A stretch of DNA of 64,000 nt from the sequence record PQ826431.1; one strand, given 5' to 3'. A program made the position numbers and the translations under genes. The notes under the pieces are model-generated. The model saw only the letters and a list, made by a program, of their open reading frames with translations, made no database searches and was not told the origin of the DNA. This document shows positions 1 through 64,000 of this stretch, one piece after another. Numbering within the stretch: position 1 is the stretch's first letter; the number at the start of each line of letters is the position of its first letter. This DNA is from a phage.

Positions 1-30
1 AATAGTTCCCGCTAAAAAGAGAGAAAGACC

Positions 31-384
31 ATGAAAGCACAAAATGCAATTAAAGAGTACATCCTTGCCGCTATCGATTTTAATGATTATGGTATTACAA
101 CCGAAAAAGAGAAGATCGCGGAATTGATGCGCCGTTTTAATTCCGAATACTGGTACCCTGATAATCAAAAACGGTACGATCATAGTATTATTAAAGCAAT
201 AGCATCATGGTTACAAGGTTTGCCATCAAATATTAATATCGCTTTCGAGTATTGGGAAGTAGATCGGTTGTTAACATCCTGGGGATACATTAAAGAGAAT
301 AGCAGCGATGATAAAATCCAACGAGAAAGGGAAAATTATTGGCTTTATATTGCAGGCGTGATCCTTGCTTGCTCTTATGAATGA
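31..384 (+). CDS. hypothetical protein (117 aa)
   Basis: ORF track; preceded by conserved hairpin fragment (1-13) and purine-rich RBS; no domain recognised. Confidence 0.55.
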   Translation: MKAQNAIKEYILAAIDFNDYGITTEKEKIAELMRRFNSEYWYPDNQKRYDHSIIKAIASWLQGLPSNINIAFEYWEVDRLLTSWGYIKENSSDDKIQRERENYWLYIAGVILACSYE

Positions 385-390
385 TAAACC

Positions 391-444
391 TTGACAATTT
401 TACAAAACAGTTTAAATTAACAATATAGCGGCAATGGTGCCGCT
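391..444 (+). promoter_or_regulatory. promoter (-35 TTGACA) plus conserved 5' stem-loop AGCGGCA-ATGG-TGCCGCT
   Basis: TTGACA at 391-396; hairpin ~427-444 immediately upstream of RBS of 464 ORF. Confidence 0.45.
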
Positions 445-463
445 CATATGAAGAGGAAACAAA

Positions 464-610
464 ATGAATACATCTAATCGCGCAGAAAAAATTCAATCTT
501 CCAAGATCCGCAAGGCCTGGAACGAGGAAGTGATCCGCAAAGGTGACAAGCGTAATAAAACAAAGCGCGGGAAGAGTGACAAATATAATTGGATGGATTT
601 AGAGGATTAA
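464..610 (+). CDS. small highly basic protein (48 aa)
   Basis: ATG with RBS GAAGAGGAAA; not in ORF track (<60 aa); followed by terminator. Confidence 0.4.
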   Translation: MNTSNRAEKIQSSKIRKAWNEEVIRKGDKRNKTKRGKSDKYNWMDLED

Positions 611-618
611 CATAACAA

Positions 619-644
619 GGGCGCATCAAGCGCCCTTTCTTTTT
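619..644 (+). terminator. intrinsic terminator GGGCGCA-tcaa-GCGCCC + T-run (copy 1 of 3)
   Basis: GC hairpin followed by TTTCTTTTT. Confidence 0.7.
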
Positions 645-665
645 ACATGTAGAGGATAAACAAAA

Positions 666-851
666 ATGACTTTAAACGAGCTTAAAACAGCCTACAACGC
701 AACATTAAAAATAGCCGTGCGTTACCGTGACGAGTACGGTTTTATCGCGCAGGGCGTGATCCTGGGCTTTTCTGACGATGGTTTGATCTATGTTGATGCA
801 CATCATAACAAGGTAAAACCTGAAAACGTCATTAGCATAAAATATCTTTAA
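666..851 (+). CDS. hypothetical protein (61 aa)
   Basis: ORF track; RBS GAGGATAAAC upstream. Confidence 0.5.
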   Translation: MTLNELKTAYNATLKIAVRYRDEYGFIAQGVILGFSDDGLIYVDAHHNKVKPENVISIKYL

Positions 852-857
852 AAGTGG

Positions 858-914
858 TTGACACCATAACCGGACCTGTTAAACTGTATTACATCAGGCG
901 GGGAATAGTTCCCC
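858..914 (+). promoter_or_regulatory. promoter (-35 TTGACA) plus 5' stem-loop GGGGAA-TAG-TTCCCC
   Basis: TTGACA 858-863, TGTATTAC box, hairpin ~900-914. Confidence 0.45.
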
Positions 915-936
915 ACCATACAAAAAGGTAAATATT

Positions 937-1143
937 ATGATCACCGCAAAACAAGAGAAAATCATTATCGACGTTGCAGCCGTTGCCGCTATTGCTATTA
1001 TTGGATCTTATTATGATACCCGTTTCCCGTCGGCTATGCATGAGGTCGCCGCCGTTGCATCAGTTGGCGTACTGTTTTACGTTGGTAAACGCTATTTATC
1101 ACCAATGATTAACAAGCTGACACCGTGGAAAAATAAAGGTTGA
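937..1143 (+). CDS. small membrane protein (68 aa)
   Basis: ORF track; hydrophobic stretch; RBS AAAAAGGTAAA. Confidence 0.5.
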   Translation: MITAKQEKIIIDVAAVAAIAIIGSYYDTRFPSAMHEVAAVASVGVLFYVGKRYLSPMINKLTPWKNKG

Positions 1144-1198
1144 CCCTGTTTTACATTGTGTTATAGTTATCGTGTAGGGCGGCAATGGTGCCGCGCCC
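1140..1198 (+). promoter_or_regulatory. promoter (TTGACC-16-TATAGT) plus 5' stem-loop GGGCGGCA-ATGG-TGCCGCGCCC
   Basis: -35/-10 spacing 16; hairpin 1177-1198. Confidence 0.5.
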
Positions 1199-1214
1199 CT
1201 TTGAGGATGCAATC

Positions 1215-1499
1215 ATGAGTAAAGCTAACACCGTGCTAATGTTTTCCCTGATTAATGATCTCGCTTACTTGTCCAACATGACGCAGGAGGGTAACACATT
1301 AACGGCAACATTCACCAATAAGCTTGACCGAGTGATCATCATCTCACTGAAAACAGTTAGTAAAGGCTTTTACTCGTTAGCTTATCATTGGATCACCGAT
1401 ACCGATGAGACAAGCCAGGACTATAGCGCCCCTTTCCCTGAATCAATGGCACGGGAGATCATCGCCGCCGTTGTAAATGATGGTTTGTTTACTGAATAA
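1215..1499 (+). CDS. hypothetical protein (94 aa)
   Basis: ORF track 1185-1499 trimmed to internal ATG with RBS GAGGATG; track start lies inside hairpin. Confidence 0.55.
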   Translation: MSKANTVLMFSLINDLAYLSNMTQEGNTLTATFTNKLDRVIIISLKTVSKGFYSLAYHWITDTDETSQDYSAPFPESMAREIIAAVVNDGLFTE

Positions 1500-1517
1500 A
1501 ATAATTTAGAAAAAGGC

Positions 1518-1574
1518 TTGCAATCATTTTGAGATAGTGTATATTTAATTCATAGGGCGGCGGGAATAGTTCCC
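1518..1574 (+). promoter_or_regulatory. promoter-like (-35 TTGCAA) plus 5' stem-loop GGGAA-TAG-TTCCC
   Basis: same module architecture as 858-914. Confidence 0.4.
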
Positions 1575-1597
1575 AAAGCAAACGAGAGGATTACACG

Positions 1598-1717
1598 ATG
1601 AGCAAGTACACAGTAGAATACACGGTAGAAAATCCGGCAGTATCCGAAGGTAAAAAGATGACATTTGCCATCAGTATAATCGCTTTCGTTGTCACTATCT
1701 TATCAATCATGTTATAA
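1598..1717 (+). CDS. small membrane peptide (39 aa)
   Basis: ATG after RBS GAGAGGATTAC; hydrophobic C-terminus; not in track. Confidence 0.35.
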   Translation: MSKYTVEYTVENPAVSEGKKMTFAISIIAFVVTILSIML

Positions 1718-1727
1718 GGTGCACACC

Positions 1728-1889
1728 ATGAAAACAACAGACATTATCAAAGAGATCGCCCTTGCCGCTGGCGTTGAAGTCGAGGAAGTGATCGCGCTCA
1801 ATCTTACAGAAAACGATCTGCGCAACTATGAAGCGGAAAGCGTGAAAGCAAGCGGCGCGGTCCTGGTATATGATCCGGCTAACAAGTAA
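1728..1889 (+). CDS. hypothetical protein (53 aa)
   Basis: track ORF 1689-1889 trimmed to ATG with RBS AAGGTG. Confidence 0.45.
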   Translation: MKTTDIIKEIALAAGVEVEEVIALNLTENDLRNYEAESVKASGAVLVYDPANK

Positions 1890-1898
1890 GGGGATAAC

Positions 1899-2009
1899 AT
1901 GAATCCGAAAGATATGCAAGCATGGAAAGGGTACGACGATCTAAGCGCCTTGCGCAATAAGTCAAGCCGTAACCTTAGACGGTTGGAAGCAAAGAAAAAG
2001 AAAAAATAG
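1899..2009 (+). CDS. small basic protein (36 aa)
   Basis: ATG with RBS AAGGGGATAAC; not in track. Confidence 0.3.
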   Translation: MNPKDMQAWKGYDDLSALRNKSSRNLRRLEAKKKKK

Positions 2010-2010
2010 T

Positions 2011-2066
2011 TTGACAAGTCCGCCTAGTCTGATAATATGTATCTTGTAGGGCGGCAATGGTGCCGC
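2011..2066 (+). promoter_or_regulatory. promoter (TTGACA-16-TAATAT) plus 5' stem-loop GGCGGCA-ATGG-TGCCGC
   Basis: sequence motifs. Confidence 0.5.
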
Positions 2067-2087
2067 TCACAAGAAGAGAGAAAAATC

Positions 2088-2372
2088 ATGAAAATCACAA
2101 AAAGCCTAACTAATTATGCAGCACGTCGCGGATTATGTTTAACCGTTGAAAACTTAGGGAAAGAAGACTTTTTGTGTTTTTGGGAGCTTGAAAATGATTG
2201 CGAGTGGATGTTTTCTTATTCTATCTGCGAAGATCAAAACGGTTGTTTGTTAACCTGGCGCGGTAATATCTATTTACCGGAAGAAATTAAAGAAGAGTTA
2301 CCAGGTACGATCATGACAGAGAGACAGCTTAAGGAAATGATTAATTTTGTAGGGCAAAACATTAAAAAATAA
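2088..2372 (+). CDS. hypothetical protein (94 aa)
   Basis: track ORF trimmed to ATG after RBS AAGAAGAGAGAAAAA. Confidence 0.55.
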   Translation: MKITKSLTNYAARRGLCLTVENLGKEDFLCFWELENDCEWMFSYSICEDQNGCLLTWRGNIYLPEEIKEELPGTIMTERQLKEMINFVGQNIKK

Positions 2373-2373
2373 T

Positions 2374-2437
2374 TTGACAGCACGCAAACAACGTAGTAAA
2401 GTTTATTACATAGAGCGGCGGAATGGTCCAGCCGCTC
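2374..2437 (+). promoter_or_regulatory. promoter (-35 TTGACA) plus 5' stem-loop GAGCGGCGGA-ATGG-TCCAGCCGCTC
   Basis: sequence motifs. Confidence 0.45.
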
Positions 2438-2458
2438 ACAACAGAAGAGAAACAAATC

Positions 2459-2629
2459 ATGATCCCGACTATGTTTTATGTATCGCGCAAAGGTCACAAT
2501 ATTTTTTGGTCTGAAGATTTAAATGAAGCTATGACGTTTGCCCGTGATCGTGTTGCTATCGGTGGCGTTAATATCACCGTGACCGATGAAAACGGCATTG
2601 AATACTATAACGGCGATGATGAAGAGTAA
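2459..2629 (+). CDS. hypothetical protein (56 aa)
   Basis: track ORF trimmed to ATG after RBS AGAAGAGAAAC. Confidence 0.5.
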   Translation: MIPTMFYVSRKGHNIFWSEDLNEAMTFARDRVAIGGVNITVTDENGIEYYNGDDEE

Positions 2630-2673
2630 TCAACAAGGCGGGATTAATCCCGCCTATATTAAAGGGCAATATA

Positions 2674-2811
2674 ATGAAAACTTTCAACGCAACAGCCTCG
2701 ACAATTGGTTATATTATTACAGTACAAGCCGTTGACCTGGTAGCGGCAGCAAACAAGATTAAAAAAATGATCCCAACAGGCAGCGAATTTTCCGTTTGGG
2801 AAGTAAAATAA
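2674..2811 (+). CDS. hypothetical protein (45 aa)
   Basis: ATG downstream of hairpin GGCGGGA-TTA-TCCCGCC; not in track. Confidence 0.35.
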   Translation: MKTFNATASTIGYIITVQAVDLVAAANKIKKMIPTGSEFSVWEVK

Positions 2812-2814
2812 AGC

Positions 2815-2876
2815 TTGACAATAATTTGTTATCTAGTAAAGTGTATTACGTAGGGCGGGGCAATGGTGCAACGCCC
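2815..2876 (+). promoter_or_regulatory. promoter (-35 TTGACA, TGTATTAC box) plus 5' stem-loop with ATGG loop
   Basis: sequence motifs. Confidence 0.45.
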
Positions 2877-2894
2877 ATTAATGAGGGTAGAATC

Positions 2895-2999
2895 ATGTTA
2901 GAGAAAATTTTCACGGTTGCAGTGGTTGGCCTGGCGTTATCGGTTGGAGTAGTTGCAACTATGGCTAATATGATCCTATCTTCCCACGGTATCGGTTAA
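2895..2999 (+). CDS. small membrane peptide (34 aa)
   Basis: track ORF trimmed to ATG after RBS GAGGGTAGAATC; hydrophobic. Confidence 0.35.
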   Translation: MLEKIFTVAVVGLALSVGVVATMANMILSSHGIG

Positions 3000-3009
3000 G
3001 GTGAAACAA

Positions 3010-3225
3010 ATGATCACGAACAAAACAGGCAAAACGGAATTTTTACGCGGCTTACAAGTTGGTAAGCCTGAGATCTGGCATTGCACGAAGTCCGCGCATA
3101 ATGAAATGAAAGATTTTACCGCTACTTTACAACGTGTTAAAATATCTATCACACAGAAAAAAGCCTTGTTAGTAGTAGAAAACGAGATCCCGCAAACTAT
3201 TATTATTGTCGAGCGTACAGCATGA
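3010..3225 (+). CDS. hypothetical protein (71 aa)
   Basis: ORF track; ATG after RBS AAGGTGA. Confidence 0.5.
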   Translation: MITNKTGKTEFLRGLQVGKPEIWHCTKSAHNEMKDFTATLQRVKISITQKKALLVVENEIPQTIIIVERTA

Positions 3226-3608
3226 AAACAGAAATCATTATTGAAATCATCAACGGCTATAAAGAAGCCTTTATTTTTGCTGAATCAGCAAGGGATCATG
3301 AAGGTAATTTTATTGAATACTTAGACTATTATGATTTTTCTCCTGGTGCGGATGAACGGATCGCCCAGGATGTAACAGCCTTTATTAATGCTAATCTTGC
3401 CGCTATCTCTGAGGCAATGAGCGACGGCGCAACAGCCATCCAGATCGGGAGTGATTTACATTTTACCCGTAACGGTCACGGCATAGGCTTTTGGAATCGC
3501 CCTGAAATATACACCACTAACACGGCAAACCGCTTAACCAGTGCCGCCGAGGTCATGCCGGACGTGTCGGCTTACATTGGGGAAGATAATTTGATTTATA
3601 TAGAATAA
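3222..3608 (+). CDS. hypothetical protein (128 aa)
   Basis: ORF track; start overlaps upstream stop (coupling). Confidence 0.55.
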   Translation: MKTEIIIEIINGYKEAFIFAESARDHEGNFIEYLDYYDFSPGADERIAQDVTAFINANLAAISEAMSDGATAIQIGSDLHFTRNGHGIGFWNRPEIYTTNTANRLTSAAEVMPDVSAYIGEDNLIYIE

Positions 3609-3614
3609 AAAGTA

Positions 3615-3673
3615 TTGACACCGATCCCCAATATGTTACTATTTACCACGTGGGCGGGAAATGGTTTCCCGCC
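3615..3673 (+). promoter_or_regulatory. promoter (-35 TTGACA) plus 5' stem-loop GGCGGGAAA-TGG-TTTCCCGCC
   Basis: sequence motifs. Confidence 0.45.
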
Positions 3674-3696
3674 AGGTAATCAAAAAGGTAAATACT

Positions 3697-4086
3697 ATGC
3701 GCAACCTGGTTTCTGTTTCTAACGTTGAAAAATTCCAATCTTTACAGGGTATCATTAACAACGTAGCGCCTTTTTTAGTCAATGGCTTGATTGCAAAGAT
3801 GAAGAATAAGCATCATGCGGCATGGTCTGCTTACTGCTTTGATAATGATGAAAAAGCGGCTGAAATGATGTTAAATATGCTGTTAGACAGTGTAGAATCA
3901 TCTTTACCGGAAAACATCGCAGAAGAGATCACCTATCGTTATAATATGGCGATCACTTACCAGGAAGTGGCACAGTTCAACATGATGGATGATGACGAAC
4001 AACAGGATCAAGAAATGTTTTGGGAGTATGCAGATCGTCAATCGGCTTTTGATGAAAAGTTAGCGATGTATTATAACGAATATTAA
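3697..4086 (+). CDS. hypothetical protein (129 aa), acidic C-terminus
   Basis: track ORF trimmed to ATG after RBS AAAAAGGTAAATACT. Confidence 0.6.
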   Translation: MRNLVSVSNVEKFQSLQGIINNVAPFLVNGLIAKMKNKHHAAWSAYCFDNDEKAAEMMLNMLLDSVESSLPENIAEEITYRYNMAITYQEVAQFNMMDDDEQQDQEMFWEYADRQSAFDEKLAMYYNEY

Positions 4087-4102
4087 TACACGGTAGAAGA
4101 AA

Positions 4103-4126
4103 GGGGCGCACTAAGCGCCCTTTTTT
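4103..4126 (+). terminator. intrinsic terminator GGGGCGCA-ctaa-GCGCCC + T6 (copy 2 of 3)
   Basis: hairpin plus T-run. Confidence 0.75.
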
Positions 4127-4473
4127 GTATTCTTTTTTCACGATGGAAACAACACGTAAAGAATAGGCGTAAAGGTGGCGTAAAACCATCTAAAACCGAC
4201 TGTAACCGCTTAAACAAGGTAGGGATGATTAATCACCTTACCAGGATGAAAAAGCCGTTATAAAGCTATCTAGAGCGTTTAAAGCACATAGGAAATAATT
4301 TGCTTTTTATCTTGCCTTTTATTCTGCTTTTGATTATTATTATGGAACGGGCGGCACCTGGGGGACAGGGGAAGATAATCACCGGAAGATCCCGCTATAT
4401 ATCGATAGCTAATACCTATCAAACAACAAAACATCAAAGAGATAAACTATCAAATCTTTACAATCCTACATAT

Positions 4474-4502
4474 TGACCGATAAATCACAACAGTTTAATA
4501 TT
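4474..4502 (+). promoter_or_regulatory. promoter (TTGACC-17-TAATAT)
   Basis: consensus-like -35/-10 upstream of 4550 ORF. Confidence 0.45.
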
Positions 4503-4549
4503 GTTTTTAGAGGTTAGAATATTCCCCAAACGAAAACAGGAAAAAGAAA

Positions 4550-4786
4550 ATGAAAGAAGTCATGATCCTCAAAAAATCACCTATTTTACGTGGTGGCTTT
4601 ATCGCTTACTCTGATGATCTGTTAATTGCAACAGTTGCAAAAATACTAAAATCAGAAGATGACAGTAAAAACGGCGTTTATCGTATCTGTTTCACCCGTG
4701 GAAAATTACAAGGTAAGATCGCTTATGCTTTTGATTTACAAGATGTAAACGATAAAATATGCGCTGTTATTGATTATGCAAAATAG
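4550..4786 (+). CDS. hypothetical protein (78 aa)
   Basis: ORF track; RBS AACAGGAAAAAG. Confidence 0.55.
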   Translation: MKEVMILKKSPILRGGFIAYSDDLLIATVAKILKSEDDSKNGVYRICFTRGKLQGKIAYAFDLQDVNDKICAVIDYAK

Positions 4787-4798
4787 TTAATTTTCTTA

Positions 4799-4827
4799 TT
4801 GACACCGGATCACGCTTGCATTATTAT
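4799..4827 (+). promoter_or_regulatory. promoter (TTGACA-17-TATTAT)
   Basis: good consensus; followed by degenerate TAGGGC box. Confidence 0.5.
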
Positions 4828-4873
4828 TTATCACGTAGGGCAAATCATTTTAAACGGTAAACGAGGAATCACC

Positions 4874-5257
4874 ATGAGCAATATCATCAACCTGGCAGCG
4901 ACTGTAAACGGTAAAGACTTTAACGGCGCTGTAGACCGTGATCCTATGTGGTGCTTATCAGTGTTTAAAGGCGACCTGGTTGAAGTTAGAACAACCGAAG
5001 GATATAGCGATGATTATAAATGTGAGGTCCATTTGCATAACTGGTACACGGGTAAAACTTATGCGCTGAATCACGCGTTTATCGGAAAAATCGAATATCG
5101 TGAGATGATCGACGAAGAAACGGGGCAAGATTTTAGCGAAAACGTTTATATCCGTTCAGAAACATTGGCCGAACGTTTGATCGAGAAAATGAAAGCAAAA
5201 AATAAAATTAACTTATCTCATTGGATTGATATAACAAACGATCCAGCTTATCAATAA
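4874..5257 (+). CDS. hypothetical protein (127 aa)
   Basis: track ORF trimmed to ATG after RBS AAACGAGGAATCACC. Confidence 0.6.
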   Translation: MSNIINLAATVNGKDFNGAVDRDPMWCLSVFKGDLVEVRTTEGYSDDYKCEVHLHNWYTGKTYALNHAFIGKIEYREMIDEETGQDFSENVYIRSETLAERLIEKMKAKNKINLSHWIDITNDPAYQ

Positions 5258-5273
5258 ATAACATTTCATACCA

Positions 5274-5299
5274 GGGCGCACCAAGCGCCCTTTCTTTTT
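5274..5299 (+). terminator. intrinsic terminator GGGCGCA-ccaa-GCGCCC + T-run (copy 3 of 3)
   Basis: hairpin plus TTTCTTTTT. Confidence 0.75.
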
Positions 5300-6780
5300 G
5301 CCCGAACAATGTTGATAGCTTCCGCCTATGAAAAACCGACACAGAACAAAACTGAATAAATCACGGTATCGAGCTAATCAACCAGCAAACGAATAACCAT
5401 ACACCCCAGGGCAACAGGCTGTTAGAGAGCTATTTAGAGCGGTTAAAATCGATCAACAACCAACAACAAACCATCAAAAACACGCTTTTCTTTCCTTTCC
5501 AGTGCAATGATAACCATTATCATCTACCCATGATTATCTATGCAATATAAGCGCATAACTATAATGTTGATAATAGTTCGCAACAACTAACCAACCAACA
5601 ACCTAAAACAATAAGCAAACTAATCATAATCAAAGGAATAATAGAAAGATGATTGATAACGACAAACAATCAAACCATGATGAATACTAAGCAAGATAAC
5701 GATAACACGACAAAACAACCAACTAACGAACAATAACAAACGAAACCATTAAAATAATAACTATTGCCATAATAGTGACTGAATGAAATCATTCCCAGGA
5801 TCATCATTAGCACGCTATGCCGGACACATAGCGAGCTAATAATAAGCCAACTACACCCCAACAATCATAACCATCGGTGATGGTTATTTCTTGTTACTGC
5901 GTAGCTTGCAATAATTGCAAGCGTAATGACGCTTACACTTATTGCGCTGGCTTATTATTAGCATTATATGTAATTACCAAGATCATAACATTAGCGCAAT
6001 AACAATAATCATTGTAATAATTACAGTATGAGATCATTAGCATGGCAATAATTATTGGGGGCAATGGGAGGATGATTATCATCATTCCGATACATTGCAC
6101 ACTATGCACATAATAGAATAAAAGTCAATACTTTTGGGGGCGAAATGTTACCGCCACAGGCGGGAATGTTGAGCATCTTCTCTTAAACGTAAATAAAATC
6201 AGAAAATTCTTGATTTATTCTGGTTTTTATGTTAATAAACGTTTAAATAATAATCATTCTCATATAAATAATAGTCTGCTTGTCATGAGCGGGATTAGTT
6301 GACATTGTTCCGTCATATGATGAAGTTGCCAAACCATTGATAAATAAGTGTTTGTGTGATTTATAATCAAGTGGCCCACCTTGTCGCTACGTTGGCATAA
6401 GCCTTGCATAAGTCATTGAATACGAATGATAATTATTCTCATTCGCATGATATTTGGGAATTGTCGCTGCGTGGACCTGACGGCCCGAAAATTCGCGTTA
6501 AGCACTTCTTACGTATGCGCCATGATTTTTGCCATATCCTATTGATTCTATTAGATATTCTTGCCATGATTGCCATGAAACAGGGTGTCCCGAAATAATC
6601 TCTCCCCGTAGATATTTTGGGTTACTTTTTATACAAGAGTGGGGTGTCAAAAATAATCGGTATATATGGGATAATTGATAGGAATCCCCTATGATAATTC
6701 GATTGTAATTCCCTAAGATTGATCGTATGATGTTGGTGATTGATGATTGCCATGAAAGATGGCTAACGATGAGAGGAGAT
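5300..6780. other. long non-coding region: G-poor A/C-rich tract with CAA/AAC repeats (5300-5880) then AT-rich palindromes (5880-6400)
   Basis: no RBS-supported ORF; strong strand compositional skew; palindrome GCTTGCAATAATTGCAAGC near 5903. Confidence 0.6.
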
Positions 6781-6784
6781 TATC

Positions 6785-7129
6785 ATGCAAGAGAGTAAAA
6801 ATGTTCCGTTGAGTAGCTTACGTCTAATGAAGTTTTACAAAGCTTGGCTTGCTGGTGAGGTAGAAGGTCACACAACGAGTGGTTTGTGCATATGTTTGAT
6901 TAAGTATGTAGAGGGAACATACCCTGATGAACTGTTACCTCGTCTACAACAGGAGATGAAATCACAGTTTATTAGTGCAGGATTGGATTACAATTTCCCG
7001 TTTAATGAAGGTGGTTATGAGGAATACACCTTCGAACATAAAAAACATATTTGCCATAAAAACAAACATCGTATACAATGGGTGCTAGATAGAATTCAGG
7101 ATTACGAAGGAGAGAAAAATGACAAATAA
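6785..7129 (+). CDS. paralog family member 1 (GLCxCL / WVKDR motifs), 114 aa
   Basis: ORF track; RBS GAGAGGAGATTATC; shares FYKAW, TSGLC, GLDYNFPFN, QWV-DRI motifs with six other ORFs. Confidence 0.65.
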   Translation: MQESKNVPLSSLRLMKFYKAWLAGEVEGHTTSGLCICLIKYVEGTYPDELLPRLQQEMKSQFISAGLDYNFPFNEGGYEEYTFEHKKHICHKNKHRIQWVLDRIQDYEGEKNDK

Positions 7130-7487
7130 TATTCCGTTGAGTAGTGCAGCATTGCTTCGCTTCTATAAAGCATGGATTGCCAACTATCCTGCAATGAATC
7201 GCACAACGAGTGGCTTATGTGGTTGTCTGGTAGATTATGTAGATGATTTTGTTGGTGAGACAACTAGAGAAGAAGATAGAAGATGGCGGGATAGTTTGTT
7301 AGACCGTTTGAAATATGAAATGAGGAAACAATTTACATGTGCAGGGTTGGACTACAATCTTCCGTTCAATGCAGATTGCATGGATTACCTTTCAGAGTGT
7401 ATAAACTTGGCGTGTCATACCAACACGTTACGTCTTCAATGGGTGAAAGATCGCATTGAAGATGCAAATAATGCTTGCATTGAATAA
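7119..7487 (+). CDS. paralog family member 2, 122 aa
   Basis: ORF track; motifs FYKAW, TSGLCGCL, GLDYNLPFN, LQWVKDRI. Confidence 0.65.
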   Translation: MTNNIPLSSAALLRFYKAWIANYPAMNRTTSGLCGCLVDYVDDFVGETTREEDRRWRDSLLDRLKYEMRKQFTCAGLDYNLPFNADCMDYLSECINLACHTNTLRLQWVKDRIEDANNACIE

Positions 7488-7546
7488 AAATGTCTGTATG
7501 ATAGTTTGCATACCGCGCATAACAGATAGCCAATGAGGAGATTGAA

Positions 7547-7813
7547 ATGTCAAATATGAAAAATACCTTTTACTCTGAAATTTGTGATCGATACGAAGCC
7601 ATTCTTCTTCAAGTAGAAGATCCAGATCAAGGTAAAACAGGTGCAAATCATTTGTTGTGGATGCTCAGTGAACTGCAAGATGATAGCAACCAAATGTCAG
7701 AAACCAAACGTCACCGTTGGTTGGGCTACATTCAGGGCGTAATGGTTATGAAAAATCTCATTAACGTTGAAGATGAACGTAATGCCACCCGCCCTATTTT
7801 TAAAGGAGCGTAA
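7547..7813 (+). CDS. hypothetical protein (88 aa)
   Basis: ORF track; RBS GAGGAGATTGAA. Confidence 0.55.
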   Translation: MSNMKNTFYSEICDRYEAILLQVEDPDQGKTGANHLLWMLSELQDDSNQMSETKRHRWLGYIQGVMVMKNLINVEDERNATRPIFKGA

Positions 7814-7814
7814 C

Positions 7815-8015
7815 ATGAAAATTCGTATTGAGAATGATGGTGGTTATAAAGGATTGGCACATGCAGAATTTCCACTTGTGTTGGAAGCTACAGTGGAATA
7901 CAGTGGGCTTGCTCATGTGCGATTCTCGAAGATGATGGAAGTGCAGGAGTGGTTTTGGGACGAGATAGATGCACGAGAAGGGGGAAGATTATGTTTTCTT
8001 TCCTCACGAATATGA
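7815..8015 (+). CDS. hypothetical protein (66 aa)
   Basis: track ORF trimmed to ATG after RBS AAAGGAGCG. Confidence 0.5.
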   Translation: MKIRIENDGGYKGLAHAEFPLVLEATVEYSGLAHVRFSKMMEVQEWFWDEIDAREGGRLCFLSSRI

Positions 8016-8040
8016 AATTGTCTATTAAAGGTTGTGTGCA

Positions 8041-8280
8041 ATGATCACACCACAACAGAACGAAGCAGCAATGGATCTTCTTGATAGTTTGTATTTCGAT
8101 AATTGGTACTCCGAATGTGAATGGATGAATATGCAAACTCTGAAAGAGAAAACAGAAGCGTTGATTACAGTAGATCAATTTCTTGCAGAGACGGAAAGAA
8201 TGAACTATGATATGGCATCTCGCGCACGACGCGTTTCCATTTTCAATAAAATGTTAGCATTATGGGGAGGTAGAAAATGA
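8041..8280 (+). CDS. hypothetical protein (79 aa)
   Basis: ORF track (TTG 8032) trimmed to first ATG. Confidence 0.5.
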   Translation: MITPQQNEAAMDLLDSLYFDNWYSECEWMNMQTLKEKTEALITVDQFLAETERMNYDMASRARRVSIFNKMLALWGGRK

Positions 8281-8738
8281 GACAATTCACTATACTGGCA
8301 GCTTATGTGCAATGTGTTCACGATTATGTTAGTGCTCATACAGGTTTGCTGGAAGTTACCAGTAAAATTGAAGGTAATATGGGTACTGTCTGTGTGCAAC
8401 ATACTTTATCCAATGTGCCGTTTAAAGTGTTCACTGTTGTAGCTGCCGATTACAATCGTGTAGATGTGCGTTTCTTGGATCATAATTTTCGTAACGCACT
8501 AGATAATATCGAAGATTATCTTCCCGTGAAACCTTTGTCATTTCCACCGAGTCGTGCAAATAATGTAGTGACAAACCTTAATGAAAGGAATGTGGCTATG
8601 CACAAAAAAGTCCGTCAACTGAAAACGCTGATGGAAATGCAAGAAGAGATTGAAAAAGAACTGAAAGAAGATTTTGGTATGCTTACAAAAGACGCTTTGA
8701 AATGGTATGATGAACTAGGAGGAGAAAGTTATGAATAA
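8277..8738 (+). CDS. hypothetical protein (153 aa)
   Basis: ORF track; RBS GGGAGGTAGAAA; overlaps upstream stop. Confidence 0.6.
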   Translation: MRQFTILAAYVQCVHDYVSAHTGLLEVTSKIEGNMGTVCVQHTLSNVPFKVFTVVAADYNRVDVRFLDHNFRNALDNIEDYLPVKPLSFPPSRANNVVTNLNERNVAMHKKVRQLKTLMEMQEEIEKELKEDFGMLTKDALKWYDELGGESYE

Positions 8739-8925
8739 AGGAACTACTGTATATTTAGTAACAAAGAATACCCCAGGCTGGAGCCAATGCAGCACTGTCC
8801 CTTACAAGATCTGTGCAACATTAGAACTAGCACAACGTGCAGAAGAAGAAGTGGATGCTATGCGATACAGCTACGGTGAAATCATTCCTTTTACTCTTGA
8901 ACAAGAAGGAGCACATCGTGTTTAA
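8731..8925 (+). CDS. hypothetical protein (64 aa)
   Basis: ORF track; RBS GGAGGAGAAAG. Confidence 0.5.
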   Translation: MNKGTTVYLVTKNTPGWSQCSTVPYKICATLELAQRAEEEVDAMRYSYGEIIPFTLEQEGAHRV

Positions 8926-9373
8926 AGTAGGGTTTACTTATAAATTCAAAAGCGTTGCTGACCAAGGAGCTATGGCAACACAGGACAAAGCAAATATTGC
9001 TGTTTGCCAAGCAATTGGAAACGAAGTTTTCAAAGTTATGAATACAGATGATAAGTATGGTCATGTTCTTGAGTTTTATATCAATGGTACCCTCTATACA
9101 GCAGGTGTTACCCCAGGGTTTAATTCGTATACTTATTTGATTGATAACGAAGAATTTAAATATTTTGAAGAAGCAAAGGAGGAAACAATGGGTAAAGCAG
9201 AACCACAATGGCATGTTGTGATCGTAGGATCAGAGTGTGTAGATGTTTGTTCTAGTTTTGAAAAAGCTTCTGAAGTCGCTACAAAAGCTAAGAAGGATTA
9301 TCCGTCGAAGACGGTTGAGATTTACGCTCGTGTTGCAGTAGCAAACGCCACAATCACTATTGATAAGGAGTAA
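8918..9373 (+). CDS. hypothetical protein (151 aa); C-terminal domain paralogous to 9379-9834
   Basis: GTG start 6 nt after AAGAAGGAG; track ORF 8837-9373 starts upstream without RBS. Confidence 0.5.
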   Translation: MFKVGFTYKFKSVADQGAMATQDKANIAVCQAIGNEVFKVMNTDDKYGHVLEFYINGTLYTAGVTPGFNSYTYLIDNEEFKYFEEAKEETMGKAEPQWHVVIVGSECVDVCSSFEKASEVATKAKKDYPSKTVEIYARVAVANATITIDKE

Positions 9374-9378
9374 AGCCA

Positions 9379-9834
9379 ATGTTCAAAGAAGGTCATGTCT
9401 ACCGTTTCCAGGATGAAGATTATATGCAATTATATTCTACCTTTGATAACAGTATGGCTGCTATCATTGGAGAGAATTTTTTCGAGGTGTTGAGCACTGA
9501 TGCAAATGGTAATATCTTGTCAATTGTTGTGATAGGGAGAGACGGTATTATCACTGCTAGTGATGGGGATCGTTACATAATCAATTCTGCTCATATAGAT
9601 TATTTTGTTGACGGTGGTATTCGTGGTGGTCGTGGAAAACCCCAAGAAGAACCTGTTGATACAACAAAAGAAGAGTGGTATGTTGTAATGACTGATGACA
9701 CCTGTATTTCTGGATTTGAAAGTTATGAAGAAGCTTTGAAAGAAGCAGCAGAGCATAAAATGGCTAATCCTACAGAAGAGGTTGAAGTTTATAAACGTTT
9801 GGTTGTTGCTACCATCGGCGTATCTTTTGTTTAA
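9379..9834 (+). CDS. hypothetical protein (151 aa)
   Basis: ORF track; RBS AAGGAG; C-terminus W-x-VV...VE-Y-R similar to preceding gene. Confidence 0.6.
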   Translation: MFKEGHVYRFQDEDYMQLYSTFDNSMAAIIGENFFEVLSTDANGNILSIVVIGRDGIITASDGDRYIINSAHIDYFVDGGIRGGRGKPQEEPVDTTKEEWYVVMTDDTCISGFESYEEALKEAAEHKMANPTEEVEVYKRLVVATIGVSFV

Positions 9835-9846
9835 AAGGGGAATGTT

Positions 9847-10284
9847 ATGTTTAAAGTTAATGCTGTTTACTGTTTCAAAAGTAAAGCTGCATGTGAAGCT
9901 TTCTCTATGATCTCTGATGAAAATTTCAAAATGGCAGCTTTGATTGAAGGGTCTTGTTTCCGCGTCGAAGATGTTAGTGAATCAGGGTCTGTTTGCTCAT
10001 TGACTTTATTGGACAGCGGGGATATTATTGAAGCTGGACAGTATCCGTTCAGGAGTTGGGAGATATTGTTAGCTCGCGGAGAGCGTAACTTTTTTATGTG
10101 CGTGTCTGCGGGGGAAATTGTGAAAGAAACTAAGGATGTTTCTGTTTACAATTCTGAATTTATAAGTTATAGTGAGTATCAACATCTGGAAGGCATTGTT
10201 GGTCACTTGTTATCTCTGATTGACATTGAATGTGACTTGCCTGAATCATTGAAAGAAGAGTTGAAAGCATTAGATCTGCTGTAA
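9847..10284 (+). CDS. hypothetical protein (145 aa)
   Basis: ORF track; RBS AAAGGGGAATG. Confidence 0.6.
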   Translation: MFKVNAVYCFKSKAACEAFSMISDENFKMAALIEGSCFRVEDVSESGSVCSLTLLDSGDIIEAGQYPFRSWEILLARGERNFFMCVSAGEIVKETKDVSVYNSEFISYSEYQHLEGIVGHLLSLIDIECDLPESLKEELKALDLL

Positions 10285-10311
10285 TGTTTCACACAACGAA
10301 AGGAGAATAAG

Positions 10312-10611
10312 ATGAATCTGACTGAACAGTTACGCCGTATTGCAAAAGAAGCTTCCTTCAACTTCCCTGTTGAAGAAGTGATCGAGACATGTTTCGCTGA
10401 AGCACGAGCGGGAAACTCTTCAAGAAATTTCACGCCATCTGATTTTGGTTTGGATAATTCTCCTACTCATCCAGGGGAAATCTACAATCAGGTGAAGTGG
10501 ATGGATGAAGCAGTAGCAATTCTTCGTGAGCGTGGGCTTATTGTTTATAAAGAAATGGATCTGAACGGAGCATATGAGTGGATCACTATTGATTGGTCCG
10601 AGGTGAAATGA
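10312..10611 (+). CDS. hypothetical protein (99 aa)
   Basis: ORF track; RBS AAAGGAGAATAAG. Confidence 0.6.
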   Translation: MNLTEQLRRIAKEASFNFPVEEVIETCFAEARAGNSSRNFTPSDFGLDNSPTHPGEIYNQVKWMDEAVAILRERGLIVYKEMDLNGAYEWITIDWSEVK

Positions 10612-10844
10612 TGAAAGGTAACAAGATGAAAGTTAATCAAGTGCCGAGCGCATACACTTTGTGGCTTGCGCGAGCATTACACCAGACGATCAAAAACCCT
10701 AAGAAGCCAATGAAGAGTGGGAAGAAGTTTATGTCTAAGGGCAAAACAACCTTTGGCTTCACTCGTATGTCTGTTAAGATGAAAAGGCTGGGGTACAAGC
10801 CAAACTACGCTCGTTACCCTTCTGAATACAACTGGTTTGACTAA
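10608..10844 (+). CDS. small highly basic protein (78 aa)
   Basis: ATG overlapping upstream stop, RBS GAGGTG; K/R-rich. Confidence 0.55.
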   Translation: MMKGNKMKVNQVPSAYTLWLARALHQTIKNPKKPMKSGKKFMSKGKTTFGFTRMSVKMKRLGYKPNYARYPSEYNWFD

Positions 10845-10857
10845 AAAGGAGAAAGCA

Positions 10858-11331
10858 ATGGCAGGTTTGAAACTGGAGATGTTGACAAAGCAAGAATTTG
10901 TTCCCGAACACGGTGAAACTTACATTGCTTTCTTGATTAGTGATTTTTATGGGGATTTAGAGTATGTTGAACTGGAGTGTGAGTTTCACTACCAAATGAT
11001 CGACGCAGAAACTGGTTATTGTCTGGGTACGTCTGCGGTGTATAATGGTGATAATGGCATTCCTTTTCATACCCCAATGAGGTACGAAGCGAAAAACCGA
11101 TTCAAACTTCTCACAGAAGAAGAAAAAGAGACATATAAATATCACGAAGAGGAGGATCAACGCTTCTGGTGGGAGAAAACTTGGTTCCTGTCTGATCGCC
11201 GTAATCTTCAGATTCACCCAGAAGAACTGGATGAAATGTCTATTGGCATTATGAAGAAGAAAGACTTCATGTTCCAGGTGAGAGAAGCTAATAAGTTCCG
11301 TATTGCAATTAAAGAGGAGAACAAAACATGA
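10858..11331 (+). CDS. hypothetical protein (157 aa)
   Basis: track ORF trimmed to ATG after RBS AAAAAGGAGAAAGCA. Confidence 0.6.
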   Translation: MAGLKLEMLTKQEFVPEHGETYIAFLISDFYGDLEYVELECEFHYQMIDAETGYCLGTSAVYNGDNGIPFHTPMRYEAKNRFKLLTEEEKETYKYHEEEDQRFWWEKTWFLSDRRNLQIHPEELDEMSIGIMKKKDFMFQVREANKFRIAIKEENKT

Positions 11332-11612
11332 AAACATCTATTCGCGTAAAACATGATCCAAACAGCAGTTACCCATACGCGGATGTTGAACGTCATGAAG
11401 GAGACTATTACACCATAAAACGTAAAGTCCCAACTGATACAGGGTTTAACTTTGATGTTATTGCGCTGGATGATCAAGGTGTTGATAATCTGGTGAATGC
11501 ATTACTCGCATTGAAGGAAGTGCGATATGAAAATCAGACTAAAGGTAAAGTGGCTTTCGATTCTTGTGATCGTTTAGCCGAAGAGATTGCCGAATGGCGT
11601 GACACTAACTAA
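11328..11612 (+). CDS. hypothetical protein (94 aa)
   Basis: ORF track; RBS AAAGAGGAGAAC. Confidence 0.6.
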   Translation: MKTSIRVKHDPNSSYPYADVERHEGDYYTIKRKVPTDTGFNFDVIALDDQGVDNLVNALLALKEVRYENQTKGKVAFDSCDRLAEEIAEWRDTN

Positions 11613-11627
11613 AACAGGAGAAAGATT

Positions 11628-11804
11628 ATGGCTACTTTTCAACAATTGAAAGATGTTTCACGTTTAGTAAGAAAAATCCGAGAAGCAGACGCTGCTGTGC
11701 GGAATGCATTAACGCCAGCAGAGCGTGAAGATCTTGAAGAGGAGGTGAAAACAGCCGAGAATGCTTTTGCTGTGTATCTTTCAACACTGTATACAGGAGG
11801 TTAA
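11628..11804 (+). CDS. hypothetical protein (58 aa)
   Basis: ATG after RBS CAGGAGAAAG; fills gap; not in track. Confidence 0.45.
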   Translation: MATFQQLKDVSRLVRKIREADAAVRNALTPAEREDLEEEVKTAENAFAVYLSTLYTGG

Positions 11805-12119
11805 ATGTCAGAAGAACTTAAAGAATTTTATCAGGCATATCATAACTGGCTATTAGCTGGTGCTCCAGATAATAATCCTTTCTGGCATGATAAAGGATTA
11901 TGTAGTTGCCTCTACCTTTGGACTGGTGGTTACGATGATCTAAATTATGAAATGCAAATGCAATTTCGAGAAGCAGGGTTGTCTGAAGAATACCCGTTTG
12001 ATGACGGAGACTGGTTTAAATATGATTTTGCACAAAGAAACGGGCTATTGCATTTGAATGCTGCCCGTATAAAATGGGTAAAAGATCATGCTACACAGGA
12101 GGATGTGCAATGCCAATAG
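11805..12119 (+). CDS. paralog family member 3, 104 aa
   Basis: ORF track; motifs FYQAYHNWL, GLCSCL, EEYPFDDG, IKWVKDH. Confidence 0.65.
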   Translation: MSEELKEFYQAYHNWLLAGAPDNNPFWHDKGLCSCLYLWTGGYDDLNYEMQMQFREAGLSEEYPFDDGDWFKYDFAQRNGLLHLNAARIKWVKDHATQEDVQCQ

Positions 12120-12310
12120 TGTTTAGTTTCTTGATAATTGTTATGGTTGTTCTTTTCGCGGCATGGCTTTGGGATTTTGACCCAGGAGCAGCGCAGCAAA
12201 GAGCTACAGACTGGAAAGAACAATGTATTGTGCTCAAACATGAACGAAATGCGGAGAAATTTCTTGACCTAGAGTGTGATCGCCTTGTAAGATACAAGCA
12301 AGATAAATAA
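12110..12310 (+). CDS. small membrane protein (66 aa)
   Basis: track ORF trimmed to ATG after RBS CAGGAGGATG; one predicted TM helix. Confidence 0.5.
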   Translation: MPIVFSFLIIVMVVLFAAWLWDFDPGAAQQRATDWKEQCIVLKHERNAEKFLDLECDRLVRYKQDK

Positions 12311-12324
12311 CCTTGAGGTGCAAA

Positions 12325-12513
12325 ATGGTAATTGAGATTAAACTTGAATATGCTGGGGCTGTTGCTCTGATCGCACAAATGCTTGGAGCAAAGATTGAAG
12401 AAGTGTATATCAATGCCTGGAGCGTAGAGATTGATGTTCCTATGGACAACATTGCTAATCGCTTGCTGGTGGCAGAGTGTGAACGCACCAACATAATCTA
12501 CAAAGGAGCATAA
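12325..12513 (+). CDS. hypothetical protein (62 aa)
   Basis: ATG after RBS GAGGTG. Confidence 0.5.
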   Translation: MVIEIKLEYAGAVALIAQMLGAKIEEVYINAWSVEIDVPMDNIANRLLVAECERTNIIYKGA

Positions 12514-12514
12514 T

Positions 12515-12736
12515 ATGAAAATTAGAGTTTGCGATGTATTGGGTTATGTTGGTTTTGAGAATGTTCAGATTCCTTTTGTTGTTGAAGCACATCTTGTTAG
12601 CGATGATATGACAACATTCTTTGTTACGATAGAAGAAATGTCCAAAGTTGAGGGATGGGAGTGGTTTGAAGAAGATGTTTGGGAAGGTTGTGATTACGTA
12701 TTTTTCTCTGATGAAGTGAATGTTCTTTCGGAGTAG
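12515..12736 (+). CDS. hypothetical acidic protein (73 aa)
   Basis: ORF track; RBS AAAGGAGCATAAT. Confidence 0.55.
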   Translation: MKIRVCDVLGYVGFENVQIPFVVEAHLVSDDMTTFFVTIEEMSKVEGWEWFEEDVWEGCDYVFFSDEVNVLSE

Positions 12737-12738
12737 GT

Positions 12739-12945
12739 ATGTCTTGTTTTACAAAAGCAGTGTCCATATGTAAGAAACAGTATGAAAGTGATTACGGAAT
12801 ATTTAATATTCCAGTGGATCATACGGAGTATTGTTCATGTGGTGGCAGGATGAAGAAAACAGTGATTTATGCGGATAGTGGAGACGAACTTGTTCCGGTT
12901 ATGGTTTGCAAAGCTTGTCATTCTGTTAAAACATTAAAAGCGTAA
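12739..12945 (+). CDS. small zinc-ribbon-like protein (68 aa)
   Basis: ORF track; Cys pairs CSCGG and CKAC. Confidence 0.55.
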   Translation: MSCFTKAVSICKKQYESDYGIFNIPVDHTEYCSCGGRMKKTVIYADSGDELVPVMVCKACHSVKTLKA

Positions 12946-13040
12946 GGAGTCGGGACACCCGACGATTGGAGCTAAAAATTTTGCGTACAACCCTTTCCGC
13001 CCAACAGGGGCGCGTCGGGTAAATAAAGAGGAGAGTTTAT

Positions 13041-13439
13041 ATGAAAAAGATCATTGTAGGTTTATTGTTACTCATTGCATCACTTGGAACAGCAAATGCG
13101 TCTCAAGTTTATGAGTGTGTGTCAGAGGTGGTTGTTAAAAATCTGAAAGGTGAAGTTATTTCTGGTCCTAAGAAAATGGCTTCTGTTGTCATTAACAAAG
13201 ATAACTCCTTTATCCTTAAAAATTCAGGTGGTGCTTTGATGAGTGGCATTCTGCAATACACAGGAGAAAAAAGTAAAGATGGTAGTGCTATGTACGGTTC
13301 ACAACAGTTTATTGGCACTACTGAAGTAGTAATGATGCGCACAGAGTATCGAGACACTTTGGCTTGGTTTGCATTTCTAAAAAATGATAAAACAATAACG
13401 AATGTTCTTACTCTAGAAGCTGATTGTACGCAACGATAA
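13041..13439 (+). CDS. secreted/periplasmic protein with N-terminal signal peptide (132 aa)
   Basis: ORF track; MKKIIVGLLLLIASLGTANA signal-like N-terminus; RBS AAAGAGGAGAG. Confidence 0.6.
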   Translation: MKKIIVGLLLLIASLGTANASQVYECVSEVVVKNLKGEVISGPKKMASVVINKDNSFILKNSGGALMSGILQYTGEKSKDGSAMYGSQQFIGTTEVVMMRTEYRDTLAWFAFLKNDKTITNVLTLEADCTQR

Positions 13440-13448
13440 GGGGGATTT

Positions 13449-13895
13449 ATGACTAAAATGAGACATTACGCTGTAAACTGCAACGATGCTTGGCGTTTGT
13501 GTCCTGATGATCCGACAGAAGGCACATTTGTAAGATATGAGGATTATAAAGAGTTATCGGATGCTGTGATCGCATTGTTAACTGATATCCGTTCACGTTA
13601 TCCAGGACAAGATTTCACTTGCCCTCACATCAAACTTCTTGCTTGTCTGGTAGAAGGTGAGAAAGAAGTGGAAGATGGCTTCAAGCGTGTAGAGTATCAA
13701 GGTGAAACTTTAGATGTTCCTGAATTTGTTAATTATATTGCAACAGACTCGGATGGTGATCGTTATGGTTACAGCCATAAGCCAGAGATTCCTGATTGGA
13801 TTCCCGCTTGGCGTATTTCCGTTAGTACCGGAGACTATATCTTCCTTGGCGTAGGTAGTAGTAAGGATTGGCGTTTCTCTTTGACAGAGGTTTAA
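13449..13895 (+). CDS. hypothetical protein (148 aa)
   Basis: ORF track; RBS AAGGGGGATTT. Confidence 0.6.
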   Translation: MTKMRHYAVNCNDAWRLCPDDPTEGTFVRYEDYKELSDAVIALLTDIRSRYPGQDFTCPHIKLLACLVEGEKEVEDGFKRVEYQGETLDVPEFVNYIATDSDGDRYGYSHKPEIPDWIPAWRISVSTGDYIFLGVGSSKDWRFSLTEV

Positions 13896-13899
13896 TAAT

Positions 13900-14163
13900 A
13901 TGAAAGAGACATTGCCAGCAGCATACCGTTTGAATGATGAACGTATTTGGGAGTGGACCGACGTTTCTTGTTTTTACCCTGAAATAGTTCAATATTGGCG
14001 AGCAAAAGGGTGTGTTGTAGTTATCAACCCTTGTGGACCAGTAGATGAAGATTGTTTGTATCTCAATGGAAAGTGGCACAGTTATTGTCGCTGGCCTTTT
14101 GAGTGGATGTGTAAAGAAGATCTCCCAGAGGGTTGGGAGTATCCGAAAGCAAATAGGAGATAA
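13900..14163 (+). CDS. hypothetical protein (87 aa)
   Basis: ORF track. Confidence 0.55.
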   Translation: MKETLPAAYRLNDERIWEWTDVSCFYPEIVQYWRAKGCVVVINPCGPVDEDCLYLNGKWHSYCRWPFEWMCKEDLPEGWEYPKANRR

Positions 14164-14164
14164 T

Positions 14165-14527
14165 ATGTCTAAAGATTTTGTTGAAGTGTTTGTCAAAGAC
14201 GAAGAAACTGGTTTAGGCACAGGTTTCATTTGCGAAGAAACTTTTAAGCGTGAACAAGAAAAAGCTATTCTTATGCACCGTTATGATCATGCATTAGAAC
14301 AATGGAAAAATGCAGAACAAAAATGCAAAAACCTTTACGCAGAAAATAGAAAACTACAAGATCAAATGGAGTTGTTAGCTATCAGTTTACGATCTCTCAT
14401 TTTGGCTGTAGAAGATGGTTTTAAAAATCCAGATGGTTTTCCTGTGAGCGATATTGAACATGATTTGTATCTTGCTCGTGGTGCTTACTTTTATGTTAAA
14501 CAGAAGCCTGTAGAAGGAGAGAAATGA
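14165..14527 (+). CDS. coiled-coil protein (120 aa)
   Basis: track ORF trimmed to ATG after RBS AATAGGAGATAAT. Confidence 0.55.
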   Translation: MSKDFVEVFVKDEETGLGTGFICEETFKREQEKAILMHRYDHALEQWKNAEQKCKNLYAENRKLQDQMELLAISLRSLILAVEDGFKNPDGFPVSDIEHDLYLARGAYFYVKQKPVEGEK

Positions 14528-14724
14528 TGGAAGAAAAACTGGAACGTATTATCGAGTTAGCCATGTCTATTGGCTACGACGATTGTTTTCTCCAAACTAT
14601 TGGAGAAACACAGGACGATTACGACTCTTGGGTGAAAGAGTTGGAAGAACTCAAAACTTCCTTGATTGCTGACTTTGCTGAAGCAGAGGATAAAGCAGAT
14701 CGTTACAACTATCTGTGTCGATAA
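14524..14724 (+). CDS. hypothetical acidic protein (66 aa)
   Basis: ORF track; RBS GAAGGAGAG. Confidence 0.55.
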   Translation: MMEEKLERIIELAMSIGYDDCFLQTIGETQDDYDSWVKELEELKTSLIADFAEAEDKADRYNYLCR

Positions 14725-14727
14725 GCC

Positions 14728-14756
14728 TTGACATTTATTTTATGTATGGTATACAT
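14728..14756 (+). promoter_or_regulatory. internal promoter (TTGACA-17-ATACAT)
   Basis: -35 consensus; intergenic. Confidence 0.4.
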
Positions 14757-14786
14757 ACATTATCAACGTGAGAAAGGTGGTGTAAT

Positions 14787-15059
14787 ATGAATAAAGATCG
14801 GTTTCTTTCTTTAGTCGCGGAAGCGCCTTTTGATGTTCTTGGGGTGAGATTATGGAAAGACAGAAACTATGGGTTAGATGTTCAAACATATTCTCTTTGG
14901 TTGGTTGGGGAGCACAGCTTAGATGAAAGCTTGTGCATGGGTAGGGATTCTCGTTCCCTTTGTTTAAAGTTTAGAAGCTTAGAACGCGCAAACAAAGAGC
15001 AAGAAAAACTAACGAGGTGGCTAAATGAAAACAAGCGCAGGGTTGATGGAGTTTTATAA
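14787..15059 (+). CDS. hypothetical protein (90 aa)
   Basis: ORF track; RBS GAAAGGTGG. Confidence 0.55.
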   Translation: MNKDRFLSLVAEAPFDVLGVRLWKDRNYGLDVQTYSLWLVGEHSLDESLCMGRDSRSLCLKFRSLERANKEQEKLTRWLNENKRRVDGVL

Positions 15060-15351
15060 AATTTATCTAGCATGGATTGATGTTGGTGCTCCTGAAGGTG
15101 AACCTTTTCGGCGAGATTGCGGTTTGTGTGCCAACTTGTTCGATTATGTGCACGCAGATGGCTACAATCTCCTTATAACAACCTTGTCAGACGAAATGCA
15201 CTCACAGTTTTACTACAAAGGGTTGAGTCAAGAACTCCCTTTCAATGAGAACTACGATGCATATGTCTTAGAATCAGATGCAGAGGTATGTCACCTGAAC
15301 GTGGACAGGATTAATTGGGTAAGAGATCGTATTGCAGAGGAGGATGAATAA
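15025..15351 (+). CDS. paralog family member 4, 108 aa
   Basis: ORF track; motifs FYKIYLAWI, GLCANL, ELPFNEN, INWVRDRI. Confidence 0.65.
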   Translation: MKTSAGLMEFYKIYLAWIDVGAPEGEPFRRDCGLCANLFDYVHADGYNLLITTLSDEMHSQFYYKGLSQELPFNENYDAYVLESDAEVCHLNVDRINWVRDRIAEEDE

Positions 15352-15578
15352 TGTCGGATTATAACTGGTATGAACTTGAGGCCGTTTGTCAGTTTTACGA
15401 CTCAATAGTTCTGCGTGATCCAATCTGTCAAGAATTAAGTCGCCGTGCAAGTGCATTGGCAATCAATGTTAAAGTGCACGATTGGAACGCAGATCTGGAA
15501 AAAGAATTGGAATTCCTTTTGGAAACAACCCGTGTCTTCCATAAAGTGTTCCCTGAATGGTTTGAGATGGAGGAATAA
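15351..15578 (+). CDS. hypothetical protein (75 aa)
   Basis: ORF track; RBS GAGGAGG; ATG overlaps upstream stop. Confidence 0.55.
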   Translation: MSDYNWYELEAVCQFYDSIVLRDPICQELSRRASALAINVKVHDWNADLEKELEFLLETTRVFHKVFPEWFEMEE

Positions 15579-15580
15579 GC

Positions 15581-15793
15581 ATGTGGATTGTCCGTCTTAA
15601 GTATGATGGCAAGTTTCCGTGGGAGAAAGATGTTTGTGCCTGTGATTCAGCAGCACATGCCAAAGCAGCGGGTCAGGCAGTAGTTGACATGTATAACAAC
15701 ACCCCTTTTGATCCAGAAATGGCAGGTGTTACAATGAGCATGTTCACTTACTATTCTTTTGAGGTTTACTATCACGAAGGAGAGTGGAAATGA
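15581..15793 (+). CDS. hypothetical protein (70 aa)
   Basis: ORF track; RBS GGAGGAATAAGC. Confidence 0.55.
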   Translation: MWIVRLKYDGKFPWEKDVCACDSAAHAKAAGQAVVDMYNNTPFDPEMAGVTMSMFTYYSFEVYYHEGEWK

Positions 15794-16110
15794 GCGAAGA
15801 ACTATTAACATTTTACCGCACGTATTTGGCATGGTTGGAAGCTGGTGCTCCTGAAGGTGAACCGTTCACCCGTTGCACAGGTTTGTGCACGAACCTCTAT
15901 GATTTTTACGACATAGGAGAAAGCGAACGATACGAACCTGTACTGGATGAAATGCATGAGCAGTTCTACCTCAAAGGTTTGGTTATGGTGTTGCCTTTCA
16001 ACAGTAATTTTGGAAAGTACACCTTAGAAGCGGAAAAAAGCCGTTGTCATTTGAATGTGGATCGTGTGAACTGGGTAAAAGAACGTGTAGCAGAAGAAAT
16101 AATTGGTTGA
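15790..16110 (+). CDS. paralog family member 5, 106 aa
   Basis: motifs FYRTYLAWL, GLCTNL, VLPFNSN, VNWVKERV. Confidence 0.65.
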   Translation: MSEELLTFYRTYLAWLEAGAPEGEPFTRCTGLCTNLYDFYDIGESERYEPVLDEMHEQFYLKGLVMVLPFNSNFGKYTLEAEKSRCHLNVDRVNWVKERVAEEIIG

Positions 16111-16135
16111 CAGAAGGATCTGTCTTTGTCATAAT
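16107..16135 (+). promoter_or_regulatory. promoter (TTGACA-17-CATAAT)
   Basis: good -35/-10 consensus upstream of 16165 ORF. Confidence 0.5.
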
Positions 16136-16164
16136 CATCTCATCGAAACAGAGAGGAGAAAATC

Positions 16165-16578
16165 ATGAAAAAGTTTATTTGCACCCGTTCCACTAACAGT
16201 GATATCCTTGTAGGTAAGGTTATCAAAGGAGACCTCTTCCATGCAAACGGTAAGAAATATATTCTGCTGAAAGATTCTTTCAACGGGGAATATCCGCGCT
16301 GCACTTTCTTCAATTACAACACTCCATTTGCTTTAGAAGGAGATTCTTGGGACTGGGCTGAACTCAATCCTTGTTGTGAGGAAGAAGAATCTATGTTCTT
16401 AGGTTTAAACGTTTACCGTGTAGATTACACCATGTGCGGAGCGGAACATTCTGTTCGCGTAGAAGCCGAATCCAAACTACAAGCACCTTTCAAGGCAGGA
16501 TTGACTTTGGGTCATTGTTTGGCAAACATTGAAGATGTTGTGATCCAAAGGGTTGTTTTAGAGAAAGAGGCTATTTGA
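16165..16578 (+). CDS. hypothetical protein (137 aa)
   Basis: ORF track; RBS AGAGAGGAGAAAATC. Confidence 0.6.
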   Translation: MKKFICTRSTNSDILVGKVIKGDLFHANGKKYILLKDSFNGEYPRCTFFNYNTPFALEGDSWDWAELNPCCEEEESMFLGLNVYRVDYTMCGAEHSVRVEAESKLQAPFKAGLTLGHCLANIEDVVIQRVVLEKEAI

Positions 16579-16631
16579 CAGAAGACGGTACAATATTTAA
16601 AATATAAAGATTAACCACAAAGGAGATAGAT

Positions 16632-16931
16632 ATGCAAGTTGAAGACCTGATCCACATTCTGAATAAAGCTAAAGAGAAGGGTGCTATCAAAGACTGGAAA
16701 CGTGAAACAAGTGAAGATTTATCTTATTGTTGCCGAGAGTTTTACATCGAAGGTATTGCTGACGATCATTATACTATCGAATGGTATATCAACTTAATGA
16801 CTCTTAAGCACGGTTCGTTTGAGGTTTGGTTTGATGACATTGATGTAAATGGTTTTCATCCTGGCTATAAAATCGCTATGCAGTTATCTTATCGTAGAGA
16901 AGTTGTAGCACATTTGGGTTTACATAACTAA
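16632..16931 (+). CDS. hypothetical protein (99 aa)
   Basis: ORF track; RBS AAAGGAGATAGAT. Confidence 0.6.
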   Translation: MQVEDLIHILNKAKEKGAIKDWKRETSEDLSYCCREFYIEGIADDHYTIEWYINLMTLKHGSFEVWFDDIDVNGFHPGYKIAMQLSYRREVVAHLGLHN

Positions 16932-16941
16932 GGAGAAAAGA

Positions 16942-17265
16942 ATGCAAGCAGTTGTTAACGAAGCTATTATGAACTTATCCTTCTTGTTAGCTGGTTTAGG
17001 AGGTGTTCTCATAGGCTTGGCTCTTATCTGGTGTATTCGTCGATTAATCGGGTACCGACAAAAAGGTGTTTCATGTTTTGTATCTTACAATTTTACAACT
17101 GCTTACAGTAATGAGGTTGGATCTGGCAATGCTCAAGCATTTTTACCAACATATCCTCCTACGGTGGAAGATATTCGAAACTTGGAAGTAGAACTTATGG
17201 GACTAGGTGATAACTATACATCTCTCGTTATTCAAAATATTTTTCGACTAAAACAGGAGTCGTGA
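16942..17265 (+). CDS. membrane protein (107 aa)
   Basis: ORF track; one TM helix; RBS AAGGAGAAAAGA. Confidence 0.55.
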   Translation: MQAVVNEAIMNLSFLLAGLGGVLIGLALIWCIRRLIGYRQKGVSCFVSYNFTTAYSNEVGSGNAQAFLPTYPPTVEDIRNLEVELMGLGDNYTSLVIQNIFRLKQES

Positions 17266-17478
17266 ATGAAGGCACATTACCCTCATCCCTTTGATCCTAA
17301 AAACAAAGCCGTAATTCTTCGTCAGTGGCAACGGGTTTGTCGTACTAAATGTCCAATCAATAGCCCACACAATGTAGACAAGGACTATCTTGGGACATTT
17401 GTTGAATACACTTACATAGACAAAAACAAGCGTAAACAACATGTCGAGGAATACTGCTTAAGAGTAGAATGGCTGTAA
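17266..17478 (+). CDS. hypothetical protein (70 aa)
   Basis: ORF track; RBS CAGGAGTCG. Confidence 0.5.
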   Translation: MKAHYPHPFDPKNKAVILRQWQRVCRTKCPINSPHNVDKDYLGTFVEYTYIDKNKRKQHVEEYCLRVEWL

Positions 17479-17490
17479 ATAATAAATACC

Positions 17491-17519
17491 TTGACAAGTG
17501 TTTATTCGTTTTGTAAAGT
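17491..17519 (+). promoter_or_regulatory. promoter (TTGACA-17-TAAAGT)
   Basis: upstream of recombinase gene. Confidence 0.45.
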
Positions 17520-17548
17520 GAGAATACAGTAATAGTTTAGGAGTGGTT

Positions 17549-18220
17549 ATGAAAAAGTTTGTTGTTTACAGTCGTCTTTCTAAACAGAAAAAAGGTGAGG
17601 CACAATATGGTATGGAGAGCCAAGAGAACGATATCCGTTACTTCTTAGACTCTGTGCCTGATGCTGAAGTTATTGGTCAATTTTCTGAATACTATTCGGG
17701 TAAGGGCGATTGGAAGCAACGTAAGGAACTGGTCAAAGCGGTTGAAATGTGTAAAGCTACCGGAGCAACTTTATTGGTAGCTAAAGTTGATCGCTTGGGT
17801 CGTAACAACGCCTCCGTAGCAACTCTTCTGGAGATGATCGATGTTAAGATAGCCATCATGCCAGACGCAGATAAAATGGTTATACAGCTTCTGTCTGTTC
17901 TGGCTGAACAAGAAGTTAGAGGTATTGCTGATCGTATTAAAAAGGGTCTTGCTGTAGCAAAAAGTAAAGGTGTTTTATTAGGCAGTGCTAATCCTAAAAC
18001 TGCCGCTGCACGTAGAAAAGGAAAAATGGAATACAATTCTGTTAAAGCAGACGCTTTTGCAGAGACATTCCGTGAACGCTTGGAGATCCTTAGAGATTTA
18101 AATACACCTTACAAAACTATTGCTGAAAAATTCAATAGTAAGAAAATAGCAACAGCACGTGGTGGTAAATGGGATGCTAAAACTGTTTCTCGTTTGTGTG
18201 CCAGACTGAACATTAAATAG
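17549..18220 (+). CDS. small serine recombinase (resolvase/invertase family), 223 aa
   Basis: N-terminal Y-S-R-L-S catalytic serine motif, LVAKVDRLGRN motif, GIADRIKKGLAVAKSKG, C-terminal HTH; RBS AGGAG. Confidence 0.7.
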   Translation: MKKFVVYSRLSKQKKGEAQYGMESQENDIRYFLDSVPDAEVIGQFSEYYSGKGDWKQRKELVKAVEMCKATGATLLVAKVDRLGRNNASVATLLEMIDVKIAIMPDADKMVIQLLSVLAEQEVRGIADRIKKGLAVAKSKGVLLGSANPKTAAARRKGKMEYNSVKADAFAETFRERLEILRDLNTPYKTIAEKFNSKKIATARGGKWDAKTVSRLCARLNIK

Positions 18221-18228
18221 GAGAGGAT

Positions 18229-18651
18229 ATGAAACAAGAAAATGAATCTGTAGATCACTTAATCATGCTGTCAGCCCTTTTTGCCGGATGGGACGTATTT
18301 TTTGAAAATTTGTTCAATTCTGCTACAGATGGTTCCGATTTTATGCGCCAGTTTAAACGACGAACTGTTGAGGACTATACCTTCTATTCAGGTCTGATTG
18401 AAAAAGGTTACGAAGATACAAATACAACACTCACCATTAAAGTTTTAGATGTGATGTTTAGTGTTATAGATGCTATCGACGAAAGTCTTCCGATCCTAGA
18501 CAATTGTAATACGAAAGCCTATGTTTACAAAATAGCTTGTGCTTATGTGTCTGCAAACAGTTGTCTTCTTTCCACCCAGATTGCCGTGAACAATCTTGCC
18601 AACTTGTTTGATGAAGGAGAAACTTTTTATGACAATCGATTTGAAGTGTAA
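18229..18651 (+). CDS. hypothetical protein (140 aa)
   Basis: ORF track; RBS TAGGAGAGG. Confidence 0.6.
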   Translation: MKQENESVDHLIMLSALFAGWDVFFENLFNSATDGSDFMRQFKRRTVEDYTFYSGLIEKGYEDTNTTLTIKVLDVMFSVIDAIDESLPILDNCNTKAYVYKIACAYVSANSCLLSTQIAVNNLANLFDEGETFYDNRFEV

Positions 18652-18994
18652 GAGGATTCTTTTAGATTTCTATAATAATTGGTTAGAACACCTCCGTCTC
18701 TTTCCAAGAGAAAGTGGTTACGCTGATGTTGGCTTATGCCGAGGTCTGCGTATGTATATAAGTGATGAATTTCGGGCAGAGCATTCTTTAGCATATTCTG
18801 TTTATGGTATGCAATTAGCCAGTTTTGAAAACGCTGGCTTAGATACAACTTTCCCATTTAACACAGCAAAATCTTTTGAGCAAGAGTGTAAGGAAAAACG
18901 TTGTATGTTTAATGAAAAACGTGTACAGTGGGTTAAGGATCGAGTTAAACAACTGGAACAAGAGTTGGATTTCTTCTATGATGAGGCAGAATAA
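18629..18994 (+). CDS. paralog family member 6, 121 aa
   Basis: track ORF trimmed to ATG after RBS AAGGAG; motifs FYNNWLEHL, GLCRGL, TFPFN, VQWVKDRV. Confidence 0.65.
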   Translation: MTIDLKCKRILLDFYNNWLEHLRLFPRESGYADVGLCRGLRMYISDEFRAEHSLAYSVYGMQLASFENAGLDTTFPFNTAKSFEQECKEKRCMFNEKRVQWVKDRVKQLEQELDFFYDEAE

Positions 18995-19266
18995 TGGATA
19001 GACAAACCTTAAAAACAATGGCAGATGCTACTAATTCCCCGTACTTTGAAAAAGTAAGTAAGTTGGTAGCTCAAGCCGCAGAGGAAGGATATTATAACAT
19101 AAACATCCACAACCCAAGTCTTATACTAGAAATGCCAAATGATAAGAAGATACAAGAAAGTATCTGCGAAGGTATTGTTAGTTACTGGCGCGAGCGTGGG
19201 TGTGGTGCAAACATGGCTTTAGACAGTGCAAACATTGTAAGATATATAAATATTTCTTGGGGGTGA
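18994..19266 (+). CDS. hypothetical protein (90 aa)
   Basis: ORF track. Confidence 0.55.
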   Translation: MDRQTLKTMADATNSPYFEKVSKLVAQAAEEGYYNINIHNPSLILEMPNDKKIQESICEGIVSYWRERGCGANMALDSANIVRYINISWG

Positions 19267-19270
19267 TTTT

Positions 19271-19882
19271 ATGATTCAATGCACTCATATCCAAATTACT
19301 TGGAGAGATGAACTTTACCATTTGGGACAATTTACTGTAGGGGAAACATACCCTATCATTAAACATAATCCTAACATCGCAAACTTTGACAGGATGGTTC
19401 TTGTTGAGGACGATCTAGGTCAAACTTATTCTTTAGATCTAAAATATCCGTTTTCTTACGGCTACGATTGGATCGTTACTTTTGAAGACGCGGAGGAAAA
19501 TAAAACAATGAACGAAAAAAATTCTTGGTATTATCGTTGTGAACTGCCGCCAGTAGGTGAAAAGGTTATCTTTGTTCCTGATTTGGAAAGATATTCTTGG
19601 GACAGTTCTTATTCTGTTCCTAAAGAAGGAACAGAAGTTGAAGTTATTGCACATCGCACAACTTCGCATGGTAACGATGTAGCAGTTGTTTTCTGGGATG
19701 ATGAAGGCGCTGCTTGTGCAGGTGGCTTTGTTGCAGGTAATTTTGAACCCCTGCCAGATCCTTTGAAGGAGGCAATTTTAGGCGTAGCTTCTTTTGGACT
19801 CTCTTACACATCTGCACAAGAGATCGTAGAAGGTATTTTAAACGGTACCGTTCCAAACGAAATTTTTAAACAGATTAAATAA
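19271..19882 (+). CDS. hypothetical protein (203 aa)
   Basis: ORF track; RBS GGGGGTGATTTT. Confidence 0.6.
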   Translation: MIQCTHIQITWRDELYHLGQFTVGETYPIIKHNPNIANFDRMVLVEDDLGQTYSLDLKYPFSYGYDWIVTFEDAEENKTMNEKNSWYYRCELPPVGEKVIFVPDLERYSWDSSYSVPKEGTEVEVIAHRTTSHGNDVAVVFWDDEGAACAGGFVAGNFEPLPDPLKEAILGVASFGLSYTSAQEIVEGILNGTVPNEIFKQIK

Positions 19883-19887
19883 TAGTT

Positions 19888-19915
19888 GCACCCCGTTCTG
19901 CGGGGTGTTATTGTA
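19888..19915 (+). terminator. weak terminator-like hairpin GCACCCCG-ttct-CGGGGTG + T-rich
   Basis: hairpin plus TTATTG. Confidence 0.35.
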
Positions 19916-19933
19916 TATGTAAAGGAGGCGCTA

Positions 19934-20272
19934 ATGTATTACACTGAAGACTACATACTGTATAACTTTTTTAAAAGCTGGTTGAAATGGGCTGAACAAG
20001 CTCCTGTCGGAGATTGTGTTTTTCCTTGGGATTCTCGTCAAGGTTTGTGTCGTTGTTTGGAAGATTGGCTTATAACCACAAACTACAATTCAGAAACTAA
20101 GAAATCTACATCAAATCGATTAAAAATGTTGTTTGAAGAAGATGGTTTAGATCCAATTTATCCTTTCGGTGAGGAAAGTTTCCACAATGGTCTTTTCCTT
20201 GGCACTCAACATTATGATAAAGATCGTGTAGATTGGGTAAAAGAAAAGGTAGCACAGTATGAATGGGGTTAA
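19934..20272 (+). CDS. paralog family member 7, 112 aa
   Basis: track ORF trimmed to ATG after RBS AAAGGAGG; motifs FKSWLKWA, GLCRCL, IYPFGEES, VDWVKEKV. Confidence 0.65.
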   Translation: MYYTEDYILYNFFKSWLKWAEQAPVGDCVFPWDSRQGLCRCLEDWLITTNYNSETKKSTSNRLKMLFEEDGLDPIYPFGEESFHNGLFLGTQHYDKDRVDWVKEKVAQYEWG

Positions 20273-20462
20273 GAATTATCACCGCTGGTTAGAAAGCTAT
20301 CTTAAGAAATGTGAACTTGGTGTTCCAGGTTATACTTACGACACGGACGAGATCCTTGATGAAATGGAAGTTTGGTTTAAAGAGCCTCGTGAACTATTGG
20401 AAAACATTCTAATGGCTTGGGATGGTACGGCACAAAGCATTGAAGGAGGTAGAAATGAGTAA
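20259..20462 (+). CDS. hypothetical protein (67 aa)
   Basis: ORF track. Confidence 0.5.
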   Translation: MNGVKNYHRWLESYLKKCELGVPGYTYDTDEILDEMEVWFKEPRELLENILMAWDGTAQSIEGGRNE

Positions 20463-20589
20463 GAAATTGTTTAATATTCGTGAGAACCGTGATGGATCGT
20501 TCTCTGTAGTCAATGAGTTTAACGTTTCGGTTGGGACTTTTATTACTAAACGTCAAGCAGAACAAGTAAGAGATACTTTAAACAAGTAA
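20455..20589 (+). CDS. hypothetical protein (44 aa)
   Basis: ATG after RBS GAAGGAGGTAGAA; not in track. Confidence 0.4.
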   Translation: MSKKLFNIRENRDGSFSVVNEFNVSVGTFITKRQAEQVRDTLNK

Positions 20590-20606
20590 ATTTTTAAGGG
20601 GGACTT

Positions 20607-21026
20607 ATGTTAGGTAAGATCAAAGCCTTTTTCAAACGTATTATCGAAGGAAGTCCAACAGAAGGTGCATTAGGAAGATCCCTAACAGGAGAACCACTTG
20701 CCATAATTTCTATCAGTCGGCATGGTGGATATTCCATTCGACAAACACCTTTAGGTATAAAAGGTAGTATGCTTTCTTGGACAATATCTCAAGTTGGTGA
20801 TAACAGGCTTGCAGCTATAGCGTTACTTCGTGGGGAGTATGACTACTGTTTATCAGCATCTTCTAAAAAGCACCTCATAGAGCACATTAGAGACAGAGTA
20901 GAAAGAGAAGGCGGATACTTCTTCGAAACTAAGAGAAACGAACAAGGAACTCTTGACTTCACTAAGGTTTACTGGGACAATCATACTCGTCAAACTGTTG
21001 AACAACTTCTGGAGGAAAGATGTTAA
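20607..21026 (+). CDS. hypothetical protein (139 aa)
   Basis: ORF track; RBS AAGGGGGACTT. Confidence 0.6.
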   Translation: MLGKIKAFFKRIIEGSPTEGALGRSLTGEPLAIISISRHGGYSIRQTPLGIKGSMLSWTISQVGDNRLAAIALLRGEYDYCLSASSKKHLIEHIRDRVEREGGYFFETKRNEQGTLDFTKVYWDNHTRQTVEQLLEERC

Positions 21027-21229
21027 AAGCTTTTGCTGTATACTCTACTGTAGGATTCTTTTATTGGATTATAGTTGTTGTTGGATGTTGGTTGGGTTCT
21101 TCTGTTGTGATGGGAGAATGGTTAACATACAATGTATTTGAATGGGATGTAGTTTGTAGATCATTACTTGTTATATGGACTGCTATTGTTTGTTGGATAA
21201 CTGTTAGTCTAACATTAGATCTATATTGA
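21020..21229 (+). CDS. small membrane protein (69 aa)
   Basis: ORF track; two hydrophobic helices. Confidence 0.5.
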   Translation: MLKAFAVYSTVGFFYWIIVVVGCWLGSSVVMGEWLTYNVFEWDVVCRSLLVIWTAIVCWITVSLTLDLY

Positions 21230-21522
21230 TTAATAGATGGTAGATAGATGATCATAGTTTATCTACCTTCACTTACGTTTCATACCTCACTATCGTGAGT
21301 AACATGAAACATTATTATATAGAAATCTACTACTCGCTATCGCTCGTAAACATATGTTTAGGGTACCATATTTTTTTGAAAAAGTCAATGCTGATTCACC
21401 TATCAATTATCTGTTTAAGATAAGTCTTACCTATCAATCTAAGTCTTAACTAGTATTGCACCTATAGTAAGACTATTCCTATAGTTATTAACCCTCTTCT
21501 TCTGTAGAATGTAATTAGATCC
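21230..21522. repeat. intergenic region with short repeated motifs (CCTATCAAT, AAGTCTTA, CCTATAGT) and inverted repeat GGTAGATA...TATCTACC
   Basis: no ORF; repeated words visible by eye. Confidence 0.4.
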
Positions 21523-21551
21523 TTGACAAACTCACAAAACTTGTGTTACAT
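21523..21551 (+). promoter_or_regulatory. promoter (TTGACA-17-TTACAT)
   Basis: -35 consensus upstream of 21590 ORF. Confidence 0.45.
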
Positions 21552-21589
21552 TGTGTCTCACAGGTGAATAATACCGAACAGGAGGAAGA

Positions 21590-21805
21590 ATGAGTTCCAA
21601 TTTTCTATACAAAGCAAAAGATTCACGAGATGGAGAGAACCATTGGTGGTTGATCACAGAAGATGGTGTTATCATCCTACCGTGGGACGGAGAGACGAAA
21701 GTTCAAATATTAGAGAAAGTAAAAGGTGTTAGTTTTAATGTTAGTCATGACATAACAACTTTCAAAGCTTTTGCTATGAATCCTAATCTTGTTGCTGAAT
21801 GGTAA
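21590..21805 (+). CDS. hypothetical protein (71 aa)
   Basis: ORF track; RBS AACAGGAGGAAGA. Confidence 0.55.
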   Translation: MSSNFLYKAKDSRDGENHWWLITEDGVIILPWDGETKVQILEKVKGVSFNVSHDITTFKAFAMNPNLVAEW

Positions 21806-21818
21806 TCCAGGAGAAAAT

Positions 21819-22037
21819 ATGACTAAAATGTATGCAGCCGTTGATAAGCTGGATGGGTCTGATTCTGTTTTTATTTTGAATAAAATGGGTGTCTTAGTTT
21901 ATGCCCGAACTTCTCAAAACATAGAACACCAAGTGGAAGCAGCACAAATTTTAGAGCAAATAACCCCTCCATACCTATACTCAAATGTTGAGCGTTTTAA
22001 CGATGCACTTGGTTTGACGTTAATAGCAGAATGGTAA
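21819..22037 (+). CDS. hypothetical protein (72 aa)
   Basis: track ORF trimmed to ATG after RBS CCAGGAGAAAAT; C-terminus ...IAEW resembles preceding gene ...VAEW. Confidence 0.55.
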   Translation: MTKMYAAVDKLDGSDSVFILNKMGVLVYARTSQNIEHQVEAAQILEQITPPYLYSNVERFNDALGLTLIAEW

Positions 22038-22039
22038 TA

Positions 22040-22237
22040 ATGGCGAAAATGTTGGAAATTGATAATGTTGTAACAATCACTACGTCCATACCTTGTCATC
22101 CTATGCCTTGCCCTTATTGTGGTGGTGCAGGATATGTTATGGCGGATGTAGGTCAAATTTACGAGTGTAACCCGTGCAAAACCACAGGCTATATCGAAAT
22201 AGAATCAGAGGAGAAACACTATGAGCCAAAACGCTAA
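22040..22237 (+). CDS. small zinc-ribbon protein (65 aa)
   Basis: CPYCGG and CNPCKTTG Cys pairs; start uncertain. Confidence 0.5.
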   Translation: MAKMLEIDNVVTITTSIPCHPMPCPYCGGAGYVMADVGQIYECNPCKTTGYIEIESEEKHYEPKR

Positions 22238-22670
22238 AGAAAAAGAAGTAATCACGGTAATCCGTCAGATGGAAGGTGCAGAAAACAATGCTTTTGTTAC
22301 TAAGATTCTTCTTAATATCTTTGAAGATATTATTTTAAACAATCCTGGTCATAAAGATTATCAGTATGATGTTATGATGGGTGCTTTGCTTGAGATTAAC
22401 AAAAACACTTTTGCTGAATATGAGCAACACATGCTTTTACCAGAGGAAGATCAGGATTATTTGTTATCTGGTGCTTTAAGTGCACAAGAAAATTTCTACC
22501 ACGTTCTTAATATGGCTTATGCAGATGAACTTGCTGTTTCCCTTGAAGAGCGTATTCAAATGGTTCGTGATGTGATGAATGAACAAATCCAAGAAGTTGA
22601 AGATTTGGTGGCAGAACCTTTAGCAGAAATTCGTGCAGCTATTGAAAAACAAAAAGGAACTCAATCATGA
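22221..22670 (+). CDS. hypothetical protein (149 aa)
   Basis: ORF track; RBS CAGAGGAGAAAC. Confidence 0.6.
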   Translation: MSQNAKEKEVITVIRQMEGAENNAFVTKILLNIFEDIILNNPGHKDYQYDVMMGALLEINKNTFAEYEQHMLLPEEDQDYLLSGALSAQENFYHVLNMAYADELAVSLEERIQMVRDVMNEQIQEVEDLVAEPLAEIRAAIEKQKGTQS

Positions 22671-22834
22671 TGCAAGTAGGTGATGTGGTTTGCCTTAAAG
22701 GTGCAAACAAACAAATGACAGTAATAGAAAGTTATGGTGAATCTTGTAAAGTAACTTGGTTCGATGAAAACGGGGAATTGCAACACGCCATATTCGATCA
22801 AAAAGCTTTGAGGAAGGTTGAAGAAAAAGAATGA
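22667..22834 (+). CDS. small beta-barrel protein (55 aa), DUF2158-like pattern
   Basis: GDVVxLKG...MTV...C.V.WFD pattern; not in track. Confidence 0.4.
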   Translation: MMQVGDVVCLKGANKQMTVIESYGESCKVTWFDENGELQHAIFDQKALRKVEEKE

Positions 22835-23094
22835 GCCATCCGTCAATATTTTTCTGTTTTGTAGATCTTGAAAACGAGTCTTTAATCGTTGATAGTGAGG
22901 GTTACTTCACTTATTGGGAATCCGAGCACGAAACTATAAGTGTAGTGAAAGAAATTATGCAAACCAATCCAAACCTACCAGCGCATAAGTACGGTATTGC
23001 AAAAGTGTTTGTTACTAAAACAGAGTACACAAAAGAGCGAAGCACTTTGTACCATAATATTGAAGTGATTCACTATTTCAAAGATGTTATTTAG
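22831..23094 (+). CDS. hypothetical protein (87 aa)
   Basis: ORF track. Confidence 0.55.
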   Translation: MSHPSIFFCFVDLENESLIVDSEGYFTYWESEHETISVVKEIMQTNPNLPAHKYGIAKVFVTKTEYTKERSTLYHNIEVIHYFKDVI

Positions 23095-23102
23095 GAGGTT
23101 AT

Positions 23103-23711
23103 ATGGAAGAGAAGATTTGGGATGGTAAAGATCCTTTAGAAGTTGGACACGTAGTGCGTGTCAAAAAATCTACTACAGGTCCTGGTTTTTCTGGTTTGTA
23201 TCATATACCAGAAGAAGGTCAGCACGTTACAATTTTGGCTCGTGACAAACAAAACGGAGCAACGCCTGTGTGGATTGTTCGTTGGTATGACAAAGATCTT
23301 AACATTTGCTTGTCACCTATTATGGCGCATTTGCTGGAAGCACCTTGCTCTGAAGAAGCTCTAATTTTTGTTTCGGCTTTTCAGAAAGCCACAGGTTTAA
23401 CATTAGATGCAAAAGATGTGCAAAAAGCATTTGACATTATTCAGGAAGACAACGATACTACATCTAACGACGAACTGGTTGAAGTTACAATCTTATCTTC
23501 AGCAGATATCCGAGAGATTGATAATTGTGATTTTCCAATCACATTTAAAATGTCGCAGAAAGACATGCAGTCATCTGGAAGTTGTTTTGGTATACCTCGT
23601 TGGTTTTTTGATTCTATCAAAAATTCTACTACAGAGGGATCAGACTATGATCAAGATGACGTGCTTTGGTTCTTAAAAAACCGAGAGATTGTTCTCTCAC
23701 CACTTAAATAA
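23103..23711 (+). CDS. hypothetical protein (202 aa)
   Basis: ORF track; RBS TTAGGAGGTTAT. Confidence 0.6.
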   Translation: MEEKIWDGKDPLEVGHVVRVKKSTTGPGFSGLYHIPEEGQHVTILARDKQNGATPVWIVRWYDKDLNICLSPIMAHLLEAPCSEEALIFVSAFQKATGLTLDAKDVQKAFDIIQEDNDTTSNDELVEVTILSSADIREIDNCDFPITFKMSQKDMQSSGSCFGIPRWFFDSIKNSTTEGSDYDQDDVLWFLKNREIVLSPLK

Positions 23712-23720
23712 GGAGAAATA

Positions 23721-23822
23721 ATGGTTTCATTTATCGTAGGTGTAGTTGTAGGCTATCTTATTAACAAATATCAAGACGTTATCACGGCAAAAGTAAAAGA
23801 CATTTTAGACTCATCTAAATAA
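23721..23822 (+). CDS. small membrane peptide (33 aa)
   Basis: ATG after RBS TAAGGAGAAATA; hydrophobic; not in track. Confidence 0.3.
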   Translation: MVSFIVGVVVGYLINKYQDVITAKVKDILDSSK

Positions 23823-23874
23823 TCTATCAAAGCTGCATCTTCAATAGGTGCAGCCTTTTAAAAGGAGATATGGC

Positions 23875-24048
23875 ATGACTAAACGCACTGATTTTAAATG
23901 TATGCATTGTGGGAAATCTTTTGGGGATCATCAAGCTCGCACATTCAACTGTCCACGTAAAGGTCGCGGAAATTTTAAAGGTTTTAATCCCGCACATGTT
24001 TATTCTCCAGATTACGATAAGCCAGAAGAAGAAAAATTTGTTATTTAA
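23875..24048 (+). CDS. small zinc-binding protein (57 aa)
   Basis: track ORF trimmed to ATG after RBS AAAAGGAGATATGGC; CMHCGK and CPRKG motifs. Confidence 0.45.
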   Translation: MTKRTDFKCMHCGKSFGDHQARTFNCPRKGRGNFKGFNPAHVYSPDYDKPEEEKFVI

Positions 24049-24060
24049 TAAGGAGGTCAT

Positions 24061-24342
24061 ATGGAACTCGTTCAAGAATTGTATAATGCTTTAGGAGCAA
24101 AAGGAAAAGATTGGCCCGAACATGCGCTTATTGCTATAAGAGACTCCGATGGTGAGATTAAGTTTTCAAGCGTAAGTAAAGAGCACATCGTAGAAACAAA
24201 ACTGGGTATTTACATGCGTGGAACTTATTGCTTATTCAACACCAGAATGGTAGAAGCCCCTGTTATCGAGGATGGAACAAAAGATTGCCCCACAATCGTA
24301 ACAAAATCTGAATATGAGAAGTTTTTCTACGCTAAGGCTTGA
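24061..24342 (+). CDS. hypothetical protein (93 aa)
   Basis: ORF track; RBS AATAAGGAGGTCAT. Confidence 0.6.
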   Translation: MELVQELYNALGAKGKDWPEHALIAIRDSDGEIKFSSVSKEHIVETKLGIYMRGTYCLFNTRMVEAPVIEDGTKDCPTIVTKSEYEKFFYAKA

Positions 24343-24387
24343 CACAGAAACAATACTATAGGATAGTGATCCTATCGTAGCAATAGA

Positions 24388-24409
24388 ACCCGCTTCGGCG
24401 GGTTTTTTC
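24388..24409 (+). terminator. intrinsic terminator ACCCGC-ttcg-GCGGGT + T6
   Basis: hairpin plus TTTTTT. Confidence 0.6.
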
Positions 24410-24433
24410 ATATCTGTAGCAATAGGAGGTCGT

Positions 24434-24664
24434 GTGTTAAATAAAATCGAAGAAGGTTGTATGGCATTTTTGGTAGATAACCCGTTTCCCTTTATGGTTA
24501 AGGTCCATGTAGGAGAGTATTTAGGTTATGACGAATGGGATTGTAGTATCAATAGTGAAATGCACCACTACCAACCAACAATACTTAAGACGGATCAAAT
24601 AGCGCGTATTACAGTAGAGGATGAATTGATCATTGAGTTATACGAGAGAGCACTACACAAGTAA
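24434..24664 (+). CDS. hypothetical protein (76 aa)
   Basis: ORF track; GTG start after RBS TAGGAGGTCGT. Confidence 0.5.
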   Translation: MLNKIEEGCMAFLVDNPFPFMVKVHVGEYLGYDEWDCSINSEMHHYQPTILKTDQIARITVEDELIIELYERALHK

Positions 24665-24708
24665 GCTAGAACCCACCTAAATCGAACAGAGACGCTCTAA
24701 AATAGAAA

Positions 24709-24737
24709 AGGCACCCACTTGGGTGCCTTTGTTTTAT
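24709..24737. terminator. bidirectional terminator at convergence of plus and minus gene blocks
   Basis: hairpin GGCACCCA-ctt-GGGTGCC flanked by A-run and T-run. Confidence 0.65.
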
Positions 24738-25006
24738 TCTTCGTTAGATTGCGTCTCAGACGCGTTAAATTCGGTTTCAGTACAACTTGCTAGGTAACTT
24801 ATATTTTGCATCACTACAACTACAGGTGTTTGAAGTTTATTTTCTAGCCCCGCAGCCACTTGAGCCAAGGCATTATCAATATTTGATTTTCTAACGCCTG
24901 TTCCATGTCCTGTTGCCAAGTAAAGATTACCTTCCCCTTTTTGCGTAGCATTGGCAAAGTAGTAAACGTAATGTGCAAGGTAGTAATCACGGATTTCTTC
25001 AGTCAT
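24734..25006 (-). CDS. hypothetical protein (90 aa)
   Basis: ORF track; RBS AGGAGAATAAA. Confidence 0.55.
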   Translation of the reverse strand: MTEEIRDYYLAHYVYYFANATQKGEGNLYLATGHGTGVRKSNIDNALAQVAAGLENKLQTPVVVVMQNISYLASCTETEFNASETQSNEE

Positions 25007-25049
25007 TTTATTCTCCTAATAAGAAAGGGGCCGAAGCCCCTTGAGTGGT

Positions 25050-25865
25050 TTATTTGTTTAAGTGGTCTTCGACCATTTTAATGAAACCTTCATTGCTGAA
25101 GGCTGTTGCAGCTTTTTCTCGGTAAACAAAAACTCCACGATCTTCATAGAGAAGTGTTTCTTCGTAATTAACTCCAGGGTTAACTACAACCATTTTTGTA
25201 CCCATACTAAGTGCAGGAAATAATTCCCAATTAAAATTGATAACTTGGTTTGAACATCCTACTACTACAACCAAATCTTGCATGGTCAAAGTATCGAACA
25301 AGTGAGCCATATCTGCATACAAAGGTGCAGCCTCACCAAAAAATACAACATTAGGCTTCACCCAGTTATAATCATCTATGTTTATACTATTGTAACCAAT
25401 ATCTACCAGTGTTTTGTAATCTCCAGGATGCATACGGTAAACTACTTCAGGAAGATATCCGTGTACGTGAATAACAGAATCTCTGTCTACACCTGCTCGC
25501 TCTAGTAGATCATCAACGTTTGTTGTCAAGTTTACTATTTGGTTAGGATATTCCTTAAACCACTTTGCTATTTGAATATGTGCAGCATTAGGTTGTACAT
25601 CTTTAAGCTCAACACGTCTTTTGTTATAAAATTCGTGTGTTTTGGCATACAAATCCATACCGTTCTCGTCTACACCACCGACCACTGGAAGATCTGGAGA
25701 TGTTCTAACACGATAACCTGCTTGGAAAGCTCCAATATCGCAGACCTCTTCTAAATCATATTCTTCCCATAAAGCACGACCACTATCTGTGTCTGTTCTA
25801 AATGTTCGAATCCCACTGTCTGCACTTAAACCTGCACCGCTTACAAAAATCACTCGTCTTGGCAT
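25050..25865 (-). CDS. Sir2-family (sirtuin-like) NAD-binding protein, 271 aa
   Basis: N-terminal FVSGAGLSADSGIRTFR (sirtuin GAG-S-x-x-SGI-P-x-FR-like motif), IHVHG motif; no Zn-ribbon cysteines seen. Confidence 0.65.
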   Translation of the reverse strand: MPRRVIFVSGAGLSADSGIRTFRTDTDSGRALWEEYDLEEVCDIGAFQAGYRVRTSPDLPVVGGVDENGMDLYAKTHEFYNKRRVELKDVQPNAAHIQIAKWFKEYPNQIVNLTTNVDDLLERAGVDRDSVIHVHGYLPEVVYRMHPGDYKTLVDIGYNSINIDDYNWVKPNVVFFGEAAPLYADMAHLFDTLTMQDLVVVVGCSNQVINFNWELFPALSMGTKMVVVNPGVNYEETLLYEDRGVFVYREKAATAFSNEGFIKMVEDHLNK

Positions 25866-26335
25866 TCTTCCTCCTCAAATGGATCATAAGAATTGTACTC
25901 GTAAGTATCATCTTCTGAAAATTCTACTTCGAAATAAATATCAAACTCTGCAAACAGACGTAGGATGTTAGACATGCTGTAATAATTATCGTAGGCAGAT
26001 TCAGCTTCATAGTAAACATAAAGCAAATGGTTAGCCTTATCATCTTCCAAATATTTCCCGTCTGCATACGCATAGTCTGCATATGCTTTACCTGCATCTT
26101 CCACAAGAGAACGATCAAGCAGAGTAGGAAATGGTTTCTCTTTTTCTTTTAGTTTGCTCACTAACCAATGTGCAATATCATTCCATTCTGCATCCATACC
26201 ACTAAAGCAACTTGCTTCTTCTCCAAAAGAAGCTTCTCCTAAATCGCCACTAATACGAACAACATTAGATGAATTATAGCCACACGTTTCACAATCAGAG
26301 TAACTATTATGCACATTGACATTTACTTGAAACAT
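25850..26335 (-). CDS. hypothetical acidic protein (161 aa)
   Basis: ORF track; D/E/Y-rich. Confidence 0.55.
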   Translation of the reverse strand: MFQVNVNVHNSYSDCETCGYNSSNVVRISGDLGEASFGEEASCFSGMDAEWNDIAHWLVSKLKEKEKPFPTLLDRSLVEDAGKAYADYAYADGKYLEDDKANHLLYVYYEAESAYDNYYSMSNILRLFAEFDIYFEVEFSEDDTYEYNSYDPFEEEECQDE

Positions 26336-26393
26336 ATTCCCTCCTATAAAAGAAAAGCCCCCTGAAACAGGAGGCTTTGTTCAGATATTGGCA

Positions 26394-27047
26394 CTATACC
26401 AGACTTTCAAGGTATTTGTCAAGGGCTTCTTGATCACCTTGACAAACATAGCAACGGAAGTCTTGAGCCGAAGGTTGTTTATTTTCATCCCAATCCCAAT
26501 AAACATTACCTTTATAACGCGAGCCAGGGAACTCAAAAGAGGCTGTATGTGTAATGTATCCTGGGCCACCAGTGAAATCACAGAATGAGAATTGAGGGTA
26601 TGCCGCCTTTACTGCCTCAATAAACCAAGCTTTACGATCTAAAGCTTCATTGATGCTATACGCATGTCTCTCCATTTCTTCCCACGTTTTCCAGACACTT
26701 CTCTCATCAGGAGAAAAGACAAGCCATTCTGGAAGGTATAGAGTGTCATAGTAATCATCATATTCGATCTCGGAGGCGCACGAAGCTGACTCCTCCAGTT
26801 TTGAGTAATCAAAAGCAGAATATACCCACCAACCATCTTCCAGTAACGCTTTGATAGGGACGAAGCCTTTATCAGCATATTGATCGAATTGTTTGACACG
26901 GTGGCTTGTGCAGTCTTCAAACTCACATTCTAAACGATATGCACCTTTTCGACGAGCCTCAAGACCGTGTGTACTGAAAATAACAACACTTCCTTCACCA
27001 TCATTACGATCTACTTGATAAGCAACCACTGGTTTTGAATTTGACAT
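26394..27047 (-). CDS. hypothetical protein (217 aa)
   Basis: ORF track. Confidence 0.55.
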   Translation of the reverse strand: MSNSKPVVAYQVDRNDGEGSVVIFSTHGLEARRKGAYRLECEFEDCTSHRVKQFDQYADKGFVPIKALLEDGWWVYSAFDYSKLEESASCASEIEYDDYYDTLYLPEWLVFSPDERSVWKTWEEMERHAYSINEALDRKAWFIEAVKAAYPQFSFCDFTGGPGYITHTASFEFPGSRYKGNVYWDWDENKQPSAQDFRCYVCQGDQEALDKYLESLV

Positions 27048-27730
27048 TATTTCTCCTTATCTAGAAGATTGTTAGACAAAAACACTGCACGAGCAAAACC
27101 ACGTGCGGTTAGTGATCTAAGTTGTTTTGTTTTTGCACTAGCTCCACCTAAGCTTTTCCAACCCCAGAAGCAGCCTATATGATCTACTGGTTTCTTCACT
27201 GGTTGAACAAAACCATTGCCGTGCCAAATACAAGTTTTCTTTGTATACCCATCACGGGTAGGCATTTTAGGATGAAAACTTCCTTCCTCTTCAAACAAAT
27301 ACCCACCATACTCATAAGGATCAAAGTAAAAATCAGGTTTACGCCATAAGGTTGAAAGTTTACCTACTGGGTTTTCAATCATCCAAGGAACATTATATTT
27401 GTTACCCAAAGCTTCCACTACACGAATATTAGCTAAAGCTTCATCTAATTCCTCTGTGCTACGTTCGTGTTTGCTACCACTACCTGCTAACATAGTGCAG
27501 GGTGGAAATCCAAAAATAATATCGGGTTTAGGTATCCCATGATCTTCAGGGTTGAATGTAGAATCTATCCAGGCATTCACATAAGTTATGTTTGGGTGCT
27601 CCATCCTAACCTCGTATTTACCGTGATCCCCTTCATCAGCGTTTACACAAAAACACTTGTGACCTGCTTCGGCATAACGTAACACCATGATCCCAGATCC
27701 GTCAAACATAGACAAAACTGTTTTACTCAT
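27047..27730 (-). CDS. C5-cytosine methyltransferase-fold protein, short (227 aa), Pro-Cys-Thr in place of Pro-Cys-Gln
   Basis: motif I-like FDGSG, motif IV-like DIIFGFPPCTMLAGSG, motif VI-like ENPVGKL; track ORF trimmed to ATG after RBS GGAGGGG. Confidence 0.5.
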   Translation of the reverse strand: MSKTVLSMFDGSGIMVLRYAEAGHKCFCVNADEGDHGKYEVRMEHPNITYVNAWIDSTFNPEDHGIPKPDIIFGFPPCTMLAGSGSKHERSTEELDEALANIRVVEALGNKYNVPWMIENPVGKLSTLWRKPDFYFDPYEYGGYLFEEEGSFHPKMPTRDGYTKKTCIWHGNGFVQPVKKPVDHIGCFWGWKSLGGASAKTKQLRSLTARGFARAVFLSNNLLDKEK

Positions 27731-28118
27731 TACCCCTCCATTCAAGACAAGCCATAACTTTACGCCAATCACTTTCTGTAAGAAAAATCTCGTTTGCTTT
27801 CTTCCACAAATCTAAATCGTGAAGGGTTGGAATACGATATGTTAGTTCACAGAATCTATGCTCTTCTTCTGTAATATAACCAAAATGCAGAGCCACATCG
27901 TGAAACCAACACCAACCATGCATCTCTCGAACAACATGGTCATGCTGAGACATTGTTTTATGCCGTAAACCTAACCAACAAGGAACAGATACTTTAGTAG
28001 TCTTTAATCTGTGATCAACAGTATTAGAGTATTCAATAATAGCTGTCAGTTTCAATCGTGCTTTTTCTAAATCCTCATGCGTCACTTTGAAATAACTTTC
28101 TGAAAGATATCCACACAT
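27723..28118 (-). CDS. hypothetical protein (131 aa)
   Basis: track ORF trimmed to ATG after RBS GAAGGAGG. Confidence 0.5.
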   Translation of the reverse strand: MCGYLSESYFKVTHEDLEKARLKLTAIIEYSNTVDHRLKTTKVSVPCWLGLRHKTMSQHDHVVREMHGWCWFHDVALHFGYITEEEHRFCELTYRIPTLHDLDLWKKANEIFLTESDWRKVMACLEWRGNE

Positions 28119-28119
28119 A

Positions 28120-29061
28120 TTAATAACCTCCTTCAAAAGGCTTTACTACATGTTGATTAGCTTTAAAACGTTCAACATAGTCGTTTTCGCCCATGTTTTC
28201 ATATAGCTTAGTAACAACATAAAAGTTTTCCCAAGCATATTCCCTAAACCAACCACTAGTGATGGATGTGCAGACTTTAGATAAAGCCATTATAAAACTT
28301 TGCTTAGGGGTTGGACCTCCGATCTCTCCACCGAAAGGAATTTGTGAACGTTCCAAAGCCAAAACACACGCTTCTTCATAAACACCTAACAGGCGCACAT
28401 GTTTTGGTTGAGCAAAAAACTTTTCTTTGCTGGTCATAACTTCACTTCCATCTTTCATATAAGATTTATATGCCGGAGCATCCATTACCGCGATTGCTTC
28501 ATGGATAGAATCATGATCATAAACATACGGAACCTCATCACCTTTAAAAAAGTCTTTACTTTTTACGTTTAAGTTCGGATGAGAGTAAGTGTATGTTTCT
28601 TTCTCACGCAACTCATAAATACTCTTAAGATTTTCTGGGATCTTTGCGCCCAGTGACCGCATGAAATGAATATCTTTCATAGTTTTAAAGAAGTGAGGAC
28701 TATCCTTTTTAAAACGATGACTCATTTTAAGAAGGTAGAGCACATCTAAAGGAGCAACAACATGTCCAGCGTAAGTTCGACGAACATCATCAGAATCTTC
28801 ACAATAACTAATCAAAGCTTCTGTGCTATCTCCTTGAGAAGCAATATCGTATTCCAAATGTGCACCAGCTATCATTTTGACATGGCCTTTGTTTCCTTTA
28901 CGTTCTACAAGTTCAACAAACTCCTCTTGAGAGAACATTTTTGATAATTCTTCCCACTCTTGTTCTGTACACAGGTAATCTAAATCTACACAAGGGCGAT
29001 ACAAGTCTTTTCCCATGTCCATAGCATGAATTTGCAATGCACGGCTACCAATTAACACCAT
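28120..29061 (-). CDS. hypothetical protein (313 aa); possible nucleotidyltransferase-like N-terminus
   Basis: ORF track; N-terminal LIGSRAL...DLD pattern only weakly resembles NTase GS...D-x-D motif. Confidence 0.5.
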   Translation of the reverse strand: MVLIGSRALQIHAMDMGKDLYRPCVDLDYLCTEQEWEELSKMFSQEEFVELVERKGNKGHVKMIAGAHLEYDIASQGDSTEALISYCEDSDDVRRTYAGHVVAPLDVLYLLKMSHRFKKDSPHFFKTMKDIHFMRSLGAKIPENLKSIYELREKETYTYSHPNLNVKSKDFFKGDEVPYVYDHDSIHEAIAVMDAPAYKSYMKDGSEVMTSKEKFFAQPKHVRLLGVYEEACVLALERSQIPFGGEIGGPTPKQSFIMALSKVCTSITSGWFREYAWENFYVVTKLYENMGENDYVERFKANQHVVKPFEGGY

Positions 29062-29091
29062 AATATTTCTCCTCTATTGGTTGATAGGTTA

Positions 29092-29120
29092 AGTTTATCA
29101 AGCTTCCAGATTCCTGTCAA
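29092..29120 (-). promoter_or_regulatory. promoter on minus strand (TTGACA-17-TAAACT)
   Basis: reverse-complement reading; upstream of 28120-29061 gene. Confidence 0.5.
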
Positions 29121-29141
29121 TAAAAAACCCGCCGAAGCGGG
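29121..29141 (-). terminator. intrinsic terminator (CCCGC-UUCG-GCGGG + U6) on minus strand
   Basis: UUCG tetraloop hairpin followed by U-run in minus-strand RNA; abuts promoter. Confidence 0.6.
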
Positions 29142-29151
29142 TTATTATTTA

Positions 29152-29424
29152 CTAACACATTGAGGAAGAAGAGATCCAAACACCTCTTGTGGTTAAACCA
29201 TTTTCATCCAACTCTACACCATAATCTTCACAAATGAAATCAATATAGTGATCTGCGGCTGGCGTTCCTGTAGGGTAATAAGTTTCTCCGTTACCGTAGT
29301 CACCTATCCAAGCTTGTTCCTGAAACTGTTCACAAAGTTCTTCAATCTCCTTACGGAACTTTCTTTGTGCTTGTTCCATCTCTTTAACTTTCTTTTTTAT
29401 CAGCAGTTCGCCTTCAGACTCCAC
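29152..29424 (-). CDS. small acidic protein (90 aa) with C-terminal GVW-x-SSS-x-C tail
   Basis: ORF track (GTG start); tail shared with 29434 and 29939 ORFs. Confidence 0.5.
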   Translation of the reverse strand: MESEGELLIKKKVKEMEQAQRKFRKEIEELCEQFQEQAWIGDYGNGETYYPTGTPAADHYIDFICEDYGVELDENGLTTRGVWISSSSMC

Positions 29425-29433
29425 AATCTCTCC

Positions 29434-29652
29434 TTAACAGCTACTACTGTGCCAAACGCCTTGAGAATTAACGACGAAACCATCATCACCTTCACCATAA
29501 CAAGAAGAGGATTGCCAATCTTCAAAACAGATTGCGTCATTTTCTAAACTAAGACCAAAACCAGCATCTTCAGCTTCTTTTGTAAGTTCGTCCACTAAAG
29601 CCATAATAGCTTGGGCTTTTTCAGTTAATTCTTCAACATTACGATCACTCAT
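29434..29652 (-). CDS. small acidic protein (72 aa) with C-terminal GVWHSSSC tail
   Basis: track ORF trimmed to ATG after RBS AGAGGAGAAATACTA. Confidence 0.5.
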   Translation of the reverse strand: MSDRNVEELTEKAQAIMALVDELTKEAEDAGFGLSLENDAICFEDWQSSSCYGEGDDGFVVNSQGVWHSSSC

Positions 29653-29927
29653 TAGTATTTCTCCTCTGGTTGGAAAACTGAACGACAAGCCCACATACTA
29701 GCTTCTTTTAAATGTTTAATAGCACAACGGATTTGATCAATACGTTCGTATGCAAGATCTAATTCTTTTTCTGTGCCGTCAAAAGACCCATGATCTGCTT
29801 CACAATACTCTTCCTCTAAAGCTTTGAAGATTAAACCTAAACGCTCTTCTGCATCTTTAATAGCGTTAACCTTGCCAATCTTATCGTCAGTATGCGCCTT
29901 ATAACCTTTGATATCTTCGATTCCCAC
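29652..29927 (-). CDS. hypothetical protein (about 91 aa)
   Basis: track ORF 29652-29966 (TTG, no RBS) trimmed to GTG after AGGAGG; start uncertain. Confidence 0.4.
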   Translation of the reverse strand: MGIEDIKGYKAHTDDKIGKVNAIKDAEERLGLIFKALEEEYCEADHGSFDGTEKELDLAYERIDQIRCAIKHLKEASMWACRSVFQPEEKY

Positions 29928-29938
29928 TTTACCTCCTA

Positions 29939-30136
29939 TTAACAACTTAAAGAAGATGGATGCCAATTTGTTCCAGTATTCTCATTTTCATCTTCTGGAT
30001 CATAATAGCCACCCATCCCATATTCAGGGGAGAAACGGAAACCTTTACCAGTCTCATCTGCTAACTGCTCTGCTTCCGCTAAAGCCTCATAAGCTGCTTT
30101 TACGGCTTCTTCTACTGTTTTAAACTTGGTCGTCAT
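29939..30136 (-). CDS. small acidic protein (65 aa) with C-terminal NWHPSSLSC tail
   Basis: ORF track. Confidence 0.5.
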   Translation of the reverse strand: MTTKFKTVEEAVKAAYEALAEAEQLADETGKGFRFSPEYGMGGYYDPEDENENTGTNWHPSSLSC

Positions 30137-30410
30137 AAAATTTCTCCTCTCCTAAAGACATGTTGACATGAAATGCACGATATGTAAATTCGTTGTCCGT
30201 TGTGTTTGAATAAAACTCAAATTGAACAACACCGTCTTGAGAAGACAGATACATGCCAATTTGAACTGTCCCTTCTGGTACCAGGTAAGCATACTCTGGA
30301 CGTAGTGTTACATTGTAAAAATAAAGTTCCCCAACACCCATTTCATCCCAAGCTTCCCAAGCGGTAACGAAGTTACTTTCAAAACTTGTTACTGATCCGA
30401 ACTCTGCCAT
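30120..30410 (-). CDS. hypothetical protein (96 aa)
   Basis: ORF track. Confidence 0.5.
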   Translation of the reverse strand: MAEFGSVTSFESNFVTAWEAWDEMGVGELYFYNVTLRPEYAYLVPEGTVQIGMYLSSQDGVVQFEFYSNTTDNEFTYRAFHVNMSLGEEKFYDDQV

Positions 30411-30901
30411 AAAACCTCCTCAATCTTGTAGTTTGACTCCATCTCCAACACATTTCCACGAACGTCTCTCCGAAGAAAGGCATAAGCTTTATTAGGTATT
30501 GTAGACTCATATTTAACCATATCTGGCACAGCAAAAGATACTACTACTCCTGCTGGGCTTCTGTCAAGAGCCTTATTAATATTTCTAAGAATATCGTTAG
30601 CCAAGATTTCTGCCAATTCTCCAAGAACAGTTTCGGTTATATCTTTATATCCCATTAAGTATTTGTTGATATCTTTCATCTCTGTATTGTTCAGAGTATA
30701 ATCCAAAGGATAGAAATTCAAAGCGGAGTCACTTTTATGTGTCCACATGAAATGCACCCGATCCGAGCAGAATCGTAACCCTCTTTGAAGAATATCTTCT
30801 ACAACAGGCAGAATTTCTTTTGTCACATCATTAACCATGTTGTAATCTAAGATTTCTGCCAAGTTTGTTCTTTGTTCACCACGTTTACGTTTAGGAATCA
30901 C
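30389..30901 (-). CDS. hypothetical protein (170 aa)
   Basis: ORF track. Confidence 0.55.
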   Translation of the reverse strand: MIPKRKRGEQRTNLAEILDYNMVNDVTKEILPVVEDILQRGLRFCSDRVHFMWTHKSDSALNFYPLDYTLNNTEMKDINKYLMGYKDITETVLGELAEILANDILRNINKALDRSPAGVVVSFAVPDMVKYESTIPNKAYAFLRRDVRGNVLEMESNYKIEEVLWQSSDQ

Positions 30902-31472
30902 TTGTTATTGCCCTCATTACCAAAGGTCGTAGAAAATCGTAAATCTCTTGTTTTGTTTTCCCACGAATGTTTAAACAAGGAACATTATTGGCTTTAGCTA
31001 TCTTCCAAGCCGTAGCTGTTCCACCTTTTGCATCTCCATGTTTATCAGTATTAGCACAAGCCAACAAGAAACATGATGGAGCAGGATTCTCCAAATCTCT
31101 ACCTAACACTTGATGCACATTACGTTGGTGCAATTTTCTAGCACCCTGCTTAAGCTTTTCATAGACTGGGTGAACATCTTTGATCCATTGCACAGAGATA
31201 GCATAGTTCATTGTATCTGGTTTTGCAAGAACAATAACATCCCCTGGAATCTGATTACCTTTGAAATTTTCCCAAGGAACATAAATCTCCTTGTTAGTAG
31301 GATTTTCAGACTCTTGGACACCTGTTTCAAAAGCAGAATCACTACCCTCTGCCTTCCCAGACCTTAATTTAAACCCAAGGTTTGAAAGCCATTTCCCTAT
31401 GCCTACCATCAAAGCCCACTCTTCTTCGGATATGTCTCTACTTCCAACTCCCGTATAGAACAGTTCTGCCAT
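30891..31472 (-). CDS. hypothetical protein (193 aa); weak DprA/SLOG-like Rossmann pattern
   Basis: VGSR...SGKAEGSDSAFETGV resembles DprA/SLOG nucleotide-binding motif; track ORF trimmed to ATG after RBS GAGGTG. Confidence 0.45.
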   Translation of the reverse strand: MAELFYTGVGSRDISEEEWALMVGIGKWLSNLGFKLRSGKAEGSDSAFETGVQESENPTNKEIYVPWENFKGNQIPGDVIVLAKPDTMNYAISVQWIKDVHPVYEKLKQGARKLHQRNVHQVLGRDLENPAPSCFLLACANTDKHGDAKGGTATAWKIAKANNVPCLNIRGKTKQEIYDFLRPLVMRAITSDS

Positions 31473-31479
31473 AATCACC

Positions 31480-31788
31480 TCAACAAGTAATTTCAAAAGG
31501 TGTATACGGTTCCGTATTTCTCATGATCCAAGGACTGCTAGGATTGCTCGGATCATAAGGACCAAAAGGTTTTATGGTCGGTTGTGTTTCTTTCTTCTGA
31601 ATCTCTTCAAAAATACGACGAAGTTCAGAATATTCTTGATCCACCATAAGATTCGGTGCATCTGATTCTACAGCTTGCAGGTTATCTTCCTTAAGAACAA
31701 TCTCACGAACAAGATTAACATCTTCTGTTTCTAAGATAACTTCTTTACGGATATTACCTACACTTTGAATAATTGTAATCTTATACAT
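31480..31788 (-). CDS. hypothetical protein (102 aa)
   Basis: ORF track. Confidence 0.55.
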   Translation of the reverse strand: MYKITIIQSVGNIRKEVILETEDVNLVREIVLKEDNLQAVESDAPNLMVDQEYSELRRIFEEIQKKETQPTIKPFGPYDPSNPSSPWIMRNTEPYTPFEITC

Positions 31789-32531
31789 TAATCCTCCTCA
31801 AGAGTTGAATAAAATTGAAGACCACCGTCCATATCGAAATAAGCAAATGTTAAGTTATTATTGAACACAGATCCAGTATCCATATAAACACGATTCGCAT
31901 TGATAATAGGTGTTTTTACATAAGAGTGTCCATGAAACACATAATCCACACCCATCACAACAGGAAGTTTCATTCCCTCTTTAGCACAGTCTACCATATC
32001 TCTGTCCCACATAAGTGCTTCAGCAAAACGGTTTTCCTGTGTTTTTGTCATCTTCGAAATGTATTCTGGAATATCTGTTACAGGGAGATATTCCAAAGAA
32101 GATGGATACCCACCATGAATAAACGCAAGTTTCATGCCTCTGTAGTTAACAATGAGAACAACAGGTAAATCTTCTGTCATCATTGCTAAGGCTGTAGCTC
32201 CTTCTTCACCACATTCTTCAAAGACCGTATATCCTCCATTTTGATACCAACACTCGTAGTAGCTACGATCTCCTTCCAGCATACCTTTAATCATCATGTC
32301 TTCATGATTGCCACGAATAGCGTAGCGATTGTGTTTACGAGTAAATTCTAAAACACAACGAAAGTTTTGCTTTCCACGGTCAGTAAGATCTCCTAGAGAT
32401 ACAACCACATCTGTATCTCGGATACCTAACTTTGCCTTTCCTTTTTCATACAAATTATAACAACCGTGTAGATCTCCAATTATAAAAAGATCTTGATCGC
32501 TTTTAACAGTAATTTCTCTGTGTATGATCAC
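31788..32531 (-). CDS. Ser/Thr protein phosphatase (calcineurin-like metallophosphoesterase), 247 aa
   Basis: GDLHG, GDLTDRG and GNHE motifs. Confidence 0.85.
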   Translation of the reverse strand: MIIHREITVKSDQDLFIIGDLHGCYNLYEKGKAKLGIRDTDVVVSLGDLTDRGKQNFRCVLEFTRKHNRYAIRGNHEDMMIKGMLEGDRSYYECWYQNGGYTVFEECGEEGATALAMMTEDLPVVLIVNYRGMKLAFIHGGYPSSLEYLPVTDIPEYISKMTKTQENRFAEALMWDRDMVDCAKEGMKLPVVMGVDYVFHGHSYVKTPIINANRVYMDTGSVFNNNLTFAYFDMDGGLQFYSTLEED

Positions 32532-32857
32532 TTATCCTCCTCAAAATCTAAGAAAATAAAAATATTCACCTTTCCTTCAATCTCTTGTTCTAAAACAAGA
32601 TCGGCAAATTCTGCATAAGCTTTCTCTTCAACTTTTTCAATATGTTCTGCGGCATCTTTAAAAGGCGTATCCCCATCCACCTTTACTAATAAGAAAAGAG
32701 ATCGCATTTCGACGTTTTTACTGTTACGAGGAAGGAAATCTACAGCTTCAACAATTCTCCAACCCAAATAGCCAGGGGTTTTATGAATCTCCCCTAAATA
32801 CTTTTCTAAGATTTTACGACCCTCGTCGATAAGGGCTTGTTCTGTAGTAATTTCCAT
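32528..32857 (-). CDS. hypothetical protein (109 aa)
   Basis: ORF track. Confidence 0.55.
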   Translation of the reverse strand: MEITTEQALIDEGRKILEKYLGEIHKTPGYLGWRIVEAVDFLPRNSKNVEMRSLFLLVKVDGDTPFKDAAEHIEKVEEKAYAEFADLVLEQEIEGKVNIFIFLDFEEDK

Positions 32858-32867
32858 TCCTTCCTCC

Positions 32868-33458
32868 TCAAATTATTAACGAAACCGCATGACTAAATCT
32901 TGGTTCAGATATAACCTCTGCTACAGTCACATATGTATCGTGCAGCCAAAAAGATTCTACTCTACAAACACAAATACCGTTGATAATGAAATCTACACAG
33001 GCTTTATTATTTTCGCACACTTGTTGACTATAAACAACCCCTAAAGAGTCATAAAGTGATCTCACTGTTGCTACCATTTCATCTGTTTCGTCTTCCTGTG
33101 AAACAAAGAAAACGAATACAGACAAGTTATTAGCGAAAGTATTGCTATTCTCTACTTCAACCGACTTACAAGGTAAAAAGGAGTAATATTTACCGTTAGG
33201 TATCAATTTCGCCTCAACCTGGTTAAGTATGCTTTGAGATGGTTTTGTTACATAAAAAAGATTTTCTGTTGGGTTTTCAACATTGCTCCTTACTATGCAA
33301 CGAGTGGGGTTCGAAGGATCAAAAACATGATCGAAATCGACACACACAGGTAAGTTAACAACTTTAAACTTTTTGCTAAGAATGCTTACTGCTGTAAAAA
33401 TCAAACCAGCATTTATTTTGCCAGTGAAAGTTGAACGCATAACTACTCCTCGGATCAT
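32868..33458 (-). CDS. hypothetical protein (196 aa)
   Basis: ORF track. Confidence 0.55.
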   Translation of the reverse strand: MIRGVVMRSTFTGKINAGLIFTAVSILSKKFKVVNLPVCVDFDHVFDPSNPTRCIVRSNVENPTENLFYVTKPSQSILNQVEAKLIPNGKYYSFLPCKSVEVENSNTFANNLSVFVFFVSQEDETDEMVATVRSLYDSLGVVYSQQVCENNKACVDFIINGICVCRVESFWLHDTYVTVAEVISEPRFSHAVSLII

Positions 33459-33649
33459 TCTACCAAAGAGAATTCCGCCTCTTCCAGGTAGATTACAGAC
33501 CTTGTTGCATGATATTTAACGCTCCAGAAATTACCTTCGCGCCGTAAAAGTATCTCATTCACATCAAGATTGCTTAGAAAAACCATATAACTTAAAGCTT
33601 GTTGACGCGTTGAGAATTGTTTCTCTAAAAGTTCTTCTCCGCTCTGCAT
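33455..33649 (-). CDS. hypothetical protein (64 aa)
   Basis: ORF track; RBS AGGAGGG after hairpin. Confidence 0.5.
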   Translation of the reverse strand: MQSGEELLEKQFSTRQQALSYMVFLSNLDVNEILLRREGNFWSVKYHATRSVIYLEEAEFSLVE

Positions 33650-33694
33650 AATCCCTCCTTAAAATACTCCCTCCGAAAAGGGAGTATAAGTATA

Positions 33695-33898
33695 TCACGT
33701 AGTTGTTATGTTGTCTTCTTGGATACTAGAATCCACTTCTGCAAACATATCTTCTGCACTGTAATTATTTCCAGTCCAGCGTGATAAAAGGATAGCACCA
33801 ATCTCTTTTGCATGAGATTCGGACTCTGCATAAACGTTAGTCCCAGTGTCACCTTTTTTCTTTTCATGTGCATAAATGCAGTAATAATTGTAAGCCAT
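33695..33898 (-). CDS. hypothetical protein (67 aa)
   Basis: ORF track. Confidence 0.5.
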   Translation of the reverse strand: MAYNYYCIYAHEKKKGDTGTNVYAESESHAKEIGAILLSRWTGNNYSAEDMFAEVDSSIQEDNITTT

Positions 33899-34134
33899 TA
33901 ATCTTCCCAGTCATTGCCCTCGGTAGAGTGAACTAAAGCTCGCACGATACCACCGTAATCTACTGCCTGATTTGCAGCATGTTCGGCATAAACTTCAATG
34001 GCTTTTTTGAAGAAAAGAGCAGTAGCTGCTTCAATATTATCCATTTCGCCATCTACGTCAGTAGAAAGTGAAAGGTTGAGGCTTTCATCTACTTCATCAA
34101 AATCAATAGCCACTGTCATAATTAGTTTACCCAT
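33898..34134 (-). CDS. hypothetical acidic protein (78 aa)
   Basis: ORF track. Confidence 0.5.
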   Translation of the reverse strand: MGKLIMTVAIDFDEVDESLNLSLSTDVDGEMDNIEAATALFFKKAIEVYAEHAANQAVDYGGIVRALVHSTEGNDWED

Positions 34135-34146
34135 AGTTCACACTCC

Positions 34147-34656
34147 TTAAACAAAATAAAATGGTTGAGAGAGGCCCAAACGATTCTTTGGGTCGTATAC
34201 ATACCAAGCGTATGCTGTCTTATCTGTTCCACCTGCAACAAACGAAGGCCGTTCTGAAAGGACTATAAGGTTTGTTGGTGGATTCTTTTGATGGAACTCT
34301 CGTCGTTTCTTTGACTCCAAGAAGCCCAACCGAAGAAGATAAATACAAACATCCGCCTCTTTTAAGCTCTTTTCCAAGAACTCCATTGCTAACTTAAATG
34401 GAGGATTTGTGATTATAATGTCGGGACGATTTTCCCATTCATGACTAAAATAATCTTTACCTTCTTCAAGTTCGCAATATTCTGAACCTTCAGGAAAATG
34501 GCGATAAATCGCTTCAGCTTCACCTCTGCAAGGTTCTGCAAAAACCCAACCTTCTTCCTTTAGATTTTTGAAATCTATAACACTAAACAAACTATTGATT
34601 GCTTTTTGCGGTGTCGGATAATAATCGCTCGTTGGGCGATCATAATCTAATGCCAT
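34147..34656 (-). CDS. putative N6-adenine (amino-)methyltransferase-like protein, 169 aa
   Basis: catalytic-type IIITNPPF (N/D-PP-F/Y) motif and N-terminal YYPTP motif. Confidence 0.5.
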   Translation of the reverse strand: MALDYDRPTSDYYPTPQKAINSLFSVIDFKNLKEEGWVFAEPCRGEAEAIYRHFPEGSEYCELEEGKDYFSHEWENRPDIIITNPPFKLAMEFLEKSLKEADVCIYLLRLGFLESKKRREFHQKNPPTNLIVLSERPSFVAGGTDKTAYAWYVYDPKNRLGLSQPFYFV

Positions 34657-35074
34657 CTAAAATCTCCTCTTTTGTAATATTATCCAACTCTTTAAAGGAT
34701 GAAATCTCGTTTAATAATCCTATTTGATCAGCTTCTAGAGGATAAGTGTTTTTATCTGTTTTTCTAGACAGAATATCTTCAACAAACTTATCAATAGCCA
34801 AAGAAGAATCATAAAATTTTAAAAGTTGGTAATCCATAGGAGATATTTTGTCATCTCTTAGAAATATTTCTAACATGTTTTCAGGAGTATCATGGTTTAG
34901 TTTATGTTCACCAAAAATATTAACTTCATAAACATCTTTGCCAAACCAACGTTTCTTCTTTTCAACAGTATAGGTTTTTGCCACCAGACCATCTAAACAG
35001 TTTCTTGCCCTCTTACATGTTTGACGGTAAGAGTGGATAGCGCCTTCAACAAACTTAGCAGGAACTTGTAACAT
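34640..35074 (-). CDS. hypothetical protein (144 aa)
   Basis: track ORF trimmed to ATG after hairpin and RBS TAGGAGATTAATA. Confidence 0.5.
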   Translation of the reverse strand: MLQVPAKFVEGAIHSYRQTCKRARNCLDGLVAKTYTVEKKKRWFGKDVYEVNIFGEHKLNHDTPENMLEIFLRDDKISPMDYQLLKFYDSSLAIDKFVEDILSRKTDKNTYPLEADQIGLLNEISSFKELDNITKEEILDGIRL

Positions 35075-35120
35075 TATTAATCTCCTATGTTTAAGAAATG
35101 CCCCCGAAGGGGGCAGTTTG

Positions 35121-35813
35121 TTAAATAGCGGTTCCTTCGAAATCCGCCACATTTACGAGATTAATATTTTCAGATTTAGAAGTCAAGTTGTTTTCTGCAA
35201 CAGATTTTTCTTCAGTATCCGCCTCGTTACCTGCCACGTTACGAGGTTCTTCTTCACCGTAGGGATTACCGAATTTCAAAAGATTGATCAATTCTTCTTT
35301 GGAGAAGTTTTCTAAATCATCATCTGTTAATTCAATAATCTCGTCTTGTTCTTCAATAAATGTTTCACCACCAGAAAAAGCATCTCGCTTTTTAGCTACT
35401 TCCATAGCCTGTTCTGGTGTTGCTCCTGCATCAAGAGCAGCTAAAGCAAAGTCTGACCCGCTTCCTACCGCATAATATTCTTCATCAATCGGATATGCAC
35501 GTGTTGGGTTGTTACCTTCGTGCAGGAAAATACGTCCATCTGGATGAACAACAAGTGCAATAAACTCTTCATCTTCTTTATCTGGATCAGAGTGAATCAT
35601 CAAACCAGGGACAGCATCACGTGCTGCTTCGCACTGTAGATTTTGTTCAAACCATTGAAAGAAAGAAAGCACGGAGGTCAGACGACCAGCACCGCCTACA
35701 AGGTAATCTCCAATTTTTCGGACCTTTTTGAAATTAATAGAATCTACACGTCCACCAAAAGTTACCTTACCGTCACTCAAAATCTTATTTTTGGTCGCAA
35801 TAATTGTCGTCAC
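35121..35813 (-). CDS. HslV-like (proteasome beta-type, N-terminal Thr) peptidase with acidic C-terminal extension, 230 aa
   Basis: MTTIIATKN N-terminus, GGRV, LVGGAGR, AVGSGSDFALAAL resemble HslV/ClpQ. Confidence 0.55.
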   Translation of the reverse strand: MTTIIATKNKILSDGKVTFGGRVDSINFKKVRKIGDYLVGGAGRLTSVLSFFQWFEQNLQCEAARDAVPGLMIHSDPDKEDEEFIALVVHPDGRIFLHEGNNPTRAYPIDEEYYAVGSGSDFALAALDAGATPEQAMEVAKKRDAFSGGETFIEEQDEIIELTDDDLENFSKEELINLLKFGNPYGEEEPRNVAGNEADTEEKSVAENNLTSKSENINLVNVADFEGTAI

Positions 35814-36316
35814 TATTCTTCCTCCTCTGTTAATGTTTTAAGAACCGCTTTCCCGCCATTCACATATTTGCAGATGTATTCTATCGCACGTAGTGTCTCT
35901 TTGTCAACAAAAATTTGATCAGACGTTGCGAGCGGGTTATTAAGAAGATCACTGCAATCACGAACAAGCAGTGCTTTCTTATTAAACAAATTACTTAAGA
36001 ACAGTAACTTCGCCTCTTCTTCTGTTATGTGCAGAAGGCTAGGATCGGAGCCAGCTATTCCTATTATACAATCAAACAAGCTTTCTTTACTATCAGAAAG
36101 TTCTTGAAAATGGTTTAAAAGCCAATCTTCTCCTAGACACCAACATTTAAACATTTCCAGTTTATCTCGGAGGGTCATATTCTCTAAAGTAAGAGCAATC
36201 TCTTTTTCAATATGGTTTACACAAATTTGACGAAATTCGTTAGGTTTTACGAGTCCCGTTTGATAGCACTCATCTATACCGCTTCTTCCGATAGCTATTG
36301 TTGCTACACCCATCAA
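35813..36316 (-). CDS. hypothetical protein (167 aa)
   Basis: ORF track. Confidence 0.55.
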   Translation of the reverse strand: MMGVATIAIGRSGIDECYQTGLVKPNEFRQICVNHIEKEIALTLENMTLRDKLEMFKCWCLGEDWLLNHFQELSDSKESLFDCIIGIAGSDPSLLHITEEEAKLLFLSNLFNKKALLVRDCSDLLNNPLATSDQIFVDKETLRAIEYICKYVNGGKAVLKTLTEEEE

Positions 36317-36348
36317 TCCTCCTTATAAATGGCTTCCCTGCCACATTA

Positions 36349-37107
36349 TTAAATAAACACTTCAGTAATCAGTTTAGACAAACGTCCACGTTTATTATCG
36401 TCCGTTGTCAGTTCAACATATCCAATAAAATCTACAATTGGCTCACGAACACCCTCTTCATTCTCTGGATATAAAAGTTCCAAAATTTGATGCAGACCAT
36501 TGCTACGTTTTTTAATTGCATATGTCTGGCGAACATCGCCTAATACAATAACATGCGTATTAATACCTGCACGTTCAATAAGAAGTTTAAGTGTTTCTGT
36601 TGACATAAGTTGTGCTTCGTCAATAATGACGATTGTATTATCCAGGGTAGCCCCCAACAAATAGTTAGGAATATTCAATTCGATCTTACCTGATCCAATA
36701 TCGTTTTCCAATTTGTTGGCTGTCATGAATTGCTGGAAAATACGTTTTGTAGATTCATAGTGTGCTGCTAGTTTATCTGTTTTATCCCCAGACAAGAAAC
36801 CAATCTGGTCATCTCCGACTTCAGTAGGGTTCTTGATAAAAAGTAGTTTACGGAAGTCTCCTGAACGAAGCATCTGCAAAGCTTTCCATAAAGCAACAGA
36901 GGTTTTACCAGTCCCTGCCGGAGCATTTACAACAGTCAGATCATTCCAAATCATGCTTTGAACAATCTTATTTTGGTCCCCTTCAGGCATAAATTCATCT
37001 AAACGGTAATCGTCATTACCTACCGCTTTTGCTGCATAACGGCTTTCAATCTTTGCTGAATTAGCCAGTTTCTGCCGTTGTGTTTTAGCTGCGGTTTTAT
37101 TTCCCAT
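36349..37107 (-). CDS. phoH: PhoH-like ATPase
   Basis: Walker A APAGTGKTSVAL, IIDEAQL and GDVRQ motifs; track ORF trimmed to ATG after RBS AAAAGGAGTG. Confidence 0.85.
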   Translation of the reverse strand: MGNKTAAKTQRQKLANSAKIESRYAAKAVGNDDYRLDEFMPEGDQNKIVQSMIWNDLTVVNAPAGTGKTSVALWKALQMLRSGDFRKLLFIKNPTEVGDDQIGFLSGDKTDKLAAHYESTKRIFQQFMTANKLENDIGSGKIELNIPNYLLGATLDNTIVIIDEAQLMSTETLKLLIERAGINTHVIVLGDVRQTYAIKKRSNGLHQILELLYPENEEGVREPIVDFIGYVELTTDDNKRGRLSKLITEVFI

Positions 37108-37126
37108 AGTAGCACTCCTTTTAGAA

Positions 37127-37140
37127 GGGGCCGAAGCCCC
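37127..37140 (-). promoter_or_regulatory. intergenic UUCG-tetraloop hairpin GGGGC-UUCG-GCCCC (copy; also at 25027 and 41413)
   Basis: identical 14-nt hairpin at three minus-strand junctions, each followed by RBS. Confidence 0.5.
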
Positions 37141-37144
37141 TTTA

Positions 37145-37645
37145 TTAGTTGTAAGCATCTAAAGTTCCAGAAGTCAGAACTTTAATTACTCGTTCAGCAC
37201 GGTTTGGCGTCTGGCTATACCATCGGCTTTTACGCATGTTTTTACCTGCTTGAGTATAATATGCATTGCTGATTAAAGTCAAGCTATTTTGAAACCCTTC
37301 AGCACCTTTTAACCCCAACTGGAAAACCATGTTGATTATTCCCAATTTACGAGTATCACTAACCTTATCATAGATTGGTGATAAGATAGTACTGTTTTTT
37401 ATGTCTCTCTTCACTTTTGCAACATCGTCAGCAAAGATTTGACGGGCTTCTTTTTCTGTGATAACTCCATTAGTCTTACGACCAAGAAGATTATCTAAGA
37501 TTTGAATAGCCTTTGCTTTATCTTTTATTTTAGTCAGAAGGTGTCCTATGCCGACTGTCCAATAACCAAGATGGTCTTGATAAACAGTAAGCTTCAGTCC
37601 TTCATCGACTCGTAGCATATCAAACTCATCTACTACTTTAGCCAT
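37145..37645 (-). CDS. T4-type lysozyme (endolysin, GH24), 166 aa
   Basis: near-colinear similarity to T4 lysozyme: EFDMLRVDEGLKL..YQD..GYWTVGIGHLL, catalytic E/D/T positions conserved. Confidence 0.9.
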   Translation of the reverse strand: MAKVVDEFDMLRVDEGLKLTVYQDHLGYWTVGIGHLLTKIKDKAKAIQILDNLLGRKTNGVITEKEARQIFADDVAKVKRDIKNSTILSPIYDKVSDTRKLGIINMVFQLGLKGAEGFQNSLTLISNAYYTQAGKNMRKSRWYSQTPNRAERVIKVLTSGTLDAYN

Positions 37646-37652
37646 TTACTTC

Positions 37653-37802
37653 CTATTCGTCGTCTCCTACTCCGTGATCCAACTCGTTAAACAACAAATG
37701 TTCTGGAGAAGTTTCACGTTTTGGTTTCGTTTTCTTTATGTTGGACTTCAGCTCATTTGCCAAAGCACGAGAAAAGATCTTACGTTTCTGTTTACTTTTC
37801 AT
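37653..37802 (-). CDS. small basic protein (49 aa)
   Basis: ATG after RBS GGAGTAACAATT; not in track. Confidence 0.35.
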   Translation of the reverse strand: MKSKQKRKIFSRALANELKSNIKKTKPKRETSPEHLLFNELDHGVGDDE

Positions 37803-37807
37803 AATTG

Positions 37808-38068
37808 TTACTCCGCAATTTGAGCCATGAGATCACGCAGTTCGGTAAAACCGCCTACGTATGTTACCTCCCCGTTCACTTCAGACAGAATTTGTGGAAA
37901 TGTGCGTGGAGGAACTCCGGTAAGATCAACAACTGTTTTAGTCATTGATTCTAAATCATAGTCTTGATCAAGACTTAAATATTCAAACTGTTTATTGCGC
38001 ATGGTTAATAGTTGTTTTGACATTTCGCAAAATTGACAGTTAGGTTTACCAAAAATTACAAATTCCAT
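37808..38068 (-). CDS. glutaredoxin-like protein (NrdC/NrdH-type), 86 aa
   Basis: thioredoxin-fold CxxC (KPNCQFC) and TFPQI...GG motif. Confidence 0.75.
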   Translation of the reverse strand: MEFVIFGKPNCQFCEMSKQLLTMRNKQFEYLSLDQDYDLESMTKTVVDLTGVPPRTFPQILSEVNGEVTYVGGFTELRDLMAQIAE

Positions 38069-38910
38069 TACCTCTCCTTATTAAGTAATACTGCTAAAGA
38101 CTGTTCAATACCTTTATTTAAATCTGATTTTGTAAGATAGTGACTGGTTACTAGTTGTGACTTCACCGGACGTGCTGCTGGAGCATTATAGGTTGAAGCT
38201 GATACCGCCGATATCTTAACAGGTTCTGGCATCTGTGTCAAGATCTTTTCCGCAAACTCCGCCCAAGAAATAAAATGGCTTCCTGCAAAATGGTAAGTCT
38301 TAACAGACCTTGACCAACCTGTTTTTAATACTTCAAAAATAGCTTCTGCTAAATCTGGAGCATATGTTGGACAAGAGAACTGATCAGCAACAACAATAAA
38401 ATCACGTTGTCCATCATTATAGCGAGACAACATGGTTTTTAGAAAGTTATTTCCAAATTCGCTATATACCGAGGCTGTTCGAATAATATATGCATTTGGG
38501 TTAACTCCTCGCACCATTTTTTCACCAAGTTCTTTCGTATACCCATAATTGTTTATTGGGTTAGGTGTAGTATCTTCAAAAATAGGATGAGAATAATTAA
38601 AAATATAATCTGTAGAAATATGCACAAAATCAATTTTAAGTTTGCTGCACACTGCCGCAATATTTGCAGGTCCATACGCATTAACAGCCAAAGCAGTAGC
38701 AAAATCATGTTCTGCTTTATCTACAGCCGTATAAGCGGCGCAATTAATAACACCATCTACATAATCTTCAACAATAGCGTTTCGCACAGCTTCAAAATTT
38801 GTAATATCTACACGTTCTTTAGGATAAATTAAAGATACATTTGAAGGAACCACTTTACGTAAAGCTTGTCCCAGTTGTCCATTACCGCCCAATACCAGAT
38901 ATGTTAGCAT
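38068..38910 (-). CDS. rmlD: dTDP-4-dehydrorhamnose reductase
   Basis: GGNGQLG, INCAAYTAVDKAE, HISTDYIF, YGYTKELGEK (YxxxK), RTASVY..GNNFLKTML closely match RmlD. Confidence 0.85.
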   Translation of the reverse strand: MLTYLVLGGNGQLGQALRKVVPSNVSLIYPKERVDITNFEAVRNAIVEDYVDGVINCAAYTAVDKAEHDFATALAVNAYGPANIAAVCSKLKIDFVHISTDYIFNYSHPIFEDTTPNPINNYGYTKELGEKMVRGVNPNAYIIRTASVYSEFGNNFLKTMLSRYNDGQRDFIVVADQFSCPTYAPDLAEAIFEVLKTGWSRSVKTYHFAGSHFISWAEFAEKILTQMPEPVKISAVSASTYNAPAARPVKSQLVTSHYLTKSDLNKGIEQSLAVLLNKER

Positions 38911-39470
38911 ACACCCTCGCTACGTAACTGTTGAAAAGATTTAGCCATTGCATCTTTTGTTGATAGGATAGGTTTAAAACCTTCGTCAAAAATCATATCG
39001 AAGCCCCAATCGATCCCTATGTCAGGATCATCCCAACGTAAACTTTGTTCACTAGAAGGGTCGTATGGAGTTGTGCATTTGTATTCAAAGATCGCATCCA
39101 TACTCAAAACTATAAAACCATGTGCCAAACCAGGAGGAAGCCAAAACTGCGTATGGTGTCGTGCACGAAGAACAACACCGTCCCAAGCACCGTAAGTTGG
39201 ACTGTCTTTACGTAAGTCTACAGCGAAATCCAATACTTCCCCACTTACACAACGAACAAGCTTACCTTGCGGATTATTTGTTTGAAAGTGCATTCCTCGC
39301 AAAACACCGAAGTTTGATTTAGACATATTATCTTGAACGAAAGTTTGTTTACCAATAATATCTTCGTATTTTTGTTCATTGTATGTTTCTAAAAAGAAAC
39401 CACGATCATCTTTATAAACGTCTGGTTTGATAATTACCGCACCTTCAATTTTTGTTTTTTCTACTTTCAT
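38904..39470 (-). CDS. rmlC: dTDP-4-dehydrorhamnose 3,5-epimerase
   Basis: DDRGFFLETY, FVQDN-SKS-FGVLRGMHFQ match RmlC cupin signature. Confidence 0.85.
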   Translation of the reverse strand: MKVEKTKIEGAVIIKPDVYKDDRGFFLETYNEQKYEDIIGKQTFVQDNMSKSNFGVLRGMHFQTNNPQGKLVRCVSGEVLDFAVDLRKDSPTYGAWDGVVLRARHHTQFWLPPGLAHGFIVLSMDAIFEYKCTTPYDPSSEQSLRWDDPDIGIDWGFDMIFDEGFKPILSTKDAMAKSFQQLRSEGVC

Positions 39471-39479
39471 TTTCTCTCC

Positions 39480-39806
39480 TTACCAGACATGTTGAGAAAT
39501 AATAGTTTCCGTTTTAATGTTATATTTTTCAAGTAGCTCTGCATAGGCTTCTTTTGCATTCTCATTCAATTGCTCAAGATCTACAGCTATGCTTCCTTCT
39601 CCACCTTCTAAATCAAGGCCATATATGCAATAAGACTCATCTGCATCGTAGAAAGGAGAGATGCGGCTTAAGTCAAGACCTTCTTGTAAGAACCAATTAA
39701 AATCTCCATCAAATTCTTCTTCAATTCTAGGATCTTCTCCTACAGCCTCTTCCCACTTATTAAAAGGTGCACCCTGTAACATACGCCATTCGATATCAAT
39801 ACCCAT
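39480..39806 (-). CDS. hypothetical acidic protein (108 aa)
   Basis: ORF track. Confidence 0.55.
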   Translation of the reverse strand: MGIDIEWRMLQGAPFNKWEEAVGEDPRIEEEFDGDFNWFLQEGLDLSRISPFYDADESYCIYGLDLEGGEGSIAVDLEQLNENAKEAYAELLEKYNIKTETIISQHVW

Positions 39807-39960
39807 TTTTCATCTCCTCCTCTTCTTGAGCAGCTTTAATAATTGCTTCATAAATATCGTAAGCAATGCCTCCACAACATCTAGCTTCGAAAGCTATTGC
39901 TTCTGCAATGTGATCTGTTAATTCTCGTGGAATACGGACATACTCTTTTTCATTCTCCAT
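39796..39960 (-). CDS. hypothetical protein (54 aa)
   Basis: track ORF trimmed to ATG after RBS GAGGTGGAAG. Confidence 0.4.
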   Translation of the reverse strand: MENEKEYVRIPRELTDHIAEAIAFEARCCGGIAYDIYEAIIKAAQEEEEMKNGY

Positions 39961-40096
39961 CTTCCACCTCTTCTTTTTCAAAGACTACTACTCGTCCCTC
40001 ACCATGACAATTCAGGCAAGGAAATGTTACCATAATTTCCACTTCCATCTGTCCAGTCCCACCGCACACAGGACAAAAAATAAGTTTTTCAGCCAT
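39956..40096 (-). CDS. small zinc-ribbon protein (46 aa)
   Basis: CPVCGG and CLNCHG Cys pairs; not in track. Confidence 0.4.
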
Positions 40097-40305
40097 TATT
40101 CCTCCTTAATTATTTCAAACTTGGCAACACCATTTACAATAATATGACCACAAGACATAACTCCTAGCCAAGGATCGCCGTTTTTCTTCAGGCGTTTACC
40201 GAATACATCACAAAAACCATTCTTCATTTCGGAGGCTTCATAAGAAGCCCCTTTGTCAAAAACGTCTTTGAATGTGTCGATTATACCAACACATCTCAAA
40301 ATCAT
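40096..40305 (-). CDS. hypothetical protein (69 aa)
   Basis: ORF track. Confidence 0.5.
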   Translation of the reverse strand: MILRCVGIIDTFKDVFDKGASYEASEMKNGFCDVFGKRLKKNGDPWLGVMSCGHIIVNGVAKFEIIKEE

Positions 40306-41390
40306 TAGAAGTCAAGCTCCTCATCATCAGAGAGATCTTTGTTAGCTGAATTCAATTTGTAGTTAGTTAACTGAATCTCTTGGGCTGCTGACTGAATCAA
40401 ATCAGGATTCAACCATTTTTCCATCCAAGCTAAAGGACTATGTTTAGGTGCTTTAAACTTAGCTTTCATTTTCAATCGACGATAAATAGGAGCAGCATTG
40501 AAATAAACCCACTGTTTAGACAATTCGGCGTTAAGACCTACAATAAAACGACCTTCACTAAACAGGTAGTCACACCACTGTTCCTCTTGTTCAACAACAG
40601 TGTCGAGGATCAAAGTCAACTCTTCAATATTGTCTTCGTAAATTTTACGCCAAATTGGGTCATGCATCAATGCATCAATTACAGCATAATCCATCTTAAC
40701 ATGCAAGATTTCATCTAGCATAATTTTCTGGATCAGTTTACAAGCCCCAACAAACAGTTGTTGTTCTGCCATAGCAAAAGTAGCAGAGAAGGAAGATATA
40801 AACTGAATACCTTCTAATCCAATCAGGGCTACCATCCCTTTAAGAATCAGCAGTCGAAGTTCATCGTTAGCTTCAATCAATCCTAGAGCATACTTATGAC
40901 CAGCTTCTTCCAACTGACCCATGATATCAGCAATGATACCCATACGATTGAAAATTTTATCATTAATCATAATCTGATTGATGACTTCAATTGGATCTGG
41001 AGTACATTGACGGATTATTTCAGAATACGTTAACGCATGGAGAACTTCCATTTCACTCTGCTTCATCATCATAGCACAGGCTTCATTGTTACTCAAGAAT
41101 GGAGAGAACAAAGTGATGATTGATTTTGCAAGAGAATCATTTTCCCATTGGAACGATAAGTTTTTAATCATAACATCATAGTTGTTTTTAGAACAAGCTA
41201 CGAAATCTTTACGTGTCTGATCCAGATTAACTTCGTTTTCATCCCAATCTTGTGCTTTTTGAAGTTTGTAGAGTTTGTGCATTTCTGGATAAGTTACGTT
41301 AACAGAATCAAAGATCCCTAATTGCTCCCCCAAAAATACTGGATATTTTCCTGTTTTGTAAACTTCATTGTGTAAATTAATTGCTGCCAT
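40305..41390 (-). CDS. nrdB: ribonucleotide reductase class Ia beta subunit
   Basis: di-iron ExxH motifs (MEVLHA, DEILHV), size and adjacency to nrdA. Confidence 0.85.
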   Translation of the reverse strand: MAAINLHNEVYKTGKYPVFLGEQLGIFDSVNVTYPEMHKLYKLQKAQDWDENEVNLDQTRKDFVACSKNNYDVMIKNLSFQWENDSLAKSIITLFSPFLSNNEACAMMMKQSEMEVLHALTYSEIIRQCTPDPIEVINQIMINDKIFNRMGIIADIMGQLEEAGHKYALGLIEANDELRLLILKGMVALIGLEGIQFISSFSATFAMAEQQLFVGACKLIQKIMLDEILHVKMDYAVIDALMHDPIWRKIYEDNIEELTLILDTVVEQEEQWCDYLFSEGRFIVGLNAELSKQWVYFNAAPIYRRLKMKAKFKAPKHSPLAWMEKWLNPDLIQSAAQEIQLTNYKLNSANKDLSDDEELDF

Positions 41391-41407
41391 TTAAAATTCT
41401 CCTCAAT

Positions 41408-41426
41408 AAAAAGGGGCCGAAGCCCC
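41408..41426 (-). terminator. UUCG-tetraloop hairpin + U5 (attenuator-like) immediately upstream of nrdB RBS
   Basis: GGGGC-UUCG-GCCCC followed by UUUUUAUUGAGGAGAA in minus-strand RNA. Confidence 0.55.
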
Positions 41427-41433
41427 TTTATAT

Positions 41434-42087
41434 TTAGCCTCGAAATACTGTTTTTGTTTCCGCCAGGTGCCAATAGAAATCCGCCTTGTTTACAAGAGTG
41501 TTGTACACCTCTGGATAAAAATGTTCTTCCTCTTTGTAACGATCCGCTGTTTCCCTGATTGACTTAGCTTTATCTTTTAGCCAAGCGAAGTGTGCCTCTT
41601 CCTCTGTAGCGAAGTAACCTAAATGCTTTCCTTTGTGTCCAGATGATTTAGAAGAAATCTTACCATCGGATTTTCTTACAGTTACCCCTAAAAGGGATTT
41701 TCTTTCCGTCCTTTTTGAGTAACTTAACAGAGTATTCACATATGCTGGAACAAACCTACAATACGCTGGACAATAGACCGTATTACCTTCAAGTACAAGG
41801 TCTTTGTCCAGAACAAAGTTTGCTACAAAGTTTTCTTGATACCACATGTCGAAGTTTGAAAACATAAACCACTCGTCACAAACCGTCACACCTGTATACC
41901 CAGGTCTTGCTTGTTCCATTTTATAGGCTCTTTCGAACATGTTTTTCCAAGCTTTGTAAGACGGGTCTGGCTTCCCGTCTACAAATAATCGTCTTTCTAC
42001 ATCAACTACTAAGGGGATTTCTCCCCTTTCGGTAGTAACGGTCACTGCACGTTTACCTTTGAGCATTTGACCTCCTACATGCTGCAA
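41434..42087 (-). CDS. homing endonuclease-like protein (degenerate HNH-type N-domain + AP2-like DNA-binding domain) between nrdA and nrdB
   Basis: YKAW..M..RAY...GVTVCDEW..F.NFDMW pattern shared with 52446 ORF; C-terminal GYFATEEEAHFAW AP2-like motif. Confidence 0.5.
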   Translation of the reverse strand: MQHVGGQMLKGKRAVTVTTERGEIPLVVDVERRLFVDGKPDPSYKAWKNMFERAYKMEQARPGYTGVTVCDEWFMFSNFDMWYQENFVANFVLDKDLVLEGNTVYCPAYCRFVPAYVNTLLSYSKRTERKSLLGVTVRKSDGKISSKSSGHKGKHLGYFATEEEAHFAWLKDKAKSIRETADRYKEEEHFYPEVYNTLVNKADFYWHLAETKTVFRG

Positions 42088-44321
42088 CCCTCACATCCAG
42101 ACTCTTTCAGGTTATCTTCTTGTGCTAAAGAATCTGCTGATTTTGTTCTACTATTAAGGTAATACAATGACTTACCACCCAGTCTAGCAAAGTTCAAAAT
42201 AAATTTCATCTCTTCTTTAACTGATAAACGTCCCCCTACCAATTTAGAATAATCTAACCAAGAATCACAAGAAATTCCTTGGTCCGTAAACTTGGTAAAG
42301 ATACCATACATTTCTGCAAGATCTTTAGCCGGAGTATCCCAGGCAGATTGGTAGAACATTTTCAGTTTTTCATAGTCTGGAACAATAAATAATACACTGC
42401 CTTTCTGACTTTGTTTATACATAATGGTATCACGAACAGGATACAGAGAGTTAGTAGTATTGCTTACCAAACTGCTGGACTCATTAGGTGCAATAGCAGC
42501 CAAGACACTGTTACGGATACCACCTTGTTCAATGATTTCAGCACGTAAGCCTTCCCAGTCCATTTTAAGATCAAAATTACCGATACTATCTACTGTTTTA
42601 GCATAAGTGTCAATTGGTAGCCAACCTTGAGGCCATTTGGTCTTATCGATCCACTCCGCATTACCTTTTTCCTTAGCCAGACGCAGAGAGGCTTTTGCCA
42701 ACCAAAAGTAATGACGTTCTGCAAGTTCATGCATTAATTTTTTAGCATAAGCATCTGAATAATTTACAAAATTACTTGCCAAGTAATGCGCTAAGTTTGT
42801 AATGCCTACACCAATAGATCTACGTGCTTTAGCAGTTATTTCGTTATGTTTAAATGGATAATCCATTGTTTCAATAACGTTGTCAATTGTCAATACAGTG
42901 TAGTATGCAACATCTTCATATTCTTCAGGTAATACACGACCAGCAACAATAGAAGATAAGAAACATAAAGCCAATTCTTGATCTTCTGTATTCTCACCAG
43001 TAAAGAGATCCGGCATACTGTGGAAAGCTTTAGTTGGTAAGAAGATCTCTTGACACAGGTTTGATTGATACACCGTATCCAGGAAAGGTGTATGGTTGTT
43101 AACGTTGTCAGCAAAGAACATGTAAATACGTCCTGTTTCTGCACGTTGAACAATAATCTCTGTCAGAAGATCACGAGCCTTAACAAATTTTTTCTTAATG
43201 CGACGACGGCTTACTTTGTCATAAACTGCATCAAACTCTTCTTCACTTTTATACAAAGCTTCATAAAGTTCAGGAGCATCATCACAACTAACTAACATCC
43301 AATCTTCGTTTTTTGCTGCTCGACGCAAGAACGAACGGTTAACAACAATAGAATAATCCAGTTTGTCTACTCGTTTATCTATAGGTGTTGTTGGATTCTT
43401 CAGTCGAATCAGATCGTCGAAGTCTGGTTCAAGTATGGTAAAGGTAACTGTAGCACTACCTCCACGGCTTGCTTGCTTCGAAGCTCCAACACTATCTTCC
43501 ATCCATTTCAGATACGGAAGAAGACCACCATGAATAATACGATTATTCTTAACACCTTGACCTGTGGCACGAGTTTGAAGATTAACACCAATACCTGCGT
43601 TATTCAACGTATACTCATGAGCTAAGTAATTAGCAATGGCTAAAGATTCTGCCGTATCGTCTGCACGGAATAAACAACAAGACGCACTTCCTTTGATTGG
43701 AGTTCGTAGAGTTGTCAGATACGGCGATGGCAGATTAATCTTAAGATCGCTAACATAAGTATAAAGTTTTTTAATATCTTCTATACGGCGTTCTTTTGGT
43801 TGGATCTCCATAACCTTCATTGCGATACCAATGAAAAGAAACTGTGGAGACTCATGCACCACATCGTTTACTGCATCTCGAATAAGATATTTATCTACCA
43901 TCTGACGTAAAACAGAATAACCATAAGTTAGATTTTTATTATGCTTTACAATCTTACCGATTTCTTTGATCTCTTCATCAGTATAATCCATTTTAGCCCA
44001 ATGTCCACGTTCTACCATATCATGATAAAAGGTATTCAGTGAAGGGATACTGTGGTATCCCCCATGAGCCTGTTTGTAAATCATACCCAGAAGAAGTCTT
44101 CCTGCCATATCACTGTAAGCTTGTGTTTTCTTGTCAATACACGCTGCAATCATTGCTTTATGCAGATCACGTGTAGACACACCGTCATAACACCGCTTCA
44201 CAGCTTCTAATTCAATTTCAGACCAGTTTAGTTTACCTGCTGCAAATTCAGACCACTTGCGAAGTTTTTCTGGATTAAACTCCTCTGTCTTACCGTTAGA
44301 TTTAGTTACAAAACGAATCAA
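42075..44321 (-). CDS. nrdA: ribonucleotide reductase class Ia alpha subunit
   Basis: 748 aa; ATP-cone N-terminus, catalytic-core motifs (NLCQEI, PNESSS), C-terminal CEGCSM tail analogous to T4/E. coli NrdA. Confidence 0.9.
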   Translation of the reverse strand: MIRFVTKSNGKTEEFNPEKLRKWSEFAAGKLNWSEIELEAVKRCYDGVSTRDLHKAMIAACIDKKTQAYSDMAGRLLLGMIYKQAHGGYHSIPSLNTFYHDMVERGHWAKMDYTDEEIKEIGKIVKHNKNLTYGYSVLRQMVDKYLIRDAVNDVVHESPQFLFIGIAMKVMEIQPKERRIEDIKKLYTYVSDLKINLPSPYLTTLRTPIKGSASCCLFRADDTAESLAIANYLAHEYTLNNAGIGVNLQTRATGQGVKNNRIIHGGLLPYLKWMEDSVGASKQASRGGSATVTFTILEPDFDDLIRLKNPTTPIDKRVDKLDYSIVVNRSFLRRAAKNEDWMLVSCDDAPELYEALYKSEEEFDAVYDKVSRRRIKKKFVKARDLLTEIIVQRAETGRIYMFFADNVNNHTPFLDTVYQSNLCQEIFLPTKAFHSMPDLFTGENTEDQELALCFLSSIVAGRVLPEEYEDVAYYTVLTIDNVIETMDYPFKHNEITAKARRSIGVGITNLAHYLASNFVNYSDAYAKKLMHELAERHYFWLAKASLRLAKEKGNAEWIDKTKWPQGWLPIDTYAKTVDSIGNFDLKMDWEGLRAEIIEQGGIRNSVLAAIAPNESSSLVSNTTNSLYPVRDTIMYKQSQKGSVLFIVPDYEKLKMFYQSAWDTPAKDLAEMYGIFTKFTDQGISCDSWLDYSKLVGGRLSVKEEMKFILNFARLGGKSLYYLNSRTKSADSLAQEDNLKESGCEGCSM

Positions 44322-44337
44322 CTTCTCCTCCCTATTA

Positions 44338-44592
44338 TTAATGCATATTCAAAACATCTACATCATAACCGAACTTCATTTCATTAAAAAGTCCATTAGC
44401 ATATAGAAAACCTTCAAAATGAGTTATGTCATCAAACCCTTTTGCTTTTGCTCGACGGTCTGCTTCTTGTCTTTTAGGAGATAAACGTTTTGAAGTGTCT
44501 AGAATTACAGTTACATTACAACCAACAGTTTCATCAAAATAGACTTCGATTTCACAGCCTTCATATTTATTATCAGTCATTGTCCCTCTCAT
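44338..44592 (-). CDS. hypothetical protein (84 aa)
   Basis: ORF track. Confidence 0.5.
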   Translation of the reverse strand: MRGTMTDNKYEGCEIEVYFDETVGCNVTVILDTSKRLSPKRQEADRRAKAKGFDDITHFEGFLYANGLFNEMKFGYDVDVLNMH

Positions 44593-44999
44593 TGATTAGT
44601 ATCATCTGCTTTCGCAGGATCATAAGAGTTACCGAAATCATCCATCTTAATATGTGACGCACCCCAACCTGTAAATTCTTCATCACCAAAATGAAAAATA
44701 TCATTTTCTTGATAGATTCGTTTAAAACCACAATTAGGTGAAACAGGGAAAGTGAAAAGCGTTGTATTTGCAAACACTACTCGCTTATCGTTATTGCTTC
44801 GGATATTCACATTACGCTCAACAGAATAGTGTGAATCTTCAGCCATACCCAGCATTACAAGCGACGCTCTAATAACAGCATTTTGTTTCTCGTGTGGGAT
44901 ATTACCATTGTGTTTATTTGATTCTAGTTTCCAGATAGGGGTAGACATTACAGTAGACATGCTTACGGTAGCCCAAGTTGTAGTATTTACTAATGACAT
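44589..44999 (-). CDS. hypothetical protein (136 aa)
   Basis: track ORF trimmed to ATG after RBS AAGGAGAAAAT. Confidence 0.5.
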   Translation of the reverse strand: MSLVNTTTWATVSMSTVMSTPIWKLESNKHNGNIPHEKQNAVIRASLVMLGMAEDSHYSVERNVNIRSNNDKRVVFANTTLFTFPVSPNCGFKRIYQENDIFHFGDEEFTGWGASHIKMDDFGNSYDPAKADDTNQ

Positions 45000-45053
45000 A
45001 TTTTCTCCTTCATTTTGAATGGGAGGACTCACCTCCTCCCAGTATTGTGCTAT

Positions 45054-45081
45054 ATTATACTAAAACTAATACTAAAGTCAA
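45054..45081 (-). promoter_or_regulatory. strong promoter on minus strand (TTGACT-16-TATAAT)
   Basis: near-consensus -35/-10 in reverse complement. Confidence 0.6.
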
Positions 45082-45097
45082 TAACTATTTAAACAGA

Positions 45098-46096
45098 TCA
45101 CCATTTAGTATGATTTGTTAAAAGTTGACGATGTTGAATCCAGCCTTTGAAATTGCCAGACCAAAACTTACCATTACGATCTACATGGGTAATGCCTGGC
45201 TCCCAAGAGTTAAAATCCCAAGGAGCATTGATAAACAAATCTTCAAAACAGTTCTCTCCATATTGTTCGTATGTTTCTTGCATTGGAGTGGCTTGATGTT
45301 CAAACGGAGAAGCATGAACCTTGCGCCCAGTCAGCAAACGACCATAGATATCTAAAGCTTTATCTTTAGTTGCATTCAAACGACGATAGCTAACCTGTGC
45401 ACAACACGAAGCTGAAATAGCTTTGGCTTCTTCCAAAGTAAGCACAACAACTTCTCCAGATTCATCTTGAACGTAGTATCCACCAAAAACAAAATGATCG
45501 TCACCTTCTGTGCCAATAGTATCATAGAAATGGTCTACATAAGGTGTGTGCCATTGCCCTGGTTTCAGCACTTCTGGTGTAGATCCTTCATACTCTTTGT
45601 GCATCTCTTTAGCCAAAGCTTCGATAGTAGGATCGGCTTCTTTGTCATCACGCAGCCACCAGAAATTTTCATATTCTGTTGCTGTCAGAACTGTTTTAAT
45701 TCGTTGGAAAGGTTCCAGAAGACGGTTTGCAACTTGTTTGTGGTACCCTGCCAAAGAGAATTCTTCTGCAAAACGTGCTGCACTAAGCGCGGCAAGATCC
45801 CACCACTCTTGAGCAGTATAACCTGCATCAATAAGAGCGTCATGATCAACACCTTTATCCTGCATACCAGGTTGGTTAGCCCCAAAACGATAAGGACGAG
45901 CAGGTTGATTTCGCACCATTTCAATCAGTGTTTTAACAGGTATAGCACGGCTAGAAGCAGCATTACGACTGAACAGGCGGTGAGTCATCAATTCTGAATG
46001 AATAATACGTGGATATTCTAGTTCAAAAGTTACAATCTCTTTTCCGTCTTCAGTGATGGAATGCGCAATAATACTAGCCGAAATCTGTTTTGTCAT
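45098..46096 (-). CDS. thyX: flavin-dependent thymidylate synthase-like protein
   Basis: ThyX signature variant THR-x3-S-x4-SSR (LMTHRLFSRNAASSRAIP); 332 aa. Confidence 0.65.
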   Translation of the reverse strand: MTKQISASIIAHSITEDGKEIVTFELEYPRIIHSELMTHRLFSRNAASSRAIPVKTLIEMVRNQPARPYRFGANQPGMQDKGVDHDALIDAGYTAQEWWDLAALSAARFAEEFSLAGYHKQVANRLLEPFQRIKTVLTATEYENFWWLRDDKEADPTIEALAKEMHKEYEGSTPEVLKPGQWHTPYVDHFYDTIGTEGDDHFVFGGYYVQDESGEVVVLTLEEAKAISASCCAQVSYRRLNATKDKALDIYGRLLTGRKVHASPFEHQATPMQETYEQYGENCFEDLFINAPWDFNSWEPGITHVDRNGKFWSGNFKGWIQHRQLLTNHTKW

Positions 46097-46112
46097 TTTT
46101 TCTCCTTAGTTT

Positions 46113-46715
46113 TTAAAAATTGTTCAAAGTGTTAAAAACATCCAAACATGTTAGCCACTGATCTTCTAAACCTGTGATCACAACATTTGGTTTTTTCTTT
46201 AGTTCTTCTAGATGGTTATCTTTATAAGGCGTATTAAAATATATTTTAACCACTTCATCTGGAAAATATAGTAGGTTATCAGCCCTGTCATCTATTGCTA
46301 TATCACAAGGCAATAAGTATTTTTCTTTCGTAGCAAAAAAGCCGTTGCCAGATCCTTTGCTAAAATCAATCGTATCTAATGTTCTTAAAACATGCTTATG
46401 TTTAGAACTTAAGTGACCACCTTTTGTCACACTTGCGATCAAAAGATTGCTACCTTTCCTTGAAACATACTTTAAGAAATCTGGCATACCTGGAACAAAA
46501 CCCATTGTATCATAGAGATGAGGATTATCCAGAAATCCGTAAGGATCTATATTGAACTCCTCCCTGAAACCAGGAAAGTAGTTGGTAAGATCATAGTCTG
46601 CATTTTTTGTGAATGTGTCTATCTTAACACCAAGTCCACTAATCTTATTCAACCATTCTAACCAAGCAACATCTAATGGAGCCACAACTAAATCCCAATC
46701 ACATACTATCTGCAT
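46113..46715 (-). CDS. HAD-superfamily phosphatase, 5'(3')-deoxyribonucleotidase-like, 200 aa
   Basis: N-terminal CDWDLV (DxD motif I) and IAIDDRADN (motif IV). Confidence 0.5.
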   Translation of the reverse strand: MQIVCDWDLVVAPLDVAWLEWLNKISGLGVKIDTFTKNADYDLTNYFPGFREEFNIDPYGFLDNPHLYDTMGFVPGMPDFLKYVSRKGSNLLIASVTKGGHLSSKHKHVLRTLDTIDFSKGSGNGFFATKEKYLLPCDIAIDDRADNLLYFPDEVVKIYFNTPYKDNHLEELKKKPNVVITGLEDQWLTCLDVFNTLNNF

Positions 46716-46736
46716 AAAACCTCCTCTCTCTCTTTT

Positions 46737-46764
46737 AGTATAGTTATCTTATACTAACTTTCAA
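46737..46764 (-). promoter_or_regulatory. promoter on minus strand (TTGAAA-16-TATACT)
   Basis: reverse-complement reading; upstream of 46715 start. Confidence 0.45.
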
Positions 46765-47329
46765 TTTCCTGCAATAGGATTTTGACTATTTGTTTGCGGC
46801 GTTTTGCTACTGTGCTTTCAGGTTCTATTTTACGCTTCTTCAGCCATGCCTTATCTTTCTTAGCTCTACACAAAGCTATCGCTTCTTTTTCAGCTTTTGC
46901 TTCTTCAAAAGATATGCCTTGCTTGTCTGCATAAGCAAGAATAGAGTTGCACAATTTACAAACCATTCGCAAATCTTCTTCTTTCACATAGATCAAACGG
47001 AAAACAAAAAGAGGAATATCATCAAAACATTGAAGTTGTTTTGCTGCGTGAATATGATCCACTTGGAAGTCTTTCATTCCTCCCCTATGTCCACATATTT
47101 CGCACTCACAATTCCAAACTTGTTTTGGTTTTCCAGTTTTCTTGTCTATCATTACATTGCCGTCTTTATCTACTCGATCAACTTTAAAACGCCTTGCATT
47201 GATAACCTTAATTTTATTAGGGTGTCTCATCCATGCTTTTCTAAAACATCCCCTAAGATAAGTATAAAATTCAGCTTGTGTTTTCCAGGGTGTTCCTTCA
47301 CCCCACATTATTTTTGGTTCACCTGCCAA
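46754..47329 (-). CDS. HNH endonuclease, 191 aa
   Basis: CECEICGH...DFQVDHIHA...LCKLCN (CxxC-HNH-CxxC); start uncertain. Confidence 0.6.
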   Translation of the reverse strand: MAGEPKIMWGEGTPWKTQAEFYTYLRGCFRKAWMRHPNKIKVINARRFKVDRVDKDGNVMIDKKTGKPKQVWNCECEICGHRGGMKDFQVDHIHAAKQLQCFDDIPLFVFRLIYVKEEDLRMVCKLCNSILAYADKQGISFEEAKAEKEAIALCRAKKDKAWLKKRKIEPESTVAKRRKQIVKILLQEIES

Positions 47330-47375
47330 TATTGCTCACCTTTTTAGCTGTATATTCCCCTGGTGGGATATTGTG

Positions 47376-47408
47376 TTTAAAAAACAAAAGGCGGTCTAAC
47401 CCCGCCTT
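47376..47408 (-). terminator. intrinsic terminator on minus strand
   Basis: hairpin GGCGG..CCGCC followed by UUUUGUUUUUU in minus-strand RNA. Confidence 0.6.
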
Positions 47409-47496
47409 GCACATTGTTTCTGGAATAGTCAAAGTTAGTAAAAGTTTATCACCTTTTCGGTTGAATATTTTATAAACTTCTCCTGCTCCATATTGT

Positions 47497-47898
47497 TTAG
47501 TATTGCTCGCCACTAATACGTTCCTTAAGTTGTTTAATAGCTTCAACTGCATCTACATAAGAAGAGTTATACATGTGTTTCAGTGCCACTCGGATTAAAG
47601 GATCTTTTGTGAAGAAATCAATAAGAAGCATAGCTTGATCATGTTTAGCTGCATTTGTCATAGATGGATAATTTTCACGAACCATATACGTGTTATTTTC
47701 CATAAGGGTTCTTTCTAGTTCAATACAATGAATAGCTTTATCTAGGTTAATCTGACGTTCACCTTTGATACGTGTTGCGTATTTTGCCAATTTGCAAAAA
47801 CAAGGTGTGCCACCAACCAAATAAGCTAGTTCAATAGGTTGCATTGCCATTTTTGTGTAGTGATCACCGTCAACCTGATTATCAAAAGCATTAGACAT
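47497..47898 (-). CDS. DUF3310-like phage protein, 133 aa
   Basis: VDGDHYTK..MQPIE...KYATRIKG pattern typical of DUF3310. Confidence 0.6.
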   Translation of the reverse strand: MSNAFDNQVDGDHYTKMAMQPIELAYLVGGTPCFCKLAKYATRIKGERQINLDKAIHCIELERTLMENNTYMVRENYPSMTNAAKHDQAMLLIDFFTKDPLIRVALKHMYNSSYVDAVEAIKQLKERISGEQY

Positions 47899-48118
47899 AA
47901 TTTTCCTCCTGAATTCCTACTGCGCCGTCTTCTGGGTAGTCTGTATAATAAGCTACCCTACCTTGATAGATAACATCACCATCGCTATTGTAGATTGCTG
48001 TATCTTCTTGAATTGTTATTTCAACGTCAAGTAAATCTGGGTCTTTCTCGATGGTATAGTTCAAACCTAACATTTCAAACAGTTCGAAAATTTCGTTACC
48101 TGTTAATGTAATGCTCAT
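47891..48118 (-). CDS. hypothetical protein (75 aa)
   Basis: track ORF trimmed to ATG after RBS AAAGGAGGAAAT. Confidence 0.5.
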   Translation of the reverse strand: MSITLTGNEIFELFEMLGLNYTIEKDPDLLDVEITIQEDTAIYNSDGDVIYQGRVAYYTDYPEDGAVGIQEENYV

Positions 48119-48145
48119 ATTTCCTCCTTTTATTGTGGTTAGCAG

Positions 48146-48174
48146 AGTATACACTAATATAAAATTTTTGTCAA
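48146..48174 (-). promoter_or_regulatory. promoter on minus strand (TTGACA-17-TATACT)
   Basis: near-consensus in reverse complement. Confidence 0.6.
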
Positions 48175-48175
48175 T

Positions 48176-48198
48176 AAAAAAGGGAGCAATAAGCTCCC
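48176..48198 (-). terminator. intrinsic terminator on minus strand abutting promoter
   Basis: hairpin GGGAGC..GCTCCC + U-run. Confidence 0.6.
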
Positions 48199-48204
48199 TG
48201 ATTA

Positions 48205-49164
48205 TTAGATTCCAATAATAGTTGCTGCTCGTTTATCCTTGGATCTGGTGTTTGCTCTACTACGTGACAAACCTCCACAAGATTCACAACGAATGATATC
48301 GAAAGAACTTACCGCAGTGTGGTATTGTTTACCAGTAACAACGTGAACGTGATCACTGCCACAACGAGAACAACGGACCTTCTCATCTGGGTAATAAGCG
48401 GATAAGTTAGGATGCTGTGGAATCCACGGAAGGATTTTCATATACAAATCACGGAGTGAAACAACATCACCATCATTGTAAATCTGCATACGTTCAAAAG
48501 CATCACGATCACCTTCACAACATGCTTTCCATAAAGGGAACCCCTCGTTATCCAGTTTTTCACTTTCTGTTTCGAAATATGCTCCCATTTCTTTAAGGGA
48601 GTTGGAAGGAAGTGCAAATTGTTTCTTAGCTGCCTTCAATGTATCAACGACTACATAATTAGAAGGAGGAGCCATATCGTGATATGCAAATCGTTGGTTA
48701 ATGTATGCACGGTCAAACTTATACCCGTTGTGTGCCACAACTACATCTGCCTCGTTCAGAAGGTTCCAAAGATCTTGGCAAAGCTCCCAATCATCTGTAT
48801 GATCAATATCAAAAAGAGGATAAGAAGACAAGTTCTTACCTTCCACTTCACCTGTATACAAATCAGCAGAAGAGTAAGATAACAAATAACCCCTACGAAT
48901 TACTTGATCTGGAGAAATGAAGGCTTTGAATCGACGGAAAGTATATGCAATCTCTGGTGCAGTTTCAACATCAATAATTTTAATAACTGGTTGTTTCTTT
49001 TTAACTGGCTCTTGTCTACTTGCTCCGAATCGTGCAAGGAAATCGTTCACTGTGCTTTTTCTTGTTGGACTACCTAAAACAATTGCTGCAATATTGCGAG
49101 AAGACATACCCTCTGCACTCATACTAAGGATATCTGCTTTCTGCTCTTCTGTTAATCTGCTCAC
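48205..49164 (-). CDS. DnaQ-like DEDD 3'-5' exonuclease with N-terminal HTH and C-terminal zinc ribbon, 319 aa
   Basis: Exo I IIDVETAP, Exo II VVAHNGYKFD, Exo III YNDGD; CSRCG/CESCGG. Confidence 0.6.
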   Translation of the reverse strand: MSRLTEEQKADILSMSAEGMSSRNIAAIVLGSPTRKSTVNDFLARFGASRQEPVKKKQPVIKIIDVETAPEIAYTFRRFKAFISPDQVIRRGYLLSYSSADLYTGEVEGKNLSSYPLFDIDHTDDWELCQDLWNLLNEADVVVAHNGYKFDRAYINQRFAYHDMAPPSNYVVVDTLKAAKKQFALPSNSLKEMGAYFETESEKLDNEGFPLWKACCEGDRDAFERMQIYNDGDVVSLRDLYMKILPWIPQHPNLSAYYPDEKVRCSRCGSDHVHVVTGKQYHTAVSSFDIIRCESCGGLSRSRANTRSKDKRAATIIGI

Positions 49165-50279
49165 TCTGCCTCCTGTTGCGAGATGTATGACTGAAGCATA
49201 CTCTCAAATGTTGTATCGTCATTATCCCAGCGTTTCATGTATACCAACTGGAAAATTGTTTCTATCCATTCATCTGTTGTCATATGGACTTCTTCTCCAT
49301 CCCAAGAAGTAAAATTAACACCATCTGGGAACCATGAGTAGTAAGTATCTTTAACTGTTTGGAAAAGTTCTGCTTGAGTTTTACAAGCTGAAAGAAGATT
49401 AAAACAAGTAATATCTCCGAACTTAATATCAAAATCTTGATAAGGTCGGATACTATCTGTTTTATCTCCCATTAGCATCTGGTATGCTAACCAGTAACTG
49501 CCCCAACCTTTAACTTCTTTCTTTTTACCTTTATCTACGATCCATATATCGCCAATAGACTCGTCAATAAGAATTATATCTGGATTTTTAAATACTCCAT
49601 CCTCTTTGTAGAAATTAAAAAGGATACTAGGAGTATGTAAACTATCTTTATCTATAGATACTACGATATAAGAAAATTTACCCGTCCTTTTATAATCTTT
49701 ATAACCTTGGAAACCATACTTCTCTAACTCATCATCAGCTTCTATTACAGTAACAACATCACCATTGTGGAACTCCACAAGATAATCTTTGGTTTCTGAA
49801 AGCTGAAGTGGTTTGATATCTAATCGTTCAGATTTATATTCTACAGGCATTTTGAAGGCGTGTCTGAAAGTTTTTCCTACGCCAATAACTCCGCAATATT
49901 TTTCTAAACGTAGATGTTTTAGAATACCTAAGACTTTTGTTTTAGCTGCTTGGAAGGTGTGTCCGATATCTTCTGGCGGGTATTGCTTATCAATGATTTC
50001 GAACTCTTCCTTTGTGAAGGGACGTTTGTTTTTGGAGGCTCTTTCTGCATTTGTATCTCCTAGCCAACCTCCAATTTTAGTCTTACTTTTACCCCAAAAC
50101 TCTGTCTTATTTTTAAATTCCTTTTGAGCACCTGAAGGGATGTGCTTCGCAATGATTGTTCTTTTCTCTAATGCAGACGCTGCTTGGAAAGCGATCTGAT
50201 CATAATCAATTGCAGCTATTGTTTCTTCGTTGACATATAAATGAAGATCTTCAGGTTTAATTAAAATATAACCGCTAAT
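49161..50279 (-). CDS. rnh: T4 RNase H-like 5'-3' exonuclease / flap endonuclease; start codon unresolved
   Basis: IAAIDYDQIAFQAAS and GDKTDSIRPY resemble T4 RNase H; conserved N-terminus lies in open frame upstream of first ATG (49850) with no ATG/GTG/TTG; 5' end placed at candidate ATT. Confidence 0.6.
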   Translation of the reverse strand: MSGYILIKPEDLHLYVNEETIAAIDYDQIAFQAASALEKRTIIAKHIPSGAQKEFKNKTEFWGKSKTKIGGWLGDTNAERASKNKRPFTKEEFEIIDKQYPPEDIGHTFQAAKTKVLGILKHLRLEKYCGVIGVGKTFRHAFKMPVEYKSERLDIKPLQLSETKDYLVEFHNGDVVTVIEADDELEKYGFQGYKDYKRTGKFSYIVVSIDKDSLHTPSILFNFYKEDGVFKNPDIILIDESIGDIWIVDKGKKKEVKGWGSYWLAYQMLMGDKTDSIRPYQDFDIKFGDITCFNLLSACKTQAELFQTVKDTYYSWFPDGVNFTSWDGEEVHMTTDEWIETIFQLVYMKRWDNDDTTFESMLQSYISQQEAE

Positions 50280-50291
50280 ATTTCCCCCTAA

Positions 50292-50501
50292 TTATTCATC
50301 GTCATCCTCTGTTGAGAATGTTTTAGTATACGGACATTGACGACTTTTCGGGATTGCTATAACTTCATCTTGGTTAGCGTTAGAATAGTAGCAATATTTT
50401 GTATTGCCATTAACTTCAGAATCAGACAAGATTAAAGTAATTTGACCTGCTGCTACTGTGAAACTAAAAGCTAAAAGAACGACTGTCAGAATCTTTTTCA
50501 T
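50292..50501 (-). CDS. small secreted protein with signal peptide (69 aa)
   Basis: ORF track; MKKILTVVLLAFSFTVAAG signal-like; RBS AGGAGG. Confidence 0.55.
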   Translation of the reverse strand: MKKILTVVLLAFSFTVAAGQITLILSDSEVNGNTKYCYYSNANQDEVIAIPKSRQCPYTKTFSTEDDDE

Positions 50502-50539
50502 AACGCCTCCTAAAAGCCTACCTCATTAAGTAGGTAGGC

Positions 50540-50568
50540 ATAATATCATAACTAATCCCGCAAGTCAA
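50540..50568 (-). promoter_or_regulatory. promoter on minus strand (TTGACT-17-TATTAT) followed by 5' hairpin
   Basis: reverse-complement reading; hairpin GCCTACCT..AGGTAGGC between -10 and RBS. Confidence 0.5.
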
Positions 50569-50572
50569 GAAC

Positions 50573-51451
50573 TTATTTAAGGATTGTTGCTTTGGTTAAA
50601 TCTTCCATCAGACCTCGAATCTCATTGAAGCACAGAAGGACCGAAGCTTCAATACTACCTTCTTCGTCTGCAAAATATTTCGGAAAACGTAGTTTAGAAA
50701 GTTTAAACTCTTTATCCACTACAAAATCTACAACACCATCATATTCAAGACCGATTGCAACAACATTTTTACCATCTTCTTTTAGTTCGACAGCTTTAGA
50801 CTCATATAAGGATTCTTTACTCCAAACAACAACGCCCTCGCTATCCTCCATTTTGATATAATTTCCGAGAGTAATACGATCTGCTTCGTGATTCTCCAGC
50901 AATTCACCAAAACCTTTTACAATAGCTTCTTCATGCACACTAAAACCTACTGAAGGGAAAGTCCCCAGAACGGAACGGAGGAAAGAAGTAATCTCTTCTG
51001 CAACCTTTTTACTTCCATTAAGAACATAAAGAAGATTCGTAGTTTTATCCAAGACAACATAGTTAAAGAAATCTTCAGGTTCTGTTTCAGGCAATAGTGC
51101 AAATTCAATATCTTCCTTCATTGCTTTGACTACTTCTTTATCGACATAAAACTCTTTACCTTCGCTCTCCATGTCCTGACGCATTTCTTCTAGACGTTCA
51201 TTCAGAATACGTTTAACTTTCTTTTTATCTACCTTCTTCACAGATTGACCTACATTAAGTAGTTCAAGATCTGAGAACTCTTTTACAAATTTAGAGTCAT
51301 CTTCGAAACGAACAAGACCGATAGTGTGTGACTGGGAGCCTTCTGCTGTTACAAATTCCAGAGGAATATCTGTAATGCTGTTAAGGGATGCTACAGAAGC
51401 ATCGTCACCAACAACCATAGGCAGAGCGGATTTAAAAGATTTTACAAACAT
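50573..51451 (-). CDS. RdgC-like recombination-associated protein, 292 aa
   Basis: LRSVLGTFPSVGFS and LNGSKKVAEE resemble RdgC; size matches. Confidence 0.45.
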   Translation of the reverse strand: MFVKSFKSALPMVVGDDASVASLNSITDIPLEFVTAEGSQSHTIGLVRFEDDSKFVKEFSDLELLNVGQSVKKVDKKKVKRILNERLEEMRQDMESEGKEFYVDKEVVKAMKEDIEFALLPETEPEDFFNYVVLDKTTNLLYVLNGSKKVAEEITSFLRSVLGTFPSVGFSVHEEAIVKGFGELLENHEADRITLGNYIKMEDSEGVVVWSKESLYESKAVELKEDGKNVVAIGLEYDGVVDFVVDKEFKLSKLRFPKYFADEEGSIEASVLLCFNEIRGLMEDLTKATILK

Positions 51452-51507
51452 GTTTCCTCCTATTTAATACATCTCACATTACCGCCCGTAAAGGGCGGCT
51501 TACAACA

Positions 51508-52233
51508 TTACTTGTTAATAATACCTGCGATATTAGGTTTAATGAAACCTGACCACTTCATGATCTTACCTTTATCATCAAAGAACACATACACTTTCTG
51601 TTTTTCATTATAAACGGCATGAACACCAGTGTATGCCCCTTCTGGACGATTGGCATTTCGTTCTTCAATTGAAGCGCATTCTTGTGCAATGGCTGAATCG
51701 ATATCTGAAGTTTTCCAAGTTTTCAGCAACTGTTGTTTAGTTGGATACTTGGAATCATTACTTTTCAATACCTCTTTAATAACTTTCTTTTCTGGATATT
51801 TTGAACGGATTAGAGTGTCACGAGACATACGCATGATACCAGCAGCCATTAGTGCCATTTGAACTGGCTCTGTAAATGTTTGTTCCAAAGCATCAAAATC
51901 AGTATACACAGTTGGAGTAAAAACATCGCCTACAGCATAGTCCAAGAAATTCATCGTATGTTCTTCACCAAAGAACATGTAAGTAAGATAACTGGATACT
52001 ACAAAAATATCCGCTGCTGCATCCAAGAGTTCTACATGATCGTTTACTTTCGCGGCTGTTTCATACTCTTTAAGCTCTTCACGAACGAACCCGATTTGGG
52101 ACATAAATAGCTCTTGAGTGAATTCAGGTTGTTCACCACCTCGTGCTTTGGCATTCCAATCAATTACGTGCTTTGCTGCATTTTTGAAAAATTCAGTATC
52201 GAATTTAATATCTTTAAAAAAATTCTCGATCAT
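51508..52233 (-). CDS. MazG-like nucleotide pyrophosphohydrolase-domain protein, 241 aa
   Basis: EExxxYE...ELLDAAADIF resembles MazG EExxE/D motifs. Confidence 0.4.
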   Translation of the reverse strand: MIENFFKDIKFDTEFFKNAAKHVIDWNAKARGGEQPEFTQELFMSQIGFVREELKEYETAAKVNDHVELLDAAADIFVVSSYLTYMFFGEEHTMNFLDYAVGDVFTPTVYTDFDALEQTFTEPVQMALMAAGIMRMSRDTLIRSKYPEKKVIKEVLKSNDSKYPTKQQLLKTWKTSDIDSAIAQECASIEERNANRPEGAYTGVHAVYNEKQKVYVFFDDKGKIMKWSGFIKPNIAGIINK

Positions 52234-52242
52234 TGTTTCTCC

Positions 52243-52434
52243 TTATTTAAAATATTGTTTTGTAAATTCCACCAGATATACAACAACTGCACCCATTTGT
52301 GTACCTGCTGCACCGTAGACAATAATTAGACTAACCTTCTGCCACCATGTTGGGTGAGGGAAAGTTGATGCGCCAATTATACCACAAGCAACAATAGAAA
52401 GGAACACAAGAACCAGAATAACTTCAATGCTCAC
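52243..52434 (-). CDS. small membrane protein (63 aa)
   Basis: ORF track; GTG start after RBS AAGGAGG; two TM helices. Confidence 0.5.
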   Translation of the reverse strand: MSIEVILVLVFLSIVACGIIGASTFPHPTWWQKVSLIIVYGAAGTQMGAVVVYLVEFTKQYFK

Positions 52435-52445
52435 TGCAACCTCCT

Positions 52446-53075
52446 TTATGTTTTAATCTTGCCAAAATACAATACTTCAGCTTCCTGTCTTGCTGATATA
52501 GCATCTTCAATATCAGTAAATGCTCCAAGACGGATATCTTTTCCTTGATAGGATATACGAGCAATCCATCTTTTTTCTTTCTCGCTCCACACAACACCTG
52601 TTTTACCAGAAGTGTTGTTTTTCTGTTTTCGTGTATTGTATGACTGGACAGACCTTGTAGCCCAGCGACAATTTTCTTTACTGTAATCTTTTTCCGAGTC
52701 TATTCTGTCAAGAGATAAACCTTTAGGTCTATCTCCCATATCCTCAAAAAATGCAGAGAATGAATTTCTCCAAGCATCGCAGACCTTAATACCACGACCA
52801 CCGTAGTATTCAAAGTGAGTATTGTTTTTGTTATAGCATCTCCCTAACATAGCTTCCCACGATTTGTATGCTCCTGTTTGTGTTGTTTGCGGTCTACACT
52901 TCGAACAATAAGAACTTTTATTCTTCCTAAGTGTTGCCATAGTTACCGTGCAAATATTACCACAATCACAAGAACAAGTAAAACGTCTTTTGCCATGCTT
53001 GTCCCTTTCAATCTCTTCTAAGACAGTATAACAACCACATTTCTTACCTACAAGGTCTACTCTCTTGGCTCCCAT
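52446..53075 (-). CDS. HNH-AP2 family homing endonuclease-like protein, 209 aa
   Basis: LDRIDSEKDYSKENCRWAT (HNH_3-like) and C-terminal AP2-like WIARISYQGKDIRLGAFTDIEDA. Confidence 0.6.
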   Translation of the reverse strand: MGAKRVDLVGKKCGCYTVLEEIERDKHGKRRFTCSCDCGNICTVTMATLRKNKSSYCSKCRPQTTQTGAYKSWEAMLGRCYNKNNTHFEYYGGRGIKVCDAWRNSFSAFFEDMGDRPKGLSLDRIDSEKDYSKENCRWATRSVQSYNTRKQKNNTSGKTGVVWSEKEKRWIARISYQGKDIRLGAFTDIEDAISARQEAEVLYFGKIKT

Positions 53076-54184
53076 GTTCCCTCCACCATTTCCCGTAAAC
53101 GGACACCTGTTGGTTTAGTAGGTATTCCACCATCAGAAAACTCTTCATACTCAATCTCAACAAATTTACCAATTAACATTTCGGCATTCTCTGCTTTACG
53201 ATAATTGATAGTCTCATGAGCATCTTTACGCATTAAGAATTCGACTACTTTACCATTTTCCATCTCACCTGTCAACACTCCATCGCCATTTTTATCACTT
53301 TTTGAATTTGTTACTTTAACTTCAAGGGTGTGGCGAGGCTTACGTTTAATAACGTCATAAGAACGTTTATCAAATTCGTAAACTCCGTGAGCATTACGAT
53401 ATACTACACCTTCAGCTTTCTCAAGTAAAGCTTTTTCATAGAAAGCATCAAACTGTTCTTGGTTTTCAATATACTCTGTATGAACTACGCAAATAAGCTC
53501 GTCAAGACCATAATCTTCAACTACTGCCTTAAGAGCAGTAAGAACATCAACACGTTTTTCAAACGGTAGATCTGGAACTGGAATATCGTATACGTAATAG
53601 TTCAGCAAAGGTGTATTTGCATTATGCTTCTTCCAGGCACTGTTAATTTGTTGTAGACTAAGGACACCTAACCCAGCAAACACTTCACCATCAAGAGGAT
53701 GACCAACAACTTCACTAATAAAGTTTGGAATACCTTTCCAATGAGGTGGCAGGTTGTACACTTCCCCAGCTTTTGATAAACACTCTCCTTTCATGTTAAT
53801 CATAGAACGTAACCCGTTCAGTTTGTATTGTGCATAACCAGGGAACACAACCCTTTCAGGATAATCTTTATAATCCTGGCATTTCATTGGTGTGGAAGGA
53901 ACATGGTTTTCAGCTTCTTCTTTTGTTTTATAATAGCCATTCTTTAACTGTTTTGTCCATTTGGCAAAAGCTTCAAGTTCAGCTTGTTCTTCTGGTGTTG
54001 TTTCATTGGAACGACCAATGTTTTTTGCTTCTGCTGTATAAGATTTTTCTGTGATTTTTCCACCTACCCTTCCATGAGCTACAGTAACAACTGCACCATC
54101 TGTATACACTGTCCACTGTTTAAGTTTTCCTTTTGAATCTTTACCATACAGCGTTTGATTTGTTTGTTGCATTAGTCCTCCCAC
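53057..54184 (-). CDS. ATP-dependent DNA ligase-like protein, 375 aa
   Basis: nucleotidyltransferase motifs I (KLNGLR, Asn replacing usual Asp), III (DGEVFA), IV (EGVVYR), V (VIKRK). Confidence 0.6.
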   Translation of the reverse strand: MGGLMQQTNQTLYGKDSKGKLKQWTVYTDGAVVTVAHGRVGGKITEKSYTAEAKNIGRSNETTPEEQAELEAFAKWTKQLKNGYYKTKEEAENHVPSTPMKCQDYKDYPERVVFPGYAQYKLNGLRSMINMKGECLSKAGEVYNLPPHWKGIPNFISEVVGHPLDGEVFAGLGVLSLQQINSAWKKHNANTPLLNYYVYDIPVPDLPFEKRVDVLTALKAVVEDYGLDELICVVHTEYIENQEQFDAFYEKALLEKAEGVVYRNAHGVYEFDKRSYDVIKRKPRHTLEVKVTNSKSDKNGDGVLTGEMENGKVVEFLMRKDAHETINYRKAENAEMLIGKFVEIEYEEFSDGGIPTKPTGVRLREMVEGTWEPRE

Positions 54185-54393
54185 TTAAAAACTGAAATTT
54201 TCAATCTGTTACACACTTCATCCAAATCTGCGTCGAGTAACGTTGTAGATGTTGCCAACATATAATCAATGCTTGTGAAACCTTGCCCTTTGGCATAGTC
54301 AAGCATATCTTCATACATATCTTCAAGATCACCGTCATCAAAAGTAGCTAGAAAATCCTCGTCCCCGCTACGAACATAAAATGCAGTACTCAT
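54172..54393 (-). CDS. hypothetical acidic protein (73 aa)
   Basis: ORF track. Confidence 0.5.
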   Translation of the reverse strand: MSTAFYVRSGDEDFLATFDDGDLEDMYEDMLDYAKGQGFTSIDYMLATSTTLLDADLDEVCNRLKISVFKWED

Positions 54394-54578
54394 TCATCTT
54401 CATCCCAAGATTCACAAGCACAACAATCATAGATTTCTATAATACCAGTACGTCCACAAGAAAGGCAAGTGATTTTATCACCGTAGAATACATAATTCTC
54501 GTCTCCGTTGGTATTCACGGAAATCAGATCACTGCCACAGGGACATTCCAACCAAGGCACAATGATATCTTTCTTCAT
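54390..54578 (-). CDS. small zinc-ribbon protein (62 aa)
   Basis: CPCGSD, CLSCG, CCAC. Confidence 0.5.
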   Translation of the reverse strand: MKKDIIVPWLECPCGSDLISVNTNGDENYVFYGDKITCLSCGRTGIIEIYDCCACESWDEDE

Positions 54579-54587
54579 GTTTTCTCC

Positions 54588-54740
54588 TTAACCTTTAGGT
54601 GTGCAGAATCCACGATCAAATACATTCTTACGGATGCCTTCTGCTAAAGCCATCTCACAAGCCCCTTGCGATCCGAATTCTTGTGTATAATCATTACTAC
54701 CATGACTCCAAAGAGCAAACAAAATATAGATTGTTGCCAT
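54588..54740 (-). CDS. hypothetical small protein (50 aa)
   Basis: ATG after RBS AAGGAGG; not in track. Confidence 0.35.
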   Translation of the reverse strand: MATIYILFALWSHGSNDYTQEFGSQGACEMALAEGIRKNVFDRGFCTPKG

Positions 54741-54749
54741 TTTTCCTCC

Positions 54750-55076
54750 TTAAGCATTCAGTTCGCTGTTGAGTTCATATATCTCCTCTTGAAGAGAATA
54801 GATCTCTTCCTCCAAACGGGAGATCTCTTCTTTTAGATATACCATTTCGGATTCTTTCTCTTCTAATTCATTTTCAAATTTTACTTTATTAGCCTCATTT
54901 TCATAATGCAGTTCAGCGTAATCATCACGCATTTGTTCAATAAGATGAATCAGAGACAAGATATAATTGTCTCCCGTTTCATCACACCACTCTTCACCGT
55001 GACGGAGAACGGTAATTCGTCCAGTATCTTCATCTAAAATTGTCTCATATTTACAATCATCTGTATAAATCTGCAT
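54750..55076 (-). CDS. coiled-coil protein (108 aa)
   Basis: ORF track; heptad-rich C-terminus. Confidence 0.55.
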   Translation of the reverse strand: MQIYTDDCKYETILDEDTGRITVLRHGEEWCDETGDNYILSLIHLIEQMRDDYAELHYENEANKVKFENELEEKESEMVYLKEEISRLEEEIYSLQEEIYELNSELNA

Positions 55077-55085
55077 TATTTCTCC

Positions 55086-55490
55086 TTATTGAAGTTTAAG
55101 TGAACCACGAAGACGTTTCTCTTGCTGATCACGGATATATTGTGGAACCTCGTGAATTGAATCATTACCGTGCCTATTTTCAACAACTAAAGAGATAACT
55201 TGATAACCAAACTCTTCAGCAAGAGCTAGATAAGGTTTAAGTTCTTTCTCTGTGGTTGAAGTATTAGAAACAATAATCTTGTTAAGATTAGATGCCATAG
55301 CATCACGAACAATACCCTGACACCATGCGTGTGCTTTACCTACATTTTCTGGCTTCCAATCGTAAACACCACTCTCTGTGTAATGATATTGATCTGCCTC
55401 ACAGATAGGCCAATAACCTTCAGAAATAATTTCTGCTACTGTAGATTTACCAGCACCTGAAACACCACGTAAAATGATAAGTTGTTTCAT
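55086..55490 (-). CDS. P-loop nucleotide kinase (polynucleotide kinase-like), 134 aa
   Basis: Walker A GVSGAGKST; immediately downstream of RNA ligase gene. Confidence 0.6.
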   Translation of the reverse strand: MKQLIILRGVSGAGKSTVAEIISEGYWPICEADQYHYTESGVYDWKPENVGKAHAWCQGIVRDAMASNLNKIIVSNTSTTEKELKPYLALAEEFGYQVISLVVENRHGNDSIHEVPQYIRDQQEKRLRGSLKLQ

Positions 55491-56423
55491 TTATCCTCCA
55501 AAAAAGTTTTCGATTTTTTCACGTCGCTCTTGCTGATTTAAAGCAGCCCATTGAATCTTCGTAAAATTATTTCGAATCCATTCTAACAAAGCGTAATATT
55601 CTTCGTCAACCATTTGTTTGGCATTTTTTGGATTATCCCAAATCAGATCCCACTTTTTATCTCCACCGCGCATAAGAAACTTCTTAGTAAGATAGTGTGG
55701 TGATTTAATTTTTAAAAGTAAGTTGAACGGATAGTTTGTTTCACGAACTACAAACCCTTCGTGTTTACAATGTTTAGACATTTCAACAACATCTGAAAAC
55801 TTAACCATTGGATGAACTTCAGGACGCTTAAATTTGGTGACAGAAGCAATTCCATCAAGAGCACCTTCAGGTAACATAAAACTTGTCCCATCAGGATTTT
55901 GAATTCTGGCACCAATTAAGTATGCACCTGGTTCTTCTTCGACAATATGCGGATCAGAAGGATCACAGATTTCAAAAAGGAAAGTTGCTTTTGCACTCTC
56001 TGTCCATTTGATGAAATGTTCTATGTCATCACACTCTGAAATAATATGATTCTTTGCAATACTTGCAAAATCTGATTCAAGGCTTCCTGTTGTCGATACA
56101 ATAAGTTGACCTTTATATACACCTACAGAGGCCATAAAACCATTTACTTTACGAACCACATCTACAAGTTCATCCGCTGGTAGATCTGTGCCATTCTCAA
56201 AACGATTAAAAATCTTAGTGAAAGGCCAAATAACAACATTGTCATCAGCATCAACAACGATTCCGCGACATTCTAGAAGACGAGAATCAATGCTCCATAA
56301 GTTATCCCAGAAAACTTTGTTCTTATACTTAAGAACAGATAGACCAGAATACTCTCCTTCTTTATATGTTTTCTTATGAACTAAACCTTTTTCAACCAAA
56401 TCGTCGCAATTAAATTTAGCCAC
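55491..56423 (-). CDS. RNA ligase (Rnl-type nucleotidyltransferase), 310 aa
   Basis: motif I RKVNGF (K-x-x-G), motif IV EGFVVRE, motif V LLKIKS. Confidence 0.6.
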   Translation of the reverse strand: MAKFNCDDLVEKGLVHKKTYKEGEYSGLSVLKYKNKVFWDNLWSIDSRLLECRGIVVDADDNVVIWPFTKIFNRFENGTDLPADELVDVVRKVNGFMASVGVYKGQLIVSTTGSLESDFASIAKNHIISECDDIEHFIKWTESAKATFLFEICDPSDPHIVEEEPGAYLIGARIQNPDGTSFMLPEGALDGIASVTKFKRPEVHPMVKFSDVVEMSKHCKHEGFVVRETNYPFNLLLKIKSPHYLTKKFLMRGGDKKWDLIWDNPKNAKQMVDEEYYALLEWIRNNFTKIQWAALNQQERREKIENFFGG

Positions 56424-56424
56424 A

Positions 56425-56976
56425 TTATTCTCCTTTGATTATTTTGTGATGGTCTACAGTCACGATATCTCGTTTACTCATCATAGAAATTATCTCATCA
56501 AAATGCAAGATTTTTCCGTGTGCATCCCAACCCACATCTAACATTTTACCATAAGCTTCATCAGGGAAAGATCCGTGGGAATGCCCGTGTAGCATGATTG
56601 ATCCACGACCTTGTTTATTCCAGGAGGCCATAGGGTAATGGCTTAAGACGAAGAACAGCTTCTGATATTTCACTTCGTCATAATACACCACTTCTCCATA
56701 CTCTGCAAGCACTTCTCGGTGTTTGCTGTAGTCATGGTTCCCAACACAGTAGGTGATATCTCCTTGGAGACGGGAAGCAATTTTACGGGTATCTTCTTCA
56801 GTTCCGAAACAGAAGTCGCCCAAATGCCACATCTTAACACCAGGAGTAGTAGCACATTTGTTCCATGCTTCGATCAAGGCTTCTGTCATGTGGTCCATAT
56901 CTTCCCACGGACGATATTCAGGAGCAAACTCTCGAATACGTTTATGCATAAAATGCAAATCGCTTGTAATAAACAT
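56425..56976 (-). CDS. calcineurin-like metallophosphoesterase, 183 aa
   Basis: DLHFMH, GDF, GNHD, HGHSH motifs. Confidence 0.7.
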   Translation of the reverse strand: MFITSDLHFMHKRIREFAPEYRPWEDMDHMTEALIEAWNKCATTPGVKMWHLGDFCFGTEEDTRKIASRLQGDITYCVGNHDYSKHREVLAEYGEVVYYDEVKYQKLFFVLSHYPMASWNKQGRGSIMLHGHSHGSFPDEAYGKMLDVGWDAHGKILHFDEIISMMSKRDIVTVDHHKIIKGE

Positions 56977-57332
56977 TAGTATAATCCCTCGCTAAATAAT
57001 TCATGGTCGTGACCATTACGCTCATGGTCGATCTGGTCAGCATTTTCCGCGATAATGTAAGCATCCGCACGACTCCACCAATTGTAATACTGATCGATAA
57101 AGCCTTGATTATCTGGTGTGCACAAAGTTTTGTTGATTACACCTGCTTCTTTCAACACGTTTAACTGTGCATATAGTACAGGATTTGCATGTCGAACACA
57201 AGGAATAATTAATTCTTCACCATTATTCAAAATATACTTATTTGCAGCACAGACGATAACACGTTGCGCATAATGCCCCTCACCAATCCAGGTAAGAGGT
57301 TGGTAACAAATGTTGTTTTCAATACCACTCAT
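56976..57332 (-). CDS. hypothetical protein (118 aa)
   Basis: ORF track. Confidence 0.55.
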   Translation of the reverse strand: MSGIENNICYQPLTWIGEGHYAQRVIVCAANKYILNNGEELIIPCVRHANPVLYAQLNVLKEAGVINKTLCTPDNQGFIDQYYNWWSRADAYIIAENADQIDHERNGHDHELFSEGLY

Positions 57333-57338
57333 TGTTTC

Positions 57339-57482
57339 CTAATCCTCCTCTCTTAAGTTATCCTCGAAAAAACTAGTATCTGGAAGTAAAAGATCATTGC
57401 TTGTGTCGGGCCAATCCTCTTCTTCTCTGTAGATAAAGTAACCTTCGTCCTCTTCTTGTTCCGACCAAACCGAATGATGCAT
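57339..57482 (-). CDS. small acidic protein (47 aa)
   Basis: ATG after RBS TAAGGAGAG; not in track. Confidence 0.35.
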   Translation of the reverse strand: MHHSVWSEQEEDEGYFIYREEEDWPDTSNDLLLPDTSFFEDNLREED

Positions 57483-57491
57483 GTTCTCTCC

Positions 57492-57848
57492 TTAGTAGTG
57501 CACACGAATCATTTTAATACCATAACGCTGCATGGATTCTTTTGCAAGCATGAATTTATCCCCAGCGGCGGGATTAGAAGTATGCACGAAAATGGTAGGT
57601 GAACCAAAGCAAGGTTTACCAAACGCCAGAAGTTCTTCCAGATGCAGGAAAACATCATACCCATCTTGGTCTGACTCCATACCCAAATCGTTGTCAAAAT
57701 GCCACTCGTCTACAAAACGATAACCCTTCTGCACCTCATTCATGTAGTGAGAGGCAAGAAGTTCCTGTGATGTTTTAAACCAGATTGCATCTGGACAACC
57801 ATAATCTTTTGGATCACGTAAATCATCAAGCCAAATAATAGTACTCAT
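57492..57848 (-). CDS. hypothetical protein (118 aa)
   Basis: ORF track. Confidence 0.55.
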   Translation of the reverse strand: MSTIIWLDDLRDPKDYGCPDAIWFKTSQELLASHYMNEVQKGYRFVDEWHFDNDLGMESDQDGYDVFLHLEELLAFGKPCFGSPTIFVHTSNPAAGDKFMLAKESMQRYGIKMIRVHY

Positions 57849-57858
57849 ATAACCTCCT

Positions 57859-58329
57859 CTAAGCTGGCATTATTAAAAAAGAACTCTCCACTTCAAAATG
57901 CCAATCGTCAACAAGCCCTGATTCCCAATCCTTCTCTTCATGGAAAGAGCAAATCCAACGGTACATACCTGGCGGTGTATTATCAACATCTTCTGGCAAC
58001 CCGTAATCCAAAGCTGTCAAACCGTTCTCTGTAAAACTAGGATGGAGATTAGGAGCTTTCAATACAGAAACCCTTCCTCCAACATCTACAGCCACAATCC
58101 ACTCTGTCATGTATGGGCTGTCATATTGAGGTTCATCAGAACCTACCTCAACAGCCTCTGTGCGTAAGATGATAATAGCCTGCTCTGTGATTGGGGCTTT
58201 GACAATATACCCGTGATCCTCAAAAAGATCGATAACCTCGAACTCATCGCCGTTTTCGACACCATAACTCTTATTCAAAGAGATAAACTTCGGGTTATCA
58301 TCGTAAGCTTTAGTTACTTTAATTCTCAT
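57859..58329 (-). CDS. hypothetical protein (156 aa)
   Basis: ORF track. Confidence 0.55.
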   Translation of the reverse strand: MRIKVTKAYDDNPKFISLNKSYGVENGDEFEVIDLFEDHGYIVKAPITEQAIIILRTEAVEVGSDEPQYDSPYMTEWIVAVDVGGRVSVLKAPNLHPSFTENGLTALDYGLPEDVDNTPPGMYRWICSFHEEKDWESGLVDDWHFEVESSFLIMPA

Positions 58330-58550
58330 TTTTCCTCCTTCACTTTAACCTCAAATTCTACAGGCTTACCCTCAATGTAAAAACAATGATACTCTGCCTT
58401 ATCATCCTCATCACGAGGCCAAGTTACCAAGGAGTTATAGCAATCTTCTGGTGCTTTGAAGATGGTTTTAGTCTCCACAGTAACATTCCCATTAAGTGTT
58501 GCCAATACCACCCACCCAGTTACAGGGATCATAGTGCCTCCACTTTCCAC
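58326..58550 (-). CDS. hypothetical protein (74 aa)
   Basis: ORF track. Confidence 0.5.
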   Translation of the reverse strand: MESGGTMIPVTGWVVLATLNGNVTVETKTIFKAPEDCYNSLVTWPRDEDDKAEYHCFYIEGKPVEFEVKVKEEK

Positions 58551-58711
58551 GTTTTACCCTTATCAACCAAGGTCTTTGCTACAGCATACTCCTTCCCATT
58601 AACAAGGAAATAATAAACGATAAAAGATTTCCCGATTGTTACTGTCTTAGTAACCTCTACACGTTTAACACCTTGCATGTATTTTGCCTTACCGGAATAG
58701 AGTAAAATCAT
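58529..58711 (-). CDS. hypothetical protein (60 aa)
   Basis: ORF track. Confidence 0.45.
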   Translation of the reverse strand: MILLYSGKAKYMQGVKRVEVTKTVTIGKSFIVYYFLVNGKEYAVAKTLVDKGKTWKVEAL

Positions 58712-58989
58712 TTTGCATTCCTCTTGTTGTTGATAACATCCATAGCAGTATATGGTTTATTAGTGCCATGATACTCCAGAATCATTGGAGAGCCTTCTTG
58801 CACTACTTCAAAGATACCATAAACAGAACTTTCAGCAAATACCATTTGCTTCGTGCCTTCATCGTTTACAACGAGAGAAAACTTCTTGCCTGTCCCGTTG
58901 AGGATCTCGTATTTCTTGCCAGCAGTGAATAATCCAGAGTACCACTCATTATCTGTTGCTTTTACACACTTCAGGAAAGTCTTGATCAT
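58708..58989 (-). CDS. hypothetical protein (93 aa)
   Basis: ORF track. Confidence 0.5.
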   Translation of the reverse strand: MIKTFLKCVKATDNEWYSGLFTAGKKYEILNGTGKKFSLVVNDEGTKQMVFAESSVYGIFEVVQEGSPMILEYHGTNKPYTAMDVINNKRNAK

Positions 58990-59339
58990 TTCTTTTTGCT
59001 CCTCTTTTTAGATTTCTCATACAAACCTAACACAGCCGCTTCTTTTGCACAAGTAGGAACTGAAGTCATCCCTCTTCTTTTTGCTTCTGGTAGTTGCAAA
59101 GTCCATATTCCCCACCAATAAATTTGGTCTGCCGTGAGTGGTTCAGCCATTGGATCTGCCTCCTGCTCCTCAAGACGTTGCAACGCTTCTTCAATCTTCT
59201 CGATTGGTGTGTCAAAGACGAATGCCTCCGTATCAAATTTATCTTTCTTAGGAACTGATTTAGCTACTTTGAGAACCTCGTTTTTCGGTTTCTTAGTAAC
59301 GTTCTTTGGCTTTGATAACTTCTTCGGTGTTTTCGCCAC
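58986..59339 (-). CDS. lysine-rich basic protein (117 aa), possible DNA-binding
   Basis: ORF track; N-terminal K/P-rich histone H1-like tract. Confidence 0.5.
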   Translation of the reverse strand: MAKTPKKLSKPKNVTKKPKNEVLKVAKSVPKKDKFDTEAFVFDTPIEKIEEALQRLEEQEADPMAEPLTADQIYWWGIWTLQLPEAKRRGMTSVPTCAKEAAVLGLYEKSKKRSKKK

Positions 59340-59532
59340 TTACTACCTCCATACGATCTAAAAAGTCATTCACAAATCTCCAGTAACGTTGACCTGTTCT
59401 AAGATCTTCATAGATAACCACAGGATCAAACACTTTAGATATTCCGGCAGGTTTTGGAAATTCCACTACTGTATATAAACCACCTTTTGCTACACAAGAA
59501 TAGGTTACGCCTGTAATTGGATAGTTGCTCAT
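59293..59532 (-). CDS. hypothetical protein (79 aa)
   Basis: ORF track. Confidence 0.5.
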   Translation of the reverse strand: MSNYPITGVTYSCVAKGGLYTVVEFPKPAGISKVFDPVVIYEDLRTGQRYWRFVNDFLDRMEVVSGENTEEVIKAKERY

Positions 59533-59723
59533 TTCTTTACGTACTCCATGATTGGGGTATGGTCGCCAGTAAGCGTAACACGGCTGTAGGACACATCTTG
59601 TGTCTTCAGTGTATCAATCCACTCTAAGAAGTGTTCTTTCGCTTCTGTGTAGTTCTGTGTTCCTTTAACAACGTGTATACCATCTAGAGTTACACGGAAT
59701 ACCATTTGAATAACGTCTTTCAT
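59529..59723 (-). CDS. hypothetical protein (64 aa)
   Basis: ORF track. Confidence 0.5.
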   Translation of the reverse strand: MKDVIQMVFRVTLDGIHVVKGTQNYTEAKEHFLEWIDTLKTQDVSYSRVTLTGDHTPIMEYVKK

Positions 59724-59836
59724 TTCTTACCTCCTTTGTTGTCAAAATAACTTACCAGAACATCGTGAACCACACACATGGCAAAAATCAGAACAATTGT
59801 TGTCAGGACTGGATTCTCACTAATTAGTGCTATCAT
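59720..59836 (-). CDS. small membrane peptide (38 aa)
   Basis: track ORF 59720-59917 trimmed to ATG after RBS GGAGGTGG. Confidence 0.35.
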   Translation of the reverse strand: MIALISENPVLTTIVLIFAMCVVHDVLVSYFDNKGGKK

Positions 59837-60143
59837 CTTTAACCACCTCCAATTGCCTTTCGAGTTTGACTTTGTTTGAGAACTGATAATGACACAACTT
59901 ACATTGCATGTCAACAATCTGATCGTGATTTAACCCTACAATTTTAACTTCCTTTGCACCATCCCACTCCAAATACTCAAAGCCATCCAAATGATTACTC
60001 TTGTCCAACAGGAATGCTATCTGCTGCCATTCAATCTGAATGTCATTTAAATGATATGCTGCACAGAAGATATCTTCATAGTAAAAGACGATCATTGTCA
60101 TTGCTTCGTCCAGCACAACTACCTCTTGTCTTGTAAATCTCAT
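59820..60143 (-). CDS. hypothetical protein (107 aa), first gene of minus-strand block
   Basis: ORF track; RBS TAGGAGGCT. Confidence 0.55.
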   Translation of the reverse strand: MRFTRQEVVVLDEAMTMIVFYYEDIFCAAYHLNDIQIEWQQIAFLLDKSNHLDGFEYLEWDGAKEVKIVGLNHDQIVDMQCKLCHYQFSNKVKLERQLEVVKDDSTN

Positions 60144-60624
60144 TCTAGCCTCCTAAACGCGTCTCTGACGCACTTTTTATATATAAGATGATAAATCACC
60201 TTACCTAGTAAGTAAACTTGCTCTACGAGCCTCTTATGAAGCTTGTGTTATAGGCTATACTATTGCTACCTGTTTAAGCAAGGTTTTTGCACACAGAAAA
60301 TAATTTTTAATAAAACTCTTGACTTTTGTGTTCGAAGTATGCTACCCTGGAAATCTATTAACGAGCGCAGCGAGTTAAGGTTTTAGGTTGTTGATGTAGT
60401 ACTCTGTACTCAAGTACTGTATTCCGTACTAGATTAATAATTATTAAATATTAATAATAAATAATTATTAGATCTAACAAACAGGTACAGTGTATCAGAA
60501 CTGGTACGTACAGATCAACTTCTATCAATTAAAAATAAAATAATAAATTATTATAAATAATACTTGATCTATAGATCAGTATGAAGTACAGTACGGAACA
60601 TCTTAACAAGAATGGAGGTGTGCA
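60144..60624. other. divergent AT-rich intergenic region with nested palindromes; candidate origin / bidirectional control region
   Basis: palindromes TGATCTATAGATCA, TAATAATTATTA tracts, distant inverted repeats GTATTCCGTACT / AGTACGGAAC; no ORF. Confidence 0.5.
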
Positions 60625-60810
60625 ATGATTAGTGAGAATCCGTGCAAATGGCATCATGTGCCTATTAAAGATTGTATGTCTTGTAATCCACGTTCTATTT
60701 ATAACATTGCATCTTATGATGACGACAATGTGTTAGACGATGATGAAGGCTGGGAGGATTTAGATTGGACTGGTTATGAAACCAAAAAGGATAAAATTAT
60801 TCCTAGTTGA
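60625..60810 (+). CDS. hypothetical acidic protein (61 aa)
   Basis: ORF track; RBS GGAGGTG. Confidence 0.5.
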   Translation: MISENPCKWHHVPIKDCMSCNPRSIYNIASYDDDNVLDDDEGWEDLDWTGYETKKDKIIPS

Positions 60811-60847
60811 CTTAAGATATCCTTCGTGCTAAACTAGAAGTGAGGAG

Positions 60848-61099
60848 ATGCCGATCACTCCCCATTTGGGGTTCGAAGGATATATGCAAAATAGCTTTTA
60901 TTTTAGGTGCCGTGCTTGTAATAGGCATTTGACAAACCACTCCAGACGTGATAAAAATGGAGTCATCAAGGAATCAGACCTCTGTTCTATTTGCACAGGT
61001 TTGGCTTTTGATGATAGTCCCGAAAGGGTTTATCAGCATCAATGTATAACAGACGTTCTCGTGTCAAACTTGGTAGAGGACGAACAACTAACAGATTAG
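60848..61099 (+). CDS. zinc-ribbon protein (83 aa), start uncertain
   Basis: CRACNRH and CSICTG; RBS spacing poor at track start. Confidence 0.45.
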   Translation: MPITPHLGFEGYMQNSFYFRCRACNRHLTNHSRRDKNGVIKESDLCSICTGLAFDDSPERVYQHQCITDVLVSNLVEDEQLTD

Positions 61100-61107
61100 G
61101 AGGAACA

Positions 61108-61356
61108 ATGTCTCTATTAGAAAAACACGTGTTTGAAGATGGTAACGGCAATGCAGTTTTTCTTTTCCATCCAGAAAAATACACATCTGAAAACAATGGT
61201 ACAACTTCTATTGTAATCACTAAAGATGTTAAAGTTATTGATTTCTTGGCTCTGATGCGAGAGATGGATCTTGAAATTAATACTTTTAACGCAGAAGCTT
61301 TGGTTGTTGCTCTTCTGGAAAAGAAAGATAGTGAAGAAGTAGCAGAATATGCTTAA
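61108..61356 (+). CDS. hypothetical protein (82 aa)
   Basis: track ORF trimmed to ATG after RBS TAGGAGGAACA. Confidence 0.55.
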   Translation: MSLLEKHVFEDGNGNAVFLFHPEKYTSENNGTTSIVITKDVKVIDFLALMREMDLEINTFNAEALVVALLEKKDSEEVAEYA

Positions 61357-61364
61357 ATAACTAT

Positions 61365-61393
61365 TGACAAACGTATCCTTCATATGTTAGGAT
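61365..61393 (+). promoter_or_regulatory. promoter (TTGACA-17-TAGGAT, ATGT box)
   Basis: same promoter class as 61951, 63038, 63803. Confidence 0.5.
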
Positions 61394-61600
61394 ACGTTCA
61401 TCAAGTGTGGTAACAGGGTCGTTGACTTTTGTTAAGAGGGGCTTGCACTGCGGTAGTGTTAGAGACTACTTCTTCAGAGGTTAGCTACCAAAGAGGAAAA
61501 GGAATAGTCTCGGCTCAAGAACTTTTACGCTGAAAGTTGGGCTTGGTCTTAGAGAATGTAGCGGTTCTCTACAATCGTCAGCGTCTCTGTTACCACATTT
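61394..61600 (+). ncRNA. candidate structured leader / small stable RNA upstream of tRNA cluster
   Basis: no ORF; several local hairpins and long-range complementarity GTGGTAACAG / CTGTTACCAC at its ends. Confidence 0.3.
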
Positions 61601-61602
61601 AT

Positions 61603-61677
61603 GGCCCTGTAGCTCAATGGGAGAGCTGTCGGCTCATAACCGATAGGTAGCTGGATCGAAACCAGCCAGGGCCACCA
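61603..61677 (+). tRNA. tRNA-Met (anticodon CAT; initiator/elongator/Ile2 not resolved), incl. CCA
   Basis: manual cloverleaf: acceptor GGCCCTG/CAGGGCC, D GCTC/GAGC, anticodon loop CTCATAA, T-arm GCTGG-ATCGAAA-CCAGC. Confidence 0.8.
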
Positions 61678-61679
61678 AC

Positions 61680-61754
61680 GTCTTTATGGTGTAATGGATA
61701 GCACAGGAGTCTTCTAAACTCTTAGTCAAGGTTCGATTCCTTGTAAAGACACCA
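61680..61754 (+). tRNA. tRNA-Arg (anticodon TCT), incl. CCA
   Basis: manual cloverleaf: acceptor GTCTTTA/TAAAGAC, anticodon loop CTTCTAA, T-arm CAAGG-TTCGATT-CCTTG. Confidence 0.8.
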
Positions 61755-61950
61755 GAACATTTTAACATGAATTAGCTCAAGTGATTTGAACCCACTACTG
61801 ATCATGGTGGCAGAGAATGAGGCAAGTATGTCAGACATTATAAACAAAGGCCACGGTTATATTAGAAGACATAAATGCTCGAAGAGCACCGTTCGTTGAG
61901 AACGGGGGTTGGTGGAGTCACCATTCATGGTAAAATGTTTTAAAAAACTA

Positions 61951-61979
61951 TTGACAACTAACATTATTTTATGTTAGAT
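61951..61979 (+). promoter_or_regulatory. promoter (TTGACA-17-TTAGAT)
   Basis: consensus -35; upstream of tRNA-Ser. Confidence 0.5.
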
Positions 61980-61988
61980 TATAAGTAT

Positions 61989-62079
61989 GGAAGGGCAAAT
62001 CGACGTGGCGACGAAAACGGTCTTGAAAACCGCCGAGCTTGAAAGAGCCTTGGGAGTTCGACTCTCCCTCCTTCCGCCA
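61989..62079 (+). tRNA. tRNA-Ser (anticodon TGA), type II long variable arm, incl. CCA
   Basis: acceptor GGAAGGG/TCCTTCC, anticodon loop CTTGAAA, variable-arm hairpin GCTT-GAAA-GAGC, T-arm GGGAG-TTCGACT-CTCCC. Confidence 0.7.
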
Positions 62080-62084
62080 GATTA

Positions 62085-62170
62085 GGTAGATTGGTGAAAT
62101 GGTAGCCACAACAGTTTGCTAAACTGTAGTCGGAAACGGCGTGTAGGTTCGAGTCCTACATCTACCGCCA
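62085..62170 (+). tRNA. tRNA-Ser (anticodon GCT), type II, incl. CCA
   Basis: acceptor GGTAGAT/ATCTACC, anticodon stem ACAGT/ACTGT loop TTGCTAA, T-arm GTAGG-TTCGAGT-CCTAC. Confidence 0.75.
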
Positions 62171-62303
62171 AGTTCTTTTTAATATAGCTTACTTTAATAG
62201 AGTAAACTTTCAGCAGATGGCCCCCCCACCATCTTACTGATAACTCATAGTTAGTGGTGTGAACACTGGCTATTTTAAAAAGAATTTTAAATATTAGTAT
62301 TTA

Positions 62304-62391
62304 GGTGAGTTAATTCCGTAGGGGTAGCGGGGCAGACTGTAAATCTGTTATCATTGCGATTCGGGTGGTTCGACTCCATCACTCACCACCA
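62304..62391 (+). tRNA. tRNA-Tyr (anticodon GTA), type II, incl. CCA
   Basis: acceptor GGTGAGT/ACTCACC, anticodon loop CTGTAAA, long variable arm. Confidence 0.7.
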
Positions 62392-62397
62392 AATTAA

Positions 62398-62483
62398 GAT
62401 GAGTTGGCTGAATGGTTTAAGCGGCGGACTGTTAATCCGTGTTCGAAAGAACGATATAGGTTCAAATCCTATACTCATCGCCA
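62398..62483 (+). tRNA. type II (long variable arm) tRNA; manual fold gives anticodon GTT (Asn), identity uncertain
   Basis: acceptor GATGAGT/ACTCATC, 3-bp D stem, anticodon stem GCGGA/TCCGT loop CTGTTAA, variable hairpin GTTC-GAAA-GAAC, T-arm ATAGG-TTCAAAT-CCTAT. Confidence 0.5.
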
Positions 62484-62490
62484 GAATTAT

Positions 62491-62567
62491 GGACTTGTAG
62501 AGTTAAGGTAAACCCCCAGTCGCCAAGAGGCTTCTGGAATTGCAGGTATCGAATCCTGCCGAGTCCC
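62491..62567 (+). tRNA. tRNA-like element with non-canonical anticodon domain (possible pseudo-tRNA)
   Basis: acceptor GGACTTG/CGAGTCC and T-arm-like GCAGG-TATCGAAT-CCTGC present, but no 5-bp/7-nt anticodon arm. Confidence 0.3.
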
Positions 62568-62686
62568 AGAAAAGAAACAGGGTCGCTCCCTGTAAGTCGT
62601 CCAACTGAAGCCCACTGCGGTGTTCCTCCTCCCACAGTTTAACTGTGTTCTGGTCAACATCAAGCATGGTTGAAGGGGCGCAATAT

Positions 62687-62762
62687 GCTTCAATAGCTCA
62701 GTTGGTAGAGCACTTGCCTTGTAAGCATGAGGTCGTAGGTTCGAGTCCTACTTGGAGCACCA
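62687..62762 (+). tRNA. tRNA-Thr (anticodon TGT), incl. CCA
   Basis: D-arm TAGCTCAGTTGGTAGAGCA, anticodon loop CTTGTAA, T-arm GTAGG-TTCGAGT-CCTAC; one T-T mismatch in anticodon stem. Confidence 0.75.
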
Positions 62763-63037
62763 ACACAACATTAAGAGCACTGTGATTGATCGTCGTATCC
62801 TGTGCACAAGGTCTGTTCGAAAGACAGTGTTCTTAGTATTGTGTTGATCACACAAAAAGAGTCACCTGAAACTTGACCGGAGTAGGGTTGGATGGGGTAA
62901 AAGAAGAAGCGGCTCTCCCATCGACAGCAACGAAGAATAATATTTGACTTTGGTTTTGTATTATTTTAAGTTAGCTTACCGAACGTAGGGCTAGTCACCC
63001 AATGGGATACTCGTCACTGTCCCACTCAATAAAACTA

Positions 63038-63068
63038 TTGACAACCAATAGTAAAATGTAGTATAGTA
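63038..63068 (+). promoter_or_regulatory. promoter (TTGACA-17/18-TATAGT)
   Basis: consensus -35; upstream of tRNA-Gly. Confidence 0.5.
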
Positions 63069-63078
63069 AAGAGGTAGG

Positions 63079-63152
63079 GCGTTCTTGGTGTAGCGGTAGC
63101 ATTCCGTCCTTCCAAGTCGGCGGCACGAGTTCGATCCTCGTAGAACGCTCCA
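63079..63152 (+). tRNA. tRNA-Gly (anticodon TCC), incl. CCA
   Basis: acceptor GCGTTCT/AGAACGC, anticodon loop CTTCCAA, T-arm ACGAG-TTCGATC-CTCGT. Confidence 0.75.
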
Positions 63153-63250
63153 AATTATTTAATAAAGGGTTGCCAGAAAACTTTCTCTTTTACTCATGGT
63201 TTTCTCCTTCTCTCACACCTCTTCTGGTTGCCCTTCATTAAATGATTTAT

Positions 63251-63326
63251 TGGTTTGTAGTGTAGTCAGGTAGCACACGACACTTTGACTGTCGTAGGTT
63301 TGGTTCAAATCCAGACAGACCAGCCA
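63251..63326 (+). tRNA. tRNA-Gln (anticodon TTG), incl. CCA
   Basis: acceptor TGGTTTG/CAGACCA, anticodon stem CGACA/TGTCG loop CTTTGAC, T-arm TTTGG-TTCAAAT-CCAGA. Confidence 0.7.
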
Positions 63327-63331
63327 TATAA

Positions 63332-63408
63332 CGGAATTTAGCTCAGTTTGGTAGAGCATACGCTTTGGGAGCGTAGGGTCGCAGGTTCGAATCCTGCAAT
63401 TCCGACCA
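63332..63408 (+). tRNA. tRNA-Pro (anticodon TGG), incl. CCA
   Basis: acceptor CGGAATT/AATTCCG, anticodon stem TACGC/GCGTA loop TTTGGGA, T-arm GCAGG-TTCGAAT-CCTGC. Confidence 0.8.
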
Positions 63409-63414
63409 ATTTAA

Positions 63415-63488
63415 TGTTTCGTAGTTCAATGGTAGAACCCACGACTGATAATCGTGAGACACAAGTTCGATTCTTGTCGAAACAACCA
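63415..63488 (+). tRNA. tRNA-Ile (anticodon GAT), incl. CCA
   Basis: acceptor TGTTTCG/CGAAACA, anticodon stem CACGA/TCGTG loop CTGATAA, T-arm ACAAG-TTCGATT-CTTGT. Confidence 0.75.
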
Positions 63489-63490
63489 AT

Positions 63491-63560
63491 TTCCCGTTAG
63501 ACTTACAGGATAAGAGTTCCACAACTTATTGTGATGCTGGTTCGAATCCAGCACGGGATA
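63491..63560 (+). tRNA. tRNA-like element with degenerate anticodon arm (possible pseudo-tRNA); no encoded CCA
   Basis: canonical T-arm GCTGG-TTCGAAT-CCAGC and acceptor TTCCCGT/ACGGGAT but anticodon region forms CACAA-CTTA-TTGTG hairpin (4-nt loop). Confidence 0.3.
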
Positions 63561-63566
63561 CCTAAT

Positions 63567-63645
63567 AGCGGGATAGAGGAGTCTGGTCGTCCTCGCCAGT
63601 TTCATATGCTGGAGATCATTGGTTCAAATCCAATTCCCGCCTCCA
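63567..63645 (+). tRNA. tRNA-Met (anticodon CAT), second copy, incl. CCA; A1-C72 unpaired
   Basis: acceptor AGCGGGA/TCCCGCC, anticodon stem CCAGT/GCTGG loop TTCATAT, T-arm ATTGG-TTCAAAT-CCAAT. Confidence 0.65.
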
Positions 63646-63760
63646 AATATCGCTTGCCAGCGGTATCTTTGAAGACCTTGCCTGGTTCCTTCTAAGATGG
63701 AGGGGTGCGACTCCTTAACGCACAATTATAATAAAGCATTTCAAATTAACAGTATTTATT

Positions 63761-63785
63761 AGCCTCCTTATTGGAGGCTTTTTGC
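63761..63785 (+). terminator. intrinsic terminator after tRNA cluster
   Basis: hairpin AGCCTCC-ttatt-GGAGGCT + TTTTT. Confidence 0.7.
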
Positions 63786-63802
63786 TATCTATTGAATAAA
63801 AC

Positions 63803-63831
63803 TTGACTTATTATTTTTTATATGTTAAGAT
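63803..63831 (+). promoter_or_regulatory. promoter (TTGACT-17-TAAGAT)
   Basis: same class as tRNA-region promoters. Confidence 0.5.
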
Positions 63832-63852
63832 AAAGTTTAGGAGGATTTTATT

Positions 63853-64000
63853 ATGCCTAAACTAAAACGTGGTCGTGGAAGACCAACAGCCGAAATGCAA
63901 CAGATTTACGCAATGGATGCGGCGCAAGCAAGTGTAAAAGAATTATTTGCAGAGCATTATTTAGAAGCTATGCGGTATATTGTTGAACTTGTTAATGATA
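63853..64000 (+). CDS. AT-hook-containing protein, 5' partial (runs off window)
   Basis: ATG after RBS TAGGAGGATTTT; MPKLKRGRGRPT N-terminus; no stop within window. Confidence 0.5.
   Translation, partial: MPKLKRGRGRPTAEMQQIYAMDAAQASVKELFAEHYLEAMRYIVELVND

Follow-up and report, generated by a model that had tools for sequence, protein, structure and literature searches.

What keeps seven related small genes in one phage genome, and what might their products do during infection? The locus that raises this question lies in 64,000 nt of phage DNA (sequence record PQ826431.1; this whole stretch is called the window in the following), which stems from a Phapecoctavirus, i.e., a phAPEC8-like myovirus of E. 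coli. The original prediction, made from the nucleotide sequence, regarded seven plus-strand open reading frames as a paralogous family that had arisen by repeated duplication under diversifying selection, as in anti-defence or host-takeover families.

Seven paralogues in a block of small genes

All seven ORFs (104–122 aa, plus strand) are found at the predicted starts, each beginning with ATG behind a GGAG or AGGAG Shine-Dalgarno sequence, and the near-identical phage ETEC-TG has the seven copies annotated as CDS at identical start positions. Their mutual similarity is far beyond chance. A MAFFT alignment is colinear in all motifs and contains 14 invariant columns (L14, F17, G33, L34, C35, L38, F62, G66, L67, P72, F73, R96, W99 and V100 in the numbering of the copy at 6785), while pairwise identities amount to 23–53% with BLASTP E-values of 4e-5 to 1e-39. 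Moreover, a profile HMM built from the seven recovered exactly these seven (E = 1.6e-36 to 2.8e-47) among 665 six-frame ORFs of the window, the next-best ORF reaching E = 0.14. The ORFs are thus a paralogous family as proposed, and the proposed motif set applies in outline: G-L-C-x-x-L is indeed invariant, the other motifs having been slightly over-stated. In the central Q-F motif, F is retained throughout, whereas Q occurs in five of the seven copies and is replaced by S in 18629 and by L in 19934; P-F does not vary either, but can be followed by N, D or G instead of N or D; and the C-terminal motif is wider than described, reading R-(I/V/L)-x-W-V-(K/R/L)-(D/E)-(R/H/K).

The copies are distributed over a block of co-directional small genes that starts at about 6.7 kb of the window and ends with a bidirectional terminator at 24.7 kb. 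Copy 1 (6785..7129, plus strand like all others, stop codons included in all coordinates; 114 aa, pI 6.2; seven-copy HMM E = 1.5e-41, phrog_2510 E = 2.8e-26) opens this block behind the Shine-Dalgarno sequence GAGAGGAG, has an orthologue dN/dS of 0.08 and is found in four of seven Phapecoctavirus genomes, the window included. It overlaps by 11 nt with its tandem sister, copy 2 (7119..7487; 122 aa, pI 5.0; HMM E = 6.5e-40; dN/dS 0.16), which shares 50% identity with it (143/200 bootstraps) and carries a longer H2-H3 insertion. Copy 3 (11805..12119; 104 aa, pI 4.5; HMM E = 3.3e-40; dN/dS 0.03) is the most constrained one, with a single variable residue among six orthologues, and clusters in the tree with the group of the N4-like Ea9-2 member, not with its window paralogues. 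Copy 4 (15025..15351; 108 aa, pI 4.4; HMM E = 2.8e-47; dN/dS 0.47) is separated by two small genes from its local sister, copy 5 (15790..16110; 106 aa, pI 4.6; HMM E = 1e-44; 53% identity, 100/200 bootstraps), which is missing from phAPEC8_ev052, nepoznato and ESCO13. Copy 6 (18629..18994; 121 aa, pI 5.3; HMM E = 4.8e-40; dN/dS 0.04) has a C-terminal extension as well as Met at position 90, elsewhere His, Tyr or Trp, and is sister to the metagenomic protein P0015 (199/200 bootstraps). Finally, copy 7 (19934..20272; 112 aa, pI 4.7; HMM E = 1.6e-36; dN/dS 0.13) is the most divergent one (23–31% identity to the other six) and groups weakly with the cluster of ORF5 from the T7-like phage RSB1.

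In a promoter scan, near-consensus sigma-70 promoters were found in the intergenic gaps at 16107, 16575 and 17491; over the whole scan, 72 sites against 59 ± 8.7 expected represent no enrichment. A phage RNA polymerase gene was not seen in the examined part of the window phage. Gene organisation and promoter-like sites together suggest that the block is located in an early region. The ORF-poor stretch of 1.5 kb upstream (5.3–6.8 kb) has no Rfam match and displays short imperfect repeats only.

Distribution of the family among phages

Judged by profile matches, the family is PHROG 2510 (pVOG VOG7392), to which no function is assigned: all seven copies match phrog_2510 (best E = 4.5e-31), five copies are tagged VOG7392 in the nepoznato record, and both are automatic clusters without description. 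That no function could be recognised from the letters agrees with the database searches, as curated domain families gave no significant match. A Pfam scan of the seven copies yielded a best E of 0.014 for one member only, NCBIfam and PADLOC scans yielded nothing, a Pfam scan of ten longer homologues gave nothing usable, and precomputed Pfam assignments were empty for all homologues. Homologues retrieved with a 140-sequence alignment were all named 'hypothetical protein', and a sequence-profile search of the PDB gave E = 0.36 with the seven-sequence alignment and no match with the 140-sequence one. In the literature on phrog_2510, VOG7392, the motifs, N4 gp3 and the early or paralogous genes of Phapecoctavirus, neither a description of the family nor an experimental characterisation of any member was found, and the C-terminal motif of the family is absent from the sequences in the supplements of a phage accessory-gene screen (bioRxiv 10.1101/2023.04.06.535777).

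At 50% identity, the family falls into about 1,900 clusters, which derive almost entirely from phages of Proteobacteria, and it occurs in at least 258 sequenced phages from several unrelated lytic lineages, comprising host-RNAP-dependent myoviruses, N4-like, T7-like and T1-like phages, next to rare lambdoid prophages. Accordingly, phrog_2510 is also the best match of N4 gp3, Ea9-2 gp07 and RSB1 ORF5. Many podovirus matches lie within the first 1–8 kb of their record: the Ea9-2 member is located upstream of RNAP1/2, the members of two N4-like contigs (L009 and L012) follow Phage_N4_Gp2, with those of L009 preceding an RNA_pol gene, and RSB1 ORF5 at 2.7 kb directly precedes a kinase-like gene. 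In N4, Ea9-2, RSB1 and both contigs, the early or accessory location is given by annotation. Genes for host takeover and anti-defence are usually found in such places, and the early location of the members in N4-like and T7-like phages thus speaks for this part of the original prediction.

N4 gp3 (YP_950481; 104 aa, early region) is a homologue that matches the seven-copy HMM (E = 2.6e-18), an HMM of 203 family domains (5.7e-23) and phrog_2510 (7.8e-24), aligns with copy 4 by BLASTP at 9e-12 (29% identity) and has all motifs (F-x-x-x-Y-x-x-W-L, G-L-C, L-P-F-N, C-H-L-N and R-I-N-W). Its gene is the third from the left end of the N4 genome, between gp1/gp2 and the RNAPII genes gp15/16. While N4 possesses a single copy and relies on the injected virion RNAP for the transcription of its early genes (PMC4496689), seven copies are present in the window, in a block with sigma-70-like promoters.

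Phylogeny and selection

The proposed repeated duplication within this genome finds no support in a tree of 140 family sequences, in which the seven copies are never monophyletic (0/200 bootstraps). Local sister pairs are confined to 6785 with 7119 and 15025 with 15790, whereas 11805, 18629 and 19934 are placed with family members of other phages. From their positions in this tree, the seven copies are anciently diverged and not the product of a single recent expansion. Copy number, in contrast, varies among relatives, a point in favour of the original prediction: seven Phapecoctavirus genomes contain 5–9 copies each, forming 14 orthogroups, with at least five orthogroups retained in six of the seven genomes. 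Tandem arrays of two to four family copies also occur in other phages.

Likewise, diversifying selection is not supported by orthologue comparisons. Paralogue dN/dS is unusable as a selection test because dS is saturated. Among orthologues, dN/dS of the copies ranges from 0.02 to 0.47 with a median of 0.15 (0.03–0.19 for most copies) and is the same as in 44 neighbouring genes (Mann-Whitney p = 0.80). Purifying selection acts on every orthologue. Copy 4, at 0.47, is the fastest-evolving gene of the block. Here, 30 of 108 sites are variable, none of them among the 26 family-conserved positions (hypergeometric P = 5e-5), and the changes are restricted to loops, for which dN/dS is about 0.79 compared with 0.12 in the remainder, a value still below 1 and obtained with a loop set picked post hoc.

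Predicted fold and conserved residues

Each copy is predicted to be an acidic cytoplasmic five-helix bundle of about 100 aa (pI 4.4–6.2; net charge at pH 7 of −2 to −13). The AF2 model of copy 4, the one window copy modelled, is such a bundle with a pLDDT of 94 and a pTM of 0.86. Solved-structure neighbours were not found by Foldseek (best PDB match E = 1.6), and those in BFVD (TM 0.8–0.9) are exclusively uncharacterised phage proteins. Conserved polar and aromatic residues are positioned at helix ends and in loops, and Cys35 is found near the beginning of helix H34-45 of the model. Among the 203 domains, Cys35 is present in 202, Pro72 in 203 and Phe73 in 202, while Arg95 is found in 200 of 201 and Asn92 in 183 (Asp in a further 14); the 140-sequence alignment likewise shows no exception at Cys35, Pro72, Phe73 and Arg95. 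At position 90, 184 of the 203 domains have His, Tyr or Trp, with His itself accounting for 77%.

Possible functions

In our favoured explanation, to which we give about an even chance of being correct, the copies belong to a large phage-specific family, are maintained separately as paralogues and serve as early accessory host-interaction proteins with a fixed scaffold, a fixed site and variable loops. Most likely, they would be expressed early, as accessory proteins during takeover of the cell by the phage, with a host component, or possibly a ligand, as their binding partner. A candidate binding site would be formed by the near-invariant residues Cys35, Glu57/Gln61, Pro72-Phe73, His/Tyr90, Asn92 and Arg95, and the variable loops (residues 19–32, 44–52, 60–70 and 86–88) may provide each paralogue with its own specificity, which would explain both the coexistence of several old lineages in one genome and the different copy numbers of related phages. 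Host-RNA-polymerase remodellers of the T4 AsiA type (about 90–110 aa, all-helical, early and protein-binding) exemplify the kind of mechanism proposed. On the other hand, many anti-defence proteins typically display fast-evolving interfaces, while the strong purifying selection on most copies and the near-invariant polar residues of this family would fit a conserved biochemical function better. The single near-invariant Cys, moreover, points to chemistry, be it catalysis or metal binding, more than to mere binding.

In another, unlikely reading, the family represents a previously unrecognised fold whose fixed Cys/Arg/Asn/aromatic site carries out a new early-infection biochemistry common to N4-like, T7-like and T1-like phages and large myoviruses of Proteobacteria. 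If true, a conserved host factor could be modified in a thiol-dependent way or a small-molecule signal could be sequestered, and the 5–9 paralogues of phAPEC8-like phages would constitute a specificity panel. In any case, a very common family to which a gene of the classic model phage N4 belongs has so far neither a Pfam entry nor a solved structure. With its early position, its near-invariant Cys/Arg site and its retention in several diverged copies, it presents a well-defined target in the search for new host-takeover or counter-defence mechanisms, for which N4 gp3, as a single-copy gene in a genetically tractable phage, offers a simple entry point. In therapeutic phAPEC8-like phages, the family genes may contribute to host range.

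Alternatively, the proteins could serve the phage itself, as cofactors or regulators of its transcription, replication or genome entry, without targeting the host. This would agree with the neighbourhood of N4 gp3, which adjoins gp1 and gp2, both cofactors of N4 RNAPII (PMC4496689), with the strong purifying selection on 11805 and 18629 (dN/dS 0.03–0.04) and with the broad retention of orthogroups in Phapecoctavirus. Yet we consider it unlikely, as the family spans phages with quite different transcription strategies that share no single internal partner, copies are freely gained and lost, and recurring neighbours were not seen.

The near-invariance of Cys35 also allows for a small thiol enzyme, in which this residue would be the nucleophile, assisted by Arg95, Asn92 and His90, and a host protein, nucleotide or metabolite would be modified or cleaved early in infection. 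Replacement of Cys35 by Ala, Ser or Gly essentially does not occur, Asn92 or Asp accounts for 197 of the 203 domains, and orthologues are under strong purifying selection; in addition, Cys35 is N-terminal in helix 2, a placement common for activated thiols. Altogether, such an enzyme still appears quite unlikely. A thiol hydrolase of the papain type with a Cys-His-Asn arrangement was rejected, both on account of the candidate His90, which is replaced by Tyr, Trp or Met (the latter in 18629) in part of the domains, and of the fold, the model being all-alpha instead of alpha/beta and peptidase matches being absent from the structural searches.

Very unlikely in our view is a ligand-binding 'sponge', in which a pocket of residue 90, Arg95, Asn92 and Glu57/Gln61 would sequester, e.g., a nucleotide-derived immune signal, with paralogues tuned to different ligands. 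An aromatic residue or His at position 90 beside an invariant Arg and a conserved Asn would suit such a pocket, as would small, helical proteins present in multiple diverged copies per genome, and natural self-fusions of two or three domains suggest oligomers. However, there is no match to any solved structure, with the helical sponge Acb2 presumed to be in the library, and no sign of co-occurrence with signalling defence systems; to our knowledge, known sponges do not have an invariant Cys as found here.

An Ocr- or ArdA-like DNA mimic with anti-restriction activity is highly improbable: T7 Ocr (gp0.3) is likewise small, helical, acidic and encoded at the first-entering genome end of lytic phages, and the position of the RSB1 member upstream of a gp0.7-like kinase parallels its placement, but it has no sequence or fold similarity to the family, Ocr and ArdA chains are absent among the structural matches, the charge of the copies is much smaller, and conservation concerns Cys, Arg, Asn and aromatic residues instead of Asp/Glu arrays, an invariant Cys/Arg site not being a known DNA-mimic feature.

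Fusion proteins and temperate members

Self-fusions of two or three family domains make up 18 of 179 retrieved homologous proteins. For one of them, the natural two-domain protein P0044, AF2 gave a pTM of 0.57, with domain 1 lacking alignment depth because all single-domain rows were aligned to domain 2. A different architecture is found in the rare temperate members, which are located in early accessory regions of lambdoid prophages and combine the family domain with a C-terminal module of about 50 aa, common to proteins annotated as ead/Ea22-like in about 1,300 E. coli genomes. Wide carriage of the family by E. coli prophages was rejected since the signal in 1,333 genomes stems from this Ea22-like module, not from the family domain. 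The window copies do not contain the module. The part shared between temperate members and ead/Ea22-like proteins is not the family domain.

Identification of the gene family

The seven-member paralogous family proposed in the original prediction is confirmed by the corresponding ORFs, a colinear alignment and a profile search recovering exactly these members. All seven genes lie on the plus strand, encode proteins of 104-122 amino acids and are named here by their start in the window (6785, 7119, 11805, 15025, 15790, 18629 and 19934). Each ORF begins with ATG and is preceded by a GGAG-type Shine-Dalgarno sequence, while the encoded proteins are all acidic (pI 4.4-6.2). Their alignment displays 14 invariant columns at pairwise identities of 23-53%. 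When the seven-copy profile was applied to 665 six-frame ORFs of the window, exactly seven matches were obtained (E = 1.6e-36 to 2.8e-47), with the best non-member ORF at E = 0.14. The motifs initially described hold in outline, except that Q of the central Q-F is found in only five of the seven copies and the residue following P-F can be N, D or G.

Searches of Pfam, NCBIfam and PADLOC with the seven copies gave no match, and the genes are annotated as 'hypothetical protein' in all related records fetched. All seven copies, however, match PHROG 2510, a function-unassigned cluster, and the copies in the genome record of phage nepoznato carry the pVOG tag VOG7392. The existence of the family is therefore not new, as it has already been clustered in PHROGs and pVOGs and its genes occur in more than 100 deposited genomes. 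Literature searches for a description of the family or for a function of N4 gp3 found none. Overall, the family offers a clean, common and tractable target for finding function.

Genomic context

The window region 6,000-21,000 matched 127 phage records in megablast, the closest being Escherichia phage ECO340P1 (98.6% identity, 98% query coverage), followed by ETEC-TG, Mt1B1_P17 and others. ETEC-TG and other fetched relatives are classified as Stephanstirmvirinae, Phapecoctavirus, a group of E. coli myoviruses resembling phAPEC8, with genomes of about 150 kb. The family genes belong to a run of small genes, all oriented on the plus strand, that starts at about 6.7 kb and is preceded by a 1.5-kb AT-rich, ORF-poor stretch. 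This stretch (window 5300-6780), which abuts the first family gene, contains only short imperfect repeats and gave no match in an Rfam search. The run is closed by a bidirectional terminator with a perfect 10-bp stem (24,707-24,730), at which the plus- and minus-strand blocks converge. In relatives, the first minus-strand genes beyond this terminator are annotated as Sir2-like NAD-dependent deacetylase and DNA (Dcm-like) methyltransferase.

The ends of several close-relative GenBank records map just upstream of the block, within window 6,143-6,406 (at approximately 6143, 6172 and 6406), which suggests a physical genome end or a terminal-repeat boundary beside it (terminal repeats: PMC12695924). 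From these record ends, the gene organisation and sigma-70-like promoters in intergenic gaps, we infer that the family is expressed early in this phage. Near-consensus sigma-70 promoters were located by sequence scan in gaps at 16,107, 16,575 and 17,491; the scan as a whole revealed no enrichment (72 sites found versus 59 ± 8.7 expected).

The block also harbours a second paralogous family of three tandem plus-strand genes at 8855-10284 (8855-9370, 9379-9831 and 9847-10281). All three match the function-unassigned phrog_3710/phrog_622, and the first two are 25% identical (E = 3e-12). In the record of the relative phAPEC8_ev052, their counterparts are labelled 'goF mRNA metabolism modulator' and 'RNA metabolism moderator'. 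Moreover, a serine recombinase gene is located amid the small genes at 17543-18220 (+; Pfam Resolvase, E = 5e-18; phrog_125 'DNA invertase'), which related records name invertase, resolvase or, mislabelled, 'methionine ABC transporter ATP-binding protein'.

Distribution in other phages and prophages

When 1.84 billion cluster representatives were searched exhaustively with a profile, 1,944 proteins matched at E ≤ 1e-3, of which 1,039 also passed E ≤ 1e-10; self-fusions of two or three domains account for 18 of 179 homologue proteins retrieved. By tblastn, the family is present in 258 phage records covering Phapecoctavirus, phi92-like, rV5-like, N4-like, T7-like and T1-like lineages as well as phages of Rhizobium, Achromobacter, Ralstonia, Delftia and Pseudomonas, and the only plasmid match is a phage-plasmid. 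Both this size and this breadth over phage lineages appear to be undescribed.

The same seems to apply to the link with gp3 of phage N4, a family member that displays all family motifs and is matched by the seven-copy profile (E = 2.6e-18), a 203-domain profile (5.7e-23), phrog_2510 (7.8e-24) and copy 15025 (BLASTP, 9e-12). Its gene is the third from the left end of N4, with gp1 and gp2 on one side and the RNAPII genes on the other, in a region transcribed by the injected virion RNA polymerase (PMC4496689). An equivalent position upstream of RNAP1/2 is occupied by the member in the N4-like Erwinia phage Ea9-2. In two metagenomic N4-like contigs, L009 and L012, the members lie downstream of a Gp2 homologue, and those of L009 additionally precede an RNA_pol gene. 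RSB1, a T7-like Ralstonia phage, encodes its member as ORF5 at 2.7 kb, with a kinase-like gene just downstream. The family can be classed with other small gene families that lytic phages carry as early accessory genes.

Temperate members are rare (about 20 of 5,426 E. coli genomes) and reside in the early-right accessory region of a lambdoid prophage. These proteins, including those at L015 5968-6447 and L016 5001-5477, are 159 amino acids long and combine the family domain with a fused C-terminal module of roughly 50 residues (phrog_26213/phrog_660), which is common to ead/Ea22-like proteins. Without the family domain, the module is found in 1,333 of the 5,426 E. coli genomes, where the proteins carrying it are often annotated as ead/Ea22-like. 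The temperate fusions are a case of domain shuffling between prophage early accessory genes.

Copy number and descent

Among seven Phapecoctavirus genomes, the copy number ranges from five (nepoznato) over six (ZCKP1, phAPEC8_ev052) and seven (the window, ETEC-TG, ESCO13) to nine (phiWec179), with the copies falling into 14 orthogroups. In a neighbour-joining tree of 140 family members, the seven window copies were monophyletic in none of 200 bootstraps. Only two local sister pairs were obtained, 6785 with 7119 (143/200) and 15025 with 15790 (100/200). Copy 18629 instead paired with a metagenomic protein in 199/200 bootstraps, while 11805 and 19934 grouped more weakly with clusters holding N4-like and T7-like members. 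Hence, the array combines no fewer than five old lineages with two local duplications rather than representing one recent burst, and the repeated duplication originally proposed is not supported. Such a multi-lineage array of five to nine copies in phAPEC8-like phages has apparently not been described. Multi-copy arrays are recurrent in the family, as tandem copies also occur outside Phapecoctavirus, four in L012 (5579-7141) and two in contig L011 (5953-6568).

A third paralogous pair in the window (7773-8012 and 12515-12733, both +; 35% identity, E = 9e-10) matches phrog_15322. Both follow a family copy at a distance of two or three genes, the first 7119 and the second 11805, and this spacing hints at an old segmental duplication taking in a family member.

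Selection

Since dS is saturated between paralogues, dN/dS is usable only among orthologues. Here, values for the copies range from about 0.03 to 0.47 with a median of 0.15, compared with a median of 0.15 (IQR 0.10-0.22) for 44 neighbouring genes (Mann-Whitney p = 0.80). The top value among 50 measurable block genes, 0.47, belongs to copy 15025. Its 30 variable residues are concentrated in segments 5-6, 19-32, 44-52, 60-70 and 86-88, and none of them coincides with the 26 positions conserved in the family (P = 5e-5). These segments, chosen post hoc, reach a dN/dS of about 0.79, still below 1, versus 0.12 elsewhere. Diversifying selection, as initially suggested, is therefore not borne out; the scaffold of the family is fixed under purifying selection, with the loops of one copy (15025) relaxed or fast-changing.

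Predicted structure and conserved residues

The AlphaFold2 model of copy 15025, built from a 33-sequence alignment, is confident (pLDDT 94, pTM 0.86) and comprises five helices (residues 5-19, 34-45, 48-64, 77-85 and 93-107). A viral model library gave 16 matches at E ≤ 1e-3 (TM 0.8-0.9), several of them nameless and the named ones all 'uncharacterized protein' of lytic phages, while a PDB search returned no neighbour. This confidently predicted fold without PDB neighbour appears to be as yet undescribed, as does the near-invariant Cys/Pro-Phe/Arg signature. Across 203 family domains, Cys35 (202/203), Pro72 (203/203), Phe73 (202/203) and Arg95 (200/201) are nearly invariant, and they form the sole fully invariant columns of the 140-sequence alignment. 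Gly33 (197), Asn92 (183, plus 14 Asp), Glu57 (180) and Gln61 (167) are likewise conserved, and 184 domains have His, Tyr or Trp at position 90. The conserved polar residues are located at helix starts and in loops of the predicted model, where they would converge into one putative site.

Possible function

The best-supported interpretation is that of early-expressed accessory proteins interacting with the host. It draws on the homology to N4 gp3, the early-region location in N4-like and T7-like phages, the phage-restricted distribution, the varying copy number and the combination of fixed conserved residues with variable loops. Such proteins would act by binding. Alternatively, the near-invariant Cys and Arg may point to a thiol enzyme or to a ligand sponge, and a phage-internal role may be considered as N4 gp3 adjoins RNAPII cofactors. 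The proteins are unlikely to be Ocr-like DNA mimics, since their charge is modest and no fold match was obtained.

Outside the block, the window carries a cluster of 10-11 tRNA genes at 61603-63645 (+; Met, Arg, Ser, Asn, Thr, Gly, Gln, Pro, Ile, Met), including one further, weaker Rfam match at 62304-62388.

Follow-up and report, generated by a model that had tools for sequence, protein, structure and literature searches.

Why a strictly lytic phage should keep a gene for a site-specific recombinase is the question raised by positions 17,491 to 18,220 of a 64,000-nt stretch of phage DNA (record PQ826431.1; the window). The source is a Phapecoctavirus, a phAPEC8-type lytic phage of E. coli with a genome of ~150 kb. 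A previous reading of the sequence alone (the sequence-only reading) had described a small serine recombinase with its own promoter, considered it unlikely to be an integrase, and suggested that it resolves replication products, drives a DNA inversion switch or has been co-opted as a DNA-binding regulator. As annotation, the finding is ordinary: a recognizable serine recombinase of a well-sampled phage genus. Recombinase genes are often taken as a warning flag in phages proposed for therapy (PMC10282059), and for such phages it is relevant that the gene described here is no sign of lysogeny. What calls for an explanation is that a strictly lytic group keeps an intact recombinase, predicted to be expressed early, under very strong purifying selection.

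Gene call and public records

The recombinase CDS lies on the plus strand at 17549..18220, stop codon included, as supported by the ORF list, Pfam and PHROG profile matches and PDB sequence alignment. The ORF list opens the frame at a GTG (17543..18220; 225 aa), and public records use the 223-aa version that begins with the ATG at 17549. A ribosome-binding site, AGGAG, was read directly from the plus strand 5 nt 5′ of this ATG (17539..17543). The neighbors of the gene are small early ORFs, and the intergenic region upstream of it is only 70 nt long.

At the amino acid level the 223-aa protein is 100% identical to phAPEC8_0049 ("putative site-specific recombinase") and to ~60 other phage records, so that nothing distinguishes it from phAPEC8_0049 in sequence; identity to gene 053 of phi92 ("DNA invertase") is 57%. 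The region is kept in 65 of 65 Phapecoctavirus records, in 63 of which the protein is at least 99% identical. Names in GenBank, which are annotation only, vary from invertase, resolvase and serine recombinase to "methionine ABC transporter ATP-binding protein". The gene is already known at the annotation level: ~63 phage records in GenBank carry the same recombinase, and the label of putative site-specific recombinase goes back to phAPEC8 (2012). A literature search covering Phapecoctavirus, phAPEC8, Stephanstirmvirinae and ICP1 returned annotation-level remarks and no experiments on the gene, and recovered no information on the genome termini of the group. The "repeat_region" of phage nieznany, considered as a terminal repeat, proved to be an internal 44-nt feature. 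New here are the type of the C-terminal domain, the conservation of a TTGACA-like −35 hexamer, the two positions of the gene and the exclusively synonymous differences.

The catalytic domain

The motifs pointed out in the sequence-only reading were all found in the protein (Y7-S-R-L-S11, L76VAKVDRLGRN86 and G133LAVAKSKG141). Pfam Resolvase (PF00239) matched residues 5-142 with E=5.2e-18 and 66 bits against a cut-off of 23.3, and it also matched all 33 aligned homologues. The protein matched PHROG 125 ("DNA invertase"; E=2.6e-32) and, more weakly, PHROG 95 ("integrase"). A search of PDB sequences retrieved Tn3 and γδ resolvase, with Gin as the best profile match (E=3e-17). The catalytic domain together with long helix E spans residues 1-139 (17549..17965, plus strand), as delimited by Pfam, alignments, AlphaFold2 and Foldseek. 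In the AlphaFold2 model (mean pLDDT 89.5), helix E follows the catalytic fold at residues 109-139. Foldseek returned Sin, γδ resolvase, TP901-1 integrase and Bxb1 with a probability of 1.00; the matches to Sin and TP901-1 integrase were to their catalytic domains, and Bxb1 integrase was the top full-length match.

The catalytic residues are Y7, R9, S11 (the nucleophile), E47, R58, D81, R82, R85, E122, D128 and R129. Among 33 homologues of 30-100% identity, Y7, R9, S11, R58, D81, R82 and R85 were invariant and E122 and R129 nearly so; the catalytic serine and arginines are thus present on alignment, as the identification of the protein as a small serine recombinase had presupposed. Most of the seven invariant residues were also invariant in the homologues from ICP1 and plasmids, and in an alignment with these Y7, R9, S11, D81, R82, R85, E122 and R129 all were. 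The protein resembles Tn3/γδ resolvase and Sin in overall size and in having the catalytic fold and residues followed by a long helix E, with Y6, R8, S10, R45, D67, R68, R71, E118 and R125 of resolvase equivalent to Y7, R9, S11, R58, D81, R82, R85, E122 and R129 here. With Gin, Hin and Cin it shares being phage-encoded, a length of about 200 aa and a catalytic domain that matches Gin best. Judged from its sequence, the protein is almost certainly an active serine recombinase, with a complete predicted active site in a resolvase-type domain, helix E and one "recombinase-like" HTH domain.

The C-terminal domain

Residues 149-219 (17993..18205, plus strand) form a four-helix domain of DNA-binding type, a "recombinase-like HTH", as indicated by a PF07508 match, a family profile and AlphaFold2. 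The model places helices at 149-172, 175-183, 188-197 and 210-219, and stops after these four. The helical C-terminal domain of the sequence-only reading is therefore borne out, whereas the HTH_7 type is not: in the profile search that it had proposed, Resolvase was matched and HTH_7 (PF02796) was not, and none of the 33 family members matched HTH_7 in Pfam. PF07508 matched the 223-aa protein with E=0.003 over profile positions 19-48 of 102 only; among the 33 members, 17 matched PF07508 and two PF20552 (HTH_62). The family profile aligned to residues 133-244 of the large serine recombinase YokA, that is, to its recombinase domain. Used as sole query, the C-terminal domain retrieved 80 proteins, and nine of the ten scanned against Pfam matched both PF07508 and PF20552. 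The family motif is IAxxLNxxGxxTxRGxxWxxxxV. By these sequence profiles, we assign the domain to the PF07508/PF20552 "recombinase-like HTH" of large serine recombinases and not to HTH_7.

Large serine recombinases and phage serine integrases are proteins of 400-700 aa with a full recombinase domain, a zinc ribbon and a coiled coil. The domain described here corresponds by homology to the helical part with which the PF07508 "recombinase domain" of such enzymes begins (Bxb1, phiC31, SPbeta YokA/SprA, LI integrase). These measure 450-600 aa; the phage protein, of 223 aa, has no zinc ribbon, no coiled coil and only this part of the recombinase domain.

Promoter and upstream dyad

A sigma-70-type promoter-like site (TTGACA-17 nt-TAAAGT; 17491..17519, plus strand) with 10 of 12 consensus positions is found 30 nt before the start codon. 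The pattern by itself is at chance level, since the scan found 4 sites and shuffled sequences gave an expectation of 4.1. When upstream regions were compared by eye, without scoring, a TTGACA-like −35 hexamer was seen 5′ of the homologous gene in all eight divergent phage lineages (phi92, FKP3, phiWec179, Tr1, FBKp34, Vibrio phage 501E54-1 and ICP1 among them), whatever the neighboring genes. It is this conservation across phages, rather than the pattern score, that supports the promoter noted in the sequence-only reading. Transcription by host RNA polymerase from the gene's own sigma-70-type promoter probably occurs early.

The −35 hexamer is overlapped by an imperfect 26-bp dyad, AATAAATAC-N8-GTGTTTATT (17481..17506, unstranded), which is at most a candidate for an operator or a crossover site. 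It occurs once in the window and once in a whole relative genome, was not significant on shuffling (p about 0.1-0.3), and has no conserved counterpart in phiWec179 or Tr1. For want of a second copy, of significance and of conservation in relatives, it is no convincing recombination site, and the search identified no other site for the enzyme. The res site of Tn3-, Sin- and beta-type resolvases is a multi-subsite element of about 90-120 bp adjoining the recombinase gene; the weak dyad is the only candidate for such an element beside the phage gene.

Selection and gene position

Between five Phapecoctavirus genomes, the recombinase gene showed 4-13 synonymous and no non-synonymous differences, and dN/dS between deeper relatives was 0.08-0.18. 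Homologues were found in lytic myoviruses that infect Escherichia, Klebsiella, Vibrio or Shewanella. In phAPEC8/phi92-type lytic myoviruses (Stephanstirmvirinae) the recombinase gene is fixed and strongly constrained, and it has relatives in myoviruses of Vibrio and Shewanella, ICP1 among them.

In otherwise syntenic sister genera, the promoter and recombinase gene occupy two positions, fixed within each genus. In Phapecoctavirus, phiWec179 and Tr1 the gene is located within the early block. The orthologues of gp054 and gp052 flank it, together with its promoter, in phi92 and FKP3, and in FBKp34 it is directly downstream of a gp054 homologue. At the site in the window that corresponds to the Justusliebigvirus position, and that is "empty", the orthologues of phi92 gp054 and gp052 are separated by 45 nt of spacer with a terminator-like hairpin (33650..33694, minus strand). 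Comparison of filled and empty junctions at the two positions revealed no flanking repeats or site duplications.

Homologues on plasmids and prophages

Full-length homologues with 35-40% identity over at least 95% of the length were found on 110 plasmids, and share the catalytic residues and the C-terminal motif with the phage protein in alignment. The phage protein thus belongs with small serine recombinases of about 210-250 aa on plasmids and prophages (NCBI "recombinase family protein") that combine a Resolvase domain with a single PF07508/PF20552-type HTH. The three plasmids that we inspected are non-mobilizable replicons of 5.8-6.4 kb. On one of them, Marinovum pMaD11 (5.8 kb), RepA, ParA and the recombinase are the only functionally annotated genes. 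This is the context of a stability (multimer-resolution) module, from which we infer the function of the plasmid homologues. A search for res-like repeats 5′ of these homologues gave some dyads and no common motif.

Some prophage-borne homologues lie beside tail or baseplate genes (two prophages), which is the classic position of invertases and counts against a resolvase role. In a search for invertible tail-fiber segments near them, the repeats seen were themselves hairpins and hence uninformative.

Possible functions of the recombinase

With evidence standing against inversion, integration and an inactive regulator (see below), and with homologues on 6-kb plasmids, the most plausible function would be the resolution or cyclization of circular phage DNA, an action like that of a plasmid multimer resolvase. 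We favor it tentatively. Resolution of replication products, among the three roles offered by the sequence-only reading, is thereby best placed, by virtue of homologues on ~6-kb plasmids, one with RepA and ParA; the recombination site that it calls for was not found. Under this scheme, each phage genome would carry one short site to which a recombinase dimer binds. Two copies of the site in direct repeat would arise in a circular dimer from early theta replication or, alternatively, in the terminal redundancy of injected DNA. Staggered double-strand cuts with covalent 5′-phosphoserine links would then be followed by a 180° rotation of subunits and resealing, to yield monomeric circles or cyclized incoming DNA, in the manner of Cre-lox in P1. 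The single-copy occurrence of the upstream dyad in the whole genome would fit a system with one site per genome and not inversion.

Tn3/γδ resolvase and Sin carry out the reaction proposed here, in which the DNA between direct repeats is deleted. Unlike these, the phage protein has a C-terminal domain other than HTH_7, and its gene is outside any transposon and has no three-subsite res found beside it. Cre of phage P1, a site-specific recombinase without the role of an integrase, cyclizes terminally redundant DNA and resolves circular dimers. The likeness is a functional analogy only, as P1 is a temperate phage and its Cre belongs to the tyrosine recombinases. A point against a resolvase is that phages that package from concatemers have no obvious need of multimer resolution.

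A broader interpretation, possible but somewhat doubtful, is that the proteins with a catalytic domain and a single "recombinase-like HTH" form a distinct clade that performs an early and strongly conserved function in large, strictly lytic myoviruses belonging to several unrelated groups (phAPEC8/phi92-type coliphages, Klebsiella phages, Vibrio and Shewanella phages, and ICP1), of a kind undescribed for lytic phages. This function may be a Cre-like cyclization or monomerization for early theta replication, or site-specific attack on the DNA of the host or of competitors. If the phage genome were indeed cyclized or monomerized, or host DNA acted on, a large coliphage group and ICP1 would gain an added step in replication or takeover, and the enzyme would be a compact recombinase of 223 aa whose DNA-binding module differs from that of classical resolvases.

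Action on non-phage DNA can also be put forward on its own terms: the recombinase would rearrange or break the host chromosome, resident prophages, satellites or plasmids early in infection, for host takeover or counter-defense. This is unlikely, although it would account for a host-type promoter that in every lineage probably drives early expression, for the lack of a convincing site in the phage genome, and for retention of the gene by unrelated lytic myoviruses whose hosts are Escherichia, Klebsiella, Vibrio and Shewanella. The hosts of these phages are very diverse, yet the C-terminal domain keeps one common motif; moreover, the nearest homologues from non-phage sources are carried by small plasmids and prophages, and there the simplest assumption is that they act on their own replicon. 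We know of no phage serine recombinase for which an attack on foreign DNA has been described, which also counts against this explanation.

The two positions of gene and promoter in otherwise syntenic genomes, together with the 45-nt spacer at the corresponding site of the window, could suggest a selfish or recently relocated mobile cassette of little or no benefit to the phage. We consider this improbable. Homing endonuclease genes have a patchy distribution, whereas this gene occurs in every record and at a position fixed per genus; it is under very strong purifying selection, and the filled and empty junctions bear none of the repeats or duplications looked for.

A Gin/Cin/Hin-type invertase that flips a phage segment (e.g., a tail-fiber or other gene switch) is decidedly improbable, despite the PHROG 125 match, the many GenBank records named "DNA invertase", Gin as the best PDB profile match, and the two prophage homologues beside tail or baseplate genes. 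A search for inverted repeats in the window gave only short imperfect matches and terminator hairpins. Self-BLAST of a complete relative genome gave inverted repeats of 32 nt at most, the best of them 83-89% matches between unrelated places; the inverted crossover sites that the sequence-only reading had proposed to scan for were not found in that genome. When ETEC-TG 4,886-149,880 (~145 of 150 kb), a span that covers every tail-fiber gene, was tiled by megablast against all phage records, ~57 distinct, independently deposited genomes were collinear with it and with the window, with splits only at record ends. No inversion polymorphism was thus seen among these ~57 consensus genomes over the span. 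The proposed inversion switch is disfavored by these results. In addition, the gene is flanked by small early ORFs with no invertible segment, and its product has no HTH_7 domain. The phage differs from the Gin/Hin/Cin systems of temperate phages and Salmonella in its DNA-binding domain and strictly lytic carrier as well as in the absence of an adjoining invertible segment, inverted crossover sites or orientation polymorphism (~57 genomes).

The gene neighborhood is collinear in 63 of 65 records. The only rearranged records seen are WPEC1, WPEC2, WPEC4 and WPEC6. The junctions mapped in WPEC6 are inside coding sequences, with 1-9 nt of microhomology and no common motif. From such junction features, the apparent inversions in the four records were judged to be assembly artefacts or illegitimate joins and not products of the enzyme, which also speaks against an invertase.

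There is very little to recommend either a DNA-binding regulator that does not recombine or an integrase behind a hidden temperate lifestyle. The dyad overlapping the gene's own −35 hexamer would suit autoregulation; however, homologues of 30-100% identity all keep the nucleophile serine, the catalytic arginines and the acidic residues, and the co-opted regulator of the sequence-only reading is disfavored because a pure regulator would not need invariant catalytic residues, a set conserved here with 0 non-synonymous against 4-13 synonymous differences. An integrase could claim the weaker PHROG 95 match, and is very unlikely, as that reading had held. A 3-kb region of the window (16500-19500) had no megablast match in 5,426 complete E. 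coli genomes, in which no prophage copies, att sites or lysogens were found, and at 223 aa the protein has neither the zinc ribbon nor the coiled coil of large serine integrases. Prophage matches were likewise absent according to a published note on phage SKA64 (PMC10282059).

We also considered a serine transposase of the IS607 type, and rejected it on domain order. IS607-type transposases have an N-terminal MerR-like HTH followed by the catalytic domain, and the order in the phage protein is the reverse, with the catalytic domain at residues 5-142 and the HTH at 149-219.

Annotation and Distribution of the Recombinase Gene

At 98-99% identity, the window region matched 65 phage records from the genus Phapecoctavirus (Stephanstirmvirinae), phAPEC8-like lytic myoviruses of ~150 kb, and the closest record was Mt1B1_P17. 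The recombinase ORF (17549-18220, plus strand) encodes a 223-aa protein and starts with an ATG 5 nt past an AGGAG, the start used in public records; the ORF listing gives an alternative, earlier GTG at 17543. By tblastn, the protein was 100% identical in amino acids to those of phAPEC8, ESCO5, ETEC-TG, and many others, and at least 99% identical in 63 records. More distant homologs were found in Justusliebigvirus, including phi92 gene 053 (57% identity), in Klebsiella phages FKP3 and FBKp34 (52-55%), in Vibrio and Shewanella myoviruses of 127-149 kb (35-38%), and in ICP1 (30%). The gene is labeled "putative site-specific recombinase" in phAPEC8 (phAPEC8_0049; JX561091) and "DNA invertase," "resolvase," "serine recombinase," or "recombinase family protein" in other records, and several genomes mislabel its CDS "methionine ABC transporter ATP-binding protein" (e.g., OR062529.1 10476-11144). 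A report on phage SKA64 mentions the recombinase and guesses that it maintains concatemers as single genomes (PMC10282059). No experimental work on the gene was found in the literature searched; with its many public annotations, the recombinase is therefore already known at the annotation level, in dozens of public genomes.

Two other annotation anomalies were observed. In other genomes, the 70-aa ORF directly upstream (17266-17478) is mislabeled "putative ABC transporter ATP-binding protein" (e.g., nieznany_94, MN850598 43368-43580). Records MG065650 (Campylobacter phage B15), OP562383 (Acinetobacter phage ABPW7), and NC_047994 (Klebsiella phage ZCKP1) were ~96-99% identical to E. coli Phapecoctavirus in the regions compared, and their non-Escherichia host labels may be wrong or may reflect an unusually wide reported host range.

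Catalytic and C-Terminal Domains

The sequence-only reading had described a small serine recombinase preceded by its own promoter; the ORF, motifs, Resolvase match, and promoter-like site were all confirmed at the coordinates given, the identification as a serine recombinase is correct, and the interpretation is partly supported. The motifs YSRLS, LVAKVDRLGRN, and GLAVAKSKG occupy residues 7-11, 76-86, and 133-141, respectively. Pfam Resolvase (PF00239) matched residues 5-142 (E = 5.2e-18; 66 bits vs. a cut-off of 23.3), PHROG 125 "DNA invertase" matched with E = 2.6e-32, and PDB sequence matches were to Tn3 and γδ resolvase. An alignment of 33 homologs (30-100% identity) showed that the catalytic serine and arginines are present and invariant: Y7, R9, S11, G21, Q25, R58, D81, R82, and R85 did not vary, and E120, E122, and R129 were near-invariant. 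Based on the PDB-hit alignment and established knowledge of Tn3 catalytic residues, the γδ/Tn3 counterparts of the conserved residues are Y6, R8, S10 (the nucleophile), R45, D67, R68, R71, E118, and R125. Homologs from ICP1, Vibrio phages, and plasmids also keep Y7, R9, S11, D81, R82, R85, E122, and R129. Among five Phapecoctavirus genomes, 4-13 synonymous vs. 0 non-synonymous changes were counted in the gene, and dN/dS was 0.18 in the comparison with phiWec179 and 0.08-0.09 among members of the phi92 group, which is evidence for strong selection. An AlphaFold2 model (mean pLDDT 89.5) consisted of a catalytic α/β domain, a long helix (109-139), and four C-terminal helices, and Foldseek matched it to Sin and TP901-1 integrase (catalytic domains), to γδ resolvase, and to full-length Bxb1 integrase. 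Because the catalytic residues are invariant, non-synonymous changes are absent among the five genomes, and the modeled protein matches known recombinases, the earlier suggestion of co-option as a non-catalytic, DNA-binding regulator is unlikely.

The C-terminal HTH that had been proposed is present, as a recombinase-like HTH domain; the expected HTH_7 type was matched by 0 of 33 family members in a Pfam profile search. Instead, 17 of the 33 matched the N-terminal part of PF07508 ("Recombinase"), a domain of large serine recombinases, two matched PF20552 ("recombinase-like HTH"), and the family profile aligned with residues 133-244 of YokA, a large serine recombinase. The 78-residue C-terminal domain as sole query retrieved 80 proteins among 1.84 billion representative proteins. 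Ten were scanned with Pfam, and nine carried PF07508 and PF20552, some with a Resolvase domain as well; the tenth, a TPR protein, was judged spurious. Taken as a whole, these profile results point to a resolvase-type catalytic domain joined to a single recombinase-like HTH. Such a layout is not that of classical Tn3/Hin proteins, as HTH_7 is missing, and differs from that of a large serine integrase.

Promoter-Like Site and Candidate Dyad

The promoter-like site (TTGACA-17-TAAAGT; 17491-17519) agrees with consensus at 10 of 12 positions. Its pattern score was at chance level, and similar sites precede several other genes of the early block. A TTGACA-like -35 hexamer was nevertheless seen by eye upstream of the recombinase gene in every lineage examined, with differing neighbors, and this conservation supports a putative own promoter better than the score does. 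An imperfect dyad, AATAAATAC-N8-GTGTTTATT (17481-17506), overlaps the -35 hexamer and occurs once in the genome; this candidate site lacked statistical significance and was not conserved in phiWec179 or Tr1. Elsewhere in the early region, repeated units in which a G+C-rich hairpin, GGGCGGCAATGGTGCCGC, comes after a promoter-like TTGAC(A/C) site were observed at 1175-1195 and 2047-2067, and many direct copies lie within the first ~11 kb of the ETEC-TG record (L003 1-11500).

Proposed Role in Resolution

Full-length homologs (35-40% identity) were found on 110 plasmids. Three that were inspected (Marinovum, Klebsiella, and Synechococcus) are non-mobilizable replicons of 5.8-6.4 kb, and RepA, ParA, and the recombinase are the only functionally annotated genes of Marinovum pMaD11. 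A lone serine recombinase in such small replicons is a multimer-resolution enzyme, as in plasmid stability modules, and from this gene context we infer the same role for the plasmid homologs. Dyads just upstream of plasmid recombinase genes, for example TATCATTTGTTTGCCG-N2-CGGCAAATTTATGATA in a Klebsiella plasmid (L021 4323-4356) and TTGTAACA/TGTTACA repeats in a Synechococcus plasmid (L023 4791-4857), could be their recombination sites. Homologs on bacterial chromosomes are in regions resembling prophages, with tail or baseplate genes nearby.

Because of the plasmid context we favor, tentatively, a resolvase-like role, in which the phage enzyme may catalyze a deletion-type reaction at one putative site per genome. 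It would either resolve circular dimers to monomers in early replication or cyclize terminally redundant incoming DNA, much as Cre does with that of P1. A probable early host-type promoter would fit a function needed soon after injection. That the recombinase instead acts on foreign DNA, of the host or a competitor, appears unlikely.

Search for Inversion Sites

A Gin/Hin-type inversion switch, offered in the sequence-only reading with a search for inverted-repeat crossover sites, is now unlikely. Self-comparison of ETEC-TG (149,880 bp) revealed no inverted repeat >32 nt, its best inverted matches (83-89% identity) linked unrelated places or were terminator hairpins, and the window alone gave the same outcome. 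Six megablast searches tiling ETEC-TG 4,886-149,880, including all tail-fiber genes, were run against all phage records. Every ordinary Phapecoctavirus record (~57 distinct genomes) matched at one place and on one strand, or with splits at record ends only, a collinearity that rests on consensus assemblies, which could hide within-lysate isomers.

Compared with every other Phapecoctavirus genome, the four WPEC records (phages 1, 2, 4, and 6; the accessions are PV763039 [L018 and L019], PV691511, PV659873, and PV682947) were rearranged. The mapped WPEC6 junctions fell within coding sequences, with 1-9 nt of microhomology and no common motif. We rejected these rearrangements as site-specific products; they resemble assembly artifacts or illegitimate joins, and are probably the former. 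WPEC2, 4, and 6 share one break, at ETEC-TG 69,800-69,805 and immediately before the genes for the Rz-like spanin and terminase, and this point might mark a physical genome end. Separately, the window contains two identical, oppositely oriented copies of a 22-nt terminator hairpin, AACCCGCTTCGGCGGGTTTTTT (24387-24408 and 29122-29143); one copy stands where the plus-strand early block ends, and a near-identical third lies in ETEC-TG outside the window.

Two Genomic Positions of the Gene

The position of the gene differed unexpectedly between genera. In the window, it is part of the plus-strand block that holds small early ORFs. The Justusliebigvirus members phi92 and FKP3 carry it between orthologs of window ORFs 33695-33898 and 33455-33649 (both minus strand), inside an HslV/methyltransferase/HisRS-like/phosphatase/DprA cluster, and in FBKp34 it is directly downstream of the homolog of ORF 33695-33898 (gp054). 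Recombinase loci at this alternative position, distinct from that of Phapecoctavirus, span L006 2441-3169 and L007 2449-3168. The corresponding "empty" junction of the window (33650-33694, minus strand) consists of a 45-nt spacer that contains a terminator-like hairpin. The genomes are otherwise syntenic, and promoter and gene have therefore moved as a unit at least once. A selfish cassette is nevertheless improbable: within each genus the position is fixed and the gene present in all records, and no flanking repeats were seen at its junctions. The gene thus bears little resemblance to a selfish element that is actively mobile.

Integration and Further Observations

The earlier view that the protein is unlikely to be an integrase was supported: none of 5,426 complete E. 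coli genomes matched the 3-kb recombinase region, and serine-integrase domains are missing from the protein. A regulator or integrase is highly improbable. To the existing annotations this work adds a corrected domain assignment, evidence of strong selection and of an autonomous promoter-like site that is conserved, the finding of two gene positions, negative results on inversion and on integration, and a plasmid link favoring a resolvase-like role. The gene would gain importance with experimental proof of a new step in lytic phage replication or host takeover.

Scattered through the early block, before and after the recombinase gene, are seven paralogous small plus-strand ORFs (~100-130 aa; 6785-7129, 7119-7487, 11805-12119, 15025-15351, 15784-16110, 18596-18994, and 19886-20272), at least three of which have a C-terminal RVxWVKxRV-like motif. 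An HNH endonuclease ORF (41434-42087, minus strand; ETEC-TG 47593-48249) separates the genes for the small and large subunits of ribonucleotide reductase and is missing from WPEC6 (gap at ETEC-TG 47587-48291); homing endonuclease genes typically show this kind of presence/absence polymorphism.

Follow-up and report, generated by a model that had tools for sequence, protein, structure and literature searches.

What is the function of a 227-aa phage protein that resembles a C5-cytosine methyltransferase in three short motifs, but has Thr where the catalytic motif usually has Gln and is very small for an enzyme of this kind? The gene lies in a 64,000-nt stretch of phage DNA (record PQ826431.1; “the window” in what follows), in a region that matches several phAPEC8-like myoviruses of E. 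coli at 99% identity, all from the genus Phapecoctavirus (Ro121lw, ESCO13, Mt1B1_P17, Schickermooser and tuntematon). An initial annotation, made without database searches, proposed an enzyme with altered chemistry acting on nucleotides or DNA, rather than a Dcm-like enzyme. The evidence discussed here supports a different answer: the protein is very probably an active solitary (“orphan”) SAM-dependent DNA cytosine-C5 methyltransferase of a compact phage Dcm-like family, encoded in an overlapping gene string of a phAPEC8-like coliphage (Table 1).

Is the gene real, and where does it start? The open reading frame is confirmed in the phage window, with an ATG start and a ribosome-binding site, as a gene for the 227-aa protein that had been read initially. 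An alternative start, GTG at 27772, would give a protein of 241 aa. The 227-aa reading is the right one because of the spacing of the GGAGGGG sequence and the overlaps with both neighboring genes. Specifically, the upstream gene, which ends with a stop codon at 27723-27725, overlaps the start of the methyltransferase gene by 8 nt, and the TAA of the methyltransferase gene has one base, 27047, in common with the ATG of the downstream gene. The overlap of the ATG with the end of the upstream gene suggests translational coupling. The same gene boundaries are found in the annotation of phage tuntematon. Proteins with 100% identity are annotated in GenBank as “Dcm” in phage tuntematon and as “DNA methyltransferase” in phage EF1-1, and the matched regions of ESCO13 and Mt1B1_P17 in RefSeq carry an annotated “DNA methyltransferase.” The gene is already known in this sense, and a close homologue of its product has been characterized. 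The same gene string encodes a DUF7277/DUF7275 protein, a Sir2-family protein, and proteins of 131, 217 and 161 aa with no assigned function. Farther off in the window are genes for ribonucleotide reductase, a ThyX-like protein, DNA and RNA ligases, and PhoH.

Table 1. Features of the methyltransferase gene and its product, in window coordinates.
Feature	Positions	Strand	Remarks
CDS, compact Dcm-like C5-cytosine DNA methyltransferase (PHROG 757 family)	27047..27730	-	227 aa; very probable reading
Shine-Dalgarno GGAGGGG	27733..27739	-	read directly; ends 3 nt upstream of ATG 27730
Motif I, SAM-binding loop F9-D-G-S-G13	27692..27706	-	aligns with M.HaeIII, DNMT3A and the M.HhaI family
Motif IV, catalytic loop F73-GFPPCTMLAGSG-85	27476..27514	-	Cys invariant, 77/77
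Motif VI, ENV-type, E119-N-P-V-G-K-L125	27356..27376	-	E119 and P121 invariant; N120 in 75/77
Motif-VIII-like strand, Y162-T-K-K-T-C-I-W169 (beta-7)	27224..27247	-	Y162 and W169 invariant; K164 in 76/77
Target-recognition/small-domain remnant, residues 170-204	27119..27223	-	most variable part of the family
C-terminal element and helix, R205-S-x-T-(P/A)-R-G-F-A-x-A-V-F-x-x-N220	27071..27118	-	motif-X-like

How unusual is this protein among phage proteins? It belongs to a known, widely annotated and partly characterized family of compact phage orphan C5-cytosine DNA methyltransferases. The match to phrog_757 (“DNA methyltransferase”) has an E value of 1.8e-84, with residues 1-225 aligned to profile positions 13-223 of 247. 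Homologues were found by tblastn in 1,488 of 50,697 phage records, with at least 80% of the query covered in 1,467. The carriers include Webervirus and other Drexlerviridae, Kagunavirus, Dhillonvirus, rV5-like phages and RB49, as well as SE131-type Salmonella phages (~90 kb), one P1-like phage, and Vibrio, Xanthomonas and Azospirillum phages. A HMMER search of 1.84 billion cluster representatives returned 965 50%-identity clusters at E ≤ 1e-3 and 380 at E ≤ 1e-10. Matches on this scale go far beyond chance. Almost all of the homologues measure 200-260 aa. Family lengths, taken from an alignment of 77 diverse full-length members that are 33-59% identical to the query, range from 202 to 260 aa with a median of 229, so small size is a family trait. 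Eight columns of this alignment are invariant (C78, G85, E119, P121, P138, Y162, W169 and P177), and the query has all eight. In 69 of the 77 members, the catalytic Cys is followed by Thr; the others have Asp (5), Glu (2) or Gln (1) at this position. Thus, this gene is typical of its family in encoding Pro-Cys-Thr.

The query also carries the rest of the family signature, LFDx(T/S)G, FPPCT, ENP, Y.K.T..W and R-S-x-T-P-x-G-F-A-x-A, with minority variants at N30 (versus D), A209 (versus P) and M80 (versus D). Position 30 is at the end of strand 2 and corresponds to the acidic residue of motif II, which is Asp in most members; in canonical enzymes, this acidic position binds the SAM ribose. Asn30 was considered as a sign of lost SAM binding, and this was rejected because the active KarlJaspers subfamily also has it. 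Indeed, Asn30 and the “FDGSG” form of motif I together mark the subfamily that includes KarlJaspers. Two other candidate relationships were rejected. First, KP27_137, annotated as “Dcm” in phage KP27, which resists EcoRII, is not a family member but a canonical enzyme of 303 aa; the match has an E value of 3e-4 and covers motifs I-IV only. Second, kinship to, or fusion with, P1 Dmt was rejected because the family member in phage D6 is a separate 226-aa gene, lying beside a gene homologous to the C-terminal half of Dmt. Sequence, profile and fold searches of PDB and searches of the literature yielded neither a solved structure nor a mapped methylome for a family member, and two papers on Phapecoctavirus contain general remarks on methyltransferases.

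The three motifs recognized initially, motifs I, IV and VI, are placed as had been proposed. The counterparts of motif I are FSGAGG in M.HaeIII, LFDGIATG in DNMT3A and LFAGLGG in the M.HhaI family, and its consensus in the PHROG 757 family is (S)LFDx(T/S)G. Motif IV reads F73-G-F-P-P-C78-T79-M-L-A-G-S-G85, with the nucleophile Cys78 encoded at 27497-27499 and Thr79 where Gln is usual. P77-C78 aligns with the PCQ of M.HaeIII and M.HhaI and with the PCN of DNMT3A. The Gln that the initial annotation took to be invariant is therefore absent from an ordinary methyltransferase, since DNMT3A reads SPCNDLS here (in a sequence identical to PDB 5yx2_A). Motif VI was put on the ENV of M.HhaI by hhalign, weakly (E 0.07), and has ENP in place of the canonical ENV. 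In the canonical C5-methyltransferase mechanism, the Glu of motif VI protonates cytosine N3. Further along, the motif-VIII-like strand (residues 166-171 in the structural model) has Lys residues where canonical motif VIII has RxR. Lys164 and Lys165 appear to stand for this RxR by inference, as no sequence alignment to canonical enzymes extends into the motif VIII (QxRxR) region; the motif-VIII-like lysine region was treated as a substrate-binding site in a study of the homologue from phage K42 (bioRxiv 10.1101/2023.08.16.553469). At the C terminus, conservation in the family reaches 90% or more in columns R205, S206, T208, P209, G211 and A215. The C-terminal helix (residues 210-224 in the model) probably packs back on the SAM-binding domain and acts as motif X, judging from its position and the fold.

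Do these motifs reflect a true relationship to the C5-methyltransferases? The sequence link to canonical C5-METHYLTRANSFERASES is weak and mostly confined to the N-terminal 90 residues. For example, Pfam PF00145 (DNA_methylase) matches residues 4-92 only, below threshold (11.6 bits against a gathering cut-off of 22; E 0.18); the homologue P0064 carries a precomputed PF00145 match. A Tudor-domain match in Pfam was rejected as spurious, and a search of NCBIfam with the protein gave no match even at E ≤ 10. Matches in searches of PDB sequences were marginal, both for M.HaeIII (E 0.08 with phmmer and 0.087 with the 77-sequence family profile) and for DNMT2 (E 0.14). With hhalign, the family profile aligned to DNMT3A alone over motifs I-IV (E 3e-4), to M.HhaI alone over motifs IV-VI (E 0.07, as above), and to a 12-sequence canonical alignment over motifs I-IV with an E value of 1e-4 and a probability of 56%, the canonical profile being shallow because a search for M.HhaI homologues gave only relatives with more than 70% identity. 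None of these three hhalign alignments extends into the C-terminal half. Profile alignment thus lends weak support to the motif resemblance over motifs I-IV; for the C-terminal half, it is the predicted structure that points to a relation with the C5-methyltransferases.

The structural comparison is clearer. An AF2 (AlphaFold2) model built from 83 sequences has a mean pLDDT of 92.9 and a pTM of 0.90, with seven strands ordered as in the class-I methyltransferase sheet, and a Foldseek search with this model matched DNMT3A/B at E ~1e-7. Structure comparison gave scores of 14.1 for DNMT3B (6u8p, 188 residues aligned), 12.7 for a prophage methyltransferase (3g7u), 12.5 for a C5-carboxymethyltransferase (8yf3), 12.2 for DNMT3A, 11.8 for M.HhaI, 11.5 for M.HaeIII, and 11.2 for each of M.MpeI and DNMT1. 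As modeled, the catalytic (large) domain has the C5-methyltransferase fold that was proposed initially, and at the level of predicted structure the link is clear. The closest solved structures are the catalytic domains of DNMT3A and DNMT3B, which are 15-19% identical to the phage protein. The DNMT3A motifs GGSPCNDLS and LFDGIATG resemble the phage consensus FPPCTDLA and LFDxTG. Unlike the phage protein, DNMT3A and DNMT3B are eukaryotic, CpG-specific enzymes of ~285 aa that have kept motif IX, have a longer recognition loop, and function as oligomers with DNMT3L or with themselves. The canonical bacterial type II enzymes M.HhaI and M.HaeIII, and E. coli Dcm, have PCQ, whereas the phage protein has PCT. 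The phage protein is probably a functional analogue of E. coli Dcm rather than an orthologue.

What is known of the activity of this family? Phage KarlJaspers (BASEL Bas06, MZ501090) has an annotated 711-bp gene for a “Dcm-like C5 cytosine methyltransferase,” and BLASTP of the query against its product, bas06_0055, gave 50% identity (E 1e-71; query residues 5-220 against 6-234). The KarlJaspers phage is a Drexlerviridae siphovirus, whereas the query phage is a Stephanstirmvirinae myovirus; the two proteins (236 and 227 aa) belong to the same family and subfamily, and both are encoded by solitary phage genes. They have in common FDGSG, Asn30, FPPCT, ENPVGKLSTLWRKPD, KKTC.W.GNGF and RSLT.RGFARAVF. 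The genome of phage K42, which was used in a study of retron Ec86, is 95.4% identical to that of KarlJaspers (bioRxiv 10.1101/2023.08.16.553469; later published as Wang et al., Cell Rep 2024;43:114857). In that study, which identified K42 Dcm as the trigger of retron Ec86, msDNA from cells expressing K42 Dcm had high 5mC by LC-MS, and msDNA 5mC was low with C82A/E128A/K175A/K176A K42 Dcm or with empty vector (bioRxiv 10.1101/2023.08.16.553469). In the BLASTP alignment, the residues C82, E128, K175 and K176 of K42 Dcm correspond to C78, E119, K164 and K165 of the query. The same work reported that four of four retron-escape phages had lesions in or just upstream of dcm, that expression of Dcm was toxic solely when the retron was present, that mutating the CCTGG site of the msDNA abolished defense, and that 34 of 35 retron-sensitive phages encode a Dcm of this kind (bioRxiv 10.1101/2023.08.16.553469). 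Since K42 Dcm has the same PCT and Asn30, a family enzyme with these features makes ordinary 5-methylcytosine in DNA. For the protein encoded in the window, we infer the same activity from its fold, its conserved catalytic residues and the 5mC made by its 50%-identical homologue.

These data bear directly on the idea that Thr in place of Gln and the missing recognition domain signal altered chemistry, such as transfer of a carboxymethyl group from Cx-SAM, or a free-nucleotide substrate. The K42/KarlJaspers enzyme has the same FPPCT and yields 5mC on DNA, and DNMT3A, an ordinary methyltransferase, also does without the Gln. Moreover, the C5-carboxymethyltransferase 8yf3 is no closer in structure than ordinary methyltransferases, and a Pfam scan of the 30 larger ORFs of the 64-kb window found no cmoA-like, TET/JBP or DNA-glycosyltransferase domain. 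Hence, altered chemistry is very unlikely, and the initial view that the enzyme is not Dcm-like gives way to the name that identical proteins already bear. An RNA (e.g., tRNA) cytosine-C5 methyltransferase like DNMT2 is less probable still: the matches to DNMT2 are weaker than those to DNA methyltransferases, and the K42 homologue methylates DNA. The same low probability applies to a catalytically dead protein that binds DNA or acts as a decoy for host defense, given that the Cys, Glu and Lys residues are kept across the 77 diverse members (Lys164 in all but one).

For the favored reading, an orphan DNA cytosine-C5 methyltransferase, the mechanism would follow the canonical C5-methyltransferase scheme. 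The target cytosine would be flipped into the active site, where the Cys78 thiolate would attack C6 and Glu119 would protonate N3. The methyl group of SAM would then be transferred to C5, and beta-elimination would free the enzyme, leaving ordinary 5-methylcytosine as the product. The likely role is methylation of replicating phage DNA, which would allow it to resist host restriction enzymes; the most plausible of these are EcoRII-type enzymes, which cut CCWGG. Against this role, no straightforward relation between the carriage of methyltransferase genes and resistance to restriction emerged from the BASEL study. What are the implications for phAPEC8-like phages? First, therapeutic phages of this group are predicted to carry 5mC, which matters for restriction sensitivity, sequencing and cloning. 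Second, as a side effect, retron Ec86 (Retron-Eco1) can sense this methyltransferase activity, and may thereby sense phAPEC8-like phages.

The 5mC could instead be only a first step toward hypermodification, in which it would be converted to 5hmC and then to glycosylated or other adducts, as happens in phage methyltransferase/TET (5mYOX) systems. Such pathways do exist in phages (PMC8256090; bioRxiv 10.1101/2023.12.21.572611). RmlC- and RmlD-like dTDP-sugar enzymes are encoded at 38068-39470 of the window, and several neighboring genes have no assigned function. These observations are outweighed by two others, which make hypermodification very improbable. The Pfam scan of the 30 larger ORFs found no TET/JBP dioxygenase, DNA glycosyltransferase or dCMP hydroxymethylase, either in the operon or elsewhere among the scanned ORFs of the 64 kb, out of a genome of ~150 kb. 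In addition, more than 1,400 phages from many unrelated genera carry a family member, in differing gene neighborhoods, which fits a stand-alone function.

How could so small an orphan methyltransferase read DNA? The initial remark that there is no room for a normal target-recognition domain proved correct. In M.HhaI, motif VIII (R163/R165) and motif IX (R272-E278-R281) are ~105 residues apart; the corresponding segment of the phage protein has 37 residues, and no equivalent of motif IX is recognizable. The 37-aa segment, from W169 to R205, is 30-50 aa long across the family and has the lowest conservation. It is possible, if somewhat doubtful, that the family represents the most reduced natural C5-cytosine methyltransferase architecture, such that a non-canonical way of reading DNA would be needed. 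By analogy with DNMT3, the enzyme could possibly form a dimer; another option is that its specificity may be relaxed or structure dependent. The msDNA that K42 Dcm methylates is a hairpin, left largely unmethylated by the dcm+ host. Whichever applies, the family would be a good minimal scaffold for the study of sequence recognition with almost no recognition domain. The loop that remains of this domain is strongly divergent among the query, KarlJaspers and the Klebsiella phage KP36. Between KarlJaspers and the query, the ~30 residues from the motif-VIII-like strand to the C-terminal element are largely unrelated; hence, the target sites need not be identical, and the Phapecoctavirus enzyme could methylate a site other than CCWGG.

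Which sequence, then, is the target? CCWGG is a likely candidate for the enzyme encoded in the window, suggested by its homologues, although the target site is the least secure part of the argument. MG1655, the host in the retron study, is dcm+. Yet msDNA is poorly methylated in MG1655 without the phage enzyme, and the authors assumed CCWGG by analogy with the host Dcm (bioRxiv 10.1101/2023.08.16.553469). Poor methylation in a dcm+ host indicates that the phage enzyme has a different site from the host enzyme or different access to the substrate. A second line of evidence comes from KP36, whose gp74 has 59% identity to the query (E 1e-97). This protein, like others from Webervirus, Drexlerviridae, rV5-like phages and RB49, is 45-65% identical to the query with the same length and motifs, although gp74 has FPSCT where the query has FPPCT. 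KP36 DNA has 155 CCWGG sites and is uncut by EcoRII, a resistance that the authors credited to the host's Dcm, overlooking gp74; KP32, a T7-like phage with no described methyltransferase of its own, has a single CCWGG site (PMC3620542). The EcoRII resistance of KP36 is independent of the retron data but confounded by the host's own Dcm, so its support for CCWGG is circumstantial.

Site counts provide a third view. In the window, CCWGG occurs 69 times and is thus not avoided, as base composition predicts 54 occurrences and a maximal-order Markov model 74. CCSGG does not occur at all, against 34 or 7 expected, respectively, and CCGG, GGCC and GTAC are found at ~0.35 of expectation. KarlJaspers has the same contrast, with 125 CCWGG sites and 2 CCSGG sites. 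The contrast between CCWGG and CCSGG is not a proof, but it fits CCWGG as the protected site.

How does the compact phage methyltransferase relate to the Dcm enzyme of its host? E. coli MG1655 is dcm+. This strain was the host in the retron Ec86 experiments with Dcm of the KarlJaspers-like phage K42, where the CCTGG site of the msDNA (the retron DNA) showed low methylation unless the phage enzyme was expressed (bioRxiv 10.1101/2023.08.16.553469). Because this site is poorly methylated in a dcm+ strain lacking the phage enzyme, there must be a difference between the phage enzyme and host Dcm, be it in site, in strand or in access to the substrate.

Restriction-site avoidance in the window is marked. 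For example, CCSGG is absent from the whole window (1-64000), versus 34 sites expected from composition and 7 under a Markov model, whereas CCWGG, like GATC, occurs at expectation over the same span. The same CCWGG/CCSGG contrast is seen in phage KarlJaspers (Bas06). Across the whole window, CCGG, GGCC and GTAC each occur at ~0.35 of expectation, and there are zero sites for CTGCAG, GGATCC and CGATCG (1-64000).

A relative of the methyltransferase bears on an earlier account of Klebsiella phage KP36. In a 2013 restriction study, this phage was said to be without a cytosine methyltransferase, and its EcoRII resistance was credited to host Dcm (PMC3620542). However, KP36 gp74 (NC_029099, 17553-18245) is a member of the same family, 59% identical to the window methyltransferase, which contradicts the reported lack of such an enzyme. 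Some host labels in GenBank also look doubtful. First, within a 3-kb region (window 26000-29000), the records labelled Campylobacter phage B15, Acinetobacter phage vB_AbaM_ABPW7 and Klebsiella phage ZCKP1 each share 99% identity with Phapecoctavirus phages of E. coli. Second, the 50-kb record of Campylobacter phage C4 contains a family member 62.5% identical to the window methyltransferase.

The methyltransferase gene lies among conserved phage genes (table), with gene overlap at least at both of its junctions with flanking genes. The Sir2-family gene is three genes downstream of the methyltransferase and shares its tightly packed string of genes.

Other genes in the window, with strand and supporting matches
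Feature	Window position	Strand	Match or context
Serine-recombinase/resolvase-like ORF	17543-18220	+	PF00239, E 5.4e-18
Sir2-family protein	25050-25865	-	PF02146, E 1.9e-22; PHROG 2162, E 2.8e-104
Conserved phage protein, PHROG 9509	25850-26335	-	flanks methyltransferase
Conserved phage protein, PHROG 8514	26394-27047	-	flanks methyltransferase
Conserved phage protein, PHROG 16551	27723-28118	-	flanks methyltransferase
DUF7277+DUF7275 protein, conserved in phages	28120-29061	-	flanks methyltransferase
ORF, weak proteasome-subunit match	35121-35813	-	PF00227, E 1.1e-5
RmlD-like dTDP-4-dehydrorhamnose reductase	38068-38910	-	PF04321, E 1.5e-73
RmlC-like dTDP-sugar 3,5-epimerase	38904-39470	-	PF00908, E 7.8e-67

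The RmlD-like and RmlC-like genes, both encoded by this lytic coliphage, overlap each other. The sign of the GC skew flips at ~24-25 kb and again at ~60 kb, coinciding with switches of coding strand: genes below 24 kb are on the plus strand and those from 25 to 60 kb on the minus strand.
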